From positions 1 to 62,424 of the IMG/VR virus record IMGVR_UViG_3300011918_000036: 62,424 nt of DNA; one strand, 5' to 3'. The translations under genes were made by a program, and so were the position numbers. Below, one piece after another: positions 1-62,424 of this stretch. This stretch comes from a virus (taxonomy: Duplodnaviria > Caudoviricetes). The notes under the pieces were generated by a model, which made no database searches, was not told where the DNA came from, and was given only the letters and a program-made list of their open reading frames with translations. Positions within the stretch are counted from its first letter, which is position 1. Each line of letters begins with the position of its first letter.

Positions 1-945
1 TCACTCCGCAGCGCAAGGCAACGCGTAGAGACCTTGCCGCTGCTGAGTGACCACCAACTTTTTATAAGCCATCAACGGAAGGTCAGCTCCAGCTTTTCCC
101 TTGTCACGTGACTTCACCTTGAACACATCGATCGGTTTGTCGCTTTGCAAACCGGCGCGCTCCATGATTCGCTCGGCTCGCATGGGCTCACCCTTGAACG
201 ACCAAAGCGAACCAAAAACGGAGGCCTGAGCCTCGGTGAGGTTGATGTGGCCAAGCTCTGGTAACAGCACCGAACGGAAGTCCTTAGCAAAGGGGCCGTA
301 AACCGGTTTAGCGGGCTCACGTTGCGTTTCTGTGGGGCGTTGGCCCTGTGGGGCAATAAATGAGATTCCGCCGCCGTAAAAGGCAAACCGCTCCTGAAGT
401 GGCAGCCAATCAATGTCAGCGGCAAATGGGTGTGCGGTCTGGTCGATAGGTTTGGGCGTGATCACTCGTAACCGAGAGGCGTTGACTCGCAGCGCATCGA
501 GGGTCGCCGGTGCGTGCACCAGGCTGGACAAGTTGCGAGCCAGAATGACTGGCTCTTGTCGTGCATCGCCTAGTCGCCAGACGCCAGGACCGACTTGATC
601 GATTCCATCGCGGCTGTTGATCTCCATTGCCATGCGCAATTTTTGCCGTAGCCAATCCTCGTTGAGCGTGACGGCTGCCATGTCCTGTGGCTCGAGCTGA
701 ATCGAACCGCATTCAGGGCATTGGCAAAGTCTGCCCCCCTTGCCATCAGCAACGACCTGCCCCCGATGCAAGTTGCAGTATGGGCAAAGTGCGTATTGCT
801 GATTGACGGCGGCAGGCTTTATAGCGGAGCCTAGCAGTGAGCATGCCGCAAGCTCGTTCGGAGACAGCGCGTACCGAAATACGGGCGTTCCCTCAGCGAA
901 CAAGCGGCACACCAATGACCATGCGTGATGCGCAGTCACGCTCAC
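1..945 (-). CDS. Hypothetical protein with Zn-ribbon (CPYC..CPEC) and probable C-terminal winged helix
   Basis: 314 aa ORF, two CxxC pairs, overlaps the upstream ORF by 4 nt. Confidence 0.7.
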   Translation of the reverse strand: MSVTAHHAWSLVCRLFAEGTPVFRYALSPNELAACSLLGSAIKPAAVNQQYALCPYCNLHRGQVVADGKGGRLCQCPECGSIQLEPQDMAAVTLNEDWLRQKLRMAMEINSRDGIDQVGPGVWRLGDARQEPVILARNLSSLVHAPATLDALRVNASRLRVITPKPIDQTAHPFAADIDWLPLQERFAFYGGGISFIAPQGQRPTETQREPAKPVYGPFAKDFRSVLLPELGHINLTEAQASVFGSLWSFKGEPMRAERIMERAGLQSDKPIDVFKVKSRDKGKAGADLPLMAYKKLVVTQQRQGLYALPCAAE

Positions 946-2186
946 TCCTGGAACGCCGGTTCGGACTGAAATGCGTCCTCACCGGGTTGCTGCTCGTTGG
1001 CACTGAGCGTTTGACCCGCATCAAGGATGCCAAGGGTCACGAGGTAGCCCTCCAGTTGAGCTTGCATCTTGGCGTCGAACTTGTGAAGGTTCAGCCGCCC
1101 TTTGCGGGTGATCTCGATGGTGATGACCTTGGATCGCATCTTGCCCGGCTGTGGGGGGTAGTACAGATTGATGTGCGCCGAATTGATCTGCCAGTTGCGC
1201 TTGAGCGGGTTCTCGCTGGGGAATGCTTCAGCGATCAATTCGGTCACGCACTGTTGGTCGCTTGATGCTGTTGCGGTGCATTCGATCTTGAGATCACCAT
1301 GTGGGCTGAGCAGGGACAGTGTCTTGACCTGGACAGCCATGAAGCCGTCGGTCGTCAAGGCTTGAGGTACATCGAAACCCAGTCGTAGTGCAGACAGATC
1401 AAGGGTGGGCGGTTTGATGCGGTGGGCCTCCACCTTGACGCCCAGCAGGTGCTCTGAGAAGGCCTCGAGCAGCATGGTGTGGTACTTGACTCCGCCTTTG
1501 ACCAGTGAGCGAGCGACACCGGTCTTGGCTGAATACTCCAGCACCATGTGAATGTTGGGATTGCCGACGCGGCGAGTCAGGTTCGAGCCTTCGAACTCGA
1601 GGCGCAACATCGCCAGGTCCTTCACATGAACAGTCAACAGGTAGACATCCGGGGAGCGCTCCAGGACATAAGCCACGCTGCCGTCACCGCACTGCAACTC
1701 CCGCTGGTAGAACGCCGAGATGGCCTGCCGCATTCCGAGCAAGGCTGCCTCAGACGTGTCGGGTTTGCGTTTCACCCCAAGTTCATTCTGCTGAGCCTGT
1801 GATCCATGGCGTTCGAAGAAGTCAACGTCACCGGCCAGGTCAAAGAGTGCTGGGTAATTCACATACAGCCAGAACGAACGATGGATATCGCTTTGGTTGG
1901 AAACGAGCCCCATAAGGGCGACGCCATCCTGCCTTGCAACCTGGAACATCGCTTGTTTACCAGCCGCATCCCCAAGTGCAACACTGGCCATCAATTTGGC
2001 AATGAGCGCGTCTCGAGCAATTTCGTCTGGCCATGTCCGGATCGCTTCAATCACGGTCCGGGTGACCTCTTGGCCATCCGACCAAGACAGATCGTCGGGC
2101 AACGGCAGACCGTTAGCTGCCAGGAAGTTTTGGAGAGTGTTGTCTACGGGCAGCTCCAGCAGCACATCGACAAAGGTTTTTTTCAT
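942..2186 (-). CDS. Hypothetical protein (414 aa)
   Basis: Long ORF with AAGGA RBS, divergent from the XRE gene, coupled to 1..945. Confidence 0.75.
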   Translation of the reverse strand: MKKTFVDVLLELPVDNTLQNFLAANGLPLPDDLSWSDGQEVTRTVIEAIRTWPDEIARDALIAKLMASVALGDAAGKQAMFQVARQDGVALMGLVSNQSDIHRSFWLYVNYPALFDLAGDVDFFERHGSQAQQNELGVKRKPDTSEAALLGMRQAISAFYQRELQCGDGSVAYVLERSPDVYLLTVHVKDLAMLRLEFEGSNLTRRVGNPNIHMVLEYSAKTGVARSLVKGGVKYHTMLLEAFSEHLLGVKVEAHRIKPPTLDLSALRLGFDVPQALTTDGFMAVQVKTLSLLSPHGDLKIECTATASSDQQCVTELIAEAFPSENPLKRNWQINSAHINLYYPPQPGKMRSKVITIEITRKGRLNLHKFDAKMQAQLEGYLVTLGILDAGQTLSANEQQPGEDAFQSEPAFQE

Positions 2187-2267
2187 TTTCTTGGTCCTTA
2201 TGGAATGTCGGTGATCTGCGTGCAGGGGATGCTGGCGCTGGCCGACGGGTGGTAAACAAATACCCCG

Positions 2268-2372
2268 TCAAAGTAAAGTGGCGAGATACAGCGTAATTGT
2301 GTCCCGCTTATTTCCGATTGTCAAACTACGTAGAACATCTGGGTGAATGTGTATCTCAGTGCTATACTTTGA
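2268..2372. promoter_or_regulatory. Divergent promoter/operator pair TGTATCTC-N5-TWTACTTTGA
   Basis: 2350-2372 on + and 2268-2290 on - match at 18/23 positions; the + copy contains a TATACT -10-like hexamer. Confidence 0.6.
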
Positions 2373-2402
2373 GGCTGACTTGATTAAGACAGGAGCTTTT
2401 CC

Positions 2403-2750
2403 ATGGCATCGACCCTAGGAGCGCGTTTACGGCGTTTACGAGAGGCCAAAAAGCTGACGTTGCAGCAGGTAGCCGACGCCGTTGGCTGTACCAAGGCGTA
2501 CATCTGGGAACTGGAAATGAAGGAGGGGCAACGCCCTTCTGCCGAGCGGATTCATCTGCTGGCCAAGGTTCTGGGGGTCACGATGGAGGACCTGATGAAC
2601 GAATCAAATGAGCAGGTTCCCCAGGCATCCGTTGAAGACGTGGCCTTCTTTCGCCAGTACGCTGGCATGACGGAAGAAGAAAAGCAGCGCTATCAACAAG
2701 CCCTCAAACTGATGTTCCCAACTGCGGGGCAAGAGGAAACCATGAGTTGA
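2403..2750 (+). CDS. XRE-family HTH repressor (ImmR/CapH-like)
   Basis: LRRLREAKKLTLQQVADAVGCTKAYIWELE is an HTH_3-type motif; AGGAG RBS. Confidence 0.9.
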   Translation: MASTLGARLRRLREAKKLTLQQVADAVGCTKAYIWELEMKEGQRPSAERIHLLAKVLGVTMEDLMNESNEQVPQASVEDVAFFRQYAGMTEEEKQRYQQALKLMFPTAGQEETMS

Positions 2751-3661
2751 GTGACAGCGCTCAACTGACACCGAGCAAGGCAGCCAACACCATCCTGCGA
2801 TGGATTCGCGTGGCCAGTGGGGAGACGGCTGCGTACACAGACCTCGACATGGTTCGAGAGGGGTTGCCTGGCACTCCCTACGGAGAAGGCGTCAAGATCA
2901 TAAAGCCCCCCATGGCGTCTCCAGTGAGAAGCTCAGAGGGAATGCTGGTGTGCAACCCGAACGATCCAACCGAATGGGGCATCTTCGTTAATGAGGATGC
3001 CAGCCCTGAACGTCGTCGCTTCACGATCGCACACGAGCTGGGTCACTTTGTCCTCCACAGAGCCAAGCGGCGCACATTCAACTGCGACAAAGCAGCAGTG
3101 CATCTGAGCTTGGAAAGTGCAGGCGTCATCGAGCGCGAGGCGGATGATTTCGCAAGCAACCTTCTGATGCCAGGGGATGTACTGCGTGAGCGGATTACAA
3201 GTCAGGACGTTGACCTGCACCTTCTGAGTGGACTTGCGAAGTCATTCGGCGTCTCGTTTGAAGCGTTGTGCATTCGCTTCATCAAGTACACAGAAAAGCG
3301 AGCCATCTTGCTGCACTGGGACAACGGGTTTCTCAAATACGAATGGCGCAGCAGAAGTGCTGTACTCAGCAACACACGCATTCGTAGACTGAGCGACCCA
3401 GTGGAGCCGTTGCGAGACACCGTAGCTGCCGATGCAAGCATCGCCCAGGAGTGGACTGGTATTGATATGTCTGCTTCCGTCTGGTGCGTTGGGGAGCAGC
3501 CGTACATGAAGCTTCAAGAGTTCAAGCACAGCTACGGCGTGCGTGACCGTGTTCTGACATTGCTGATACTTGAAGATGCCGAGCCCCGCCGATGGGATAA
3601 CTCTTGGAACGATCAACGCTCATTCGATAGCTATGACAAGTTCATGGGGAACGATCAATGA
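2747..3661 (+). CDS. ImmA/IrrE-family metallopeptidase
   Basis: RRRFTIAHELGH (HExxH) and EREADDFASNLLMP. Confidence 0.9.
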   Translation: MSDSAQLTPSKAANTILRWIRVASGETAAYTDLDMVREGLPGTPYGEGVKIIKPPMASPVRSSEGMLVCNPNDPTEWGIFVNEDASPERRRFTIAHELGHFVLHRAKRRTFNCDKAAVHLSLESAGVIEREADDFASNLLMPGDVLRERITSQDVDLHLLSGLAKSFGVSFEALCIRFIKYTEKRAILLHWDNGFLKYEWRSRSAVLSNTRIRRLSDPVEPLRDTVAADASIAQEWTGIDMSASVWCVGEQPYMKLQEFKHSYGVRDRVLTLLILEDAEPRRWDNSWNDQRSFDSYDKFMGNDQ

Positions 3662-4044
3662 CGACCACTTTGTTCACGTCTAAATCGGGTCAGCAGTACG
3701 ACATTGATGTCACAGATGGATCGGAAATACTTGTGACAAAAGATGGGAAGAAGTGTGGGTCCATCCTGTTGAGCTACCGAGAGTGTGATGGCGATGATTA
3801 CTACCACATCACCAATTTAGGGTTAGAGGGGTGCAAGGGGCAAGGCGTGGGGCGTCAATGCTTGAAGATGCACAAGGAAACGTTTGGTTCGCCATTGACC
3901 GCTGGCTCTAGCCACAATGGAAAGCAGGACGATGGAAGTCATCTCACGGGTGATGGGCCAGGCTTCATCAAGAAGATGCGCGAAGAAGGAATCGTCTGTC
4001 GCGAGCGAAATTACGACGAACCTCGCGATTACGAATTCGAATAA
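3658..4044 (+). CDS. Putative GNAT-fold protein
   Basis: CKGQGVGRQCL resembles the acetyl-CoA-binding motif A; ATGA-coupled to the ImmA gene. Confidence 0.5.
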   Translation: MTTTLFTSKSGQQYDIDVTDGSEILVTKDGKKCGSILLSYRECDGDDYYHITNLGLEGCKGQGVGRQCLKMHKETFGSPLTAGSSHNGKQDDGSHLTGDGPGFIKKMREEGIVCRERNYDEPRDYEFE

Positions 4045-4145
4045 CTAGCGGACTTTGCGCGTCCTCCACTCATCTCCACGAAAGTAGTTACTTGGAGGGG
4101 GGATGACCCATAGCATGACAAGCGTTTTCTACTGGAACGCTAATC

Positions 4146-4355
4146 ATGCAAAACAACAAACACATCTCAAATTTCGGGGCTGGCCCAGCCCCCAGACACC
4201 CGCAGCAAGAAGTCGTTGATCTAATCGCCGTGGCGCTGCTACGGCTGCGCGAAGCCGAGGCCTCGGCGCGGAATCCTTCACCTATTCGCAACAGTAGGGA
4301 GGTTTCACTTGGCTTCGCTGGCCAGAAGAGCGTGAATGCAAACACCGATCACTAA
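4146..4355 (+). CDS. Small hypothetical protein upstream of DUF2924
   Basis: 69 aa ORF ending just before the RBS of the DUF2924 gene. Confidence 0.45.
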   Translation: MQNNKHISNFGAGPAPRHPQQEVVDLIAVALLRLREAEASARNPSPIRNSREVSLGFAGQKSVNANTDH

Positions 4356-4369
4356 CAAGGAGTTTGCAT

Positions 4370-4837
4370 ATGACGACACACGCACAACCATCAAAAACCA
4401 TCTCGGTCGCAGCACAGGTCGGGCAGCTGGCACACCTGTCGATGCGCGAAATCTGGGCTCTATGGGATGAGCACTTTGACGAGAGACCGCAGCACCATCA
4501 CCGGACTTGGCTTGAGTCCCGACTGGCATACAAGATTCAAGAAAAAGCATTCGGATCTCTCAAGCCAACGACGCGAAGAAAGCTGGAGGAAATCGGCGAA
4601 ACAGGGCTACTGCCCAAGCGCATGCAAGGTGATGCAGATCGCTTGCTGCCTGGCACGATGCTCACCCGCTTTTATGACGACCAGGAGCATAAAGTCGTTG
4701 TGCGTGGCGTGCGCGATTTTGAATATCGGGGGCAGCGCTTTAAAAGCCTGTCGGCGATTGCACGCCTGATCGCGGGGTGCCCTTGGTCGGGACCTGCCTT
4801 CTTCGGATTGAAGTCCAACAAGAAGGAGGCTGCATGA
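4370..4837 (+). CDS. DUF2924 protein (recombinase-associated)
   Basis: RLAYKIQEKAFG, LLPGTMLTR, FKSLSAIARLIAG..WSGPAFFGL; directly upstream of the serine recombinase. Confidence 0.85.
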   Translation: MTTHAQPSKTISVAAQVGQLAHLSMREIWALWDEHFDERPQHHHRTWLESRLAYKIQEKAFGSLKPTTRRKLEEIGETGLLPKRMQGDADRLLPGTMLTRFYDDQEHKVVVRGVRDFEYRGQRFKSLSAIARLIAGCPWSGPAFFGLKSNKKEAA

Positions 4838-6252
4838 GAAACGCACGAACAACAAACGCCGCTACCCCATCATTCATCCCAAAAAAGCGATGCGCCATCT
4901 ACACGCGCAAGTCGACTGAAGAGGGGCTGGATCAGGAGTACAACAGCCTTGAGGCTCAGCGTGATGCGGGCCTATCGTTTGTGAACAGCCAACGTCATGA
5001 AGGCTGGCTGGCGCTGGATGACACATATGACGACGGAGGATTTTCCGGCGGCAACATTGATCGACCAGGGCTCAAGCGTTTGATGCAGGACATTGAAGCC
5101 AAGCGCATCGACGTTGTGGTGGTTTACAAGATCGACCGCCTCACGCGTAGCCTTCCAGACTTTGCCAAACTGGTGGAGGTGTTCGACCGCAACAACGTCT
5201 CGTTTGTATCAGTCACGCAGCAGTTCAACACGACAACATCGATGGGGCGACTCACGCTCAACATTCTGCTGTCCTTCGCTCAGTTTGAGCGTGAGGTCAC
5301 GGGTGAGCGCATCAGGGACAAGATTGCCGCCAGCAAAGCCAAGGGCATGTGGATGGGCGGAACGCCTCCACTCGGGTATGACGTCGTTGATCGAAAACTG
5401 GTCATCAACGAACGTGAGGCTACGCTGGTGCGAGACATTTTCAGCCGGTACGCAGAGCACGGTTCGGCAGCGCGATTGGTTCGTGAACTGGATATCGAAG
5501 GTCACACCACTAAGTCATGGGTGACCCAGTCGGGTCAGCACCGAGAGGGGAGACCCATCGATCAGCAGTATCTGTTTTCCCTTCTGCGCAATCGCATCTA
5601 CCTTGGGGAAATCAGTCACAAGGGCGAGTTCTATCCCGCGCAGCACGAGCCCATTGTGTCGTCGGAACTATGGGATCGAGTGCATGCATTTGTGAACCGA
5701 CGCAAGCAAGGGCCGAGAGAGCGCAAGGAGGACTACCCAGCGCTTTTGGGTGGGTTGCTGTTTGCGCCAGACGGGCAACGCATGATCCATCACTACACCA
5801 AGAAAAAAAATGGTCGGATGTATCGGTACTACGTGCCGTACTTGGAAAGGCGGCGCTCAGCTGGTGCAACGCAAGACGGGAAAACCAAGAGCCTGGGGGC
5901 TTTGCCTGCGGCAGAAATTGAAGGTGTAGTGCTCAACGAGATCGAGCTGGCGCTCATGGAGCCAGAGCCATTGATTGGTGTCTGGCGCGCATGCTTGCGC
6001 CACAGCGCAGGAGCAGATCTACAAGAAGAGCAGGTGGTGGTCTCCATGCGACGCATCGCGGATGTGTGGAAACAACTCTTCCCGGCTGAGCAGCAACGCG
6101 TTGCACAACTGCTCATTGAGCGCGTGAACTTCAGGGATGGCAGCCTGGACATCCATTGGCGTGAGGATGGCTGGATTGGTCTGGATCCTGAAATCGTGGC
6201 CCACCCCTATGTGGAGGAAGCCAAGGAATATGCGAAGGAGGAGATGGCATGA
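4834..6252 (+). CDS. Large serine recombinase (probable integrase)
   Basis: CAIYTRKST catalytic Ser motif, VVVYKIDRLTRS, recombinase domain; ATGA overlap with DUF2924. Confidence 0.92.
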   Translation: MRNARTTNAATPSFIPKKRCAIYTRKSTEEGLDQEYNSLEAQRDAGLSFVNSQRHEGWLALDDTYDDGGFSGGNIDRPGLKRLMQDIEAKRIDVVVVYKIDRLTRSLPDFAKLVEVFDRNNVSFVSVTQQFNTTTSMGRLTLNILLSFAQFEREVTGERIRDKIAASKAKGMWMGGTPPLGYDVVDRKLVINEREATLVRDIFSRYAEHGSAARLVRELDIEGHTTKSWVTQSGQHREGRPIDQQYLFSLLRNRIYLGEISHKGEFYPAQHEPIVSSELWDRVHAFVNRRKQGPRERKEDYPALLGGLLFAPDGQRMIHHYTKKKNGRMYRYYVPYLERRRSAGATQDGKTKSLGALPAAEIEGVVLNEIELALMEPEPLIGVWRACLRHSAGADLQEEQVVVSMRRIADVWKQLFPAEQQRVAQLLIERVNFRDGSLDIHWREDGWIGLDPEIVAHPYVEEAKEYAKEEMA

Positions 6253-6719
6253 CAACAGAGGCTTATCAAGGCAACCCTAGGTTGCGCAGCGTGCGAATCG
6301 ATGTCGACGGCAAGAGTTGTCAGTTCATGACCGACAGTCAAAGAGTGACGATGATCCCTCTCAAAATCAGGCGCAAGCAAAACAGAAAGCTGCTTACGTC
6401 GCCATCGGGAACGATGTCAAACGTCATGTCTGGCGGCGTGGATATCCCGATGATCAAGACCTTGGGTAAGGCGTTCTACTGGCAGCGCCTGCTCGAGGAT
6501 GGTAAATATGCGACGGCAAGGGATCTGGCGCGAGCCTTCGATTTGGAGCCTGGGTGGGTGGCTGAGGTCCTTCGCATGACCAGTCTGGCTCCAGACATTG
6601 TTGAGGCCATTATGGAAGGCGTGCAGCCCAGGCATCTGAATCTTCAGACGATCCGTGGTCGACATGAGCCTCTACCTCGGGAGTGGGATGAGCAGAAAAA
6701 GATGCTTGCCTTTGTGTGA
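6249..6719 (+). CDS. Recombinase-associated hypothetical protein with HTH-like segment
   Basis: ATARDLARAFDLEPGWVAEVLRMTSLAPDIVEAI; coupled to the recombinase. Confidence 0.7.
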   Translation: MTTEAYQGNPRLRSVRIDVDGKSCQFMTDSQRVTMIPLKIRRKQNRKLLTSPSGTMSNVMSGGVDIPMIKTLGKAFYWQRLLEDGKYATARDLARAFDLEPGWVAEVLRMTSLAPDIVEAIMEGVQPRHLNLQTIRGRHEPLPREWDEQKKMLAFV

Positions 6720-6865
6720 TTTGGTTCAGCTTGATTTGACGACAAGCGGCCAAGAACGGTTCGTGACAGGTAGTTGAAACCGGATGCTCAACGCTCGCGG
6801 TAAGGGGCATGCTGAAGACAGAACGGGGGAAAACTGTCACGCTTGATGGATGGGTTGGGCATGCC

Positions 6866-7225
6866 CTAATTTTTATTCTTTCTTGCACTACAAAGCGTCG
6901 TTGAGAGCCCACGGTTCAGTTTTCTTTCCGTGCCTGCCTTTATGTAGCAAGCAACAGTCTTTTCTGAATTTACTGAACCAGCACAAAGTTCAACGGCGAT
7001 GCCGCGAATAATGCCTTCATCAACTTTTGATACAAGGCCGTAGCACTTTGCGGGCTCAGGCGTCCAAGCACCTGAGCAAAGCTCGGTTGCCGACCCGATA
7101 TTGATCTTGGGGTCTAGCTCGGCAACGTCGTTCAAACAATCGGTTGGATCATAGGCGAAGGCGACAGTGCTGTGCCCTATGGCAAGGACAAGAAAAATAA
7201 TGCTTAGAGCTTTGGTCGTATGCAT
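6866..7225 (-). CDS. Putative secreted Cys-repeat protein (moron)
   Basis: Signal peptide ending AFA; three ~31 aa repeats with 6 Cys; AT-rich upstream region. Confidence 0.65.
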   Translation of the reverse strand: MHTTKALSIIFLVLAIGHSTVAFAYDPTDCLNDVAELDPKINIGSATELCSGAWTPEPAKCYGLVSKVDEGIIRGIAVELCAGSVNSEKTVACYIKAGTERKLNRGLSTTLCSARKNKN

Positions 7226-7596
7226 TCGTGTTCCCCTATTAGGACGCCAAACGTAATTTTTAACAAGTGAAATGAATGATGCAATATTACTAAACTCAGC
7301 TATGCGACCCGCCGCCCTTGCTGCGTTGCCCGCCACACGGTTTCTGAATTAGGTCCGTTAGCGAGTTAATTCAGCCCACTTTAGATTTACGCACAGGATT
7401 GGGACACGCCATGGCACAGCGCATAGAAAGACGACGGCTTTGTGGCTGTGCGATGACCGACAGAACTCGGTCGGACGGAGACATACCTGACAGTGTCCGT
7501 CAAAGAACATCCGGACAACAGTAAATAACTGCCTGAACATCAGGCAACTTCACCAGCGGCGAGTCAAGTGCTCGCCGTTTTCATTTTTGGCGGGGC

Positions 7597-7653
7597 ATTG
7601 GCGAACCAGAAGTTTCCGCATGGTTCGCCAATTGGTCCCTCGTATGTTCGCCA
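7597..7653. promoter_or_regulatory. Operator-like inverted repeat upstream of the early operon
   Basis: ATTGGCGAACCA-N12-TGGTTCGCCAAT perfect 12-bp IR plus a third GTTCGCCA half-site at 7646-7653. Confidence 0.6.
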
Positions 7654-7704
7654 CCCGAAATCTCCAATGACACCTGTTCCTCAACAACGTCAAAGGAGTA
7701 TTTC

Positions 7705-7968
7705 ATGCCAGCAACGGCAACCGCACTCACCCGATCGACCCAAGAGGCGATCAACACCCTGTCACCCGGAGATCGCCGGGTGCTCAACGAAAACGAACTG
7801 GCCCAGCGCTGGGGCATCAGCCCCAAAACGCTTCAACGCTGGCGCTGTGAAGGTCGTGGCCCCAAGTACCTGAAATTGTCTAAACGCGTGAGCTACCCGC
7901 TCGAAGGCGTATTCGATTTCGAACACAACGCTCTGCACGTTTCGACGTCTGAGCGGGCCATGGCGTGA
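7705..7968 (+). CDS. AlpA/excisionase-like HTH protein
   Basis: LNENELAQRWGISPKTLQRWR..GPKYLKL..RVSY. Confidence 0.85.
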   Translation: MPATATALTRSTQEAINTLSPGDRRVLNENELAQRWGISPKTLQRWRCEGRGPKYLKLSKRVSYPLEGVFDFEHNALHVSTSERAMA

Positions 7969-7980
7969 AGGGAGGATGAC

Positions 7981-8460
7981 ATGAACGATTTGTCTATTTT
8001 CCCCGCCGACATCGCCGAGATGTCCGTCACACAACTTGCCAATTTGTCTGCGCAGCAATTGGTTGAAGTCGACACCAACTTGGATCAGGCGATCGCTTGG
8101 CTCAAGGCAGCTCGCGCAAAGCTCGATGGTGCTCTCGACCAGCGGTTTGGTGCACAGGGCCGCGACAGCCTGCATGCCTCTGGCCGTGACTTTGGCACTT
8201 CTCACGTAAAGACCGAAGGGCTACACGTCAAGTTTGATCTGCCCAAGAAAGTCTCGTGGGATCAAAAGAAGCTCAAGACCATCGCCGAGCGAATCGTCGC
8301 TTCTGGTGAGGCTGTCGAGAGCTACCTCGACATCAAGTTGTCTGTGCCCGAGTCCCGCTACACGAACTGGCCACCTGCATTGCAGCAGCAGTTTGCCGAC
8401 GCCCGCACCGTCGAGGCAGGCAAACCCTCTTTCCACATTTCCCCTGACTCGGAGGTCTGA
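7981..8460 (+). CDS. Conserved phage hypothetical protein
   Basis: 159 aa ORF with GGAGG RBS in the early operon. Confidence 0.75.
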   Translation: MNDLSIFPADIAEMSVTQLANLSAQQLVEVDTNLDQAIAWLKAARAKLDGALDQRFGAQGRDSLHASGRDFGTSHVKTEGLHVKFDLPKKVSWDQKKLKTIAERIVASGEAVESYLDIKLSVPESRYTNWPPALQQQFADARTVEAGKPSFHISPDSEV

Positions 8461-8462
8461 TC

Positions 8463-9212
8463 ATGAATCAGCAACTTGCCCCATTTGATTTTGAAGGTCG
8501 ACAAGTGCGCATCGTGACTGATGCACAAGGCGAGCCATGGTTTGTGGCCGCTGATGTGCTGTCAACGATCAGCCTTGATCGCAAGGCGCTCGAGCGACTC
8601 GATGACGACGAAAAGGGTGTGAACTCAATTCACACCCCTGGCGGAGTCCAAGAGATGACAACGGTCAATGAGCCCGGTCTCTACGCTCTGGTGCTAGGCA
8701 GCCGAAAAGCAGAGGCCAAACGCTTTAAGCGTTGGGTCACTCACGAAGTCCTGCCTACCATCCGAAAGACTGGCTCCTACGCTGTGCCCGCAATCGCTGC
8801 ATTGCCCGCACCTACGCAAGACCGTGTCACATCGTTGCTCTTGATTGGTGAAGCTGTTGCCAAAGTTCCTGGTGTGAAAGCAGGCATTGCCATGGCTGCA
8901 ACCCTCACGTGCATCCATGAAAACACCGGACTGGCCATTGAGACATTGCGCCGTGCGCTGCCTGCAGCCAACGAGCCGATCTGCTCCTTGAATGCCACTC
9001 AACTTGGCAAGCTGGTTGGCTTGTCAGCAAAGACCACCAATCTGCGCCTGGCCAACTTGGGTCTGCAAGTGCGCAATGAGCGCGATGAGTGGGAGTTGAC
9101 CGAGATTGGTGAGGCCTGGGCGGAAGCCATGCCGTATTCGCGCAATGGACACAGCGGGTACCAGATTCTCTGGAATCCGAGCGTTGCCCAAGAAATGCGG
9201 GAGGTGGCGTGA
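8463..9212 (+). CDS. BRO-N domain antirepressor-like protein
   Basis: FDFEGRQVRIV..GEPWFVAADV, NEPGLYALVLGSRKAEAKRFKRWVTHEVLPTIRKTGSY. Confidence 0.9.
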   Translation: MNQQLAPFDFEGRQVRIVTDAQGEPWFVAADVLSTISLDRKALERLDDDEKGVNSIHTPGGVQEMTTVNEPGLYALVLGSRKAEAKRFKRWVTHEVLPTIRKTGSYAVPAIAALPAPTQDRVTSLLLIGEAVAKVPGVKAGIAMAATLTCIHENTGLAIETLRRALPAANEPICSLNATQLGKLVGLSAKTTNLRLANLGLQVRNERDEWELTEIGEAWAEAMPYSRNGHSGYQILWNPSVAQEMREVA

Positions 9213-10030
9213 TGGCACTTCCGATCATTACCGCTGATCAACGCATGCGCGAGAAAAAGGGCGTCAAGCTGGTTCTTCTTGGCAAGAGCGGCATTGGAAA
9301 AACCACGCAGCTCAAAACCCTGCCAGAGGACAAGACGCTGTTCGTCGATCTTGAGGCTGGTGACCTGGCCGTCAAAGACTGGCGAGGGGACTGCGTTCGC
9401 CCAACCACCTGGCCGGAGTTCCGTGACCTTGTCGTGTTCTTGGCAGGACCGAACCCTGCATTGCCTCCGGAAGCTCCCTACTCGCAGGCGCACTACGCGC
9501 ATGTGTGTGAGCAATACGGTGATCCGAGCCAGTTGACCAAGTACGACTGCTATTTCGTCGACAGCATCACTGTGCTGGCACGCCTGGCACTGATCTGGGC
9601 CAAGACTCAGCCGCAGGCGATGTCTGATCGAACAGGCAAACCCGATACCCGTGGTGCCTATGGCCTTTTGGGTAGCGAGATGCTCGGTGCGCTGATGCAT
9701 CTGCAACACGCTCGCGGCAAGCATGTCGTGTTCGTGGCCATCCTGGACGAGCGCCTCGATGACTTCAACCGCAAGGTGTTCGTCCCGCAAATCGAAGGCT
9801 CAAAGACGGCTGCCGAGTTGCCCGGCATCGTCGATGAAGTTGTGACGTTGGCCGAGATCAAGGCCGAAGACGGTGCGCCCTATCGCGCCTTCGTGACGCA
9901 CACGCTCAACCCCTATGGCTTTCCAGCCAAAGACCGTTCGGGCCAGCTCGAAATGCTCGAACCCCCAAACCTGCTCGCGCTCATTGAGAAGTGCGCAGCA
10001 GCAACCCAACCTCAAAACAACAAGGAGTAA
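9209..10030 (+). CDS. AAA ATPase, Sak4-like recombination protein
   Basis: Walker A GKSGIGKT, YFVDSIT Walker B, AKDRSG C-terminal motif; start GTG 9209 or ATG 9212. Confidence 0.8.
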   Translation: MMALPIITADQRMREKKGVKLVLLGKSGIGKTTQLKTLPEDKTLFVDLEAGDLAVKDWRGDCVRPTTWPEFRDLVVFLAGPNPALPPEAPYSQAHYAHVCEQYGDPSQLTKYDCYFVDSITVLARLALIWAKTQPQAMSDRTGKPDTRGAYGLLGSEMLGALMHLQHARGKHVVFVAILDERLDDFNRKVFVPQIEGSKTAAELPGIVDEVVTLAEIKAEDGAPYRAFVTHTLNPYGFPAKDRSGQLEMLEPPNLLALIEKCAAATQPQNNKE

Positions 10031-10033
10031 ACC

Positions 10034-10642
10034 ATGTCCGCTTGGAACGATTTCAACGATGCCGAACAACAACAATCATTTGACCTGATCCCCAAGGGCA
10101 CGGTGGCTCCGGTGCGAATGACGATCAAGCCGGGTGGCCATGACGATGCCAGTCAAGGCTGGACGGGTGGCTATGCAACCCAGAGCTTTGAGACGGGGAG
10201 CATCTTCCTTGCCTGCGAGTTCGTGATTCTGGACGGTGAATACGCTCGTCGCAAGATGTGGTCGAACGTCGGCTTGCACAGCTCTAAGGGACCTGCCTGG
10301 GGAAACATGGGGCGCACATTCATTCGTGCCGTCCTGAACTCTGCTCGCAATATCCAGCCGCAGGACAACTCTCCCCAAGCATCCGCCGCACGTCGCATCC
10401 AAGGCTTCAACGAGCTCGATGGCATTGAGTTCGTGGCTCGCATCGATGTTGAGAAAGACGGACGCGGTGAACTTCGCAACGTAGTGAAGATTGCCGTGGA
10501 GCCTGACCAGCCGGAATACCCGCGTGCGTCAGCACCTGCAGCTCAGCGTCCTGCTGCGACCTATCAAGCACCTCCTGCCAGCAGTGCTTCTGCACAGGCC
10601 GGGCGCGCACCTGTCTCGGGCAAACCGAGCTGGGCTCAGTAA
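10034..10642 (+). CDS. Phage ssDNA-binding-like protein (DUF669-like)
   Basis: Follows the Sak4-like gene; low-complexity tail ending KPSWAQ. Confidence 0.6.
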   Translation: MSAWNDFNDAEQQQSFDLIPKGTVAPVRMTIKPGGHDDASQGWTGGYATQSFETGSIFLACEFVILDGEYARRKMWSNVGLHSSKGPAWGNMGRTFIRAVLNSARNIQPQDNSPQASAARRIQGFNELDGIEFVARIDVEKDGRGELRNVVKIAVEPDQPEYPRASAPAAQRPAATYQAPPASSASAQAGRAPVSGKPSWAQ

Positions 10643-10651
10643 GGAGGGTTA

Positions 10652-11137
10652 ATGAAATGCTGGGTCTGCAACAGACAGGCCCGGGGTTTCGGCCACACCG
10701 ACAACCGTCACGGTGTGGGCCATCCCCGGCGCTACCCAATCGACTGGGTTTTTTGCTCGAAAAAATGTCAGGACGTCTTCCATGCGATGTACGGGAACTG
10801 GCAGCGCGCACTCGATGGGCGAGTCGATATGAAGGAGGTTCCCATGATTGATCCTTCTGATATCGAGCTGGCCTCCATGAAGAAGTGCCTTAGAGCATTC
10901 GGTGAGTCCGCAGGCGAAATTGGCTTTGACAAACCACTTGGGGAATATTCCGAAGAGCAAGCCCTGTGCGTTATCGATGCCATCGTGACGTGCTGGACCG
11001 ATGCCATGCTGGCACATCACGAACAGACGAAGTTTCCGCCAGTGCGTGGAATGAGGCCAACGCCTGATCCTCTGGCACACCCATTCGCCGACATGGAGGA
11101 TGACTTGCCTTGGGTGATGGAAGGAGAGAAGAAATGA
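10652..11137 (+). CDS. DUF6511-like phage protein
   Basis: N-terminal CWVC..FCSKKCQ Zn motif; C-terminal DDLPW. Confidence 0.6.
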   Translation: MKCWVCNRQARGFGHTDNRHGVGHPRRYPIDWVFCSKKCQDVFHAMYGNWQRALDGRVDMKEVPMIDPSDIELASMKKCLRAFGESAGEIGFDKPLGEYSEEQALCVIDAIVTCWTDAMLAHHEQTKFPPVRGMRPTPDPLAHPFADMEDDLPWVMEGEKK

Positions 11138-11880
11138 TGGACTTCAATTCTTCTTCCAGCATCTCGGGTCAGGTCAGTGCGCTCATCGATGCCGCGCTGC
11201 AAAAGCGCCAGGCCGAACAACGTCCGAGAAGTTATCTCGGTGCATCGCGCTTAGGCGTCTCTTGCGAGCGAGCCTTGCAGTACGAGTTTGCGAAGGCTCC
11301 AGTAGATCCTGGTCGTGAGCATCCTGGTCGGTTGCTTCGCATCTTTGAGCGTGGCCATCTCTCAGAGGAAAGCATGATCCAGTGGATGCGGCAAGCAGGC
11401 TTTGATCTGTGCACGACCAAACCCAATGGTGAGCAATTCGGATTTGCGGCACTCGATGGCCGCCTGGCTGGCCACATTGACGGTGTGATCGTTGGTGGTC
11501 CTGATGGCTTTAAGTATCCCGCCTTGTGGGAGAACAAATGTCTTGGCTCCAAGTCCTGGCGTGACCTCGAGAAAAACAAGCTGGCGATCTCAAAGCCGAT
11601 CTATCACGCACAGGTGGTGCTGTACCAGGCCTATCTGGAGCTGCATGAGAACCCTGCGGTTTTCACGGCAGTCAATGCCGACAGCATGGAGATCTATACC
11701 GAGTTGGTGCCCTTTGATGCGGCATTGGCGCAGCGCATGTCTGACCGTGCGCTCAAGGTGATCTCTGCGACCGACGCAGGCGAATTGCTCGCTCGCGCTT
11801 ACCAAGACCCCACTCATTTTGAATGCCGGATGTGCTCATGGCAGGACCGGTGCTGGAGACAAATCAATGACGGACGTTAA
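11134..11880 (+). CDS. PD-(D/E)XK exonuclease (Cas4/lambda-exo-like)
   Basis: YLGASRLGVSCER, GHIDG, WENK, C-terminal CRMCSWQDRC. Confidence 0.8.
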   Translation: MMDFNSSSSISGQVSALIDAALQKRQAEQRPRSYLGASRLGVSCERALQYEFAKAPVDPGREHPGRLLRIFERGHLSEESMIQWMRQAGFDLCTTKPNGEQFGFAALDGRLAGHIDGVIVGGPDGFKYPALWENKCLGSKSWRDLEKNKLAISKPIYHAQVVLYQAYLELHENPAVFTAVNADSMEIYTELVPFDAALAQRMSDRALKVISATDAGELLARAYQDPTHFECRMCSWQDRCWRQINDGR

Positions 11881-12076
11881 TCAAATTCTCAGCGAAAAGC
11901 TGGTCGATGCACATGAGGCGGCCTACTGCTTGAAGATGCCTTTGTACCTTTTCACACACCCCAAAGAGCGTGAGCGTCTGGGTCTGCCGCATTACCGCGT
12001 CGGAAAGATGGTTCGCTTCAAGGTGAGTGAACTGATGGAGTGGATGCAGGTGGGGGGAGAGAAGTCGGATGCTTGA
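11867..12076 (+). CDS. Small HTH (excisionase-like) protein
   Basis: LPHYRVGKMVRFKVSELMEW. Confidence 0.7.
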   Translation: MTDVNQILSEKLVDAHEAAYCLKMPLYLFTHPKERERLGLPHYRVGKMVRFKVSELMEWMQVGGEKSDA

Positions 12077-14339
12077 TTTCAATGACAACGACTCGCCTAC
12101 GCACAAAGACACGGATGCCACCAGAGAGCAGTTGCGTGCATCGCTGATTGATCGACTGGAATCGGTTCTGACGGGATTGTTCCCTGCTGGCAAGAAGCGA
12201 CGAGGCAAGTTCCTGATCGGGGACGTCTTGGGCAGTCCTGGTGACAGCCTCGAGGTTGTCCTTGACGGGGAAAAGGCAGGGCTCTGGACAGATCGAGCCA
12301 CTGGTGATGGCGGCGACATCTTCGATCTGATCGCCGCCTACCTCGGCGCAGACGTTCAGTCCGACTTTCCACGGGTGCTGGGCTATGCCGCTGAAATGGT
12401 CGGCCAAGCTGCACCCACCCCAACCCGCAAGGCAAAGAAGGAAGCTCCGGTCGATGAGCTGGGACCAGCTACGGCCAAGTGGGACTACTTTGATCCCACT
12501 GGTCACCTGATCGCTGTCGTCTACCGCTATGACCCACCCGGAGGCAAGAAGGAGTTCCGTCCCTGGGATGCAAAGCGACGCAAGATGGCTCCGCCTGATC
12601 CTCGTCCGCTTTACAACCAGCCGGGGATGCTTGCTGCTGAGCGAGTGATCTTGGTCGAAGGCGAAAAGTGTGCGCAGGCATTGATTGCCGTAGGCATCAC
12701 GGCCACAACGGCGATGCATGGAGCCAACGCACCGGTGGACAAGACTGACTGGTCACCTCTGGCGGGCAAGGTCGTCCTGGTCTGGCCTGATCGGGATAAG
12801 CCGGGCTGGGAGTACGCGATGGCAGCGGCGCAGGCGGTATTGGACGCTGGCGCTCTCTCATGCGATGTGCTCTTGCCGCCAGATGACAAGGCCGATGGCT
12901 GGGATGCAGCCGATGCGTTGACCGAGGGCTTTGACGTTGTCACGTTCATTGCGTCTGGCCCGCGCATGTGCGTGAAGTCGACCAAGGCCATGACAACGCA
13001 GGATGCCACGGTGTGGGCGACCGACGATGCGCTGACGCTGGCGTTCACATCTCGATACGCGGAAGAGTGGCGCTATTGCGCAGCCTGGGGGAAATGGCTG
13101 GTGTGGACCGGTTGCCGTTGGCAACCCGATGAGACCTTGATGTCACATCACCTCATTCGCGCTATTTGTCGTGAGGCTGCGCTCAAGGTGGACTCGCATC
13201 GCCTTGCCGCCAAGTTGCTGGCCAGCAGCACGGTAGGTGGTGTCGATCGCATGGCCAGGTCAGATCGCCGCCATGCCTCCACTACCGAGGAGTGGGACGC
13301 TGACCTCTTCTTGCTCAACACCCCCGGCGGCGTGGTCAATCTCAAGGTGGGCGTGACTCGCCCGCACGACCGAGCCGACCGTATGACCAAGATTGCCACG
13401 GCCACTCCAAGAGGTGATTGCCCACAGTGGAAGGCGTTCTTGAACGATGTCACGGGCGGTGACCCTCTCCTGCAGGAGTACTTACAACGCATGGCGGGCT
13501 ACTGCCTGACCGGGGCGACCAGCGCCCACGCATTGTTCTTCCTGTACGGGACCGGCGCGAACGGCAAGTCGGTGTTCGTGAACACCTTGGCCAGCATCTT
13601 GGGCGACTACGCCACGAGCGCACCCATGGACACGTTCATGGATGCACGGGGAGACCGTCACCCAACCGACCTGGCTGGTCTGCGCGGCGCACGTTTCGTG
13701 GCATCAGTGGAAACCGAGCAAGGCAGGCGTTGGAACGAGTCCAAGGTCAAGGCCATCACGGGTGGTGACAAGGTGTCGGCGCGCTTTATGCGTCAAGACT
13801 TCTTTGAGTACATCCCGCAGTTCAAGTTGCTCATTGCGGGCAACCACAAGCCCTCGATTCGCAATGTGGACGAGGCCATGAAGCGGCGTCTGCACCTTAT
13901 CCCCTTCACGGTGACGATCCCGCCTGAGAGGCGTGACGGCAAGCTGACCGAGAAACTGTACGCGGAGCGTGACGGTATTTTGGCCTGGGCGGTCGAAGGA
14001 TGCCTGGCCTGGCAACGCGATGGCCTGCGTCCACCCGAGTGCGTGGTCTCTGCAACCGAAGAGTATTTCGAAGCGGAAGACGCTTTGGGTCAATGGATTG
14101 AAGAGCGCTGCATCTTGAGCAAGACCCATCGCGAAGGCGTCTCAGATCTGTTTACCGATTGGCGTGAATGGGCTGAGCGTGCTGGCGAGTACGTGGGCTC
14201 GATAAAACGGTTCTCCGAGTTGATGTCGACCCGCAAGTTCGAGAAGTGCCGACTGCATGGCGGTGCGCGCGCAATCGCGGGCATCAGTCTACGACCTAAG
14301 CCTCATATCGGTGGCGGCTACCCGTACCGAGACGATTGA
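12069..14339 (+). CDS. P4-family primase/helicase (TOPRIM + D5-like SF3 helicase)
   Basis: LVEGEKCA and PDRD TOPRIM motifs; LYGTGANGKS Walker A. Confidence 0.9.
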   Translation: MLDFNDNDSPTHKDTDATREQLRASLIDRLESVLTGLFPAGKKRRGKFLIGDVLGSPGDSLEVVLDGEKAGLWTDRATGDGGDIFDLIAAYLGADVQSDFPRVLGYAAEMVGQAAPTPTRKAKKEAPVDELGPATAKWDYFDPTGHLIAVVYRYDPPGGKKEFRPWDAKRRKMAPPDPRPLYNQPGMLAAERVILVEGEKCAQALIAVGITATTAMHGANAPVDKTDWSPLAGKVVLVWPDRDKPGWEYAMAAAQAVLDAGALSCDVLLPPDDKADGWDAADALTEGFDVVTFIASGPRMCVKSTKAMTTQDATVWATDDALTLAFTSRYAEEWRYCAAWGKWLVWTGCRWQPDETLMSHHLIRAICREAALKVDSHRLAAKLLASSTVGGVDRMARSDRRHASTTEEWDADLFLLNTPGGVVNLKVGVTRPHDRADRMTKIATATPRGDCPQWKAFLNDVTGGDPLLQEYLQRMAGYCLTGATSAHALFFLYGTGANGKSVFVNTLASILGDYATSAPMDTFMDARGDRHPTDLAGLRGARFVASVETEQGRRWNESKVKAITGGDKVSARFMRQDFFEYIPQFKLLIAGNHKPSIRNVDEAMKRRLHLIPFTVTIPPERRDGKLTEKLYAERDGILAWAVEGCLAWQRDGLRPPECVVSATEEYFEAEDALGQWIEERCILSKTHREGVSDLFTDWREWAERAGEYVGSIKRFSELMSTRKFEKCRLHGGARAIAGISLRPKPHIGGGYPYRDD

Positions 14340-14349
14340 ACAAACCCAT

Positions 14350-14444
14350 GGTGACGGATTTGACAGTCTTACTGATTAACCCCTCACGCGTGCGCGTACA
14401 CACACGATAGAGAGTTAACCGTGAAACGTGTCAAACCCGTCACC
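14350..14444. repeat. Spaced inverted repeat, candidate phage replication origin
   Basis: GGTGACGGATTTGACA (14350-14365) vs TGTCAAACCCGTCACC (14429-14444), 15/16 complementary. Confidence 0.55.
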
Positions 14445-14465
14445 CAGCAAAAAACTGGAGACGAA

Positions 14466-14939
14466 ATGAACATGACGATTCTTGCCCTGGACCTGGGCAC
14501 AACGACTGGCTGGGCATTGATGCATGCAGACGGTCAGATCACAAGCGGCAGCCAATCCTTCAAGCCTCAACGCTTTGAGGGAGGCGGTATGCGGTTCCTG
14601 AAATTCAAACGCTGGCTCACAGACGTCAAGCAATGCACCTCAGGCATTGACCTGGTTGTGTTTGAGGAAGTGCGTAGACATGCGGGGGTAGATGCCGCAC
14701 ATGCCTACGGTGGCTTTATGGGTCAACTGACTGCCTGGTGTGAGCATCATCAAATTCCCTACGAAGGCGTGCCAGTCGGAACGATCAAGAAGCACGCAAC
14801 CGGCAAGGGAAACGCTGGCAAGGAGGACATGATCGCGAGCGCACAAGCACGTGGCCACAATCCTGCAGACGACAACGAAGCGGATGCGATTGCACTGGTC
14901 TACCTGACCCACGATCGCCAGATGCCACAGGAGGTTTGA
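14466..14939 (+). CDS. RuvC-like Holliday junction resolvase
   Basis: ILALDLGTTTGWA, VVFEEV, TGKGNAGK, DDNEADAIA. Confidence 0.8.
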   Translation: MNMTILALDLGTTTGWALMHADGQITSGSQSFKPQRFEGGGMRFLKFKRWLTDVKQCTSGIDLVVFEEVRRHAGVDAAHAYGGFMGQLTAWCEHHQIPYEGVPVGTIKKHATGKGNAGKEDMIASAQARGHNPADDNEADAIALVYLTHDRQMPQEV

Positions 14940-14940
14940 G

Positions 14941-15147
14941 ATGAAAGTCCCAGCACAACCCTATCGCTGCGCTCTTGGAAAGGTGCAGCCTGTCGTGACT
15001 GACCTGGATGCCGTCAAGCGTTCAGGCTGGCGTGAGCAACACATCCTGGTCATCTCCGATCAAGACGAGCGACTTGACTTCCTCGAGCGTGAGTTCATCA
15101 AGCGCATTGGCGAGCGTCTCTATGGAGCAGGAGGCAAGCATGACTAA
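14941..15147 (+). CDS. Small phage hypothetical protein
   Basis: 68 aa, GGAGG RBS. Confidence 0.65.
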   Translation: MKVPAQPYRCALGKVQPVVTDLDAVKRSGWREQHILVISDQDERLDFLEREFIKRIGERLYGAGGKHD

Positions 15148-15544
15148 GACGATCACCATCTGGACTGTTGATGATGTGGCAGCACGTTTTAGTGATGCCG
15201 CTTACACGTCCTACCGACTTCCTCCCGTGCGTGTCCAGGGATATGCAAGCCCTTGGATGAGCCTTGCCATGCAAGTGCCCAATCGCTACCCGGACCCTGA
15301 GCGTGTCTATCGCCCCATGCCACCCGGCCCTGAGGCGGTCGAACGCATGCTCGAGACGATGCGTTGGGTTCAGTGGTTGGAGGAGGAGCAACGACACCTG
15401 GTCTGGATGCGGGCCAAGCGATACGAGTGGCATCAGATCGGTCGTCGCTTTGCCTGCGATCGAAACACTGCAGCCAGACGTTGGAAGAAGGCCATGCAAC
15501 TGGTCACCGACAAGCTCAACGATGCAATCAACTCATGCGCGTAA
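15140..15544 (+). CDS. DUF6362-like protein with sigma region-4-like HTH; probable late regulator
   Basis: EQRHLVWMRA..WHQIGRRFACDRNTAARRW; last gene before the late region. Confidence 0.65.
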   Translation: MTKTITIWTVDDVAARFSDAAYTSYRLPPVRVQGYASPWMSLAMQVPNRYPDPERVYRPMPPGPEAVERMLETMRWVQWLEEEQRHLVWMRAKRYEWHQIGRRFACDRNTAARRWKKAMQLVTDKLNDAINSCA

Positions 15545-15695
15545 ATTGGCGTGATTTGAACAAGTTGGGGGGTAATGTGGGTGCATATGAGGCAATGCGC
15601 GAATTTACCCTGTGCAGCATTTCAGCCCAATTGAGCGTACATTTTCAGCTATGGTGTGGAAAGGAGTGCAGGCCACTCCCTCCACACAAATTTCT

Positions 15696-15794
15696 GGGTC
15701 CTTCCTCGCCAAATCCCTATGCGGGGGGCAAAGGCCCGAGATTTCGATAGCGACAGATTGAAAAACCGGGTTTGCAGTTCGCACCGGGTTTGCA
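15696..15794 (+). other. Candidate lambda-like cos site (cosQ-cosN-cosB)
   Basis: GGGTCCT at 15696-15702, GGGGGGCAAAGGCCCGAGATTTCGATA from 15723, and a direct repeat ACCGGGTTTGCA at 15765 and 15783. Confidence 0.6.
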
Positions 15795-15820
15795 CCTCCC
15801 CCAATCCCCCCAAGGAATTT

Positions 15821-17086
15821 ATGACTCCCGAGATCAGAATGATCGCGGTGGATGCGCTCATCCCTTATGCGCGCAACGCCCGCACACACAGCGATGGCCA
15901 GGTGGCTCAGATCGCAGCATCCATTGCCGAGTTTGGTTTCACCAACCCCATCCTGTCGGATGGTGCGCGCGGAGTGATTGCTGGGCATGGCCGATTGATG
16001 GCTGCCCGCAAGTTGGGGCTCACAGAAGTGCCCGTCATCGAACTGGCACACCTGACGCCCACCCAGAAGAAAGCCTACATCCTGGCCGACAACAGAATTG
16101 CCGAGAACGCAGGCTGGGACGAAGAACTCCTGAAGCTGGAGTTGGCTGAGTTGCAGGCTGCCGAGTACGACTTGGATCTGATGGGATTCAGTGATGAGGA
16201 AATCGACAAGCTTCTCAATGGCGATGAACAAAGCGATGGTCTGACCGACGAAGACGCAGTCCCGGAAACCCCAGTGGAACCTGTCTCAAAGCCGGGCGAC
16301 CTGTGGATCCTTGGCAACCATCGCTTGCTTTGTGGTGACTCGACCGTCCTGAATGATGTCGAGCGTTTGATGGATGGCCAGCTGGCCGACATGGCGTTTA
16401 CCGATCCACCCTACAACGTGGACTATGGCAACAACGCCAAGGACAAGATGCGCGGCAAAGACCGCCGCATCCTCAACGATGCGCTGGGCGACGGGTTTTA
16501 CCAGTTCCTGTACGACGCGTGCGTGAACCTCCTGGTTGTTACTAAGGGCGCTTGCTACGTTTGCATGAGTTCATCTGAGCTGCATACCTTGCAAAAGGCC
16601 TGGTTGGATGCCGGTGGCAAGTGGTCGACTTTCGTGATTTGGGCAAAGAACACTTTCACGTTGGGTCGGGCTGACTACCAGCGCCAGTACGAACCGATCT
16701 TGTACGGATGGAAACAGGGAACCGATCACTTTTGGTGTGGCGATCGCGATCAGGCAGACGTCTGGTTTTATAACAAGCCTCGCGTCAACGATCTGCACCC
16801 GACTATGAAACCGGTAGAACTGGTTGAAAGGGCGATTCGCAACTCTTCGAAAAGCCGGGATGTGGTGTTGGACTTGTTTGGCGGTTCTGGCACCACCCTG
16901 ATCGCATGCGAAAAGACAGGGCGTCAAGCTCGTTTGATTGAACTCGATCCCAAGTTCGTAGACGTGATCGTCAAACGCTGGGAGGAATACACCGGCAAGA
17001 AAGCCGTTCGAGAGGCCGGTGACTCAGAGCCGGAACAAGATCCGCAGGCTCGTGAGCTCGAGGCGCTGGATCAGCCGCAGTCTTGA
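15821..17086 (+). CDS. ParB-like N-terminus + N4/N6 DNA methyltransferase
   Basis: IAGHGRLMAA (ParB/Srx), FTDPPYNV, HPTMKPVEL, LDLFGGSGTT. Confidence 0.9.
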   Translation: MTPEIRMIAVDALIPYARNARTHSDGQVAQIAASIAEFGFTNPILSDGARGVIAGHGRLMAARKLGLTEVPVIELAHLTPTQKKAYILADNRIAENAGWDEELLKLELAELQAAEYDLDLMGFSDEEIDKLLNGDEQSDGLTDEDAVPETPVEPVSKPGDLWILGNHRLLCGDSTVLNDVERLMDGQLADMAFTDPPYNVDYGNNAKDKMRGKDRRILNDALGDGFYQFLYDACVNLLVVTKGACYVCMSSSELHTLQKAWLDAGGKWSTFVIWAKNTFTLGRADYQRQYEPILYGWKQGTDHFWCGDRDQADVWFYNKPRVNDLHPTMKPVELVERAIRNSSKSRDVVLDLFGGSGTTLIACEKTGRQARLIELDPKFVDVIVKRWEEYTGKKAVREAGDSEPEQDPQARELEALDQPQS

Positions 17087-17448
17087 TCCACTGCGCTTTG
17101 AATCACAAACCCGGTCAGGTATGGCAGCCCCTTGGGGATTCCGTAGTTGCGCTGGATCGTACGACCTATCGTCCAGCTCATCCATTTTTGGCTGGCCTGT
17201 GCGACGGCCTGGTGCATGTCAGGGCTGCTCAAAAGAGCGTCTTGAACCGTATCTGCAAAGTGACGACCATGACTGCTGTCCAGGAATGCACGGACCGACT
17301 CAAGCGGCTGGCTGGTGGTCTTGGCAATATGGGTCATGGCAATGGGCCAGGCAATGCTGGCGTAGCCGCCCATCGTTCCCCAAAAGCCCCACGACTCGTT
17401 TTCGGAGGCAGGGATTTTGACCAGGTCTTGTGCTTGTGACGTTTGCAT
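17071..17448 (-). CDS. Hypothetical protein
   Basis: 125 aa, last gene of a reverse-strand cluster. Confidence 0.65.
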   Translation of the reverse strand: MQTSQAQDLVKIPASENESWGFWGTMGGYASIAWPIAMTHIAKTTSQPLESVRAFLDSSHGRHFADTVQDALLSSPDMHQAVAQASQKWMSWTIGRTIQRNYGIPKGLPYLTGFVIQSAVDQDCG

Positions 17449-17451
17449 AGA

Positions 17452-17811
17452 TCATCCCAATCGAGCAACGTAGCGCGGGTAATCCCCGCCAGATGGATCG
17501 ATGAACAGGTAGGTGCGACCGGGCGCGTGCACTTGGACGCACAAGCGTCCTTCTCCTAGGTAGCCGCCCTTACCCTTGAGCCAGTCGCGGGACTTGTAGA
17601 GGTTCATGGCGAACCCGTCGAACTCTTCGGGTTCCATCTCTCGGGTCTCTGTGACGTAGACGATGTAGTCGCCGCAGCCTGCGATGTCGGTGATGTCGCT
17701 GGGTTTGCGCCCGAATGGCAGGCGGATGCTTAGCTCTTGGACCTCAATCTCTTGACCGTCAAATTTCACGGTCAGGGGTTTGCATTCGACGGTAAGGGTG
17801 ATGTTCTTCAT
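17452..17811 (-). CDS. Hypothetical protein
   Basis: 119 aa from ATG 17811 with GAGG RBS. Confidence 0.65.
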   Translation of the reverse strand: MKNITLTVECKPLTVKFDGQEIEVQELSIRLPFGRKPSDITDIAGCGDYIVYVTETREMEPEEFDGFAMNLYKSRDWLKGKGGYLGEGRLCVQVHAPGRTYLFIDPSGGDYPRYVARLG

Positions 17812-17818
17812 GTGAGCC

Positions 17819-18265
17819 TCAGGCGATGCGGTAGGTGCGTTGTTGTCCATCGGCTTTCTCGGAAACGATGCTCAAACCGAGCTTCTTTTTCAGGGCTCCG
17901 GCCATGCAGCCCCTGACCGTGTGCTGTTGCCATCCGGTGGCCTTGACCATCTGCTCAAGCGTCGCCCCCTCCGGACGTTGAAGTAATTCGATCAGCGTTG
18001 CCTGCTTGGTGCCCTCTCGTTTGGATGGTGTTGCCTTGGCTTCGATCGCAATGCCGAGGGCGCTGCGCCCTGCGTCGGTGATTGCAAATTGCGTGGTGCC
18101 GTCCTCGGCATGGCTGTGGGCGGCAATGAGATTGGCGTTGGCCAGGGATGTCAAAACCTTAAGCCGCGCACCCCCTTTTAGATTGGCCGGGAAGTCGGTC
18201 AGCAAGTGCTCTGGATGCTGGGCCGCTGCGATGAGCAGATTGGTTTGGGTCTCGGAGAGTTTCAT
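17819..18265 (-). CDS. DUF3489 protein
   Basis: REGTKQATLIELLQRPEGAT..ATGWQQHTVRG..LKKKLGL. Confidence 0.85.
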   Translation of the reverse strand: MKLSETQTNLLIAAAQHPEHLLTDFPANLKGGARLKVLTSLANANLIAAHSHAEDGTTQFAITDAGRSALGIAIEAKATPSKREGTKQATLIELLQRPEGATLEQMVKATGWQQHTVRGCMAGALKKKLGLSIVSEKADGQQRTYRIA

Positions 18266-18291
18266 GGTTTTCCTTTAAAAATGGTGATGTG

Positions 18292-18613
18292 ATGAACGCT
18301 TCATTCCGCTCGCTTATCAAGCGATTTCTGAATCTTTTTTCTTCCCCTGTGGCTTCTTCGTCTGCGCCTTCAGGCCAGCTTGATAAGCCGCTTGCAGAGC
18401 AGCCTCAATTCCCCAAACCGACACGTCGTGAAAGTCCAGCCGGTCCGAATGCTGCGTCTGCAGCGTCTGGACAAAAAGGTGCTCGCGTGCGATCTGCTCC
18501 AAAAGGCAAGAAGGCGCGTTGATGGCGTTGGTGGTTTTCTTGTGGTTCATGCGGCGCTCCAAAAAACGTTGATTGATGACCGTATGAACGCTTCATTTCC
18601 GAACAACATCAAG
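18292..18613 (-). promoter_or_regulatory. Duplicated promoter/operator motif ATGAACGCTTCAT-N11-ATCAAG
   Basis: Copies at 18292-18321 and 18584-18613 with identical spacing, each just upstream of a reverse-strand gene. Confidence 0.6.
18317..18550 (-). CDS. DUF6900-like small protein
   Basis: IAREHLFVQTLQTQHSDRLDFHDVSVWGIEAALQAAYQAG. Confidence 0.75.
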   Translation of the reverse strand: MNHKKTTNAINAPSCLLEQIAREHLFVQTLQTQHSDRLDFHDVSVWGIEAALQAAYQAGLKAQTKKPQGKKKDSEIA

Positions 18614-18645
18614 TCAATTTCTTAGCCAGACTCTTTCACTTGGGT

Positions 18646-19197
18646 ATGACCGATCGACTCTCAATTCGGGCCTATGCGCGCCACCGAGGGGTGTCCGATA
18701 CGGCGGTGCGCAAGGCCATTGAGGCCGGGCGGATCACCCCCAACGCAGACGGCACGATCAATGCGGCGCTGGCCGACGCTCAATGGAGCAAAAACACAGA
18801 TGCCGCGCAGCAACGCGGTAAACACAAGCCCGTCTCCAATGAGGCGATTGCGGGAATACGGGAAACGCTGGGTGAATCTGCGGGCTCGTTTGAACCCAAA
18901 GGCGGTGGCACCACGTTGCTGCAGGCGAAGACCGCCAATGAGGTGCTCAAGGCGCAGACCAACCGGGTGCGACTGGCCCGCCTAAAAGGGGAGCTTGTCA
19001 ACCGTGACCAAGCCGTCGCACACGTTTTCAAGATGGCGCGGGCCGAGCGCGATGCTTGGTTGAACTGGCCAGCGCGTGTGGCTGCCCAGATGGCGGCTGA
19101 CCTCAATGCCGATGGGCATACCTTGCATGTGCTGTTGGAAAAAGCCGTGCGCAATCACTTGATCGAACTAGGCGATTTGGCTGTTCGGTTGGACTGA
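18646..19197 (+). CDS. Terminase small subunit (Nu1-like)
   Basis: N-terminal HTH (SIRAYARHRGVSDTAVRKAI), coiled coil, directly upstream of TerL. Confidence 0.75.
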   Translation: MTDRLSIRAYARHRGVSDTAVRKAIEAGRITPNADGTINAALADAQWSKNTDAAQQRGKHKPVSNEAIAGIRETLGESAGSFEPKGGGTTLLQAKTANEVLKAQTNRVRLARLKGELVNRDQAVAHVFKMARAERDAWLNWPARVAAQMAADLNADGHTLHVLLEKAVRNHLIELGDLAVRLD

Positions 19198-19236
19198 GCC
19201 CTACTGTGGGCTTGAGGTTTTACGGAATGCAGGGAT

Positions 19237-21177
19237 GTGTTGGAACACTATGACGGATTTGATGCCATTGCTGAGGCGTGGCGCGAGGGGCTCACCCCCG
19301 ACCCACTGCTGACTGTGTCTGAATGGGCCGACCAGTACCGAGTGCTCTCGGGGAAGTCGGCCTCGGAGCCGGGCAAGTGGCGAACCAATCGCACGCCGTA
19401 TCTCAAGGAGATCATGGACTTCCTCTCCCCGACGTCTCCCATCGAGCGTGTGGTGTTCATGAAGGGTGCACAGGTCGGTGGCACTGAGTGCGGCAACAAC
19501 TGGATTGGTTATGTGATCCATCTGGCCCCTGGCCCCATGATGGCTGTTGCGCCGACGGTCGAGATGGCCAAGCGCAACTCCAAGCAGCGGATTGATCCCC
19601 TTATTGAAGAAAGTCCGACACTGTCGGGTTTGATTGCACCTGCACGGGCACGTGATTCAGGCAACACCATCCTGGGCAAAGAGTTCCGTGGTGGCGTGCT
19701 GGTGATGACGGGCGCAAACAGCGCCGTTGGCCTGCGCTCCATGCCGGTGCGCTATTTGTTTTTGGATGAGGTCGATGGCTACCCAGGAGACGTTGAGGGA
19801 GAAGGCGATGCGATTGCACTGGCTGAGGCTCGAACCCGAACCTTTGCACGCAGAAAAATATTCATTGTCTCGACGCCAACAATTTCTGGATCGTCACGCA
19901 TCGAACGCGAGTACGAGCAAACGGACCAGCGACAGTTCATGGTCCCTTGCCCGCATTGCGAGCACGAGCAAGTCCTGATCTTCGAACAACTGATCTGGGA
20001 AAAAGGTCTGCCCGAGACAGCGCACTACAGGTGTGAGTCGTGTGAGCAGCCCATCTACGAATACCAAAAGACTGAAATGCTGGAGCGGGGTCGATGGCAG
20101 TCGTCGATTCCTGATTACGTGGGAAAGACGGTGGGGTTTCACCTCTCCAGTCTGTACAGCCCAGTTGGTTGGCGCAGTTGGGCCGACATCGCTGCAGCAT
20201 GGGAAGCAGCACAAGGATCTGCAACTGCCTTGAAAGCATTTAAAAACACAGAGCTGGGCGAGACCTGGGTCGAGCAAGGTGAAACCCCCGAGTGGGAGCG
20301 CTTGCTCGAGCGCCGTGAAGACTATCGAATCGGCACTGTGCCAATTGGGGCGGCTTTGCTTTGCGCTGGGGTGGACGTTCAGAAGGACCGCATTGAGGTC
20401 TCGGTCTGGGCATTCGGTCGGGGCAAAGAGGCCTGGCTGGTGGAGCATCGTGTGCTCGCTGGCGACACCTCCCGCGATACGGTCTGGCAACGACTGCGTG
20501 AAATGATCGATGAGTCCTGGACACATGCGTCGGGGGTGCAGTTGCGCCTGAGTCGCATCGGCCTGGACACAGGATATGCCACACAAGAGGCCTATGCCTT
20601 CGTGCGCAAGTTACGTGACTCCCGGCTGCTGCCAATGAAAGGCGTGGCTCGTGGTGCTGCGCTGGTTGGATTGCCGACCGCTGTGGACCTGACCGTGGGC
20701 GGCAAGAAGCTGCGCCGGGGTGTTCGGGTCTATTCGGTGGTGGGTGGCATTGCCAAGCTGGAGTTCTATAACCACCTGCGCAAGACCATGGAAGTGACCG
20801 AGGACGGCGAAATTCTCTATCCAGCTGGATACATCCATTTACCCAAGGTCGATGCCGAATTCGTGCAGCAGTTGTGCTCTGAGCAGTTGGTCACGCGTCG
20901 GGATCGCAATGGCTATCCGGTGCGCGAGTGGCAAAAGATTCGGGAGCGCAACGAAGCGCTTGATTGCTACGTCTATGCGCGGGCGGCTGCCAGCCTGGCT
21001 GGTCTTGACCGGTATGAGGAGCGTCACTGGCGCGAATTGGAAAAACCGTTAGGCGTGGCAGGACCACCTGAAGACGCCCAATCAACCAAGCAAGAAGCCA
21101 CCCTCAGCGGTGGCTTCGTTGTTTCTAAAGGACCACAACGCGGCAGGCGCTTGATTCGCAGCCGGTGGATGAACTGA
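19237..21177 (+). CDS. Terminase large subunit, lambda GpA family
   Basis: RTPYLKEIMD, KGAQVGGTE, LFLDEVD, VSTPT, CPHC, GVDVQ, NEALDC. Confidence 0.95.
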   Translation: MLEHYDGFDAIAEAWREGLTPDPLLTVSEWADQYRVLSGKSASEPGKWRTNRTPYLKEIMDFLSPTSPIERVVFMKGAQVGGTECGNNWIGYVIHLAPGPMMAVAPTVEMAKRNSKQRIDPLIEESPTLSGLIAPARARDSGNTILGKEFRGGVLVMTGANSAVGLRSMPVRYLFLDEVDGYPGDVEGEGDAIALAEARTRTFARRKIFIVSTPTISGSSRIEREYEQTDQRQFMVPCPHCEHEQVLIFEQLIWEKGLPETAHYRCESCEQPIYEYQKTEMLERGRWQSSIPDYVGKTVGFHLSSLYSPVGWRSWADIAAAWEAAQGSATALKAFKNTELGETWVEQGETPEWERLLERREDYRIGTVPIGAALLCAGVDVQKDRIEVSVWAFGRGKEAWLVEHRVLAGDTSRDTVWQRLREMIDESWTHASGVQLRLSRIGLDTGYATQEAYAFVRKLRDSRLLPMKGVARGAALVGLPTAVDLTVGGKKLRRGVRVYSVVGGIAKLEFYNHLRKTMEVTEDGEILYPAGYIHLPKVDAEFVQQLCSEQLVTRRDRNGYPVREWQKIRERNEALDCYVYARAAASLAGLDRYEERHWRELEKPLGVAGPPEDAQSTKQEATLSGGFVVSKGPQRGRRLIRSRWMN

Positions 21178-21386
21178 TGACGACCTATACCCTTGAACAT
21201 GCCCAAGCACTGCGAGAGGCCATTGCCAGTGGTGAGCATCGGGTGACCTACGACGGCAAGACCATCGAGTACCGCACGGTCTCCGATCTCAAGCTGGCCT
21301 TGGCCGAAGTGGAGGCGGCGCTCGCCTCAGACAGCGGAAAAACCAAGACTCGTCAGATCAGGATCACTACATCCAAGGGGTTCTGA
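21177..21386 (+). CDS. gpW-like head-tail joining protein
   Basis: Small ORF between TerL and portal; VTYDGKTIEYRTVSDL. Confidence 0.8.
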   Translation: MTTYTLEHAQALREAIASGEHRVTYDGKTIEYRTVSDLKLALAEVEAALASDSGKTKTRQIRITTSKGF

Positions 21387-21387
21387 G

Positions 21388-22890
21388 ATGGCCTTTTGGA
21401 AAAAACTCACAGCCTATGTGGGCTGGAATTCCGTTCACGAGGTCGCAGGCTCAGGCCGCAGATCTCGTGTCTGGAATCCTGGTGACCCGGGGGCGGTCTC
21501 GGCGATGCTGGCCACGGGCAATCAACTGCGGGTCAAGTCTCGGGACCTGGTGCGCCGAAACGCTTGGGCGGCTAACGCGGTCGACAGCTTTGTCTCGAAC
21601 GCAATTGGCACTGGAATCAAGCCGCAATCCTTGGTGGATGACCCCAAGTTTCGGGAGCGAATTCACGCGTTGTGGTGGCAGTGGGTGGAGGAGGCAGACA
21701 GCAACAACCTCACCGATTTTTACGGCCTGCAGTCACTAGCCTGCCGTGCCATGGTCGAGGGCGGCGAATGCCTGATTCGTATCCGCAATCGGCGACAAGA
21801 GGATGGCCTGAGCGTGCCGATCCAGTTGCAAATTCTGGAGCCCGAGCACCTGCCTTTAAGCCTGAACACTCTCAGTGCATCGGGTAACCCAATTCGTAGC
21901 GGCATCGAGTTTGATGCCCTTGGACGTCGGGTGGCCTATCACCTTTACCGCGAGCATCCGGGTGACCCGAGTTTGACGGTCAATGGCAACGACCTGGTAC
22001 CTGTTCCTGCTGAGGAGATCGTTCACCTGTTTCGACCACTGCGGCCAGGTCAGATTCGTGGCGAGCCCTGGCTGTCGCGGGCATTGGTCAAGCTCAACGA
22101 ACTCGATCAATACGATGACGCTGAGCTGGTTCGCAAAAAGACTGCGGCCATGTTCGCTGGCTTCATCACGCGCCAGTCGCCAGAAGACCAACTGCTGGGA
22201 GAGGGCGAAGCGGATGAGCTGGGCGTAGCGATGGCGGGTTTGGAGCCGGGAACATTGCAAGTCCTGGAGCCGGGTGAGGACGTGAAGTTTTCTGATCCAG
22301 CGGATGTTGGTGGTTCCTACGCGGAGTTCCTGCGGGTGCAGTTCCGTGCAGTCGCTGTAGCCATGGGCATCACCTATGAGCAGTTGACCGGCGATCTGTC
22401 GGGCGTGAACTACTCGTCGATTCGTGCAGGGCTCCTGGAATTCCGTCGCCGATGTGAAGCCATCCAGCATGGCGTGATCGTGCATCAGATGTGTCGCCCG
22501 ATTTGGCGTGCATGGATGGATGCGGCAGTGCTCAGTGGTGCCCTGGCTGCGCCGGGATATGCCAAAAGCCGTCAAGCCGCCCGAGCATGGCAAGCGGCGA
22601 AGTGGATTCCCCAAGGCTGGCAGTGGGTGGATCCTGAAAAGGAATTCAAAGCCCTGCAGTTGGCCATTCGATCCGGATTGATGAGCCGCTCCGAAGCGAT
22701 CTCTTCATTTGGCTACGACGCCGAAACGATCGACAAAGAGATCGCAGCGGACAACGCGAGAGCCGATGCGTTGGGGCTCGTATTGGATACGGACCCCAGG
22801 CAAGTAGCTCGCAATGGTGCGACCAACTCGGCAGCACCCTCTCTCCCTCCTGACTCACCAAGCGCGCCCTTGGTGGATCAGCAAACCTGA
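21388..22890 (+). CDS. Portal protein, lambda family
   Basis: SRDLVRRN, GQIRGEP, YEQLTGDLSGVNYSSIRAG, WVDPEKE. Confidence 0.95.
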   Translation: MAFWKKLTAYVGWNSVHEVAGSGRRSRVWNPGDPGAVSAMLATGNQLRVKSRDLVRRNAWAANAVDSFVSNAIGTGIKPQSLVDDPKFRERIHALWWQWVEEADSNNLTDFYGLQSLACRAMVEGGECLIRIRNRRQEDGLSVPIQLQILEPEHLPLSLNTLSASGNPIRSGIEFDALGRRVAYHLYREHPGDPSLTVNGNDLVPVPAEEIVHLFRPLRPGQIRGEPWLSRALVKLNELDQYDDAELVRKKTAAMFAGFITRQSPEDQLLGEGEADELGVAMAGLEPGTLQVLEPGEDVKFSDPADVGGSYAEFLRVQFRAVAVAMGITYEQLTGDLSGVNYSSIRAGLLEFRRRCEAIQHGVIVHQMCRPIWRAWMDAAVLSGALAAPGYAKSRQAARAWQAAKWIPQGWQWVDPEKEFKALQLAIRSGLMSRSEAISSFGYDAETIDKEIAADNARADALGLVLDTDPRQVARNGATNSAAPSLPPDSPSAPLVDQQT

Positions 22891-22903
22891 AACCAGAGGA
22901 CTT

Positions 22904-24310
22904 ATGAACCACATCTCGTCGATGCCACATTTGGCATCGCGAATCTTTGGCACGCCCCTGCTGATTCACCCCAGAAAGTTGGATGTGATTCTCTCGGTGC
23001 TTGGCCCCCGTTTGGGATTGGCCATGTCAGACGATTCGCAAGCACTCATCAAGCACTTGGCTGCGCAAGCCCCGCCTGTTAATTCCACAGCACTGACATC
23101 AAACATCGCTGTCATCAGTGTGTCCGGAACATTGGTACGTCGAGCGGCAGCAGTCGATGCGGCCTCGGGCCTGACCAGCTACACGGCCATCAGTGCGCAG
23201 CTTGCGCAGGCCGTGCGTGACCCTGCTATCAACGCGATTTTGCTGGACATCGATTCACCCGGCGGTGAAGCCGGTGGGGCTTTTGATCTGGCGGATCAGA
23301 TCATGGCGGCTCGGCAAATCAAGCCCATCTGGGCAGTTGCCAACGACGATGCGTTCTCGGCTGCATATGCCATAGCCAGTGCGGCCAGCCGGGTCTACGT
23401 CACCCGGACCGGCGGTGTGGGTTCTGTTGGAGTTATCGCGTTGCACGTGGATCAGTCGCAGCGGGACGCCATGAGCGGGCTTCGCTACACAGCGGTGTAC
23501 GCCGGGGACCGCAAGAACGATATGTCTCCCCATGCGCCGCTGTCCACCGATGCGGCGCAGGCCCTACAGGCCGAAGTGGACCGGCTGTATGGCCTGTTCG
23601 TGTCGACGGTCGCAGCCAACCGAAACCTTTCTGAACAAGACGTTCAAGACACCGAAGCAGGGCTGTATTTCGCGCAAGACGCGATTGATGCCGGTCTAGC
23701 CGATGTGGTCGGGACGCTTGACGACGCACTGCTCGCTCTGAGTGAAGAGCTCCACACGCAATCGACATCCATCGCGCGAATTCAAGGTTCGGGCCGCGAG
23801 ATGGGGATCTCTACGCCCGGATCGTCCATGAAAAGGAGTGTTTGCATGCAAAACGATGCAACCCAAGCTGCCGATGGGCAGACAACCCAAGAAGATCAAC
23901 GTCAATCTCAACTAGCCAATCAGCTGAGTGCTGGATCTGAGCCTGCCCAAGGCAACGATACCTCGCAAGACGCAGGGGGCGAAACCGGTGCGCAGGTGCA
24001 AGCAAGTGCCGCCATCCAAGGCCATGACATCAGGGCAGCCAGTGCTCAGGTGCTGGCCATTGCTGAGATGTGTCTTCTGGCTGGGAAGTCCGAGATGACA
24101 GCGGGCCTGATTGAGCGCGGTGTTTCGGTTGACCAGGCGCGCAAGGAGCTTCTGGCGGCCAAGGCCTCTGGATCCCCCGAAATCTCCAGTCGCATCTTGC
24201 CCGAGGCAGGAACACAAGCCCAAACCAAGCCCGAAGACAGCCCTGTCGTTCGAGCAGCGAAGCAGCGCGCTCAAAGCCAGCGTGACGCAGCGCAACTCAA
24301 CCACCGTTAA
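22904..24310 (+). CDS. S49 head maturation protease (gpC-like) with scaffold C-terminus
   Basis: LLDIDSPGGE, AFSAAYAIASAA, GSVGV. Confidence 0.92.
   Translation: MNHISSMPHLASRIFGTPLLIHPRKLDVILSVLGPRLGLAMSDDSQALIKHLAAQAPPVNSTALTSNIAVISVSGTLVRRAAAVDAASGLTSYTAISAQLAQAVRDPAINAILLDIDSPGGEAGGAFDLADQIMAARQIKPIWAVANDDAFSAAYAIASAASRVYVTRTGGVGSVGVIALHVDQSQRDAMSGLRYTAVYAGDRKNDMSPHAPLSTDAAQALQAEVDRLYGLFVSTVAANRNLSEQDVQDTEAGLYFAQDAIDAGLADVVGTLDDALLALSEELHTQSTSIARIQGSGREMGISTPGSSMKRSVCMQNDATQAADGQTTQEDQRQSQLANQLSAGSEPAQGNDTSQDAGGETGAQVQASAAIQGHDIRAASAQVLAIAEMCLLAGKSEMTAGLIERGVSVDQARKELLAAKASGSPEISSRILPEAGTQAQTKPEDSPVVRAAKQRAQSQRDAAQLNHR
23846..24310 (+). CDS. Nested in-frame scaffold protein (Nu3-like)
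   Basis: Internal AAAAGGAG at 23831-23838, 7 nt before in-frame ATG 23846. Confidence 0.6.
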   Translation: MQNDATQAADGQTTQEDQRQSQLANQLSAGSEPAQGNDTSQDAGGETGAQVQASAAIQGHDIRAASAQVLAIAEMCLLAGKSEMTAGLIERGVSVDQARKELLAAKASGSPEISSRILPEAGTQAQTKPEDSPVVRAAKQRAQSQRDAAQLNHR

Positions 24311-24322
24311 TAGGAGAACCTG

Positions 24323-24700
24323 ATGACTGCAATTACCAACGACCTCACCTTGGGCGACGTGCTCAAGTACGAGGAAGAAAACCTCTACTCCCGCGACCAG
24401 GTCACGGTGGTGTCCGGGCAGAACTTGAAGCTCGGGACCGTGATTGGCCGAGTGAGTGCGACGCAAAAAGTCAAAGCCCTCGACCCTTCTGCGACCGATG
24501 GTTCAGAAGTCGCCGCTGGCGTGGTGCTGCAAAGCATCGATGCCAGTGCCGCAGAAAAAAACAACGGCCTGATTGTTTCGCGTCAAGCCATCGTGGCCGA
24601 TCACGCGCTGATCTGGCCCGCTGCCATCACCACGGAAGAAAAAACCGCAGCTATCGCTCAACTCGAAGCGATCGGCATCCTCGTTCGTCAAGGAGTCTAA
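24323..24700 (+). CDS. Head decoration protein (gpD-like)
   Basis: Between protease and capsid; LGTVIG..DGSEVAAGV. Confidence 0.85.
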   Translation: MTAITNDLTLGDVLKYEEENLYSRDQVTVVSGQNLKLGTVIGRVSATQKVKALDPSATDGSEVAAGVVLQSIDASAAEKNNGLIVSRQAIVADHALIWPAAITTEEKTAAIAQLEAIGILVRQGV

Positions 24701-24703
24701 GCA

Positions 24704-25708
24704 ATGAACAACCCTTTCCAGTCCCCTGCGTTTTCGATGACGGCGCTTACTGCTGCCATCAATATCCTGCCCAACCAATTCGGCAAACTCGATCAGCTCA
24801 ACTTGATGCCTGCTCGCCCTGTGCGCTTTCGTCAGATTGCGGTGGAAGAGCGAAACGGCGTTCTGAACCTGCTGCCCACGCTGCCCGTAGGTGCGCCTGG
24901 AACGGTGGGAAAGCGCGGTCGCCGAACTCTGCGCTCGTTCATCATCCCGCATATTCCGCACGACGATGTGGTGCTGCCAGAAGAGGTTCAAGGCCTGCGC
25001 GCCTTTGGCTCTGAGACCGACACCGAAACCATCGCAAACGTGATGACCGAGCATCTGCAGTCGATGCGCAACAAGCACGCCATCACGCTAGAGCATTTGC
25101 GCATGGGCGCACTCAAGGGCGTGATTCTGGATGCTGACGGCTCGGTCCTCTACAACCTCTTCGATGAGTTCGGTATTGAGCCCAAGGAATTCAACTTCGC
25201 GCTCAACAACGAAAAAACCGATATCAAGAAAAAGTGCCTGGACCTCAAGCGCTACCTTGAACTCAACCTCAAGGGCGAGTACATGACTGGCGTTCGCGTA
25301 CTGGTCTCGCCGGAGTTCTTCGATCTGCTGACGGCCCACCCCAATGTGGTCAAGGCGTATCAGTGGTACCAGGAGAGCCTGGCGCTGCGTGCAGACCAAC
25401 GCACAGGCTTTACCTTTGCGGGCGTCACCTTCGAGGAGTATCTTGGGCAGGCCTCTGATGTAGATGGCAATGTGCGCAAGTTCATCGCTTCTGGAGAAGG
25501 TCATGCCTTCCCCGAGGGCACCTTGGACACTTTTGCCACGTACTTTGCACCGGCTGACTTCAATGAGACGGTCAATACGCTGGGGCAGCCCCTGTACGCC
25601 AAGCAAGAACCTCGAGAATTTGGTCGCGGCACGGATCTGCATACGCAGAGCAATCCGTTGCCGATGTGCCATCGCCCGGGGCTCTTGGTCAAACTTTTGG
25701 CCAGCTGA
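24704..25708 (+). CDS. Major capsid protein (gpE-like)
   Basis: 334 aa; EHLRMGALKG, QSNPLPMCHRP; position in the head operon. Confidence 0.9.
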   Translation: MNNPFQSPAFSMTALTAAINILPNQFGKLDQLNLMPARPVRFRQIAVEERNGVLNLLPTLPVGAPGTVGKRGRRTLRSFIIPHIPHDDVVLPEEVQGLRAFGSETDTETIANVMTEHLQSMRNKHAITLEHLRMGALKGVILDADGSVLYNLFDEFGIEPKEFNFALNNEKTDIKKKCLDLKRYLELNLKGEYMTGVRVLVSPEFFDLLTAHPNVVKAYQWYQESLALRADQRTGFTFAGVTFEEYLGQASDVDGNVRKFIASGEGHAFPEGTLDTFATYFAPADFNETVNTLGQPLYAKQEPREFGRGTDLHTQSNPLPMCHRPGLLVKLLAS

Positions 25709-26043
25709 TGTCCCGCGATCCGTTTGCACTGGGTGTCAAACGGCTGTTCGCAAGTTTGGGATCCCCGGCGCAGTACAGCACTGTGACCGGGGAGACCATC
25801 GAGCTCAAGGTCATCAGTAAGGCACCGGATTCGGTACAAGAGTTTGGCCAGTCGCACCTTGCGGTGACCTCGAATCGGTTTGACTTGCAAGCGGCAGATA
25901 TCACCCGACCTCAAGAGGGCGATCGTCTGACGTGGCGGGGTGTCATCTATGTCATTCAAGGCGATGCGCTTGTCGATCGTGATCGCTTGATCTGGACTGT
26001 GAGTGCCTATCCCTTGCCTGACTATTCCCCGACGGCGAGCTGA
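25708..26043 (+). CDS. Head-tail joining protein (FII-like)
   Basis: Position and RPQEGDRL motif. Confidence 0.7.
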   Translation: MSRDPFALGVKRLFASLGSPAQYSTVTGETIELKVISKAPDSVQEFGQSHLAVTSNRFDLQAADITRPQEGDRLTWRGVIYVIQGDALVDRDRLIWTVSAYPLPDYSPTAS

Positions 26044-26045
26044 GC

Positions 26046-26705
26046 ATGAGCGTTCGACTTCTGGCTGCTCTTCAGGGCGACCTCTCCAAGATGATGGAGC
26101 AGGAATTGACCTCGGCGCGGATGGCGGTGACCACCGGCGTTAGAGAGGCGACACAAGGGCTCAAGAGTGAGTTGCGCTCGCAAATCGAAGGGTCTGGCCT
26201 GGGCTCGCGCCTGGCCAATACATGGCGGGGGGAGGTGTACCCGAAGGGACGCCCCAGTCTCGGATCGGCAGGGCTTGTTTACAGCCGCGCTCCTGTTGTC
26301 GTCGCGGCGCATGACCAAGGCGCGTTGATACGTTCTAAGAACGGGTTCTGGCTCGCCATCCCGCTCCCTGCGGCAGGCAATGGGCCTCGCGGCAAACGAA
26401 TGACGCCAGGCCTTTGGGAGCGCATGCGTGGTCAACGACTGCGCTTTGTCTATCGCTCTGGAAAACCGTCACTGCTGGTGGCGGACAACTTTCGAGCCAA
26501 AACAGGCAAACGCGGCGGCTTTGCGGCGGCATCTGCCTCCGCTCAGAAATCAGGACGGGGGCTCACCACAGTCCCCATTTTTTTGCTGGTGCCGCAAGCC
26601 CAACTCAAGAAGAAATTCGACATCGCCAGTGCCGCTCAACGGTGGCAAGACCGGCTGATGGTGTTGGTCACGCAGTCGTGGCCAGAAGAACGCTCGGACA
26701 AATGA
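26046..26705 (+). CDS. DUF6441-like neck/tail completion protein
   Basis: Basic protein in the neck region. Confidence 0.65.
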   Translation: MSVRLLAALQGDLSKMMEQELTSARMAVTTGVREATQGLKSELRSQIEGSGLGSRLANTWRGEVYPKGRPSLGSAGLVYSRAPVVVAAHDQGALIRSKNGFWLAIPLPAAGNGPRGKRMTPGLWERMRGQRLRFVYRSGKPSLLVADNFRAKTGKRGGFAAASASAQKSGRGLTTVPIFLLVPQAQLKKKFDIASAAQRWQDRLMVLVTQSWPEERSDK

Positions 26706-26706
26706 A

Positions 26707-27153
26707 ATGACGACGAAAGCAAGCCAACGAGAAGCGGCACTGGGGGCCTTGTTCACGCTGTTGGACGGACTTCCCTTGCAGCCCAATGCCATACGCAGAA
26801 ATTCATCCTTGCCTGAGCGGCTCAGTGAACACGCGATGGTGTTCCTGCGCGATGGTGACATGACGCAGGTCGATGTCACCTTGTCGCCTGTGACCTACCT
26901 TTGGGAGCACGCTGCAAGCATCGAAATCTATGTCGCGCATCCCGAAGCATCTGCCAGAGACGCACGCATGGACGAGCTGCTTCAGGCGCTTGGCACCTTG
27001 ATCTTGGCGGATCCGACTTTGGCTGGACAGATCGACCATGCCGAAGTGATGCCGCCCAAATTTGAAGACGTCACCCCAGATGGGTCTGTGGGCATCAAGG
27101 CCTGCACGCTGGATGTGGTGATGCATTACGCGAGCAGCCATCCCTTGGCCTGA
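26707..27153 (+). CDS. Tail terminator-like protein
   Basis: Position before the tail tube; ADPTLAG motif. Confidence 0.65.
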   Translation: MTTKASQREAALGALFTLLDGLPLQPNAIRRNSSLPERLSEHAMVFLRDGDMTQVDVTLSPVTYLWEHAASIEIYVAHPEASARDARMDELLQALGTLILADPTLAGQIDHAEVMPPKFEDVTPDGSVGIKACTLDVVMHYASSHPLA

Positions 27154-27188
27154 TCGCAACACAAACCTTAACCACTTGGAGATTCACC

Positions 27189-28127
27189 ATGGCTCGTGCT
27201 TATGGCGCGAACGCCAGCCTATTGGCTGCGTTTGAACCCACCTATGGAACTACACCGACTGGAGACTTTGGAAAAATTCCTTTTGTCTCCACCACCTTGG
27301 GCTCAGAACAGGGCTTGATTGCCAACGATCTGATTGGCCTGGGGCGAGACCCGAGTGCGCCCATCCGTGACGTGATCAAGGTCGAGGGTGACATCGTTAT
27401 TCCCATCGATCTTCGCAATATCGGCATGTGGCTCAAAGCCCTGCTGGGAAGTCCTGTGAGCCTTGGAGATACCGCGCACACTCACACTTTTGTATCTGGC
27501 AACTCAGGGCTGCCGAGCCTCTCACTGGAGACGGGACTGCCGGACATTCCGGCGTACTTCCTGGCCTCTGGTGTGATGGCCAACTCGCTGCAAGTGAAAT
27601 TTGCCCGCTCTGGTGCAGCGGACGCCACTTTGGGTTTGATTGCTCAAGGCGAAGTCAAGCGTACTGCCAGCGCAGACGCCACACCCACGACCTTGCCGAT
27701 CACTCGCTTCAACCAGTTCCAGGGTTCGATCAAAAAGAATGGCCAAGCCTTGGGTAACGTGGTCGCAGCGCAGTTGACCTATTCAAACAATCTGGCACGC
27801 ATTGAAACCATTCGCTCCGACGGAAAGATTGAAGGGGCGGACCCCACAGTGGCCAGCTTGACGGGCAACTTGGAGGTTCGCTTCGCAGACACGGAATTGA
27901 TCGATGCTGCGACTAACAACACCCCGCTCGAGTTGACCTTCAGCTATGTCATTGACGCCACCAAGAGCCTGACCTTCATCGCGCATGAGGTCTACCTACC
28001 CAAGCCCAAGCTCTCAATCTCTGGCCCCGGCGGCATCCAGGCCACCTTCGACTGGCAGGCTGCCAAGAACACTGCGGCTGGGCACATGCTGACCGTGCAA
28101 CTCGTCAATGACGTGGTTGCGTACTGA
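27189..28127 (+). CDS. Tail tube (major tail) protein
   Basis: MARAYGANA start, 312 aa beta-rich, upstream of chaperone and tape measure. Confidence 0.85.
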   Translation: MARAYGANASLLAAFEPTYGTTPTGDFGKIPFVSTTLGSEQGLIANDLIGLGRDPSAPIRDVIKVEGDIVIPIDLRNIGMWLKALLGSPVSLGDTAHTHTFVSGNSGLPSLSLETGLPDIPAYFLASGVMANSLQVKFARSGAADATLGLIAQGEVKRTASADATPTTLPITRFNQFQGSIKKNGQALGNVVAAQLTYSNNLARIETIRSDGKIEGADPTVASLTGNLEVRFADTELIDAATNNTPLELTFSYVIDATKSLTFIAHEVYLPKPKLSISGPGGIQATFDWQAAKNTAAGHMLTVQLVNDVVAY

Positions 28128-28142
28128 ATTTAAGAGGCAATC

Positions 28143-28493
28143 ATGCTCAAACTCAATCTGAAACGTGAGCCGTATTGGCTCGACCTGGTCCAAGGCGTGC
28201 GCATCAAGGTCAAACCTGCAACCACTGCACTGGTCATGGCGGCGCGCCATGCTGCAGCCCTCATCGATGGCAAGGACCACGCGGCAGCCGGAGAGCGCAC
28301 TGCAACCTTGATTACCGAGTTGGCCAAGGCTGCCATCTTGGCTTGGGAGGGCGTGGGCGACGACAAAGGCAAAGCCGCAGCCGTCACGCCGGACGGCATC
28401 GCTGCGCTCATGGAGCTTTGGCCTGTGGCCGATGCCTTCGAACGTGAGTACCTGGCAGCGCTCTATCTCTTGGATGCCGAAAAAAACGGCTAA
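28143..28493 (+). CDS. Tail assembly chaperone (gpG-like)
   Basis: Between tube and tape measure; ends GAA AAA AAC GGC TAA. Confidence 0.8.
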   Translation: MLKLNLKREPYWLDLVQGVRIKVKPATTALVMAARHAAALIDGKDHAAAGERTATLITELAKAAILAWEGVGDDKGKAAAVTPDGIAALMELWPVADAFEREYLAALYLLDAEKNG

Positions 28494-28810
28494 AGGCCCG
28501 CACCGAATGGCACTTTGGTGGTGGATCAACGTACTGCGGGGCATGCGAGGCGACCTGTCCTGAGTGTCCGTACCTGGTGAATTCACCTCGGACTGAAGAG
28601 GGCTGGCAAGCCCTCGCAGTTCTGGATGTCTGTTCCTCCCAAGTGCGGGCAGTTCAAGGCGCAGTGCTGGGCATGGACTTCAATGCGTGGCTTTCCGCCA
28701 GCCAGGCACTGGATGCAGACCCCGCTGCCATGACCCATTTTTTTCCTGCCGTAGAGGCGGGCCTGACGCAAGCATTGAACAAACCATCTCCGGATATTCC
28801 ACATGGCTGA
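28487..28810 (+). CDS. gpT-like -1 frameshift extension of the chaperone
   Basis: The -1 frame after slippery A AAA AAC (28481-28487) is open to 28810 and reads RLKARTEWHFGGGSTYCGACEATCPECPY.. Confidence 0.75.
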   Translation, partial: RLKARTEWHFGGGSTYCGACEATCPECPYLVNSPRTEEGWQALAVLDVCSSQVRAVQGAVLGMDFNAWLSASQALDADPAAMTHFFPAVEAGLTQALNKPSPDIPHG

Positions 28811-31433
28811 ACGCAACCTATCGATTCGACTCGCTGTCATTGATGGCGGAAAAGTCAAAGCCGAACTGGCAGACGTGGGTGAGGCCGGAGAGCGTTCTCT
28901 CAAGAAAATCGAGTCTGCATCGCAACCAGCATCGGCTGGTCTGAACCTGTTGTCCAAAGCGGCCAACGACGCTTTCGTGCGCATGGAGGACGCCACTTCC
29001 CGTCTCGGGATGCTGGGCAGCGTACTCGGTCGCCTTGGTCCCGCAGGATTAATCGTGGGTGCATCTGTTGCTGCGGTCGGTTACGGCATGCATCAACTGG
29101 TTGTTCCGGTCGCTGAAGTTGGCGAAGAGCTCAACAAGCTTTCCCAGAAAACCGCAGTCTCAGTCGAGGCCTTGTCGGCGTTGCTGTATGCCTCAGAGTT
29201 GTCGGATGTGAGCGCTGAGAGCCTGACCAAGGCGCTCAAATTTCTCTCGACTGCCATGTTCGACGCCAAAGTCAAGGGTGGGGAAGGCAGCGCGGCGCTC
29301 AAGGCATTCGGAGTCTCGGCGCTGGATGCACAAGGGCAGATTCGTCCGACGGAGCAGGTGCTGTTGGACCTGGCTGAGAAATTCGCGGCCATGCCTGACA
29401 GTGCAGAAAAGGCAGCCCTGGCTGTCAAGCTGTTCGGCAAGAACGGACTGGACATGATTCCCATGCTCAACCAAGGGCGCGATGGGCTGACTGAAATGAT
29501 GGAAGAGGCCAAGCGCCTCGGCCTGGTCATGTCTGCTGATGCAGCACGCGCTGCAGAGGAGTTCAACGACAACATGAAGCGCTTGCACGCGGTCAACGAA
29601 GGCGTTCAGCGCCAAATCGGATCCGCGTTGCTGCCGATCCTGGCTGACCTGACGGAGCAGATGTTCCTGGCCAAAACCGAGGCCGGAGGATTCACGAGTG
29701 AGTTGCAAGCGATCACGCACAACCGTCAGCAAGTCCTGACGTTCCTTGAGGAGGTCGCAACTGGTCTTGGGTTCATCGCCGAGTCGGCTGTACTTGCCAA
29801 GCGCGTGATCAGCCAACCGTTTGACAGTTTGTCTGTCGTCGCAAAGGACGTCGAGACTTGGATCAAGACAGATCTTCTTCGATCCATGAAGTCGATGGGT
29901 TATGACGAGGGACAAATCAATGCTGAAATAGCCAAACTGCAAGCAGCTCGCGATCGATTTGTGGAGGCCGCTAACGATCGATTGATGAATCTCAATGACA
30001 ACCCTGGGTACGTCAACCGTATCGAAAAGTTCTTTGATGAACAGCGACGCACTGTTCGAGTCATGGGTCAGAGGTTTGTTCTGGATACTGCCGAGCAAGC
30101 CGCGCAGGTCCAGAAAATCTATGACGAATTCATTCCCAAGATGCCTCGTAAGCGGCCAAGTGGATTAGACCTAACAGGGTTTGAGAAGAACAACGAGGGC
30201 TTGCAGTTCTTGAAGCAACTTGAGCAGCGTGCGACGCGAGTAACTCAAGGTGAAGGCGCTGAACTCAGAGCGCGAGCTTTGGAGCTGGAACGCAAGGGAT
30301 ATGCGGGGGTGGTCAAGGAGGCCGAAAAGTACATCGACATGATCGAGCGTATGGAGAAGCAAAAGGAGGCCGACAAAAAGTTCGAGGAGTACGAGAAGGA
30401 GCTACAAAAGGCCCATCAAATCACCGAGAACTACATTGGCAACAACCGCCTCAAGCAGGAAGAGTTGCAGCTCAAGCGTCAGCTTCTGGACGTTGGCGAG
30501 ATCGAGCGGGCTGCCTTGCAGACTCGCTTCGAGATGGAAAAGGCCGCAGTCATGGCATTACGCCAGGCCGAGCAAATCAACGATCCCGGGCTCAAAGCCG
30601 AGGCCATCGCTGCGATCAACGATGCCTTGGCGCGGCAGTTGCCGATCGTCGAGCAGCTCGCTCGGGCCAACGTGGAATACCAGCGCAGCTTTGACTATGG
30701 CCTTCGGAGCTCTCTGCGCACCTACATTGAGGACGCTACCAATGCGGCCAAGCAGGCTGAACGTGCCGTGACCTCCGCCTTCAAAGGCATGGAGGACGCG
30801 ATGGTCCAGTTTGTAACGACCGGCAAGGTGGACTTCAACAGCTTGGCCAACTCGATCATCGCGGACCTGGTACGCATCCAGATCCAAAAAATGATCACCT
30901 TGCCTCTGGCCGGTTGGATGAGTGGACTGAATTTGTTTGGTGGTTCCAGTGGCGGTAACGGAATTGGTGGGGCATTCCCTGCTGGTGCCACTGACCTGAT
31001 GTCAGGCGGAACGATGGTGGCTCACACCGGTGGATTGATTGGCAGTGATGTACTGGCAACTCGATCAGTCGGACTGCATCACTTTGATGGAGCGCAGCGG
31101 TTTCATACCGGTGGAGTGGTGGCGGGCGAAGTCCCCATCATTGCTCAGCCTGGCGAGGCGGTATTCACGCCTGGTCAGCTTCGATCGCTGGGAGGCGCAC
31201 TGGCTAAAAACAATCCGTCACCAGTCAAGGTGGTGGTCAATGTCAACAACCACGCATCAGGCGTGGATGCTCGAGTTCAGACCAGCCAGCAGCCAGACGG
31301 CACCACCCGCCTGGATGTGATGGTTGAGCAGATCGAAGCACGTATGAGCCGATCTATCAACCAAGGTGTGGGTATAGCGCCCACTCTGGAGCGACGTTAT
31401 GGCCTCAATCCCGCAGTAGGAGCCTTGCGATGA
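28803..31433 (+). CDS. Tail tape measure protein
   Basis: 876 aa, Ala/Leu-rich helical; lambda-type C-terminal region with HTGG motifs. Confidence 0.92.
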   Translation: MAERNLSIRLAVIDGGKVKAELADVGEAGERSLKKIESASQPASAGLNLLSKAANDAFVRMEDATSRLGMLGSVLGRLGPAGLIVGASVAAVGYGMHQLVVPVAEVGEELNKLSQKTAVSVEALSALLYASELSDVSAESLTKALKFLSTAMFDAKVKGGEGSAALKAFGVSALDAQGQIRPTEQVLLDLAEKFAAMPDSAEKAALAVKLFGKNGLDMIPMLNQGRDGLTEMMEEAKRLGLVMSADAARAAEEFNDNMKRLHAVNEGVQRQIGSALLPILADLTEQMFLAKTEAGGFTSELQAITHNRQQVLTFLEEVATGLGFIAESAVLAKRVISQPFDSLSVVAKDVETWIKTDLLRSMKSMGYDEGQINAEIAKLQAARDRFVEAANDRLMNLNDNPGYVNRIEKFFDEQRRTVRVMGQRFVLDTAEQAAQVQKIYDEFIPKMPRKRPSGLDLTGFEKNNEGLQFLKQLEQRATRVTQGEGAELRARALELERKGYAGVVKEAEKYIDMIERMEKQKEADKKFEEYEKELQKAHQITENYIGNNRLKQEELQLKRQLLDVGEIERAALQTRFEMEKAAVMALRQAEQINDPGLKAEAIAAINDALARQLPIVEQLARANVEYQRSFDYGLRSSLRTYIEDATNAAKQAERAVTSAFKGMEDAMVQFVTTGKVDFNSLANSIIADLVRIQIQKMITLPLAGWMSGLNLFGGSSGGNGIGGAFPAGATDLMSGGTMVAHTGGLIGSDVLATRSVGLHHFDGAQRFHTGGVVAGEVPIIAQPGEAVFTPGQLRSLGGALAKNNPSPVKVVVNVNNHASGVDARVQTSQQPDGTTRLDVMVEQIEARMSRSINQGVGIAPTLERRYGLNPAVGALR

Positions 31434-31930
31434 GTGATGTGACCTTACCGGCGGGGATTCCCGTATGGCCGGACACCTTGCCGTTGCCTCGTATTGAGGG
31501 ATATGGGTTGGCCCCGCAGTCAAACGCCATTCGAACCGACATCGATTCAGGAGCCGCTCGGATGCGATTGCGATCTACCAGCACGCTCTACCGGGTTCGC
31601 TCAGAGTGGCGCTTCTCGCAAGAGGCGTTCGCAGTCTTTGATGCTTGGTGGATGCATGTGCTCAATCAAGGGGTGCTGTGGTTTGCGATGCCACTCACGG
31701 CTGGGTTGGGCGTTCAGGCGGTTCAAGCGCGATTCATTGCGCCATGGGACACCGAGCTTTTAGCGGGAAACAGGTGGCAGGTGAAAGCGCAACTAGAGGT
31801 GCAAGACTTTCCTCGGCTAAGTCCTGATGAGGTTCAGGTGGCCGCAGTACTTGGACCAGATGCCATCGCGCTGGGGGATCGCCTACATGCCTGGCTCAAT
31901 CAAACCATCGTGGCATCGGACTACTGGTAG
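31430..31930 (+). CDS. Distal tail (gpM/Dit-like) protein
   Basis: WPDTLPLP..IRTDIDSGAARMR; follows the tape measure gene. Confidence 0.7.
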   Translation: MSDVTLPAGIPVWPDTLPLPRIEGYGLAPQSNAIRTDIDSGAARMRLRSTSTLYRVRSEWRFSQEAFAVFDAWWMHVLNQGVLWFAMPLTAGLGVQAVQARFIAPWDTELLAGNRWQVKAQLEVQDFPRLSPDEVQVAAVLGPDAIALGDRLHAWLNQTIVASDYW

Positions 31931-31954
31931 CCATAGACACTAAGGAAATCAATC

Positions 31955-34663
31955 ATGACCCTCAAGACCCGGCTCGATCAAGCTGTGGGAACGATCGAGG
32001 GGGATGCAGGCTTACTCCATCAGATCGTCCACGGGGATGATCAGACAACCGTCACCACGCAAGGTGGTCAGGTCAAAAGTGTGGCCAACGTCATTCATGG
32101 AGTGCAGACCCAGCTTGATGCTTCCCGACAAGATCTGACCAATCAGGTTGCCACTGCAACTCAGCAAGCCACCAGCGCCGCGCAATCGGCCAGCAATGCC
32201 GCAAGCTCTGCGACGACAGCCAGCACCAAAGCAACGGCAGCCACTGATTCCGCGACCAGTGCTGCCAGCTCCGCTACTGCGGCGGCCACGTCGGCGGCGA
32301 CTGCCAGCACCAAGGCCAGTGATGCCAGTAGCAGCAAGACGGCAGCAGCAGCGTCTGCCACCAATGCTGCGACGAGTGCCGCTAATGCGGCTGGTTCTGC
32401 GACTGCTGCTTCGACCTCAGCGAGCACTGCCTCTCAAAAGGCAACCGATGCAGCTGTAAGTGCCAGCTCCGCATCTGCCTCGGCACTCACGGCCACCAAT
32501 AAAGCAGCGGACGCGCAAACTGCGTTGACTGCTGCGCAGGCGCAAGCCACCTTGGCATCCGATTGGGCGCAAAAGACCACGACCACAGTCGATGGTGCCG
32601 GTTATTCGGCTAAGTACTGGGCGGGTCAGGCGGCAAATTCTGCAGCCGTGGTCACCACCAATACGGTGATTCCGGCGGATGTCTTCACTGGTGATGGCGT
32701 CAAGACAGACTTCACTCTCTCACATCCAGTGGCGTACCCCGGCGCGTTGATGGTGACAGTGGCTGGTGTGCCTCAGGCCCCCATCGATGCCTATTCAGTC
32801 CCGACCACAACGACTCTGCGCTTTGTCTCGGCACCGACCAGCGGCGTGGCGATCAGTGTTCGATATTTGGACAAAGAGTCACAGTCTGGCGCAGCAGCTG
32901 CTCAAGAATGGGCCACCAAGACAAGTGGTGTTGTATCGGGGTCGACCGAATATTCGGCGAAATACCATGCGCAGGCTGCTGCCGCGAGTGCCACGTCTGC
33001 TGCACTTTCTGCATCAGCCGCATCGGGGAGCGCGACTGCGGCGGCGGGCTCGGCAACTACCGCCACGACCAAAGCTGCAGATGCTGCAACTTCGGCAACC
33101 AACGCTGCATCCTCGGCAACAACAGCCAGTACCAAAGCAACAGATGCAAGCGCATCGGCCACCAGTGCGGCAACCAGTGCAAGCGGGGCATCTACTTCGG
33201 CCACTACGGCGTCCAGTAAAGCCACGGATGCAGGCAATAGCGCATCAGCGGCAGCAGGCTCAGCAACAAGTGCGGCCAGCAGTGCCACTGTGGCTCAGGA
33301 CTGGGCAACCAAGACGTCGGCACCGGTCAGTGGCAGCGACTACTCTGCGAAATACTACGCACAGTCGATTTCTGCCTCAGCAGCTACCGCCTCTCAAAAG
33401 GCGACAGACGCTGCAACGAGTGCAACAGCGGCGGCATCTTCGGCCACTGCGGCATCAAGCAAGGCTTCTGATGCAGCGACGTCGGCCACCAATGCTGCAT
33501 CGTCGGCGAGTACGGCATCTGCCCAAGCAGTCGCGGCGGCAAGTTCGGCTACCAGCGCGGCATCGTCTGCCATGGCAGCGGCAGGTTCTGCAACAACGGC
33601 CAGTACCAAGGCTTCGGATGCAGGCAATAGTGCCAGCGCTGCAGCCACCTCGGCCAGCAATGCCAGCACTAGCGCTGCCAACGCGTCGAGTTCAGCCAGT
33701 GCTGCGTCTGTATCGGCGGCAACTGCCAGCACAAAAGCGGCAGAGGCTTCGACCAGTGCGTCGGCAGCAGCTAATTCGGCCACTGCTGCTTCTGGCAGTG
33801 CCGCCAGCGCAGCAAGTTCTCTGACTGCGTCTCAGACGCAAGCAACCTTGGCTGCTGACTGGGCGCAAAAGACGACTGGAACGGTTGATGGAAGCGGCTT
33901 CTCGGCCAAGTACTGGGCAGGACAAGCAGCAGGATCTGCAGCAGCGGTGACTGCCAATACGGTCATTCCAGCTGATGTGTTCACGGGCGATGGCGTCAAA
34001 ACTGATTTCACGATCAGCCGACCTGTCGGATACCCGGGCGCACTCATGGTGACGGTGGCTGGGGTGCCACAAGCCCCCCTGGATGCGTACATCACACCGG
34101 CGACCACGACATTGCGTTTCACCTCAGCTCCGGCCAACGGGGTGGTGATCAGCGTGCGATACCTGGACAAGGAGGCGCAGTCTGGCGCAGCCGCAGCCGA
34201 AGAGTGGGCAAACAAGACGTCAGGCCCTGTTTCTGGATCGACCGAGTATTCAGCCAAGTACTACGCGCAGTCCATTGCTGCCAATGCTGCCATCGCAAGT
34301 CAGCAAGCAACCAGCGCGGCGAACTCGGCAACGGCTTCGGCGGGTAGTGCCACTGCATCAGCGAACTCTGCGACGGCTTCAGCCGCCTCGGCTACACAGG
34401 CCCAGAGCTACATGAGCCAGGCGCAGGGATATGCCGCTGCGGCGGGCGGATCCAACGTCGCTCCGCAGGTCTTTACAGGCAACGGTTCGGCTACGGATTT
34501 CAGTCTGAGCACAGCAGCATCCAGCGTCCATAAATTGATCGTGACGGTCAATTACGTGGTCCAGGACTCGCTCGATGCCTACGTCCTGGTCAATTCCGGG
34601 GCGACTTTGCGATTCACATCGGCACCAACCGCCAGCGCGCGGATTGTGGTGCGTTACATCTAA
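31955..34663 (+). CDS. Side tail fibre with Ala/Ser/Thr repeats and duplicated beta modules
   Basis: Stf-like A/S/T tracts, five W-A-x-K-T..SAKY motifs, three FTGDG/FTGNG..LRF.SAP modules. Confidence 0.75.
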   Translation: MTLKTRLDQAVGTIEGDAGLLHQIVHGDDQTTVTTQGGQVKSVANVIHGVQTQLDASRQDLTNQVATATQQATSAAQSASNAASSATTASTKATAATDSATSAASSATAAATSAATASTKASDASSSKTAAAASATNAATSAANAAGSATAASTSASTASQKATDAAVSASSASASALTATNKAADAQTALTAAQAQATLASDWAQKTTTTVDGAGYSAKYWAGQAANSAAVVTTNTVIPADVFTGDGVKTDFTLSHPVAYPGALMVTVAGVPQAPIDAYSVPTTTTLRFVSAPTSGVAISVRYLDKESQSGAAAAQEWATKTSGVVSGSTEYSAKYHAQAAAASATSAALSASAASGSATAAAGSATTATTKAADAATSATNAASSATTASTKATDASASATSAATSASGASTSATTASSKATDAGNSASAAAGSATSAASSATVAQDWATKTSAPVSGSDYSAKYYAQSISASAATASQKATDAATSATAAASSATAASSKASDAATSATNAASSASTASAQAVAAASSATSAASSAMAAAGSATTASTKASDAGNSASAAATSASNASTSAANASSSASAASVSAATASTKAAEASTSASAAANSATAASGSAASAASSLTASQTQATLAADWAQKTTGTVDGSGFSAKYWAGQAAGSAAAVTANTVIPADVFTGDGVKTDFTISRPVGYPGALMVTVAGVPQAPLDAYITPATTTLRFTSAPANGVVISVRYLDKEAQSGAAAAEEWANKTSGPVSGSTEYSAKYYAQSIAANAAIASQQATSAANSATASAGSATASANSATASAASATQAQSYMSQAQGYAAAAGGSNVAPQVFTGNGSATDFSLSTAASSVHKLIVTVNYVVQDSLDAYVLVNSGATLRFTSAPTASARIVVRYI

Positions 34664-34675
34664 CTAGGAGAAATC

Positions 34676-35230
34676 ATGGCGATTACGCGCATCCCCAAAG
34701 CGGGGTTGGATGATGCTCTGCAAACTGAGCTGAACGGCAAGTTGGACAAGGCTGGTGGAACCATGACAGGTTCCATCACGATGACCAACGGAGCCCTTTT
34801 CAAGAGCAGTGTGACAGGCGACGATGCCCGCAACACGGGCTACAAGATGGGCGATGGTCAGGACATCGGTGAGATGAACCGTTCGAGCCAGTATTACGAC
34901 GACCGTGCAAGCAATTGCAACGGCTATCTGCCTAACGGCAACTGTGCCGGTAATGGCAACTGGAACCCGCCAAATGGCAACTGGTGGACTTGGGGCGTCA
35001 GTGGTGTTCCTACCGGCAATTGCGCCAACTGGGGAAGCTATGACGGAGCAGGCGGTACGAGCCAGGTTTTCAATGCGGTGTCTGTAGGGTTCAACTACGA
35101 CGGGTACTACGAGGCGGCCAATGAAATTGGCGGATCGGAATACCACCGCTGGTATCGGAATTGCAATTGCGGTGCATTCAATTGCCGAACCAACTGCAAT
35201 TGCAACTGCGCTTGCTGTGGCTGCTGCTGA
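34676..35230 (+). CDS. Short fibre-like protein with Asn-Cys-rich C-terminus; candidate modification substrate
   Basis: N-terminal KLDKAGGTMTG fibre repeat; 13 Cys, 9 as NC; ends NCNCGAFNCRTNCNCNCACCGCC. Confidence 0.75.
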   Translation: MAITRIPKAGLDDALQTELNGKLDKAGGTMTGSITMTNGALFKSSVTGDDARNTGYKMGDGQDIGEMNRSSQYYDDRASNCNGYLPNGNCAGNGNWNPPNGNWWTWGVSGVPTGNCANWGSYDGAGGTSQVFNAVSVGFNYDGYYEAANEIGGSEYHRWYRNCNCGAFNCRTNCNCNCACCGCC

Positions 35231-35239
35231 GGAGGTGAG

Positions 35240-36073
35240 ATGAAGGTCTATATCACCCGCCCCCCCGCCTATGCCAGTTCACCTGATCACGTCGTGCGTG
35301 TTTTTGTGGATTCGGCCAGGAAGCATGTCGGAGTGGAGATGTGCATTGTTTTCTCGCCCAACCCCAGCGAGCCATTGCCCGATGACGAATCCGTCCTGCA
35401 AAGCGGCGAGAAGTTTTACAAGGTCATCGCAGTCAGTGAGTTTGACTATGAGTTGCTCAAAAAAAGCACCGGTTGGGCAGATCGTCAAGCTTGGCATCTG
35501 ACTTTCCGATGGGACGTTCGATCCTTTACCGATCCGATCCCACTCTATACCTACTCGATGGCAACCAAGATGTCTGCACCCGAACTGTCGCGAACGACTT
35601 ATCAGAACAACCTATCCGTAGGGTTCGTGGTTCCGTTTGCAGACTCGTTGTTCGAGGAGTGCGCAGTGACCGTGAACATCAACCCCGATGTGAACAAAGG
35701 CGATTGCGTGGTTCTTGGGGTAGATGCGTCGGACATTGAGCGCACAGACTATTCAGCCAGCGCCCAGGTGCGCGAGTTGATCTTGCTGCCTGGTGTTCAA
35801 GTGTCTGCCCCTGCGAGCTGCACAGCTAACGGACAAGTCGATGTGCATTTGCAGGTTGTAGATGCCAACGACCAGCCCCTTGAGCGCGATGCAGAGATTT
35901 TTCTGGAGACAGTCAACGGTTACCTGCCCAAGACCCGAATCAAAACAGTCAATGGACAGGCCATCGTTCCTTTCCTGGCGTTGGGACTGAATGACGGAGA
36001 CTCGGCTCGCGTCAAGGCTGGGTTCAAGTATTTCAGCGGAGCCTCTGATGCGTCCATCCAGATCCGTGACTAA
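35240..36073 (+). CDS. Hypothetical protein with probable C-terminal Ig-like domain
   Basis: GGAGGT RBS; VHLQVVDANDQPL..TVNGQAIV..VKAG pattern of alternating beta strands. Confidence 0.65.
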   Translation: MKVYITRPPAYASSPDHVVRVFVDSARKHVGVEMCIVFSPNPSEPLPDDESVLQSGEKFYKVIAVSEFDYELLKKSTGWADRQAWHLTFRWDVRSFTDPIPLYTYSMATKMSAPELSRTTYQNNLSVGFVVPFADSLFEECAVTVNINPDVNKGDCVVLGVDASDIERTDYSASAQVRELILLPGVQVSAPASCTANGQVDVHLQVVDANDQPLERDAEIFLETVNGYLPKTRIKTVNGQAIVPFLALGLNDGDSARVKAGFKYFSGASDASIQIRD

Positions 36074-36674
36074 GGAGCTGTTTGGCGCGCGGGTGTACGT
36101 TGGAATGCACTCCTTTGATCCTGAGTTGATGACGACGATGTGTATTCAGGCGCTGGCCTTGCATGAACACACCAATCCTCACGGTATGCCTTGGTCGCGA
36201 AGCACGCGAGAAAGTCTGCATCTGATGCCTGCATTTGATCCAGTCATCCGGTTGATCGAGAGTGTTGTAGCGCAGGAATACGGCTGCAGTGTGAGCGAAA
36301 TGACAGGACGCGAGGTAGTGGTCAAGCGGGGTCAGTGCTTGCCATTGCACTGCGAGGATACGGATTTGTCTGCGGTGTTCATCCTAAGCACCCAGGCACA
36401 ACCGGATCCCTCGCGCAGCGACTACTCCGGAGCCTTTGTGCTGGTCAATCCGAGTGGAACATTCGGTTTCAAGAACTTGCCGTGGGAAGGCTTGCGATCG
36501 GAATTGATCTATCCGGCATCAGGAATGCTCCTGATCTTTCCCAGCTACTTGGCGCATCACACCCACCCCTATAACGCAGAGGAGCCCGCCGTTGAGTTGC
36601 ACTTTGAACTCAGCGTGGCCGATAACCATGCAAATCAACGTTTACGACAACCTAGCTTCCCCCGATCTCTTTGA
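36048..36674 (+). CDS. Putative Fe(II)/2OG oxygenase 1
   Basis: LPLHCEDTDLSAVF and LLIFPSYLAHHTHP, DSBH-type His pattern. Confidence 0.75.
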   Translation: MRPSRSVTKELFGARVYVGMHSFDPELMTTMCIQALALHEHTNPHGMPWSRSTRESLHLMPAFDPVIRLIESVVAQEYGCSVSEMTGREVVVKRGQCLPLHCEDTDLSAVFILSTQAQPDPSRSDYSGAFVLVNPSGTFGFKNLPWEGLRSELIYPASGMLLIFPSYLAHHTHPYNAEEPAVELHFELSVADNHANQRLRQPSFPRSL

Positions 36675-37215
36675 AGCTGCCCGCGTGTGGCTTCTAGCTC
36701 AAAGCCCGATCTTTGGCTGGCGCGCTCATGCTCAGGCCCCTGGTACGTTTTGGCATCGAAACTTTGTGTTGCCTGGAACGCATCAACACCACTATGACGA
36801 TGGTGCATGGAATTCGGATTTGAGCTATGAGTCCTTTTTGAAAAATTCAGGCCCCTTTGCCGATGTAGCGGAAATAGTTCGACGCGAGCATTTTGGAGAT
36901 GTCGCCTTGACTCGTGTTTGGGCGAACTACCAGACATTTGGCGATGAATCCGCATTTCATCGTGACTTCCCGGCGCAGTACTCAAAATCGGCCCGCACGG
37001 CGATTTGGTATCCGGTGATGCGTTGGGATCGCGACTGGGGAGGCGACTTTGTCACCCTTGATGAAGAAGGCGAGGTGAATGCTTGTACCTTGATCAAGCC
37101 CAATCGTCTGGTGGTTTTCAACGGAACACAAACACACGCAGCTCGACCGATATCCCGGTATTGCAACGAGCTGCGCATTGCTGTCTCTTTTGGATGCGAG
37201 GTTACCCATGATTGA
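36628..37215 (+). CDS. Fe(II)/2OG oxygenase 2 (prolyl-hydroxylase-like)
   Basis: SAFHRD (HxD), WDRDWGG, PNRLVVFNG..HAARP, distal R (LRIAVSF). Confidence 0.85.
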   Translation: MQINVYDNLASPDLFEAARVWLLAQSPIFGWRAHAQAPGTFWHRNFVLPGTHQHHYDDGAWNSDLSYESFLKNSGPFADVAEIVRREHFGDVALTRVWANYQTFGDESAFHRDFPAQYSKSARTAIWYPVMRWDRDWGGDFVTLDEEGEVNACTLIKPNRLVVFNGTQTHAARPISRYCNELRIAVSFGCEVTHD

Positions 37216-37873
37216 ACATTTATGGAGTACGCCTGTCCTGCATGAAGCCTCGCCATTCGCAGCGGACCAGATCAATGAGCTGAAGACGTTCACGACGGAG
37301 CGCTTTAAGAATCACAAGGCCCATCCTCCGCGACATGCAATGCCTGATGTGCCAGTGAAATTGCGCACCCAATTGAACCTCTTTTTGCCAGAGCATGAAA
37401 TGCAGGCCCCACCTGTCTGGTTTGAGTTCAAAAAGTGGGTCGATAAGACCTACCGTACTTATTTGCAAGAGGCTCACGGGGTCAGGAATGCAAGTGAACT
37501 CGATGTGCTGGCGCGCTGCATTCCTGTCTGCTACCAAAAGGGGATGCGGGCTCAGCCGCACTATCACCACACAGGTGACCACGTTCTTTGCCTGTACCTC
37601 GACTGTGGCCGAGAACGAAGTCCTCCACAGGACCGTGATTGGACGGTCGGAGATGGAGAGCTGCTTTTACAGGACCCCCGCCCGATGGCGGGGTTTCCGT
37701 TTTGGGAAAAGGTTCGATACATCGAAACAACTCCTGGGTTGTTTGTTTTGCATCCCTCACGGATATGGCACGAGACCAATCCCTTCAACTCCCCCAGTGG
37801 GGAGCGCGTCCTGTTGGTCGTCACCTTCCGCGTGGCCTCCCACAACTACACAGAGCTTTACACCCGGCTATGA
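37208..37873 (+). CDS. Putative Fe(II)/2OG oxygenase 3 (TIGR02466-like)
   Basis: HLWSTPV start, PHYH (HxH), GELLLQDPRP, HPSRIWHETNP, ERVLLVVTF. Confidence 0.8.
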   Translation: MIEHLWSTPVLHEASPFAADQINELKTFTTERFKNHKAHPPRHAMPDVPVKLRTQLNLFLPEHEMQAPPVWFEFKKWVDKTYRTYLQEAHGVRNASELDVLARCIPVCYQKGMRAQPHYHHTGDHVLCLYLDCGRERSPPQDRDWTVGDGELLLQDPRPMAGFPFWEKVRYIETTPGLFVLHPSRIWHETNPFNSPSGERVLLVVTFRVASHNYTELYTRL

Positions 37874-37885
37874 GCTGGGCAGGAG

Positions 37886-38089
37886 ATGACCTTGATTGAG
37901 AAAACCATAGAGCTCGTTGATGACGAGCATGTCTTGTTTACCGTAACAGTCTTGGATGGTGAGCGCATCCGCTCCCGCCGTGAATATCACTTGGCCAAGT
38001 TTGCACACCAGAGTGCGCAGGAGGTGTGCCGTCAGGCATGCCCTGAGGCTTTTGCCGATGAACCGGCAATGCAAAGTGCAGGTGCGTGA
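37886..38089 (+). CDS. Small hypothetical protein coupled to the radical SAM gene
   Basis: 67 aa; stop overlaps the rSAM start (TGATG). Confidence 0.6.
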   Translation: MTLIEKTIELVDDEHVLFTVTVLDGERIRSRREYHLAKFAHQSAQEVCRQACPEAFADEPAMQSAGA

Positions 38090-39450
38090 TGGCTAGATTT
38101 ACTTTGCACGCGCGCAATCGCGCCAATGAGCCAGTCCAGCTGATTTACGACAACCAAACCAGTGAGCTTCTGGCCGAGGACCTTACTCCCTGGCCACTGG
38201 CCTACATTGAAAAATCATGGACAGTCGGTCACATTGAAGCGGTTAGCCTTACCCATCCTGGTCGAAAGACCAGCCCCAAGGTATTGAAAATTCAGCTTGG
38301 TCTGTCGTGCAACTACTCGTGCGACTATTGCAGCCAACGGTTTGTTCCTCATGCGCAAGAGACCACGCAAGCAGACGTACCTCAATTTTTGAGGCTGCTT
38401 GAGGATAGTCTCGACCAAGCACCCGAGCGAATTGAGTTTTGGGGTGGCGAACCGTTGGTTTATATCAAGACCCTGCGCCCTTTGGCTGAGGCGCTCAGGC
38501 AGCGGTATCCGTCAGCATCATTTGGCATCGTCACCAATGGCTCTTTGCTGAATCCGGAGGTCAATGAATGGCTGGATGCATTGGGCTTTGGTGTGGGCGT
38601 TAGTCACGACGGTCCAGGTCAACCTGCTCGTGGCCCAGACCCTCTGGCAGACGAATCCAGCCGCGCCGGAATTCTGGATCTTTACAAGCGGCTCTCTCCT
38701 CAGGGGCGAATCTCGTTCAATGCCATGGTCCATCGCACGAACACCAGTCGGGAAGAGATTGCCAAGTACTTCTTGCAGTTGACTGGCGATCCGACGATTT
38801 CGATCGGCGAGGGAGCCTTCGTTGATCCCTACGATGCGGGGGGTCTGGCAAATTCGCTTCAATCGAATGAGGAGGCCTTCGAATTTCGCAGGCAATCGCT
38901 GGATGAAATTCGTCGTGGGCGGATTGTTCATCTCGATATTGCTCGTTCTCGTATGCGCGAGTGGGCTCGAAGCATCCTGGAGAGACGTCCGGCCAGCGTG
39001 TTGGGTCAGAAGTGCGGGATGGACAGTCCTGACCAGATCGCCGTCGATCTCATGGGCAGTGTGCTTACTTGTCAAAACGTGAGTTCGGTGTCTATTGCGC
39101 CTAACGGTCAGTCGCATCACATCGGGCATATTTCAAAGTTGTCGGATGTGGCACTCGACACCTCGACGCATTGGTCTGAACGATCAGAGTGTCTTGGCTG
39201 CCCTGTGCTTCAAGCTTGCAAGGGCGCATGCATGTTCTTGGAAGGACCGTTGTGGACAGCGGCCTGCGACAACGCGTATTCGGATCATGTGCCATTTTTT
39301 GTGGCTGCCATCGAACATCTGACGGGTTGCGCTGTGCAACGCATCGAAGGGGTTCTGCCGCAAGCCAGGTCTGACGTCTTTGGATTCGATGCCAAAGCCA
39401 ATCAATCAGCCTCCAGAAAAGTCATTCCCATCAAGGTGTCAAATGCCTGA
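38089..39450 (+). CDS. Radical SAM enzyme with SPASM domain
   Basis: CNYSCDYC (CxxxCxxC), FWGGEPL, VTNGSLL; C-terminal KCG..TCQ..CLGCPVLQACKGAC..AC. Confidence 0.92.
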   Translation: MARFTLHARNRANEPVQLIYDNQTSELLAEDLTPWPLAYIEKSWTVGHIEAVSLTHPGRKTSPKVLKIQLGLSCNYSCDYCSQRFVPHAQETTQADVPQFLRLLEDSLDQAPERIEFWGGEPLVYIKTLRPLAEALRQRYPSASFGIVTNGSLLNPEVNEWLDALGFGVGVSHDGPGQPARGPDPLADESSRAGILDLYKRLSPQGRISFNAMVHRTNTSREEIAKYFLQLTGDPTISIGEGAFVDPYDAGGLANSLQSNEEAFEFRRQSLDEIRRGRIVHLDIARSRMREWARSILERRPASVLGQKCGMDSPDQIAVDLMGSVLTCQNVSSVSIAPNGQSHHIGHISKLSDVALDTSTHWSERSECLGCPVLQACKGACMFLEGPLWTAACDNAYSDHVPFFVAAIEHLTGCAVQRIEGVLPQARSDVFGFDAKANQSASRKVIPIKVSNA

Positions 39451-39985
39451 TCAAGCTCTTTCAGCAGCATTGCGTGAGGCATATGCCAGTGCGCCCAACG
39501 ACGTGGTTATTTTGCATACCTTGGAGATCCGGCACCCGGACTTTAGAGACGATGCAGGTAATACGACCGCGATCCGCGTGGTTCGTGATCAGCAAGACTT
39601 GCTTGCAAGGCTTGAGGCGTCAGCGCCAATCAATGCAGGCCAGCAGGTTCAGTTTGTAGCCATGGGATTTGAGCTGGATCTGCCGCCGGTAGATATTGCG
39701 CCTGTTCCGGAAATTGCGATCACCCTGGACAACGTCACCCGTGAGATCGTGAAGCACTTGGATGAGGCGTCAGTTTCGGAGTCACCCATTGAAGTGACCT
39801 ACCGTCCGTACCTTTCCAACGATTTGAGTGGCCCACAGATGGATCCGCCCATCACGTTGGTGATCACCGAGGTGGAGGCGGACGTGCAGCGGGTCACGGC
39901 CAAGGCACGGATGGCTGACATTGGCAACAAAACCTTCCCGTCACGCCTGTACACCGCAACTGAGTTCCCTGGATTAGCACGATGA
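39443..39985 (+). CDS. DUF1833 tail-tip protein
   Basis: LREAYASAP..ILHTLEIRHP, ITLDNV, YRPYLS, FPGL. Confidence 0.85.
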   Translation: MPDQALSAALREAYASAPNDVVILHTLEIRHPDFRDDAGNTTAIRVVRDQQDLLARLEASAPINAGQQVQFVAMGFELDLPPVDIAPVPEIAITLDNVTREIVKHLDEASVSESPIEVTYRPYLSNDLSGPQMDPPITLVITEVEADVQRVTAKARMADIGNKTFPSRLYTATEFPGLAR

Positions 39986-40404
39986 CGAAAGAAGACTCGC
40001 CGAGTTGGGCGATCCAATACATCGGTCGTCCGTGGATTGCAGGTGAGAGAGGCCCCGAGTCATTTGACTGCTGGGGCCTTTTTCTTTGGGTCCAGAAGAC
40101 GCACTTCAGTCGTGAATTGCCTGTGATCCCGGTGGATGCACTGAATCTGCGGACGGTCCTGCACACGTTCAAAACTCACCCTGAGAGGCAACGTTGGGCT
40201 GTGGTCGATGTGCCACAGCAGGGTGATGCGGTCTTGATGCGTCAGTCTCGACACCCTGTTCATGTGGGCGTATGGGTCGAGGGAGACGGTGGCGGCGTTT
40301 TGCACTGTGCCCAGCAGGCTGGAGTGGTGTTTCAGCAACTGAATTCTCTGGCCAGTCACGGCTGGCAGGTGGAGGGGTATTACCGATGGAAGGAATCGCC
40401 ATGA
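39982..40404 (+). CDS. NlpC/P60 tail-associated protein (gpK-like)
   Basis: FDCWGL catalytic Cys, HVGV. Confidence 0.9.
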   Translation: MTKEDSPSWAIQYIGRPWIAGERGPESFDCWGLFLWVQKTHFSRELPVIPVDALNLRTVLHTFKTHPERQRWAVVDVPQQGDAVLMRQSRHPVHVGVWVEGDGGGVLHCAQQAGVVFQQLNSLASHGWQVEGYYRWKESP

Positions 40405-42695
40405 CAAGCACTTGCATGTCAGGCCTACCCAGTCCTGGACTGGTCATTTGGATGCGAAATCCGTTCGAGCCCAGTGATCGGCAGGTGAGCCATGTGTTTG
40501 GATCGCCCACGATCGCACAGTGGATGAGTCGTGATGGCGTTGAACTCGACCAGCCCACCTTGATCCTGAAAAACGGGCAGCCAGTACTGATGGCGCATAG
40601 GGCGGTGACGCCGATAGATGCAGGAGACGTCGTAGCTTTGGTCACACTGCCGCAAGGCGGTGGAGGTGGCGGCAAGAATCCGCTGAGAACCGTGCTCATG
40701 ATCGCCGTGCTGGTCGTCGCAAATGCGTATGGCGGCGCTCTGGCTGCGTCAATGGGGTATTCAGGCACGCTAGCGACGGCGGTGGCGTCAACTGCGATTG
40801 CAGTGACGGGCTCTGTACTTGTCAATGCCCTGGTGCCGTTGCCAAATCAGGCCTTGCCCTCGGCATCAGCCAACACCACATCCCCCAGCCCGACATACTC
40901 CTTGCAAGCGCGGGGTAACTATGGACGCTTGGCGCAACCCGTGCCTGTGATCTATGGCCGTCATCTGGTGTACCCAGATCTGGCCACCATGCCCTATACG
41001 GAGTACGAGAACAATGAAGAATATCTCCATCAACTGCATGTCATCGGTGTAGGCCAGTTCCAGTTTGAGGAGCTGTCCATTGATGACAGCCCGATCAGCT
41101 CGTTCGCAGAGGTGCAAGCGCAGGTGATTGAGCCAGGCGGCCAGAACACATTGTTCAATCCTGATGTGGTTACGGCCCCGGAGGTCTCGGGACAGGAGTT
41201 GATTGCTGTTAGCGATACCGGAGCCATCGTTGGCCCCTTTGCCCTAAATCCGGTGGGTACACAGATCAATCAGGTCGGTGTCGATGTGGTGATGTTGCGC
41301 GGTCTCTACTATGCCAATGACAGTGGTGCATTGGAAAGCCGATCGGTGCAGTGGCGGGTTGAGGTGCGAAGCATCAACGATGATGGGGATGCCATCTCGG
41401 GTTGGCTTCATTTGGCAGACGAGACCTACTCAGCTGCAACCAATACCGCGCAGCGCCTGTCTTTCAAGTATTCGGTGGCACCTGGGCGTTATGAGATCCG
41501 CCTGCAGCGCCTTGATGCACGGGATACCAGCAATCGGGCTGGTCATGAGTTGCGTTGGGGGCAAGCCAAGGGTTATTTGGCTGGATCCCAACTGCCCACT
41601 GATCTGACTTACTTGGCGCTCAGGATGCGCGCTACCGACAACTTGTCACAGCGTTCCTCACGGTTGGTCAACTGCCTGGTGACGCGCAAGCTCTCAAGTT
41701 GGAGTTCAAGCTCTGGGTGGTCTGCGCTGCAACCCACCCGGTCGATTGCGTGGGCCTTCGCGGATGCTGTTAAGTCCAGCTACGGCGCAGGTCTGCCTGA
41801 CCGGCAATTAGACTTGTCAGCCTTGGCGCGGTTGGATGCGGCGTGGTCTGTTCGAGGGGATACCTTCAATGCAGTGTTTGATCAGAACCAGACGGTGTGG
41901 GACGCCTTGGGGCAGATTGCCCGGACTGGGCGTGCCGTGCCGTTTTTGCAAGGCGGGATTGTTCGCATCGTTCGCGATGAACCCAAGACCATCCCGGTGG
42001 CGCTCTTTTCTGCACGAAATATCGTGCGCAACAGCTGGAAGATTCAGTACCTGATGGCAGGCGATGCGACAGCGGATGCTGTCACGATCGAATACGTCAA
42101 CCCCAAGAGCTGGAAGCCTGACGAGTTCACAGTGGCGTTGCCTGGATCCCAGGCTGTCAAGCCTGCTCGCGTGAGATTGTTTGGCTGTACCGATAGGGCT
42201 CAGGGCGTTCGAGAGGGTAAATACATCGTGGCGGCCAATCGATATCGCCGACGAATCGTGACCTTCCGCACGGAGCTGGAAGGTTTGATTCCAACCTATG
42301 GAGATTTGATTGCGCTCAGTCACGACATTCCGCGATGGGGTTTGAGTGGAGAGGTCTTGAGCTGGGACAGTCAAACGAGGACTGTGCGGTGTTCTGAGTC
42401 GCTGAGTTGGCAGTTAGGAGCCGTTCACTACCTGGTTCTGCGAAAGCCAGATGGCTCGGTCTCCGATGCCATTGAGGTCACGCAGGGGGCAACTGCTGCT
42501 CATGCCATCCTGAAAGCTCAGCCCGGGTTTGAGCCACAGATCAGTGCTGACCGTGAGCGAACGCATTTTGCTTTTGGTGTCGGGCAGTCCTGGTCTCAGC
42601 TGGCGCGTGTCATGAGCGTCAAGCCCAGGGCTGAGCAGGTCGAGCTGACTTGCGTGGCTGAGAACGCGTTGGTGCATACCGCCGATCAATCCTGA
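40401..42695 (+). CDS. Central tail tip / host specificity protein (gpI/J-like), short C-terminus
   Basis: PQGGGGGGKNPLR, PVPVIYGRH..YPD, TRSIAWA. Confidence 0.88.
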   Translation: MTSTCMSGLPSPGLVIWMRNPFEPSDRQVSHVFGSPTIAQWMSRDGVELDQPTLILKNGQPVLMAHRAVTPIDAGDVVALVTLPQGGGGGGKNPLRTVLMIAVLVVANAYGGALAASMGYSGTLATAVASTAIAVTGSVLVNALVPLPNQALPSASANTTSPSPTYSLQARGNYGRLAQPVPVIYGRHLVYPDLATMPYTEYENNEEYLHQLHVIGVGQFQFEELSIDDSPISSFAEVQAQVIEPGGQNTLFNPDVVTAPEVSGQELIAVSDTGAIVGPFALNPVGTQINQVGVDVVMLRGLYYANDSGALESRSVQWRVEVRSINDDGDAISGWLHLADETYSAATNTAQRLSFKYSVAPGRYEIRLQRLDARDTSNRAGHELRWGQAKGYLAGSQLPTDLTYLALRMRATDNLSQRSSRLVNCLVTRKLSSWSSSSGWSALQPTRSIAWAFADAVKSSYGAGLPDRQLDLSALARLDAAWSVRGDTFNAVFDQNQTVWDALGQIARTGRAVPFLQGGIVRIVRDEPKTIPVALFSARNIVRNSWKIQYLMAGDATADAVTIEYVNPKSWKPDEFTVALPGSQAVKPARVRLFGCTDRAQGVREGKYIVAANRYRRRIVTFRTELEGLIPTYGDLIALSHDIPRWGLSGEVLSWDSQTRTVRCSESLSWQLGAVHYLVLRKPDGSVSDAIEVTQGATAAHAILKAQPGFEPQISADRERTHFAFGVGQSWSQLARVMSVKPRAEQVELTCVAENALVHTADQS

Positions 42696-42716
42696 ACTGA
42701 ACCTGATTTTTTAACC

Positions 42717-42751
42717 ACCCGCCGAGGAGCAATCCCGGCGGGTTTCTTTTT
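42717..42751 (+). terminator. Rho-independent terminator-like hairpin before the lysis cassette
   Basis: ACCCGCCG..GGA-GCAA-TCC-CGGCGGGT followed by TTCTTTTT. Confidence 0.65.
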
Positions 42752-42761
42752 GGAGAAACGA

Positions 42762-43145
42762 ATGCCAGAACCGACAAGTAGTGGAGTCGCAGGAGCGGCA
42801 GTGGCTTACAAGGCCTTCGGCGGAACGGCGGCAGCAGTTGCCAGCGGAGCCACCTTGGCCGCCGTGGTGGTCATGCTGATGACTCCACCGCGAAACAAAC
42901 GTGAATGGGCTGTCGGCTTGATCAGTACGGTGGTGTCCAGCATTGGCGGTGGTGCTTTCACTGTAGAGCATTTCGGTCTGCATCACTGGGCTTTCTCATT
43001 CATGGGGCTATGTGCTCTGGGTGGGTTGATCTTTGCGTGCGGCTTGCCGGGGTGGGCGATGGTTCGTTGGACCTTTGCATTCATTGACAAGCGTCGAGAC
43101 GATTCGATCGAAGAGGTGGCCAAAGACGTGAAGGAGCTGCTATGA
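42762..43145 (+). CDS. Holin
   Basis: Three hydrophobic segments, charged C-terminus, upstream of the endolysin. Confidence 0.75.
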   Translation: MPEPTSSGVAGAAVAYKAFGGTAAAVASGATLAAVVVMLMTPPRNKREWAVGLISTVVSSIGGGAFTVEHFGLHHWAFSFMGLCALGGLIFACGLPGWAMVRWTFAFIDKRRDDSIEEVAKDVKELL

Positions 43146-43606
43146 AACCGATTGAATTCATCGCATTGATCGGCTCCTCTGCGCAGGCAACGGCCAAGCG
43201 TACGGGCGTGTTCGCCAGTATCACGATCGCGCAGGCAGCGTTGGAGTCCGGTTGGGGTGAGTCTGGCCTGGCCAAGGTGGGGAAGAACCTCTTTGGCATC
43301 AAGGCCGATAGCCGCTGGAGGGGGGAGACCTTGATTCTTCAGACCAAGGAATTCATCCGTGGCCAGTGGGTTGTGGTGCCTGCCAAGTGGCGCAAGTACG
43401 CCAGCTGGCAAGAGAGCATTGATGACCACGCAGCCTTCCTCAAGCAAAACCCGCGCTATCAACCATGCTTCCAATGTTTGACGGCTCAGGCATTTGCACA
43501 AGCGCTGGCCAAGGCTGGGTATGCCACGGATCCAGGCTACGCCAACAAGGTGATCGGACTCATGAATCAGCACAAGCTGCAAGCACTGGATGGAGGTGCT
43601 CCATGA
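43142..43606 (+). CDS. Endolysin, GH73 glucosaminidase/FlgJ-like
   Basis: AQAALESGWG, NLFGIKA, GYATDPGY. Confidence 0.92.
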   Translation: MKPIEFIALIGSSAQATAKRTGVFASITIAQAALESGWGESGLAKVGKNLFGIKADSRWRGETLILQTKEFIRGQWVVVPAKWRKYASWQESIDDHAAFLKQNPRYQPCFQCLTAQAFAQALAKAGYATDPGYANKVIGLMNQHKLQALDGGAP

Positions 43607-44100
43607 ACTGGCTCACCAAATTCTTCTTCGCCAATTGGAATTACCTGATGGGCGGACTTGTACTGCTGATGGTTTTTATCTGCGGAGTACAGGTCGGTGA
43701 ATCCCGCATCAATCGGGAATGGGACTCCGAGAAGTTGCGAGCAGCGCTGGTCATTGCCAAGCAAGAGCAGCGTGTCGAAGACATCCGTCAATCACAAACT
43801 CAAATCAATCAGGGAATTTCAAATGACTATGCGAAGAACACCAAGGTGCTGGCAGGTCGTCAGTCTGATTCTCATCCTATCGGGATGTGCGACTACGCCA
43901 CAACCAGTGGCAACAGTGTGCCCGCCATTTCCGATACTGCCCAAGGAGCTGCAGTCCCCGCCACCTACTCTCTATTTGCTTCCGATGCAGATGCGAGGGG
44001 AGTGAGTTGCAAGCAGCTTGAAACAGATGCGGCACAGACCACCCTCATGCTGCTCGAAGTGCAGCGCTGGTATCAGAAGCAATCAGCTCTTTACCCATAA
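43603..44100 (+). CDS. Rz-like i-spanin
   Basis: N-terminal TM helix plus coiled coil, after the endolysin. Confidence 0.75.
   Translation: MNWLTKFFFANWNYLMGGLVLLMVFICGVQVGESRINREWDSEKLRAALVIAKQEQRVEDIRQSQTQINQGISNDYAKNTKVLAGRQSDSHPIGMCDYATTSGNSVPAISDTAQGAAVPATYSLFASDADARGVSCKQLETDAAQTTLMLLEVQRWYQKQSALYP
43823..44005 (+). CDS. Rz1-like o-spanin lipoprotein embedded in Rz
   Basis: +1 frame: MTMRRTPRCWQVVSLILILSGC lipobox followed by Pro-rich CPPFPILPKELQSPPP. Confidence 0.7.
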   Translation: MTMRRTPRCWQVVSLILILSGCATTPQPVATVCPPFPILPKELQSPPPTLYLLPMQMRGE

Positions 44101-44139
44101 AAAGGCCCGGCTTGTCATTTGACAGGTCGGGCCTTTTTT
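44099..44139. terminator. Bidirectional rho-independent terminator ending the late operon
   Basis: AAAAAGGCCCGGCTTGTCA / TGACAGGTCGGGCCTTTTTT. Confidence 0.85.
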
Positions 44140-44386
44140 GTTTTTGGGCTATGAGTTGAATAGGAATAAATATGCACTTTAACCTTTCGTAGTGAGCCTC
44201 TGATTTGTCAGAGTGTCCCGTCTGCCCTGACAACTGTAGCAACCCCAGTCCGCCTCCATATTGCTTAACTTGTTGGCGGAACGCAATTACGAGGCGGTCA
44301 AGAAGATAGGGCTATAGCGCTGTACCGATGAACATTGATTAAGTATGATCTAACTGTTGATCAGCATCACTGGATTCGAAAGCACT

Positions 44387-44629
44387 ATGAATCAAGAAAA
44401 GAAGTGGCCTCAAGTTGGTGAAACGCTTACTCACACATACAGAAAAAAGCCCGGGAGGGTTGAGGCTGAAGTTGTTTCCGTAGACAAGAAAAATGGCGCG
44501 ATTTCTTTGCGCATAGGGAAGCAGATCTACCCCTCCTTGTCTTCAGCTGCCGAAGCAATGTCCGGAGCCGCAGCAAATGGTTGGATTTATTGGGGGCTAA
44601 AAAAGCAGCGCCCAAAAAATATAGCCTGA
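44387..44629 (+). CDS. RAMA/DUF4357-like small protein
   Basis: YPSLSSAAEAMSGAAANGWIYW. Confidence 0.65.
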   Translation: MNQEKKWPQVGETLTHTYRKKPGRVEAEVVSVDKKNGAISLRIGKQIYPSLSSAAEAMSGAAANGWIYWGLKKQRPKNIA

Positions 44630-44754
44630 GATTATCTGTATAAGTCGGACCTTCTTTTTTTGGCTCTTGATTTCTTGCTTGTCACCTGTCTGGTTGTATA
44701 GGTCATGAACAAATTGCGCTCTTTTGAAGCGTATTAATATTTGGGAGTTTATCG

Positions 44755-45495
44755 GTGAGTTATTACAAAACTAATGCAGTCTACGGGCTCCTCGAACTGG
44801 AAAAAGAGCATCCCTTTGTGTGGGTGTCTGGAAACGCATGGATGCTAGTTTATGGCGATCAAAATGCTTCTCCTAAAGCCCTTGTTTTGGCAGTTGGGAG
44901 TTCTTGGGATATTCAGAAAGACGTGGTGCGTGTATCAAAAAAAATAGCGCAAAAATCTGGTATTCCACTCTTTTTTGTCAAGTTTGATGATGGCGTCGAT
45001 GCGATTGAAAAGGTTAGGTTTAGTCAGCCCGGTCATATTCCGACAGAATTGACTCTAGATGAACTGAAAGAAGAGTTTGCAAAAACCGGTTTACCGGTAA
45101 AAGACGGATATTGCGGGAAAAGTGTCAACGACGCCACAAGTAGTGCTTACCACAACTGGCAGCGAGCCAATCTTGGGGCAATCAAGGTCACCGATATCGA
45201 TTTGGTTAGATTGGATAGTAATGGCGAACCGATTGAGGTACTCGAACTTAAAAGATCTTTTTACTCCCTTCAAGATTGGAAGCCTTATCAAGATGACTTT
45301 GTCAACTTCAATCTGCTTTTGTCTGTATGTCAACAAGCTGATATGAAGATGAATATTGCATACAACGTCCGAGAAACGAAACCCGTTTTTAAGGATGACG
45401 CCTCTCGATTCGCTATTTTTTCATTCTCTTCACCAAGCGCCCCTAAAAAAATTGGATTGGTTAATTATTCTGATTTTTTGAAAGGGGACTATTAA
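44755..45495 (+). CDS. Hypothetical protein, possible PD-(D/E)XK nuclease
   Basis: TDIDLV..EVLELKR; AT-rich. Confidence 0.5.
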   Translation: MSYYKTNAVYGLLELEKEHPFVWVSGNAWMLVYGDQNASPKALVLAVGSSWDIQKDVVRVSKKIAQKSGIPLFFVKFDDGVDAIEKVRFSQPGHIPTELTLDELKEEFAKTGLPVKDGYCGKSVNDATSSAYHNWQRANLGAIKVTDIDLVRLDSNGEPIEVLELKRSFYSLQDWKPYQDDFVNFNLLLSVCQQADMKMNIAYNVRETKPVFKDDASRFAIFSFSSPSAPKKIGLVNYSDFLKGDY

Positions 45496-45550
45496 TGACG
45501 CATAGTCGATTTTAATTTTGACAGATCTCGCCTGAGGGTGATTAAGCGCG

Positions 45551-48500
45551 TTACTTTACTACCTCCATCAGTCGCCCGAAACTATCTACTACGTCATACC
45601 TAACATTTTCAGGAGCGAAGCGACGGTTCATTTCATCGAAGAATTTGCGGGCGCATTTGATCTTGGTTTTCTCAATTTCGCGTAGATCCATCGACGACAT
45701 CGATCCTTTGGTTTCGGCCACGAAGTAAATGTGCTTAACAGAACCTTCTTTGAATGAGATGGCCCAGTCGGGGTTGTAGTCACCAACAGGGGTCGGAATC
45801 AGAAAGCCGCGTGGCAACTTAGCGTACACAACGACTTCATTGCTGGCTTCCAACCCTTCGGCAAATTCGCGCTCGGGCTTCGAACCTGAGTCAGGCAGCA
45901 CGAAATCGTAGATGTGGTGCTTAGGTGTTTTGACCGCGTTACTGAAGTCCTGCTTGGTTTGCCCGGCGGTGAAAATGTCGAGATCGAACTTGTCCTCGAC
46001 TGGATCATAGGCTAGGTGCTCGATGATGACGGTGGCCTTCTGCTCGTTGATTAAGCGAGTCGCCTCCACAATGAAGCTTTCGGGATTGGACTTGAAGTGC
46101 GCGAATACAGCGGCGTTGAGTCCCTTTAGGATATCAGTCACCGTGCGCCGTGTCAGCTGAGTGCCTTCAGCTAGCTTGCCGATCAAATCGTACTTGACCG
46201 ATGAATGAATTGAGACGCGATTGGCTTCTGTTTCAGAGTCCTTCAATTCGAATGCTTTACCACCTTTTATCCCATCGTATGTCACGGCGGCGGCCTGTTC
46301 TCCGTGCTGTATGGTGTACTGCAACGGGGTGACTCGTAGTCCAGTATTTTTATCATTGAGGGCGTTAACCGCCTTCTGCACCAGTTCATCGGAATCGAAG
46401 TCAACGCTGTACGCTGCCTTGTGATTGATTCGATTCCAGAGCTCTTTGAACGCCTGCTTTTCGAAATTGGCGTTTAGCGGGTTCTTTTTGGGTTTACGAT
46501 CGTCGCAAATTTCAGGCAACTGACTTTCGCTGAACACACTGTCTATCAGCTTGAAGACCTGCTCGGCGTGCGGTGTCAGCTCCGGCGGGAGAGCAGCAAG
46601 CGTACCGTCTTTCTTGGCTTCGTGATAGACGCTGGTGATGCGATCTGTCTCGTCGGTGTAGTCGTTCTTGAGCAGGTACTTGTAGATCTGCTTTGCGAGC
46701 TGCGATGTAACTTCGACATCGCCAGACTCTGTCTTCAGCACTTTGCCGGTGAAGTATGACTCGTCCGCCACACGCGGGCGTGCCGATAGCGACTCGCTGA
46801 TGTCCTTCTGCAGCGCCGCGACAAAGTCCTTGTAGCTCTCGCTGGCCACCACGGTCAGAACGTTCACGTCGTGTACCGTGGCTGGGTGATCCATCCGATC
46901 ACCGCTTTGGTTGACACATAGCCGCAAACCGCGCCCTACCTCCTGGCGGCGTGAAATTGTGTTGTCACTGTGCTTGAGCGCACAGATCACGAACACGTTC
47001 GGGTTATCCCAGCCTTCACGCAGTGCGGAGTGTGAAAAGATAAAGCGCACTGGCTCAGCGAAGGAGAGTAGACGCTCTTTGTCTTTCAGGATCAAGTCGT
47101 AAGCATCTACGTCGTCGGACAGCCCCGCGTTTTCGCCACGCGCTGCGACCGTTGGATCGGCCAGTCGTTTACTCTTCTTGTCGATAGAAAAGTAGCCGCT
47201 GTGAGTCTTGTCGGCAGAAATGTCTTTGAGGTACTTGATGTACTCCGTCTCCTCTAGATCCAGCACCTCGTTGAGGTATAGCTGGTACTCCTCCTCGAAG
47301 ATGCGGGCATATTCGCCCTTCTCGTCTGGGGCGGAGTAATCCCGATACTTGGCTACTTCGTCGATGAAGTAGAGTGTGAGCACCTTCACTCCTTGCTGGT
47401 ACAGCGCCTGTTCTTTGTCGAAATGAGCCTTGATGGCCTCGCGGATCTGGATACGGCGCAAAGCAGCCTCAGTTACATCACCGGTCGCATCCCCGACTGT
47501 GAGTTCAACCCCGTTGGTGAAGCTCAATGTGTCGGAATTTGCATTGATATCAGCGACGACAAAACCGTCTCGGTACTGATTGAGTCCGTTCGACAGATCG
47601 AACAGGTTGTCGCCCTTGGAGAGTTTTCTTAGGACGCGCTTGATGTCGCCGCCGACCAGCTTTTGTTCAAACTCAACACGCGCTTCAGGAGGCTTCTTGC
47701 TCGATATCTCGATGGACTGCAGGTACAGATAGCCCGCCGTGCCCGCTAGCCCTTTCACCGCGATGCCGCGTACCGCTATTTTCTTAACCAGTTTCTGGTT
47801 ATAGGCGTCTAGCGCATCGAGGCGGTGGATTTTGTTATGTATGGTCTTGTGGGTAGCCGAATACCGCAACACCATCAGCGCTTTGAACTCCTCCAGTGAC
47901 TTCAGCGTCGCCGAACCCTCCATCTTCTGCGGCTCATCCAAAATCAAAATGGGGCGATTGGCGCTGATCACATCTATCGGCTTTCGCGACTGAAAGTCAT
48001 CCAGTACGTCATAAATCCGGCGGTTATCGGCTCCCCGTGCAGCGAAGGCTTGCACGTTGATCACCATCACGTTAATCCCCGCGTCCGACGAAAAACTCTC
48101 CAGGTGGTGCAGTTGCTTCGAGTTGTAGATGAAGAAGCGCGCCTTCTTCTGATACGCCTCAAGGAAGTGCTCGGAGGTGATCTGTAGCGACTTGGCCACA
48201 CCTTCACGGATGGCGATACTCGGCACCACTATTATGAACTTGCTCCATCCGTACTGCTTGTTCAGTTCAAAGATGGTTTTGATGTAACAGTAGGTCTTGC
48301 CAGTGCCAGTCTCCATCTCAATGTCGAGGTTAACTTTGGCCACTTTAGTCTTGGCTATTGCGTCCGACACTGGCAGATTCTGACCTTGCTGCACAGTTCG
48401 AATGTTGTCGAGCAGCGTTGCGTCCGGTAACGTGAAGTCTGCGTTACGGAACGCAGCCTCCTTTTCTGCGGTGGCTTCCAGCGCGAGTGCCGTTTGCGGG

Positions 48501-48640
48501 CTCGCTTGGGCGGTTTTCTGGTTGCCAGGATCGAGCCGATAGCGAATTCCACCGTGATGCGGAGCCTGCCCTTTGAAGCAGTCAACTACTGCTTGCACAG
48601 CTGCAGTCTGGTAGGCCTGCGTCTTGAATTTCAGCTTCAT
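45551..48640 (-). CDS. res: Type III restriction endonuclease Res subunit
   Basis: [36 protein letters not shown]. Confidence 0.93.
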
Positions 48641-48650
48641 CGTAGCCTCC

Positions 48651-50687
48651 TTAGATGCACTTCACTTCGGTGGCAGGCGACGAGAGCTTGAAGATTTGCT
48701 CCACGTTGATCTTTACCGCGCTGTCTTTGAAACCTGCATCTCGAAACACCACGCGCAGCGGTTGGTGCTTGGTTAGTTCCTTCACGAAAGCTTCGTCGAT
48801 GCCTCCGTGCGCGTCAAAGCAGGCTGCTAGTGCGTTGTCATCGACAAAGAACACATCCTTGCCTTGAATAGACTTCTTAGTAATCGGGAGCGCAAGATCA
48901 ACGCCCCAGTCCAGCATTACTTGGAACAGCAAGTCTTCTGCTGTCCGGTCAGGCTTAATGTTGTCAACAAATAAGTCAAGATTCGCCTTTTCTAGCGCAT
49001 CGGGTGCGTAGTAGACGTCCGCCATATTGGATGTATCAACTTTCAGTAGGCGGAATCCCAAGTCAAGATCCGTACCTCTTGTAGACAAGATTTCGGAGAA
49101 ATCTTCTCGAATTTTTTGTGCGGCTCTGCGGATGCGATTTTTCCCGATTTCGGAAACTACAGAGTACCCAAGCTTCTTGGCATCGGACTTCTCGTCACAC
49201 TCCTCAGGCAATTGAACCATTATGAATCGGCGATTTTCGCCATCTTCTGCATTCAGCAGCATAAGCGCATGCGCCGCCGTACATGAGCCAGCGAAGAAGT
49301 CAATCAATATATCGTCATTTTTACAAACTGATTGAATTAATTTCTTGGCCACTTGAACCGGTTTTGGTGTGTCAAAAGGAATATTAAGTTCGGAAAGTAG
49401 GGCGTCGTCACTACCGCCGTAATAAAGCAGCGAAGGGATGTTTTCGAATAAATTATCTTTTAACCGATACTTTCTTGTTGGCTGCGTTTTTTCGTCCGAG
49501 CCAAAAATAATCATTCCAGACTTCAGGAGTTCTTGCATTGTTGCTGGAGGGTTGCGCCAGCCCCGTTCGGGAACAGGACATTCCTTTCCTGTTTTGGGAT
49601 GAATTAGCGGAATAAAGTAATCTTCCGGAGCTTTTTTCTTATTTGGCCATGCCATAGAAACCGGACGAAATACATCGCCGTTATCGTCAATTTGGTTGTA
49701 TGCTTTTTCGCCACCAGTAAGGTCTTGCTGGTTTATCCAGTCTTTGTATTCCTTTCTTGCCTTATCAGTGACTCCTCCTTCTTTTCCAATAATCTGTTTT
49801 GCCTTTGCCAGCATCCTTCCCGCATTTTCCTTCGGTCGTTGAAATTCGCAGGTTTCCTTGAAATACTCCCGATCTTTGCAGTAGATGCAAATTAGTTCGT
49901 GCTGTTGAGCAACTCCTGTTGCATCGCCTTTGGGATTTCTTTTATCCCACACAATCGTACCGAGATTATTTTTTTCACCGTATATTTCGGCAAGAAGTTT
50001 CTCCATATTCGGATATTCGTTTTCGTCGATATGAATTACGATGAGTCCATCGCTTCGCAGCAAATTGCGAGACAACTTTAGTCTGGAATACATCATGGAC
50101 AGCCAGTCCGAATGAAAGCGTCCGTTTGTTTCGGGATTCGCTGTCAGCCGATTTCCTTTGCTATCGACTTGATTTGATCGGAGAAAGAACTCAGAGATTT
50201 CATCCGCAAAATCATCGGAATAAACAAAATCGTTGCCGGTGTTGTATGGCGGGTCGATGTAGACCATTTTGATTTTCCCGAGATAAGCTTCTTGAAGTAA
50301 CTTCAACGCGTCGAGATTGTCTCCCTCGATAAAAAGATTCTTGGTGGCGTCGAAATTGACACTCTCCTCAGTTTGCTCGCCTTTTGAGCCTTTTGAGCCT
50401 TTTGAGCCTTTTAACGTACGTACTGGACGGAGCGTTTTTGCAATCGGTGCATTGGCCGTAAGCAGTGCCTCGCGCTTACCCGGCCAATTAAGGTGGTAGC
50501 GCTCCTGGGGTCCCTCAACAATCGAATCAGCCAGTTCCTGACGAAGTTGATCAAAATCCACAGCCAGTTTTATATTGCCGTCTTCACCCTCGGTTTCAGT
50601 CACGCAGCCTGGAAACAATTCGTGAATGCGGGCAATGTTGTCCTGCGTGAGATTGGGTGAATGCATTTTTAGTTTGTCCATGTTCAT
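48651..50687 (-). CDS. mod: Type III methyltransferase Mod subunit
   Basis: IYID-type [35 protein letters not shown]. Confidence 0.93.
50379..50412. repeat. 9-bp tandem repeat (GCCTTTTGA)x3.8 within mod
   Basis: Encodes [11 protein letters not shown]. Confidence 0.9.
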
Positions 50688-50720
50688 TCCTTCAGCCGCT
50701 GTACTACCGATATTGGGGGG

Positions 50721-51422
50721 TCAGCGGCTCAATTGTTCAAGTTCAGATTTCAGTTGCCGTAAGGTCGCGTTGATCTCGACCTTACGATTGAATTGCTTTT
50801 CCTTTGCTAGCCTTGTTTGGGTCTTCTCGACGTCGCGCCGCATGCTAGTCGCCAGTTCGACACGCGCAATCAAGTCCGGCAAGGTTTCCTTCGGGCGCGC
50901 TGACATCGGCAACAGGTTTTGCAGCAGGGCCGCGTACAGCTGGGCCATGTCGAGAGCTAAAGGCATAGCGGTGCGAGTTGTGGCTGCAGGCATCCAGTTA
51001 GAGGTGAAATAGCTTGACAGTACCCAGCGATTGGCATCGGCTTCTCTTGGACGCTTATAAGTCGCAGCCACCTGAGTTTTCGCCTGATCGCCGTGACCTT
51101 GGTTCAGTTCAAACAGGATCGGGAACTGCACCGCGTCATCAATGCAGCGCAATATTTCTTCATGTAGTTCGGTGGATTTGAGCTGGATGCTAAAAATCTG
51201 AATCTCCGGCACGCCGGGTCGCGCAAGCAAGTTGATCGTTTCTGGAGCAAGCTTGTATTGCCAGACGATCTGCTCAACTTGTTCGACGAACAAATCCTTT
51301 AGCCGGGTATTGGCCCCGCTGTGCTCGTAGATTTTGTTCTTGGGCAAAATGCGCCCGAAGGCTGCCTGTTTGGGATAGGCGAACAGTGTCGGTTGATGTT
51401 GTGTGATTGCGTTTTGACTCAT
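50721..51422 (-). CDS. DUF4391 protein
   Basis: FGRILPKNKIY, YKLAPETINL, KEKQFNRKVEIN. Confidence 0.85.
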   Translation of the reverse strand: MSQNAITQHQPTLFAYPKQAAFGRILPKNKIYEHSGANTRLKDLFVEQVEQIVWQYKLAPETINLLARPGVPEIQIFSIQLKSTELHEEILRCIDDAVQFPILFELNQGHGDQAKTQVAATYKRPREADANRWVLSSYFTSNWMPAATTRTAMPLALDMAQLYAALLQNLLPMSARPKETLPDLIARVELATSMRRDVEKTQTRLAKEKQFNRKVEINATLRQLKSELEQLSR

Positions 51423-54400
51423 CCAGCCTCCTGAATCACGAGAAAGCTGATGAGCTCGAAATCATTTAGCCCTGAGATAGTGTCGGTCAGTGCCGTGGTC
51501 TTGCCAGAGGAAAATAGGCTGTCTAAATCTTTTTCGTCCTTCACTTCAATCATCGAACGAATTGATTTCCCCAGCAGATCTGAGTACATCTGCATCCTGC
51601 GGCCATCACCCGTTTCCTGATTGAAGAGCTGGCACACATCGGCATTTGGTATGTCCTGGCCTTTGCAGCATGTGCGCACCAGGTCAAGCAGGTGCTTGAC
51701 CTCGGTGTGGTCGTGGATGACGTTGCCCTCGCGGCTGATGTAGACGAGGTAGAACGGGTGTAGGCGGTTGTGCTGGTTTAGGCTGATCCCTGCATTGCGA
51801 TTGCGCAGCGTGAAGATGGCACCTGGCAGCAGCCCCATCTCAGGTCTGGCGGAAACAACGGCGTGCATGCCGTTAGGAACATTGCTTACTTCTCCGTGAG
51901 CTTTGACGTAGTTGAGCAAGTCCATACGAAAGTCATTCAAGCCCAAGTCAGTGATCGAGACCCCAGTCTTCAAATCCTCTAACTCGATGACTTCTTCCTG
52001 CAGACGACGCAGTTGTTCTTTGCGGTACGACACGTCATTCGCTTGCGCAGACAATACGTTGTCGTCTCCAGTTGCCGTGACGTCGGCGATCATCATCCGA
52101 CTCTCGACGCGTTCCTTGAGATTGATGTACTCGTCAAGCGAAATATCGGGCCAATAGTTGACAAGCTGAATGCTGCTGTTGGGCGAGCCGATGCGATCCA
52201 CCCGACCAAAGCGCTGGATGATGCGTACCGGATTCCAGTGGATGTCGTAGTTAATCAGATAATCGCAGTCCTGCAGGTTTTGGCCTTCGGAGATGCAGTC
52301 GGTGCCTATCAGTAGATCCACCTCGTGCGGCTCGTCAGGCAGTATCACAGCCTTCTCTTTAGAGCGGGGGGAGAACAGTGTGAGTAGTTCTTGGAAGTCG
52401 TAGTTTCGCTTCTGTTTTTTGTTCTTGATGGTTGACTGCGGCGCTCCCTTGCCAGTGACCTTTGCGCTGTGGATGGCGAGTTTGGCTAGTAACTCCGGCG
52501 CAAGGTTTGCGTATAGGTAATCTGCGGTGTCCGCAAATGCAGTGAAGATCAGCACCTTTCTGTTGCCAGGGTTGATCGGTTTCTCAATCTTTTCGAGCAG
52601 TTGCGCTTTGAGGTGTTGCAGCTTTGCGTCATCCTGCGGCGTGATCTTGTTCATTGAAGCCAACAGAGCATCGATGACTTGTAAGTCCACCTTGAGTTCA
52701 TGCTCCCAGGACGGCAAGTCCATGTCGGCGAGGCTGATTTTGATCTTGTTGCCAATCTCGCCGCTCTCGTCGCTGCGCATCGAGAGATCATCATCCTCGG
52801 CATCCAGCCCCTCCAGCACTTCGGTGAGATCGTCTACCGTGGATATGTCGCCTGATTGATTGAACGCGGCAATCTTTGCAAGTGTGGATTCGTTGTTGGC
52901 GCGCAGCGATTGCAGCGTGAGCCGGAACGACTGTACCGAGCTTTCAAGGCGCTTGAGCAGGTTAACCGTCATCAGGGCCTGCAAGCTTTTTTCGCGGTCG
53001 GCTTGGCGTAGGGTTCCTTTCCCACCAACCTTGGTGTCGTAAATTTCCTCGTACTTCTTAAGACGACTGGGCAGTATGTAGCTGATGGGCGCATATACAG
53101 CCAGCTTGAGCATGGAGAGCTGCTCGAAGATTTCGTTGAAGCCCAGTACGTCCGACCGCTCAGTTAGCGGACAGTGGAACGACAGCGGCTTTCGGCGCTC
53201 TGGAAATTGGCCTATGTCTTTGGTGTCATAGAAGGTCTGGATGTGCTTACGAGAACGTGCGATGGTGACGCTGTCAAGCAGTTCGAAGAAGTCGAAGTCT
53301 AGCGAGTCAAGGATTGCTCGCGCGGTACGTTCTTCTGGGGGTAGCTTCGACCAGGCATTGAAGGCTGCTTGTGCGCCCCGAAAAATCTCTTCAACGCTCC
53401 TGTCTGTGCGCAGCTTCTTTGTGAGGTTTTCGGAGTCGCCCTCATAGGCCAGGGCAAGCTGGTTACGCAAATCAGTAAAGCGGTTGTTGACTGGGGTGGC
53501 CGACAACATCAGAACCTTAGTCTTGACGCCTTCCTGGATCACCTTGCGCATTAGCTTTTGGTAACGCGTTTCCTTGTCCTTGTAGGCATCGTTGTTGCGG
53601 AAGTTGTGCGACTCGTCTATGACTACCAGGTCGTAGTTGCCCCAGTTGATCCGGTTAAGCGGTGTACCGAAGGACTCGCCACTGGTGCGGGAGAGATCTG
53701 TGTGGCAAAGGACGTCGTAGTTGAACCGGTCGCGGGCGAAGATATTAGTCTTGAGGTTGCGGTTGTAATTGAGCCAGTTGTCCGCCAGTTTCTTGGGGCA
53801 GAGTACAAGCACCGAGCGGTTGCGCAATTCGTAATACTTGACGACGGCAAGTGCTGTAAAGGTTTTGCCCAAGCCGACACTGTCCGCAAGGATGCAACCA
53901 CTGTAGGTTTCCAGCTTGTTGATGATCCCGGTGGCGGCATCTTTTTGGTAATTGAAGAGCTTGTTCCAGATCAGAGTGTCCTGGTAACCGGTGCGGTCGT
54001 TGGGTAGGACGTCTTCGTTGATGTCGTCGAGAAACTCGTTGAAGATGTTGTAGAGCATTAAGAAGTAGATGCTCTCGGGGGAGTTTTCCTGGTAGACCGA
54101 GGTGATGTGTTCGCAAATCTGCTCCGTTACATCCTCCAGCTTCTCCGAGTCGTTCCAGATCTGATTGAACAGGCTCAGGTAGGTGGCCGCAAAGGGAGCC
54201 TCATCCATTTTGTTGACGAGGTTGGAGACTGCATTGCCTTGTTGGTATCCGAGATCGACAGCGGTGAACCCGTGCAGAGGCATGTAAGCGGTGTCGGTTC
54301 CGTTTGCTTGGACGCAGGCGAACTGCTGCATCGGCGCTTTGGTGCGATTGCTTCGGAACTTGGCCTTTCTGCGTATCCAGTCGGCACACTCTTTGGCCAC

Positions 54401-54709
54401 TGCCCGCTGGGTGAGCTTGTTGCGAAGCTGGATTTCAAATTCACTGCCGTAGAGACTTCGCTCGCGATCCAGCTTAGGTATGTGGAATTCCTTACGTTCC
54501 TTACGTATCTTGTCAGTGACTTCGTTGGCGACAAAGGTGGGTGAGGTAAATACGAAGTTCAGTTCGTCGATTTTCTCCAGCTCGGTTTTTAACGCCTCAA
54601 AGGCGTACATCGAAAAGCACGAAGCTGCGACCTTCAAGCGCGCACCTGGTGTGAGGGTTTGCTTGAGATCGTCACCTAGCAAACGGCTGATGTTGTCGAG
54701 TAGTTCCAT
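51419..54709 (-). CDS. SNF2-family helicase
   Basis: ADSVGLGKT, DESHNFRN, LSATP, SEGQNLQ, QRFGRVDRIGS. Confidence 0.92.
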   Translation of the reverse strand: MELLDNISRLLGDDLKQTLTPGARLKVAASCFSMYAFEALKTELEKIDELNFVFTSPTFVANEVTDKIRKERKEFHIPKLDRERSLYGSEFEIQLRNKLTQRAVAKECADWIRRKAKFRSNRTKAPMQQFACVQANGTDTAYMPLHGFTAVDLGYQQGNAVSNLVNKMDEAPFAATYLSLFNQIWNDSEKLEDVTEQICEHITSVYQENSPESIYFLMLYNIFNEFLDDINEDVLPNDRTGYQDTLIWNKLFNYQKDAATGIINKLETYSGCILADSVGLGKTFTALAVVKYYELRNRSVLVLCPKKLADNWLNYNRNLKTNIFARDRFNYDVLCHTDLSRTSGESFGTPLNRINWGNYDLVVIDESHNFRNNDAYKDKETRYQKLMRKVIQEGVKTKVLMLSATPVNNRFTDLRNQLALAYEGDSENLTKKLRTDRSVEEIFRGAQAAFNAWSKLPPEERTARAILDSLDFDFFELLDSVTIARSRKHIQTFYDTKDIGQFPERRKPLSFHCPLTERSDVLGFNEIFEQLSMLKLAVYAPISYILPSRLKKYEEIYDTKVGGKGTLRQADREKSLQALMTVNLLKRLESSVQSFRLTLQSLRANNESTLAKIAAFNQSGDISTVDDLTEVLEGLDAEDDDLSMRSDESGEIGNKIKISLADMDLPSWEHELKVDLQVIDALLASMNKITPQDDAKLQHLKAQLLEKIEKPINPGNRKVLIFTAFADTADYLYANLAPELLAKLAIHSAKVTGKGAPQSTIKNKKQKRNYDFQELLTLFSPRSKEKAVILPDEPHEVDLLIGTDCISEGQNLQDCDYLINYDIHWNPVRIIQRFGRVDRIGSPNSSIQLVNYWPDISLDEYINLKERVESRMMIADVTATGDDNVLSAQANDVSYRKEQLRRLQEEVIELEDLKTGVSITDLGLNDFRMDLLNYVKAHGEVSNVPNGMHAVVSARPEMGLLPGAIFTLRNRNAGISLNQHNRLHPFYLVYISREGNVIHDHTEVKHLLDLVRTCCKGQDIPNADVCQLFNQETGDGRRMQMYSDLLGKSIRSMIEVKDEKDLDSLFSSGKTTALTDTISGLNDFELISFLVIQEAG

Positions 54710-54912
54710 CAGTCACTTGCCCTTGCATCTTTGTTTGTTAGATTGGCAGCAATCCACTCGTCCAGATCGCTTCGGCGGAAACGCCATGTGCCGCCTAGCT
54801 TGAAAGCCGGTAGCTTGCCTTCGGCTGCAAGGCGATAGACGGTGCGCTTGCCCGCCTTCAAGTAGACGGCCACCTCGTCCAAGGTCAAGATTTCAATATC
54901 AGAGTCCGCCAT
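54709..54912 (-). CDS. Excisionase-like HTH (HTH_17) protein
   Basis: LTLDEVAVYLKAGKRTVYRLAAEGKLPAFKLGGTWRF. Confidence 0.88.
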   Translation of the reverse strand: MADSDIEILTLDEVAVYLKAGKRTVYRLAAEGKLPAFKLGGTWRFRRSDLDEWIAANLTNKDARASD

Positions 54913-55054
54913 CTTTTGCCGATTATGTAAGGTGATTGCCAAGACTTGCCAATACTACCGTATCGGAGTGAGAATTGGTACAAATATTTCCATTAGGGTC
55001 GAAATACTTCCGATTTTTCCACCTCGAATGAGGTAGAATTACCGGAAGTAACCT

Positions 55055-55717
55055 ATGGAGGTGTTTCATATGCGGCAAGTAGTTCACCATGAAGTTGTAA
55101 GTGTCCAGTCTCGCTTGGCTGAGTTGGGGTTGGATGAAGCTGATTTGCGTGATGCGGTCATGCAAGGCATGCTCGCTCGAAGCGAATGCACACCCAATGA
55201 TCCACCCCTAACGCCGGGATTCAACTCATGGTCACGAACAGTTAGAGCCTTGCGTGAAAAGTTGATCCCCAAACACTGGACGCGTTCAGATGAAGGCAAC
55301 TATCCATTGGTAGTTAATCCCGCAGGGAACTTGGCAATTGCAGTGGCAACTGGAGATGATTGCACTGCCATTGCAACCTCGAACCCAATGACTAAGTCTC
55401 CTAAGGGACCGCGAACACAAAGCGCGATTGAAGTAAATCAGTATCAGAGCTCTTTGTTTGAAGGGTTCCCAGATTTTGAAGTGCCTGCGACTCCTCACAA
55501 TGATCGAGTCACCTGGATCTTGTTGCAGCACTATGACCAACGAAAGAAAGAAGTCCGTTTTGAGTTGTCGCGTCCGTCTAGTTACGCTGGAAAAATTGAC
55601 GGTTGGAGTGAGCGAATTATTTTGAATGGCTTGCCGTTTGACCCGGCCTTGGTGATCCCTGTCCCAATAGTTCCAAATCTGCCGGATATCGATATTCCAT
55701 TGATTCGACGTGCTTAA
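55055..55717 (+). CDS. Hypothetical protein upstream of HTH-ImmA
   Basis: ~215-220 aa ORF (alternative start 55070 after GGAGG). Confidence 0.7.
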   Translation: MEVFHMRQVVHHEVVSVQSRLAELGLDEADLRDAVMQGMLARSECTPNDPPLTPGFNSWSRTVRALREKLIPKHWTRSDEGNYPLVVNPAGNLAIAVATGDDCTAIATSNPMTKSPKGPRTQSAIEVNQYQSSLFEGFPDFEVPATPHNDRVTWILLQHYDQRKKEVRFELSRPSSYAGKIDGWSERIILNGLPFDPALVIPVPIVPNLPDIDIPLIRRA

Positions 55718-55728
55718 CGGATAGGGCT

Positions 55729-56823
55729 ATGTTCAATCCAACGCGTTTAACTTTCGCCAGAAAGCGGCGAGGGTTCACCATGACACGACTGGCTGATGAG
55801 GTCGGCGTAGAGATGCGATCGATCTCTGGTTTTGAAAAACTGGAGTACAAACCTTCAGAGGACACTGTCCAGCGTATTGCAAAAGCATTGCGTTTTCCTC
55901 TGGAGTTTTTCTATCAAGAAGAAGAACTGCAAACCATTGATAGTGGTGCTGCGAGTTTCCGTTCGCTCTCAAAAATGTCTGCAGCGCAGCGCGATATGGC
56001 CTTGTATTCAGGTGCGTTAACAATCACGCTGAATCAAGCAATTGAAAGACGATTCGAGCTCCCTGTTTCAAACTTGCCGGATCTGAGAGATTCCGACCCC
56101 GAGGCGGCGGCTGCAAGTCTGCGCCGCCACTGGGGCATCGGGGAATTGCCCATTAAGAACATGATTCATTTGCTTGAAGCAAATGGTGTTCGTGTTTTTT
56201 CGTTGGCAATCGATGCAGCTGAGGTTGACGCATTTTCAATGTGGCGTGAACAAAAGCCATTTGTTTTTTTAAACACACTTAAAAATACTGAGCGCAGCCG
56301 ATTTGATGCTGCGCATGAACTTGGCCATCTCGTGATGCATCGCCACGGCTCTCCGAATGGAGGGCAAGAAATCGAAAGAGCTGCAAATGATTTTGCAGCA
56401 GCTTTCCTGATGCCATCCGGAAGTGTCCTAGGCTATGCGCCAAAATTCATATCGATCGATGTGCTGCTCCAACTCAAAAAGATATGGGGAGTGTCGATTT
56501 CGGCACTGACCTATCGAATGCACAAACTCGGGCTATTGACGGAATGGCAGTACCGCGAGCTTTTTGTGCAAATTAGTCGACGAGGCTACCGTAAGTCTGA
56601 GCCCGAGAGTTTGCCGCGTGAAACATCGCAGATCCTGGGAAAAGTCTTTACGGCATTACGAAAAGAAGGTGTTGCGAAATCCGATATTGCAGCCGAGTTG
56701 CATGTGGCTGATGAAGAGCTTGATGAAATGGTCTTTGGTCTTGTTTTGAACGCAGTGAAAAAAGGTGCGGGCCAAGAAACAAAGCCAGCGCGAGCCAAGC
56801 CTGATCTACATCTTGTGAGCTGA
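55729..56823 (+). CDS. XRE HTH-ImmA/IrrE metallopeptidase fusion
   Basis: N-terminal HTH; RSRFDAAHELGHLVMH, ERAANDFAAAFLMP. Confidence 0.92.
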   Translation: MFNPTRLTFARKRRGFTMTRLADEVGVEMRSISGFEKLEYKPSEDTVQRIAKALRFPLEFFYQEEELQTIDSGAASFRSLSKMSAAQRDMALYSGALTITLNQAIERRFELPVSNLPDLRDSDPEAAAASLRRHWGIGELPIKNMIHLLEANGVRVFSLAIDAAEVDAFSMWREQKPFVFLNTLKNTERSRFDAAHELGHLVMHRHGSPNGGQEIERAANDFAAAFLMPSGSVLGYAPKFISIDVLLQLKKIWGVSISALTYRMHKLGLLTEWQYRELFVQISRRGYRKSEPESLPRETSQILGKVFTALRKEGVAKSDIAAELHVADEELDEMVFGLVLNAVKKGAGQETKPARAKPDLHLVS

Positions 56824-56862
56824 TTAAGCGGGAAGCAACATGCTCACAAAGGTCCATACTCC

Positions 56863-57318
56863 GTGAGTAAAGATCTGGGTGATCAGGACCTTAAAGTACT
56901 CTGGAGGCAGGGGCGGGTCCCAACCATCTTTAAGCCCAACAAGCCTTTGCCCGTGTTGGTCAAACTTCCATTTGCTGAAGGAAATCTGGAGTGGCTCCGA
57001 GATGGACGTAAGTCAAAGCCAAAGTGGAACTCTAGGTACAAGGCTTGGGAAATTCCAACTGCATGGTTTGACAGTGTGATCAAGTTAGCCTTGCGAAGGT
57101 TCAACGAGACTTACGTAATTCAGCTGTATAAAGAACAACAAAAATGTGCTCCAGCCTGTTGGAACGCGCAAGGGTTTCACTGCGAATGTTCGTGCATGGG
57201 CGAAAATCATGGCGGTGGTGATCCTGGTGGTAATTGGTACGAAGTGTCCGAGACTTACGCCGTGTCCTGGGGTGTGCAGCGGTATTCATGTCGCCACCTT
57301 CGGAAAAAGCTGAATTAG
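56863..57318 (+). CDS. Hypothetical Cys-cluster protein
   Basis: CAPACWNAQGFHCECSCMGENHG. Confidence 0.7.
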   Translation: MSKDLGDQDLKVLWRQGRVPTIFKPNKPLPVLVKLPFAEGNLEWLRDGRKSKPKWNSRYKAWEIPTAWFDSVIKLALRRFNETYVIQLYKEQQKCAPACWNAQGFHCECSCMGENHGGGDPGGNWYEVSETYAVSWGVQRYSCRHLRKKLN

Positions 57319-57338
57319 CCTGTTTGAAGAGGAATCGC

Positions 57339-57524
57339 ATGACATTTGATTTGTTCCCAGATGATGAGAATGATCTGCCGATGTTGGTTGTTCGTATTCA
57401 TATCCAAAAACAAGTAATCCAGCACTATCAAGAGATGCGGCTTCAGCACTGTGTGGAAAAAGAAGCTCAAGAGCTGGATCAGTTGGAAAAAAAGCTAACG
57501 TGGTTATCATTGAAAATTAAGTGA
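57339..57524 (+). CDS. Small hypothetical protein
   Basis: 61 aa, GAGGA RBS. Confidence 0.4.
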   Translation: MTFDLFPDDENDLPMLVVRIHIQKQVIQHYQEMRLQHCVEKEAQELDQLEKKLTWLSLKIK

Positions 57525-57618
57525 GGCGTGTCGCCCGGCCATGCCTTTAACGCCTGGGAATGGGTCTTTTGTTCAGCTGTGCCGGTAACTCTCACGGGCA
57601 TCAAATCTGTTTGTTGCC

Positions 57619-57699
57619 GCGAAATGAGCGAAATCAGCGAAATGTGTTTCGCCACAATGGTTTAGACATGGTCAAGCCTGGCGAAATGAGCGAAATCAG
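57619..57699. repeat. Iteron-like GCGAAATNN repeats
   Basis: Three tandem 9-mers at 57619-57645, inverted TTTCGC, two more 9-mers at 57681-57698. Confidence 0.7.
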
Positions 57700-59069
57700 G
57701 TCGATGCTCCTGGCGCAAGCAAGCGGTAGAACCGCGTTGGTGAGCCGGGGGTGTCAGTGGGTCGTTGCTGCCACTCGACGCAGATTTTCGGTGGAGTTGT
57801 TGAGAGCAGGTAATCCAGGCACGAATCAATCTGTGCCTTGGATGATTTGCCTTTGAAGCAGTCAGAGCTGATTTCACTTCTGGAGGCTTTGCCATGCGCC
57901 TGCAGATAGCTCAGCAGCCTTTGCGCGAGGTGCAGCGCATGCGACATCCTTGCCTCGTCAGTGGCGCTCACAAAAACGTATCGCACTGATTCCATTGCAT
58001 ACCGGATCCAAGCTGCGGCGGCTTCGATGTGTGTCACGTTGATCTGCGTTTGCAGATCAGACAGAGCAAAGATCATTGCCATGCGCAAAAGCATCGGGGC
58101 ACGTCTTTCGAGCATTGCACTGATCAATTCGCTACCAGGATCATCTGATAGCTCAGAACGGTAAAGGTGTGAGTACAGCCAATGGGCTTGTGGTGCGAGC
58201 TCCATTCGAATGCGGTCGCTGCGTTCGTGATTGTCTGCACCGACAAATTGCAGGATCTGACAAACACGATGTGCCAACTCGTCAACCACGGATTGCGAGG
58301 TGGCCTTCGGGAAAGGCAGTATTCGGCTTCGTTCGGCCCATATCATCATGAAGCGATTGGCAAACCCGTTAGTCAATTCCCGTGAGTTCATCAGCGAGGT
58401 CAGTTCACTCGGGGATATTGCTCCGCTGAGGCAAACGTGTGGATGGCTCGCATAAAGCCGATTTGATTTGGTCGCTGGCTTCAGGCACACGCCATCCCAA
58501 CAGTCACGCAGGGCAGCAGACAGCGTGTTGCCTTCCCGTCGGCCTTGATGCAGCACATTGGCGAACTCCGATTCAACAACCCATAGGCGCTTATCTTCTA
58601 TCGGGGGAACATCGTTCTTTCCCTGCTGGTAGCCGTCGTGCATCAGCGCCACCAATCCTTCGCGACTGGACAGTCCGCCTCGGTGAATTTGCGGTGCCAG
58701 TGTCGGTTCGATCCCTCTAAGTGCTTGATCAAGACGCAGAACCAATGACAGAGCGTCACCCTTGCGCCCGCGTCCAGATCTTCCAATATGCAGAAGAAAA
58801 AGGCGGGGATGGTGCCAGGTATTTCCGATGGGTAAGTACACCCCACGGCCAATCGCGCAGGACAAATATGTCATGAAGTTTGCGGCTACGGCGTAGGGAT
58901 TGGTCTCGGTTTCGTCGCCGCCTACTCGTCCAATTTCACCGACTAATCCATAGAGGCAGGCTGGATCTGGTTGCGGTGAATTTCTGTGGACATCAATGTC
59001 GATGGAGTCATCCATGAGAGGCTTTGCAAGACCGTTGGTCTGGCCAGCCGTTTTCGAGGCCTGCTGCAT
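57696..59069 (-). CDS. DUF3987 (YfjI-like) helicase-type protein
   Basis: IGRSGRGRKG P-loop-like motif, SSREGL, ESEFANVL, NGFANRF. Confidence 0.8.
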   Translation of the reverse strand: MQQASKTAGQTNGLAKPLMDDSIDIDVHRNSPQPDPACLYGLVGEIGRVGGDETETNPYAVAANFMTYLSCAIGRGVYLPIGNTWHHPRLFLLHIGRSGRGRKGDALSLVLRLDQALRGIEPTLAPQIHRGGLSSREGLVALMHDGYQQGKNDVPPIEDKRLWVVESEFANVLHQGRREGNTLSAALRDCWDGVCLKPATKSNRLYASHPHVCLSGAISPSELTSLMNSRELTNGFANRFMMIWAERSRILPFPKATSQSVVDELAHRVCQILQFVGADNHERSDRIRMELAPQAHWLYSHLYRSELSDDPGSELISAMLERRAPMLLRMAMIFALSDLQTQINVTHIEAAAAWIRYAMESVRYVFVSATDEARMSHALHLAQRLLSYLQAHGKASRSEISSDCFKGKSSKAQIDSCLDYLLSTTPPKICVEWQQRPTDTPGSPTRFYRLLAPGAST

Positions 59070-59081
59070 TACAGATGCCGC

Positions 59082-59963
59082 TCATTTGTCTAATGCCACT
59101 GTTCTCACAATGTGCTCGAACTCAACAAGCACATCGGGATGGTTGTGGGAAAGGTATCGAATGACGGCTTCGTTATCCAGCAGCTTGACGAGGTAGCCCT
59201 TTGCCAAGACAAGATTTAACACATCTTGCCCGTAGGTCTGTTCAACCAGTTTGAACTGACCCTGTATATTGCCCATCTCCCTTTCCATCTTGGCCATTTG
59301 TTCTGGCGTCAGGCCACCGATCTTCTTGGGCTTGACCTCATCAACCAGCAAATGGCTTGGTGTTGCTGCCAGCAAAGCCTGCGCGTAGGAGACGGTGATG
59401 TTGTTGGTTGCCACCATCAGCTCTACGCACTCAACCTGCCGAGTTGGTTTGAGTTTTCGGATGACTGCCCCAACGTTGGCCGAAAACTGCTGGTCCTTAA
59501 GCAGCTCTGCTGCCTCAGCGCAGACGCCATCAAGAAGGTTCATTTTCTTGATGATGTGGCTGATGTCCACGCTCAGGGCCTGCGCCAGGCGAGCTGGTGT
59601 GACGCCGCGTTCCACAGCACGACGGATCATGAAGTGCTCTTGGATGGTGGACAGCCGATTGATTCGATTGTTGTAGGTATAGGTTTCATCGTCGGTCGCC
59701 ACCAGGCAAGGGGCATCTTTGAAACCGATCTGCTTCATGGCAAATAGCCGAATGTGGCCATCAAGCAAAACATGCATGCCAGTGGTTTTGTCTGGCTTGC
59801 CTATGGTCAACGGCTCAATCAGACCGACGGCATCAATGGACGACTGAATTTGCTTGAATTTTCTGGAGGTGAGCAGACCTTCTGGAACTTTCCGCGAAGG
59901 CAATAGCAAGTCCAGTGAAATCGTCAACGGATCCGGAACGAAGCCAAGGGGCATTTGTGTCAT
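59082..59963 (-). CDS. ParB-like / RepB C-terminal domain protein
   Basis: VGLIEPL, LLDGHIRL, TYNNRINRLSTIQEH. Confidence 0.85.
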   Translation of the reverse strand: MTQMPLGFVPDPLTISLDLLLPSRKVPEGLLTSRKFKQIQSSIDAVGLIEPLTIGKPDKTTGMHVLLDGHIRLFAMKQIGFKDAPCLVATDDETYTYNNRINRLSTIQEHFMIRRAVERGVTPARLAQALSVDISHIIKKMNLLDGVCAEAAELLKDQQFSANVGAVIRKLKPTRQVECVELMVATNNITVSYAQALLAATPSHLLVDEVKPKKIGGLTPEQMAKMEREMGNIQGQFKLVEQTYGQDVLNLVLAKGYLVKLLDNEAVIRYLSHNHPDVLVEFEHIVRTVALDK

Positions 59964-60862
59964 GCTGCATGTCCTCCGTGCCAAACGCGTTCGGCCAGGT
60001 ATTTCGGCAGCGTGTCCAGACCTTCCGCTCGTAGCAGATTGGTGAAGTTTTCGTTGGCCAGCAGCTGGCGCATTGCTTCGACAACAAAGAGAAGTCGCTG
60101 CTGAGCAAACTCCGCCTTCTTCACCATCAGTTTTTGCCGCTCAACTTCCTTCTGGTAATTGCGAATCAGACTGGATGAGGTCACCTCTTCAGCGGCTTTG
60201 CGAGGCGTGCCTCGAGCGATGGAGCGGCCAAGGGTCCTTCTGCGTTCGATCACACGGCGCGCCTGGATGAGTTGCTTGCCCCGCAGCTTCCCCGACTCAT
60301 AGGCTTCTTGCATCGCTGCCTGAATCTCTTTGTCATTGCCAGCCCCTGCAATGGAGAGCGCCGCGTTCAATGGAATGCGGCCACTTTCAACAGCAACCAG
60401 CAATCGCTCTTCTCCATTTTTCAGTAATTGCAGGATGCCGTTCACATAGTCGACACTCAGGCCCGTTTTTTCGGCGATCGATTTTTTGTCATACCCTTGA
60501 TCTCTGAGTTGCTCAATGCCCATGAGCAATTCGAGAGGGCGGCACTGCCTACGCGCAATGTTTTCTGCCAAGCTCATGATGAAGGCATCTTCATCACTGA
60601 CATTGACAACCATGGCCGGGATCAAGGCTTCACCTAAGGTCTTGAACGCTTTGAGCCGCCCCTCGCCACAAATGAGTAAGTATTTCCCTTGGCCACTCTC
60701 ATCTGTTCTGGGGGTGACGGTGATTGGTTTTTTCAGACCGATGGATTTGATGTTGCCTACGATCTCGTCGAAGACCTTGTTGTTTCGCTCTCTGGGGTTC
60801 AAGACCTCAATGCGATCGACAGGAATCATCTGAAGATCTGCAGCCGAATGTTCCAAGCTCAT
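59960..60862 (-). CDS. ParB-like partition protein
   Basis: IGLKKPITV, LICGEGRL, SLAENIAR. Confidence 0.88.
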   Translation of the reverse strand: MSLEHSAADLQMIPVDRIEVLNPRERNNKVFDEIVGNIKSIGLKKPITVTPRTDESGQGKYLLICGEGRLKAFKTLGEALIPAMVVNVSDEDAFIMSLAENIARRQCRPLELLMGIEQLRDQGYDKKSIAEKTGLSVDYVNGILQLLKNGEERLLVAVESGRIPLNAALSIAGAGNDKEIQAAMQEAYESGKLRGKQLIQARRVIERRRTLGRSIARGTPRKAAEEVTSSSLIRNYQKEVERQKLMVKKAEFAQQRLLFVVEAMRQLLANENFTNLLRAEGLDTLPKYLAERVWHGGHAA

Positions 60863-62424
60863 GCTGCCCTCCTGATTCGACTGCGTTCTGCCATGCCGTA
60901 CAGGTAGTCCAGGTTGTCAAAGCGATAGCTTTCATACTCAAGACCGTTGTGATCTGCCAGACTGACGCGAGCTTGGCCAAAATCCAGTCGTGGCAGCAGG
61001 TAGTAGTCCAGTGGAGCCTGGTTGGTCTCATCCAGCCGCACGGCCACGGTAATGTCGGGAGCCAGGCCAGTGTCAAACCGAACCTTCCAGCGCCTTCGCC
61101 CGTTTTCATGGAGCTGGCAACGTGACAAGACCAGTGATGCGGTGAACTCTTGGTTCACATTCAGCATGTCGGTTGCTGGATCCCGCTGCACTGTGCCACC
61201 CAGGTCTGCAATCATCCGTTCGGTGTGAGCAATGATGTCCGGATGCAAGCGCCGCAGGTACTGATTGATCTCAAGGAAGCGGTAATCTCGATCCGGGGTG
61301 TAGCCCACCGCCTGGTAGGCACGAATCAGGCTTCCGAATCGGTGTATGTATGCAGACGCCGATGGCATGCCTTCTGTCTCGTCAATGATCAGCCCCGATA
61401 AGTAGCCTCGGTTCTGATAGAGATTTCGCAGCTTCTCGATCAACTCTTCGTTGCTGTACCGGTGCGCTCTGGCTCGGAGAATTCCCTGTGCGGTGTAGAA
61501 AACTTCCGGTGGCACGATGCCCTCGAACGCCCCCTCTTTCTTGATCCACATGTCTGGTTCATTCGAGACGCGATGCTTCTTGAGCTTGAAGGAGATGCGG
61601 TTGTAGACGTTATTGCCGATGTACTTCTCGTTGGTCAGTACCTCGCGTACTGTTGCACGAGTCCAGTCCCGCTCCAGATCAGTTTGAATGCCCATGGTGT
61701 TGAGCCGTTGGGCAATTTCAAATTCCCGCAACCCATCGTCAATGAACCAGCGATAGATCATGTTGACGTTCTGAATTTCGGGGTCTGGCCCTGGCATCAA
61801 GATGACCCGGTCGGTTTGCAAGCTCTTGTGCTCACCTCGCGAGAGCTCACCTTTGACGGATCCAGTTTGATCAATCAGGACGCGTCGCAGACCATACCCG
61901 GCGGGGCCACCTTGGCGGTATCCGAGCTCGATGAGTCGGCACTGGCCTGCGAAAACCTTCGCCGACAGTTCTCGGCTGTACTCACCAGCCATGGCACGTT
62001 TGACACCCTTAACGATGGTGGACACCGGCGAGCCGTCGTTTTCGAACTGCTCCGCAACGTACACCACATGGATGTTTTTGCGCTTGCAGATGTATTCGTA
62101 ATACGCGCTTTCATCCGCGTCCTGGAATCGTCCCCACCGGCTGACGTCATAAACGAGCACGAGGTTGAAGTCGGCCTGACCTGACTCGACATCATGGATG
62201 AGTTGCTGCAATGCCAGTCGCCCACCGATGTTCAGGCCGCTCTTACCCTCGTCGGCATAAGTGCGCACGATCGCAATATTGCGCCGGGCCGCATACTCAC
62301 GGATCTTGTCTGCCTGGTTTTCCGTTGAGTACTGTTGATGTTCAGTGGACATCCGAACGTATTCGGCTGCTTTGACGTTGCTAGGTTGGTCCGTTGCATC
62401 GTGGATGGACTCTTCTGACTGCAT
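60859..62424 (-). CDS. Large serine recombinase
   Basis: AAEYVRMSTEHQQYS, VYDVSRWGRFQD, YSRELSAKV. Confidence 0.92.
   Translation of the reverse strand: MQSEESIHDATDQPSNVKAAEYVRMSTEHQQYSTENQADKIREYAARRNIAIVRTYADEGKSGLNIGGRLALQQLIHDVESGQADFNLVLVYDVSRWGRFQDADESAYYEYICKRKNIHVVYVAEQFENDGSPVSTIVKGVKRAMAGEYSRELSAKVFAGQCRLIELGYRQGGPAGYGLRRVLIDQTGSVKGELSRGEHKSLQTDRVILMPGPDPEIQNVNMIYRWFIDDGLREFEIAQRLNTMGIQTDLERDWTRATVREVLTNEKYIGNNVYNRISFKLKKHRVSNEPDMWIKKEGAFEGIVPPEVFYTAQGILRARAHRYSNEELIEKLRNLYQNRGYLSGLIIDETEGMPSASAYIHRFGSLIRAYQAVGYTPDRDYRFLEINQYLRRLHPDIIAHTERMIADLGGTVQRDPATDMLNVNQEFTASLVLSRCQLHENGRRRWKVRFDTGLAPDITVAVRLDETNQAPLDYYLLPRLDFGQARVSLADHNGLEYESYRFDNLDYLYGMAERSRIRRAA

Follow-up and report, generated by a model that had tools for sequence, protein, structure and literature searches.

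Crosslinking by radical SAM enzymes of the SPASM type has so far been associated with small secreted peptides and with very few proteins, namely QhpC and, in 2026, CrpA. NxxcB forms Cys-to-Asn β-thioethers and tolerates Ala, Gln and Asp as acceptors, as described in PMC9389541, and the claim of an initial annotation that this enzyme joins Cys sulfur to the β carbon of Asn agrees with that source. Whole proteins are reported in PMC13692751 to be crosslinked by SPASM enzymes, CrpC acting on CrpA and QhpD on QhpC. PapB with PapA (freyrasin) and CteB with SCIFF combine a radical SAM/SPASM enzyme with a substrate whose C-terminal core is rich in Cys.

In the current analysis we have considered a stretch of 62,424 nucleotides from a virus of the Caudoviricetes (IMG/VR record IMGVR_UViG_3300011918_000036), referred to as the window, which encodes a protein of 184 residues at 34676-35230 on the plus strand (ATG at 34676, stop codon at 35228-35230). 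This protein is a tail-fibre distal tip protein, probably of the trimeric type. A radical SAM gene is found 2.9 kb downstream of it in the same late operon. The features of this region are as follows.

31955-34663, plus strand: Ala/Ser-rich tail-fibre shaft protein of 902 aa (phrog_13980 1.8e-12, phrog_3279 6e-12, weak Phage_T7_tail), directly upstream in the same operon
34666-34670, plus strand: Shine-Dalgarno-like AGGAG, read from the sequence, 5 nt ahead of the tip-gene start
34676-34810, plus strand: predicted N-terminal docking and trimerising module, tip residues 1-45 (MAITRIPKAGLDD..., KLDKAGGTMTG), replaced among homologues by other fibre N-termini
34811-35158, plus strand: conserved Asn/Gly/Trp/Tyr-rich domain, tip residues 46-161, with three further Cys (81, 90, 116)
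35159-35230, plus strand: NC ladder, tip residues 162-184 and stop codon (NCNCGAFNCRTNCNCNC, then ACCGCC), the segment on which the radical SAM enzyme is proposed to act
35240-36073, plus strand: all-beta protein of 277 aa with a C-terminal Big_1/invasin-like Ig domain (AF2 pLDDT 83.4, pTM 0.79)
35991-36674, plus strand: 2OG-Fe(II) oxygenase A (PF13759 5.6e-05, below cut-off; phrog_81 4e-07; HxE...H recognised by eye; start codon uncertain)
36592-37215, plus strand: 2OG-Fe(II) oxygenase B (PF13640 1.6e-06, 29.4 bits against a cut-off of 27)
37178-37873, plus strand: 2OG-Fe(II) oxygenase C (PF13759 3.7e-06, 27.7 bits against a cut-off of 27; phrog_81 3.7e-11)
37886-38089, plus strand: protein of 67 aa matching no Pfam, PHROG or NCBIfam family, its stop codon overlapping the radical SAM start
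38086-39450, plus strand: radical SAM/SPASM enzyme of 454 aa (PF04055, PF13353; phrog_1802 1.3e-59), proposed maturase of the NC ladder
39380-39985, plus strand: DUF1833 minor tail protein (PF08875 2.7e-43), first backbone gene past the cassette

The closest parallel is seen in Methanococcus voltae, where, as here, the gene of a SPASM radical SAM enzyme (CrpC) adjoins that of a Cys-repeat protein (CrpA) and not of a short peptide; in CrpA, as in the tip protein, the Cys residues occupy the C-terminal part and are preceded by an N-terminal part free of Cys (PMC13692751). CrpA, as described in that source, is an archaeal cellular protein of unknown function with 17-residue repeats carrying C-X-X-Q/D motifs and ranthionine crosslinks demonstrated by mass spectrometry, whereas the protein in the window is a fibre protein with a period-2 NC ladder. 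QhpD introduces Cys thioethers into a protein subunit (PMC13692751), which is the kind of reaction proposed here, although QhpC is an enzyme subunit with Cys-Asp/Glu pairs and the protein in the window is a putative structural protein of the virion with a ladder. The window shares with CrpC/CrpA and QhpD/QhpC a full-size Cys-repeat protein as neighbour and presumed substrate of the enzyme, and with ranthipeptide and sactipeptide systems, including PapB/PapA and CteB/SCIFF, a Cys-rich C-terminal core near a maturase (10 Cys in the last 24 residues). PapA and SCIFF are leader-bearing peptides of a few dozen residues, in contrast to a fibre protein of 184 aa whose relatives reach 686 aa as full fibres, and the streptococcal radical SAM RiPP NxxcA is, unlike the tip protein, a short secreted peptide with NxxC spacing (PMC9389541). 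Of the acceptors tolerated by NxxcB according to the same source, Ala, Gln and Asp recur in the ladder described here, where they occupy the positions between the Cys.

All 13 Cys of the tip protein (positions 81, 90, 116, 163, 165, 170, 174, 176, 178, 180, 181, 183 and 184) lie within its last 104 residues, close to the 105 estimated in the initial annotation, and its further counts of Asn before 9 of the 13 and of 10 Cys in the last 24 residues are reproduced exactly. Neither value was reached in any of 200,000 shuffles of the protein's own residues (0 with 9 NC dipeptides, 0 with 10 Cys in the last 24). The recurring units that had been pointed out are present as two GNC and two GNW. KLDKAGGTMTG is a motif of the fibre-protein kind, as had been proposed, but it occurs as a single copy (residues 22-32) and is no repeat within this protein; three motifs of this type are found in gp028 of Achromobacter phage JWF. 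Metallothionein-like metal binders are small proteins with Cys-x-Cys clusters and few aromatic residues; the tip protein has CxC runs, together with 6 Trp, 10 Tyr and 4 Phe and a folded domain. Tandem Repeats Finder detected no tandem array in 34600-35300, and slippage of DNA repeats is not proposed. The frame has been taken as coding because 134 of 147 candidate proteins match it at E <= 0.001 and the tract is conserved. A minus-strand ORF overlapping the gene (34664-35146) was also considered and lacks comparable support from homologues or conservation. No family of Pfam, PHROGs or NCBIfam could be assigned to the protein, and tblastn gave no match among 50,697 phage records.

An alignment of 107 sequences confirms the conservation of the NC tract. 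The pattern NCNCGxFNC[RY]TNCNCNC is nearly invariant, with Cys retained in 106 sequences at position 163, 107 at 165, 103 at 170, 106 at 174, 107 at 176 and 106 at 178, and it is followed by a tail of variable length, (xC)1-11. The initial annotation had envisaged a variable middle region beside the tract. This does not hold, as the middle segment of about 115 residues is a conserved domain in which G83, W103, W104 and W106 are invariant among the 107 sequences, and variation is seen instead in the N-terminal adaptor and at the distal end, (xC)n. The domain has no Pfam, PHROG or NCBIfam family and no fold match. Relatives that share this phage backbone begin with a similar motif, ITxIPxxGLxD. 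The description of the protein as a leader/core-like precursor is likewise not supported, since what precedes the tract is a fibre module with a fold of its own and not a leader peptide; in place of the short precursor with cleavable leader, protease and exporter that is typical of RiPPs, the candidate substrate is a fibre protein of 184 aa, and Pfam, PHROGs and NCBIfam revealed no protease, exporter or transporter family in the proteins of the cassette.

The assignment to the tail fibre, already made in the initial annotation, is supported by several observations. The same Asn/Cys/Trp-rich domain of about 130 aa forms the C-terminus of full-length T7-type or collagen fibres elsewhere. It terminates a protein (P0130) that carries Phage_T7_tail (1.4e-20), Collagen (5.1e-24) and PTR regions, and also ends collagen fibres of 615-620 aa at two further loci (L079 and L084). 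The tip gene is situated in the tail operon between the fibre shaft gene and the DUF1833, NlpC and J-like genes, and the protein probably docks onto the 902-aa shaft protein. A predicted homotrimer scores 0.81 against 0.00 for the best control, a value that may partly reflect likeness to solved fibre trimers; contacts agree by at least 72% between runs, with a partner pLDDT of at least 66, and in calibration 20 of 30 solved pairs, but 1 of 23 single chains, attained the mark used. The modelled interface spans residues 3-71 and is formed mostly by the N-terminal module (residues 1-45). In the AF2 monomer the pLDDT is 67 overall and about 30 in the tract, so that no structure of the tract can be trusted. 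Foldseek of this model against the PDB gave nothing usable (best E 5.3), and the matches of residues 45-184 in the ESM Atlas score 0.77-0.81, below the meaningful level, the named ones all being fibre families. The tip protein would presumably be displayed on the virion.

The ladder and the radical SAM gene are linked in both directions in a nearly obligate manner. Tip homologues were collected from 92 loci (41 from genomes and 51 viral, not de-replicated), and a radical SAM homologue is present on the same strand in 65 of the 66 loci that hold at least 5 kb downstream, the distance between the two genes being 1.0-5.4 kb (median 2.2 kb, n = 80). In the reverse direction, alignment of the radical SAM protein identifies at least 589 IMG/VR stretches; 56 of the 80 best-scoring loci extend 5 kb or more upstream, and 55 of these encode upstream, on the same strand, an ORF with a (Cx)>=3C ladder that is either terminal or placed right before a Hint domain. 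The tie between the NC tract and the radical SAM gene implied by the initial annotation is upheld from both sides. Exceptions are two loci with the tip gene and without the radical SAM gene (L031 and L024) and one with the enzyme and without a ladder gene within 4.4 kb (L146). Eight of the upstream ladder ORFs were compared with PHROG tail-fibre families; six match, one matches weakly and one matches nothing. The NWW motif was found in 10 and is absent from 50 of the 60 loci with an upstream ladder ORF (among the best 80 of at least 589), and as most ladder ORFs lack the Trp-rich domain, it is the ladder and not this domain that is the constant partner of the enzyme. Presence of the 277-aa protein varies between loci, as does that of the oxygenases and of the Trp-rich domain, while ladder and enzyme stay paired. 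Since a ladder-bearing tip nearly always travels with the radical SAM gene, it is probable that the fibre with which the phage binds its host undergoes chemical modification by the phage itself. The linkage speaks for a partnership and not for which residue is modified. The Ralstonia jumbo phage RP12 represents a different system, with a cluster of three radical SAM genes (26% identity) and two upstream ORFs that contain no Cys ladder.

Cultured phages also encode this pair of genes. Achromobacter phage JWF (gp028-gp030) has a fibre, gp028, in which QNCNCDCNCNCSC closes the fibre part and a Hint domain follows directly, and a radical SAM protein 49.8% identical to that of the window is encoded two genes on; there is no detectable homologue of the 277-aa protein. 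The Hint region is assigned to Hom_end_hint (3e-12 in gp028 and 3.1e-10 in another relative, P0136), and the tip protein of the window, unlike some of its relatives, ends after the ladder with no such module. The Hint domain of the phiCbK paper is no parallel, as it is a terminase intein. Ralstonia phage RSP15 (ORF048-045) encodes a side-fibre ORF ending in NTNCQCGN, followed by a homologue of the 277-aa protein, and a radical SAM protein of 51% identity. Both ladder fibres lack the Trp-rich domain of the window. The records of the two phages give these genes no annotation beyond hypothetical, Hint or radical SAM protein, and the literature searches made here yielded no functional study of them; the TCUP2199 paper cites JWF for genome organisation only.

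In two sister phages (L009 and L053), DNA homology with the window stops at 35170 and resumes at 39435, and the block swapped between these points encodes a different form of the tract and a radical SAM protein of 40% identity. Near-identical contigs of 151-983 nt from freshwater metatranscriptomes (four runs of four studies) cover parts of 31900-40500, including 34047-34803 and 35156-35928, and in this set homology breaks at 35191, 35232 and 39435. These contigs are not counted as proof of transcription, as contigs of RNA libraries may stem from DNA, and stretches left uncovered are uninformative.

The 2OG oxygenases and the Ig-like protein are best read as accessories. A locus may carry 0-3 oxygenases while the tract type is unchanged, which is the reason for regarding them as such; oxygenase B also has a weak match to the FlmC-family model NF052475 (47.7 bits against 240). 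The 277-aa protein resembles Ig-like domains over residues 184-277 (Z 12.8, rmsd 1.8, 91 residues aligned; Z 11.0-11.1 for intimin/invasin). Its homologues come after the tip gene in most loci, and a role as adhesin, chaperone or scaffold is possible. Homologues of the 67-aa protein are encoded by 20 ORFs immediately before the radical SAM gene. It possibly serves substrate recognition, although no family match in Pfam or NCBIfam points to a role as RRE.

The enzyme itself has the features of a radical SAM/SPASM protein. PF04055 is matched with 32.6 bits (cut-off 29.5), and the CX3CX2C motif is present, C75, C79 and C82 being invariant in seven homologues of 37-79% identity. Residues 310-384 match TIGR04085 (4.5e-07, 30.2 bits, cut-off 27), and the full set of seven SPASM Cys for two auxiliary clusters (C310, C329, C369, C372, C378, C382 and C394) is invariant in seven diverse homologues. 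Among the best 25 of 45 NCBIfam families, several of the better matches are maturases of Cys-containing peptides and there is no NxxcB model. PapB is the only near-full-length match among those listed (residues 67-383). The reaction cannot be read from family membership, as the scores fall far under every curated cut-off: 54.3 bits against 340 for PapB, 38.4 against 500 for CcpM, 26.4 against 425 for the SCIFF maturase, 32.9 against 525 for the CrpC family TIGR04463 (radical SAM core alone) and 47.7 against 453 for QhpD, TIGR03906 (8.8e-13, radical SAM core alone, residues 67-178). The nearest solved relative is TigE (6.9e-09), a cyclopropyl synthase that forms C-C bonds and not thioethers; CteB (5wgg) is a weak PDB match (6.1e-04).

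The anatomy and conservation of the tip protein and the linkage of the genes are established. On balance we favour the view that the tip combines a docking module, a conserved domain and an NC ladder matured by the downstream radical SAM enzyme, most likely with thioether crosslinks. There is a good probability that this enzyme acts on the ladder, and the chance that the product is a thioether is put at slightly under even. The exchangeable N-terminal module would dock the tip on the 902-aa shaft protein, and the ladder, NCNCGxFNCRTNCNCNC followed by (xC)n with Cys at every second residue, would be the substrate. The enzyme would most likely follow the known route of sactipeptide and ranthipeptide synthases, in which an auxiliary Fe-S cluster takes up the Cys thiol, a neighbouring residue loses a hydrogen atom, Asn being the obvious candidate for this acceptor, and the C-S bond then forms. 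Such thioethers could staple the fibre tip in the reducing cytoplasm and would last in oxic water. The 2OG oxygenases would probably add optional hydroxylations, with the Ig-like protein of 277 aa and the protein of 67 aa probably assisting in assembly, recognition or adhesion. The period-2 ladder is unlike the ranthipeptide motifs described so far, NxxC and the C-X-X-Q/D of CrpA (PMC9389541, PMC13692751), which speaks against this reading.

The tip could also be a metal-binding needle, with the alternate Cys of the trimer turned towards its threefold axis, where metal ions or Fe-S clusters would be lined up, while the radical SAM enzyme would act elsewhere or only assist. A precedent is the iron bound through HxH (His-x-His) motifs in certain phage fibre tips and spikes, such as T4 gp37 and the spikes of P2 and phi92. 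The strict period of two, the tolerance at alternate positions and the variable number of repeats fit a strand that lines an axis with one face, the predicted homotrimer scores above its control, and CrpA may bind metals according to the authors of PMC13692751. Yet metal alone does not need a dedicated radical SAM enzyme, which accompanies the ladder in 65/66 and 55/56 loci; thiolate-metal and Fe-S sites are fragile in oxic fresh water, the habitat of these phages according to the record titles; and no metallochaperone family was found in the cassette with Pfam or NCBIfam. We regard this explanation as unlikely; it is not exclusive of thioethers, and the two may hold together.

Less likely still is a different radical SAM chemistry on the ladder, such as formation of formylglycine or a dehydro residue from Cys, epimerisation of the alternate residues, or C-C or C-O crosslinks to Asn, Trp or Tyr. 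The C-C bond formation by TigE is consistent with it, as are the label of anaerobic sulfatase-maturating enzyme given to the JWF protein in one record and the wide misses for all curated thioether families. The sulfatase motif is C-x-P/A-x-R, and it does not occur in the tract. SPASM enzymes catalyse many types of reaction (PMC9389541), but Cys is the invariant element here, the Cys-rich SPASM substrates described so far in PMC9389541 and PMC13692751 are thioether substrates, and among the matches listed PapB alone aligns over the full length. It is very improbable that the ladder is a disulfide or structural knot and that the linked enzymes are directed at something else, be it the 277-aa protein, the fibre shaft or a small molecule: some homologues have lost Cys80 and Cys89 jointly, as expected of a disulfide pair, and the tie of enzyme and tract is an indirect one, but ladder and enzyme persist together while the other components come and go, JWF keeps both with no detectable 277-aa homologue, and fibres are assembled in the cytoplasm, which does not allow disulfides to form.

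A search of titles and abstracts of openly accessible papers found no radical SAM enzyme acting on a phage fibre, and the words 'phage' and 'viral' occur 0 times in the CrpC/CrpA paper (PMC13692751). Across hundreds of viral contigs an enzyme of the crosslinking kind accompanies, whichever of the two is taken as the starting point, the end of the protein with which phages find their hosts. If the proposed chemistry is true, enzymes of the RiPP type can mature virions, and many radical SAM and 2OG oxygenase genes of phage tail operons that are at present unexplained would be accounted for; cultivable test systems would become available, and a compact pair of enzyme and tag for protein stapling may follow. 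A much wider proposal, which we consider doubtful, is that phage fibre tips constitute a widespread class of ribosomal, enzymatically cross-linked proteins, in which the radical SAM enzyme would staple the ladder, possibly across all three chains, into a covalent needle, perhaps loaded with metal, for contact with the host receptor, while stability and host range would be adjusted through the length of (xC)n, the optional hydroxylases and a self-cutting Hint cap that is likewise optional. The prediction of host range from fibre sequence is affected, as the functional tip may differ from the encoded polypeptide. If the tip is indeed a crosslinked needle, natural-product chemistry would take part in building the virus particle.

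The 62,424-base window is recorded as a provirus, and its tail operon carries the following genes:

27189-28127, plus strand, tube protein
28803-31433, plus strand, tape measure
31430-31930, plus strand, phrog_384 virion protein
31955-34663, plus strand, 902-aa Ala/Ser-rich fibre (shaft) protein, just before the tip gene
34676-35230, plus strand, tip protein bearing the Cys ladder
35240-36073, plus strand, 277-aa protein
35991-36674, 36592-37215 and 37178-37873, plus strand, three 2OG-Fe(II) oxygenases
37886-38089, plus strand, 67-aa protein
38086-39450, plus strand, radical SAM/SPASM enzyme (rSAM)
following the rSAM gene, plus strand, DUF1833, NlpC and J-like protein, in that order

By eye, the shaft protein contains three copies of a module of about 70 residues (…VFTG.G..TDF.LS…LRF.SAP…VRY[IL]) separated by long Ala/Ser-rich runs, the last copy forming its C-terminal end just ahead of the tip gene. 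A glucosaminidase-family endolysin (43142-43606, plus strand; PF01832, 1.9e-39) after the J-like gene marks the lysis module. Just past the lysis genes, a four-gene restriction/defence-like cluster (45551-54709, minus strand) encodes a ResIII helicase ending in an endonuclease domain (1029 aa), an N6_N4 DNA methylase (678 aa), a DUF4391 protein (233 aa) and a SNF2-type helicase (1096 aa).

The tip ORF has AGGAG five bases ahead of its ATG. Its composition is as given in the initial annotation: all 13 Cys lie within the last 104 residues, 9 of them after Asn and 10 in the last 24, and among 200,000 shuffles of the protein none had 9 NC dipeptides and none had 10 Cys in the last 24. The KLDKAGGTMTG segment, described there as a repeat, occurs only once. 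A word-indexed search retained 134 of 147 candidate relatives at E <= 0.001, and a profile built from 107 sequences matched 66 clusters, 29 of them with E <= 1e-30, in a full HMMER scan over 1.84 billion cluster representatives. The family is real but small; the protein has no matching model in Pfam, PHROG or NCBIfam.

The alignments resolve three zones, namely interchangeable N-terminal fibre modules, a conserved Asn/Gly/Trp/Tyr-rich domain (residues ~46-161) with W103, W104, W106 and G83 invariant, and the Cys tract. The tract proposed earlier as a core-like substrate is indeed conserved, R-x-[YV]-x-N-C-N-C-G-x-F-N-C-[RY]-T-N-C-N-C-N-C being nearly invariant among homologues. It is followed by (xC)1-11, where x is mostly A, N, D or Q, and by an optional short cap. 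The domain also ends full-length fibres elsewhere, such as P0130, a fibre with a T7 tail-fibre N-domain, collagen repeats and PTR, and the collagen fibres of 615-620 aa at loci L079 and L084. The tip protein is thus assigned, by homology, as a conserved fibre-tip domain. Its homotrimer model scored 0.81 against 0.00 for the best control, a pass that may partly reflect solved fibre trimers; in calibration, 20 of 30 solved pairs reached the mark, as did 1 of 23 single chains. Contacts agree between runs at >= 72% with partner pLDDT >= 66, and the predicted interface involves mainly residues 3-71. The monomer model is mediocre (pLDDT 67), with an unstructured ladder (pLDDT ~30), and gave no match in a fold search.

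The rSAM has the CX3CX2C motif and all seven SPASM Cys, invariant across homologues of 37-79% identity. Peptide maturases are among its better NCBIfam matches (geopeptide 2e-16, PapB 1.2e-14, QhpD 8.8e-13, CcpM 6.7e-10), as is a viperin-family model (2.9e-13); all score far under their cut-offs, and PapB is the sole full-length match. The nearest solved structure is the cyclopropyl synthase TigE (6.9e-09), and CteB is matched weakly (6.1e-04). The enzyme belongs to phrog_1802 (1.3e-59), a phage family of its own, and the reaction cannot be read from family membership. Matches of the three oxygenases to 2OG families lie at or just below threshold; their HxD/E...H residues are visible by eye, and they have no solved relatives by sequence. 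The 277-aa protein is modelled as all-beta (pLDDT 83.4), its last 94 residues forming a predicted Big_1/invasin-type Ig domain (Z 12.8, rmsd 1.8, 91 aligned; Z 11.0-11.1 against intimin/invasin), a reading with which an Atlas lead agrees.

The strongest result of the analysis comes from a census that starts from the enzyme. An alignment of seven rSAM homologues matches at least 589 stretches in IMG/VR. Among the best 80 of these at least 589 loci, 56 have >= 5 kb upstream, and in 55 of them an upstream same-strand ORF carries a (Cx)>=3C ladder, scored at the ORF end or directly ahead of a Hint domain. L120, with a shorter ladder ending NCNCACK, was counted as a miss; L146 has no ladder ORF within 4.4 kb. 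Within the same best 80, the NWW motif of the tip domain is absent and the distal domain different in 50 of the 60 loci with a ladder ORF (for example, an ending ...QYNFNCNCNCNCDCYC). The constant pair is therefore ladder and enzyme, not Trp-rich domain and enzyme. PHROG scans of eight ladder ORFs gave tail-fibre families for six, a weak case for one (best tail-fibre match 4.6e-04) and no match for one. Loci L119 and L134 lie on the phage backbone of the window (tape measure 74-77%, J-like protein 72-73% identity).

A second, apparently larger fibre-tip family with a conserved ...WTANYGWLHDYFF... domain has been identified in L118-L174 (e.g. L125:4794-5717, L134:4949-5548, L123:3863-5530). It lacks NWW, ends in the same NC ladder, lies in some cases on the backbone of the window, and has 277-aa-like, 2OG and rSAM genes downstream. 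L151 has two tandem ladder-tailed genes (4501-4983, 4993-6138), the second with a Hint domain.

The census from the tip gene comprises 41 species-genome loci and 51 IMG/VR loci, a redundant set with some contigs in both collections. A same-strand rSAM homologue is present in 65/66 loci with >= 5 kb downstream and in 76/78 at a 3 kb threshold, at 1.0-5.4 kb from the tip gene (median 2.2 kb, n=80); L031 and L024 are the loci without it. In L031, an intact 402-aa ladder-tailed fibre gene (9317-10525) lies in a 2.1-Mb chromosome contig beside a truncated 277-aa homologue, with neither rSAM nor detectable tail genes within 10 kb, and may be a decaying prophage remnant. The remaining cassette genes vary: the 277-aa protein is common, not universal, and loci with the same tract type have 0-3 oxygenases. 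The oxygenases give way to a second rSAM paralogue in L026, L027, L032, L069, L070, L074 and L075; the paralogue is also found, outside the oxygenase position, in L092. In these eight loci it shares 23-28% identity with the window rSAM and lies after the 277-aa homologue and ahead of the main rSAM. In L077, rSAM genes flank the tip gene on both sides (4506-5780, 9101-10423).

Cultured phages encode the pair as well. Ralstonia phage RSP15 and Achromobacter phages JWF and 2-1 carry genes at 50-51% identity to the rSAM, and eight records matched in all. RSP15 has a side-fibre ORF with C-terminal NTNCQCGN, then a 277-aa-protein homologue (28% identity across 152 residues, E 2e-12), then the rSAM. 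JWF gp028, a fibre with gp36-like motifs two genes upstream of the rSAM, ends in QNCNCDCNCNCSC, whose final Cys also begins a Hint domain. Many relatives likewise have a ladder running directly into an intein-like Hint domain (...C|FPAGT...): the tip ORFs of L033-L041, L068, L076 and L095, the proteins P0106, P0136, P0138, P0142 and P0158, and gp028 itself (L043:4718-6169). The shared Cys implies self-cleavage leaving the ladder as C-terminus, or a thioester for ligation. The Ralstonia jumbo phage RP12 (L096, ORF074-ORF080) has three radical SAM genes clustered beside virion genes, with no Cys ladder in the two ORFs preceding them; the cluster seems to be a separate, unexplained system.

DNA alignment of the window with the sister phages L009 and L053 extends to 35170 and resumes at 39435, and blastn gave no match of >= 80 bases in between. 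The tip proteins of L009 and L053 share 78% identity with that of the window and have an additional 14-residue NC block, and their rSAM is just 40% identical. All 20 loci with the extended tract have an rSAM 38.0-40.7% identical to that of the window, a pairing that linked inheritance alone could explain. Contigs of one freshwater metatranscriptome run break at the same borders (35191, 35232, 39435) and match the window on one side only, which indicates that variants differing in cassette occur side by side in nature.

The ladder is probably the substrate of the rSAM. The most likely product, proposed tentatively, is a thioether, since the Cys are invariant, SPASM enzymes with Cys-rich substrates make thioethers, and the acceptors of NxxcB match the ladder residues. 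According to PMC9389541 and PMC13692751, the enzymes of this kind characterised so far are thioether makers, NxxcB joins Cys to the Asn beta-carbon and also accepts Ala, Gln and Asp (PMC9389541), the residues that alternate with Cys in the window, and whole proteins serve as SPASM substrates for CrpC (on CrpA) and QhpD (on QhpC) (PMC13692751). In the tip protein, a folded, trimerising fibre module with a disordered C-terminal tail would stand in for leader and core. A possible rationale is that fibres are assembled in a reducing cytoplasm that does not allow disulfides; thioethers would fix the tip ahead of release and then resist oxidation. The oxygenases would contribute optional hydroxyl groups, and in relatives the Hint cap would excise itself to leave the ladder as C-terminus. 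The main alternative, a metal-loaded Cys ladder along the trimer axis, is considered less likely; it has a precedent in HxH iron and is itself compatible with stapling.

Among the titles and abstracts found in a literature search, none deals with a phage fibre as the target of a radical SAM enzyme, and the words 'phage' and 'viral' do not occur in the CrpC paper (PMC13692751). Protein-level SPASM crosslinking is known, and the system in the window would be a putative variant of it. To this the window adds a Trp-rich tip domain of a distinct type, three oxygenases in one cassette, a reverse census in which the ladder alone is the constant partner of the rSAM, and mosaic borders located at the ladder.
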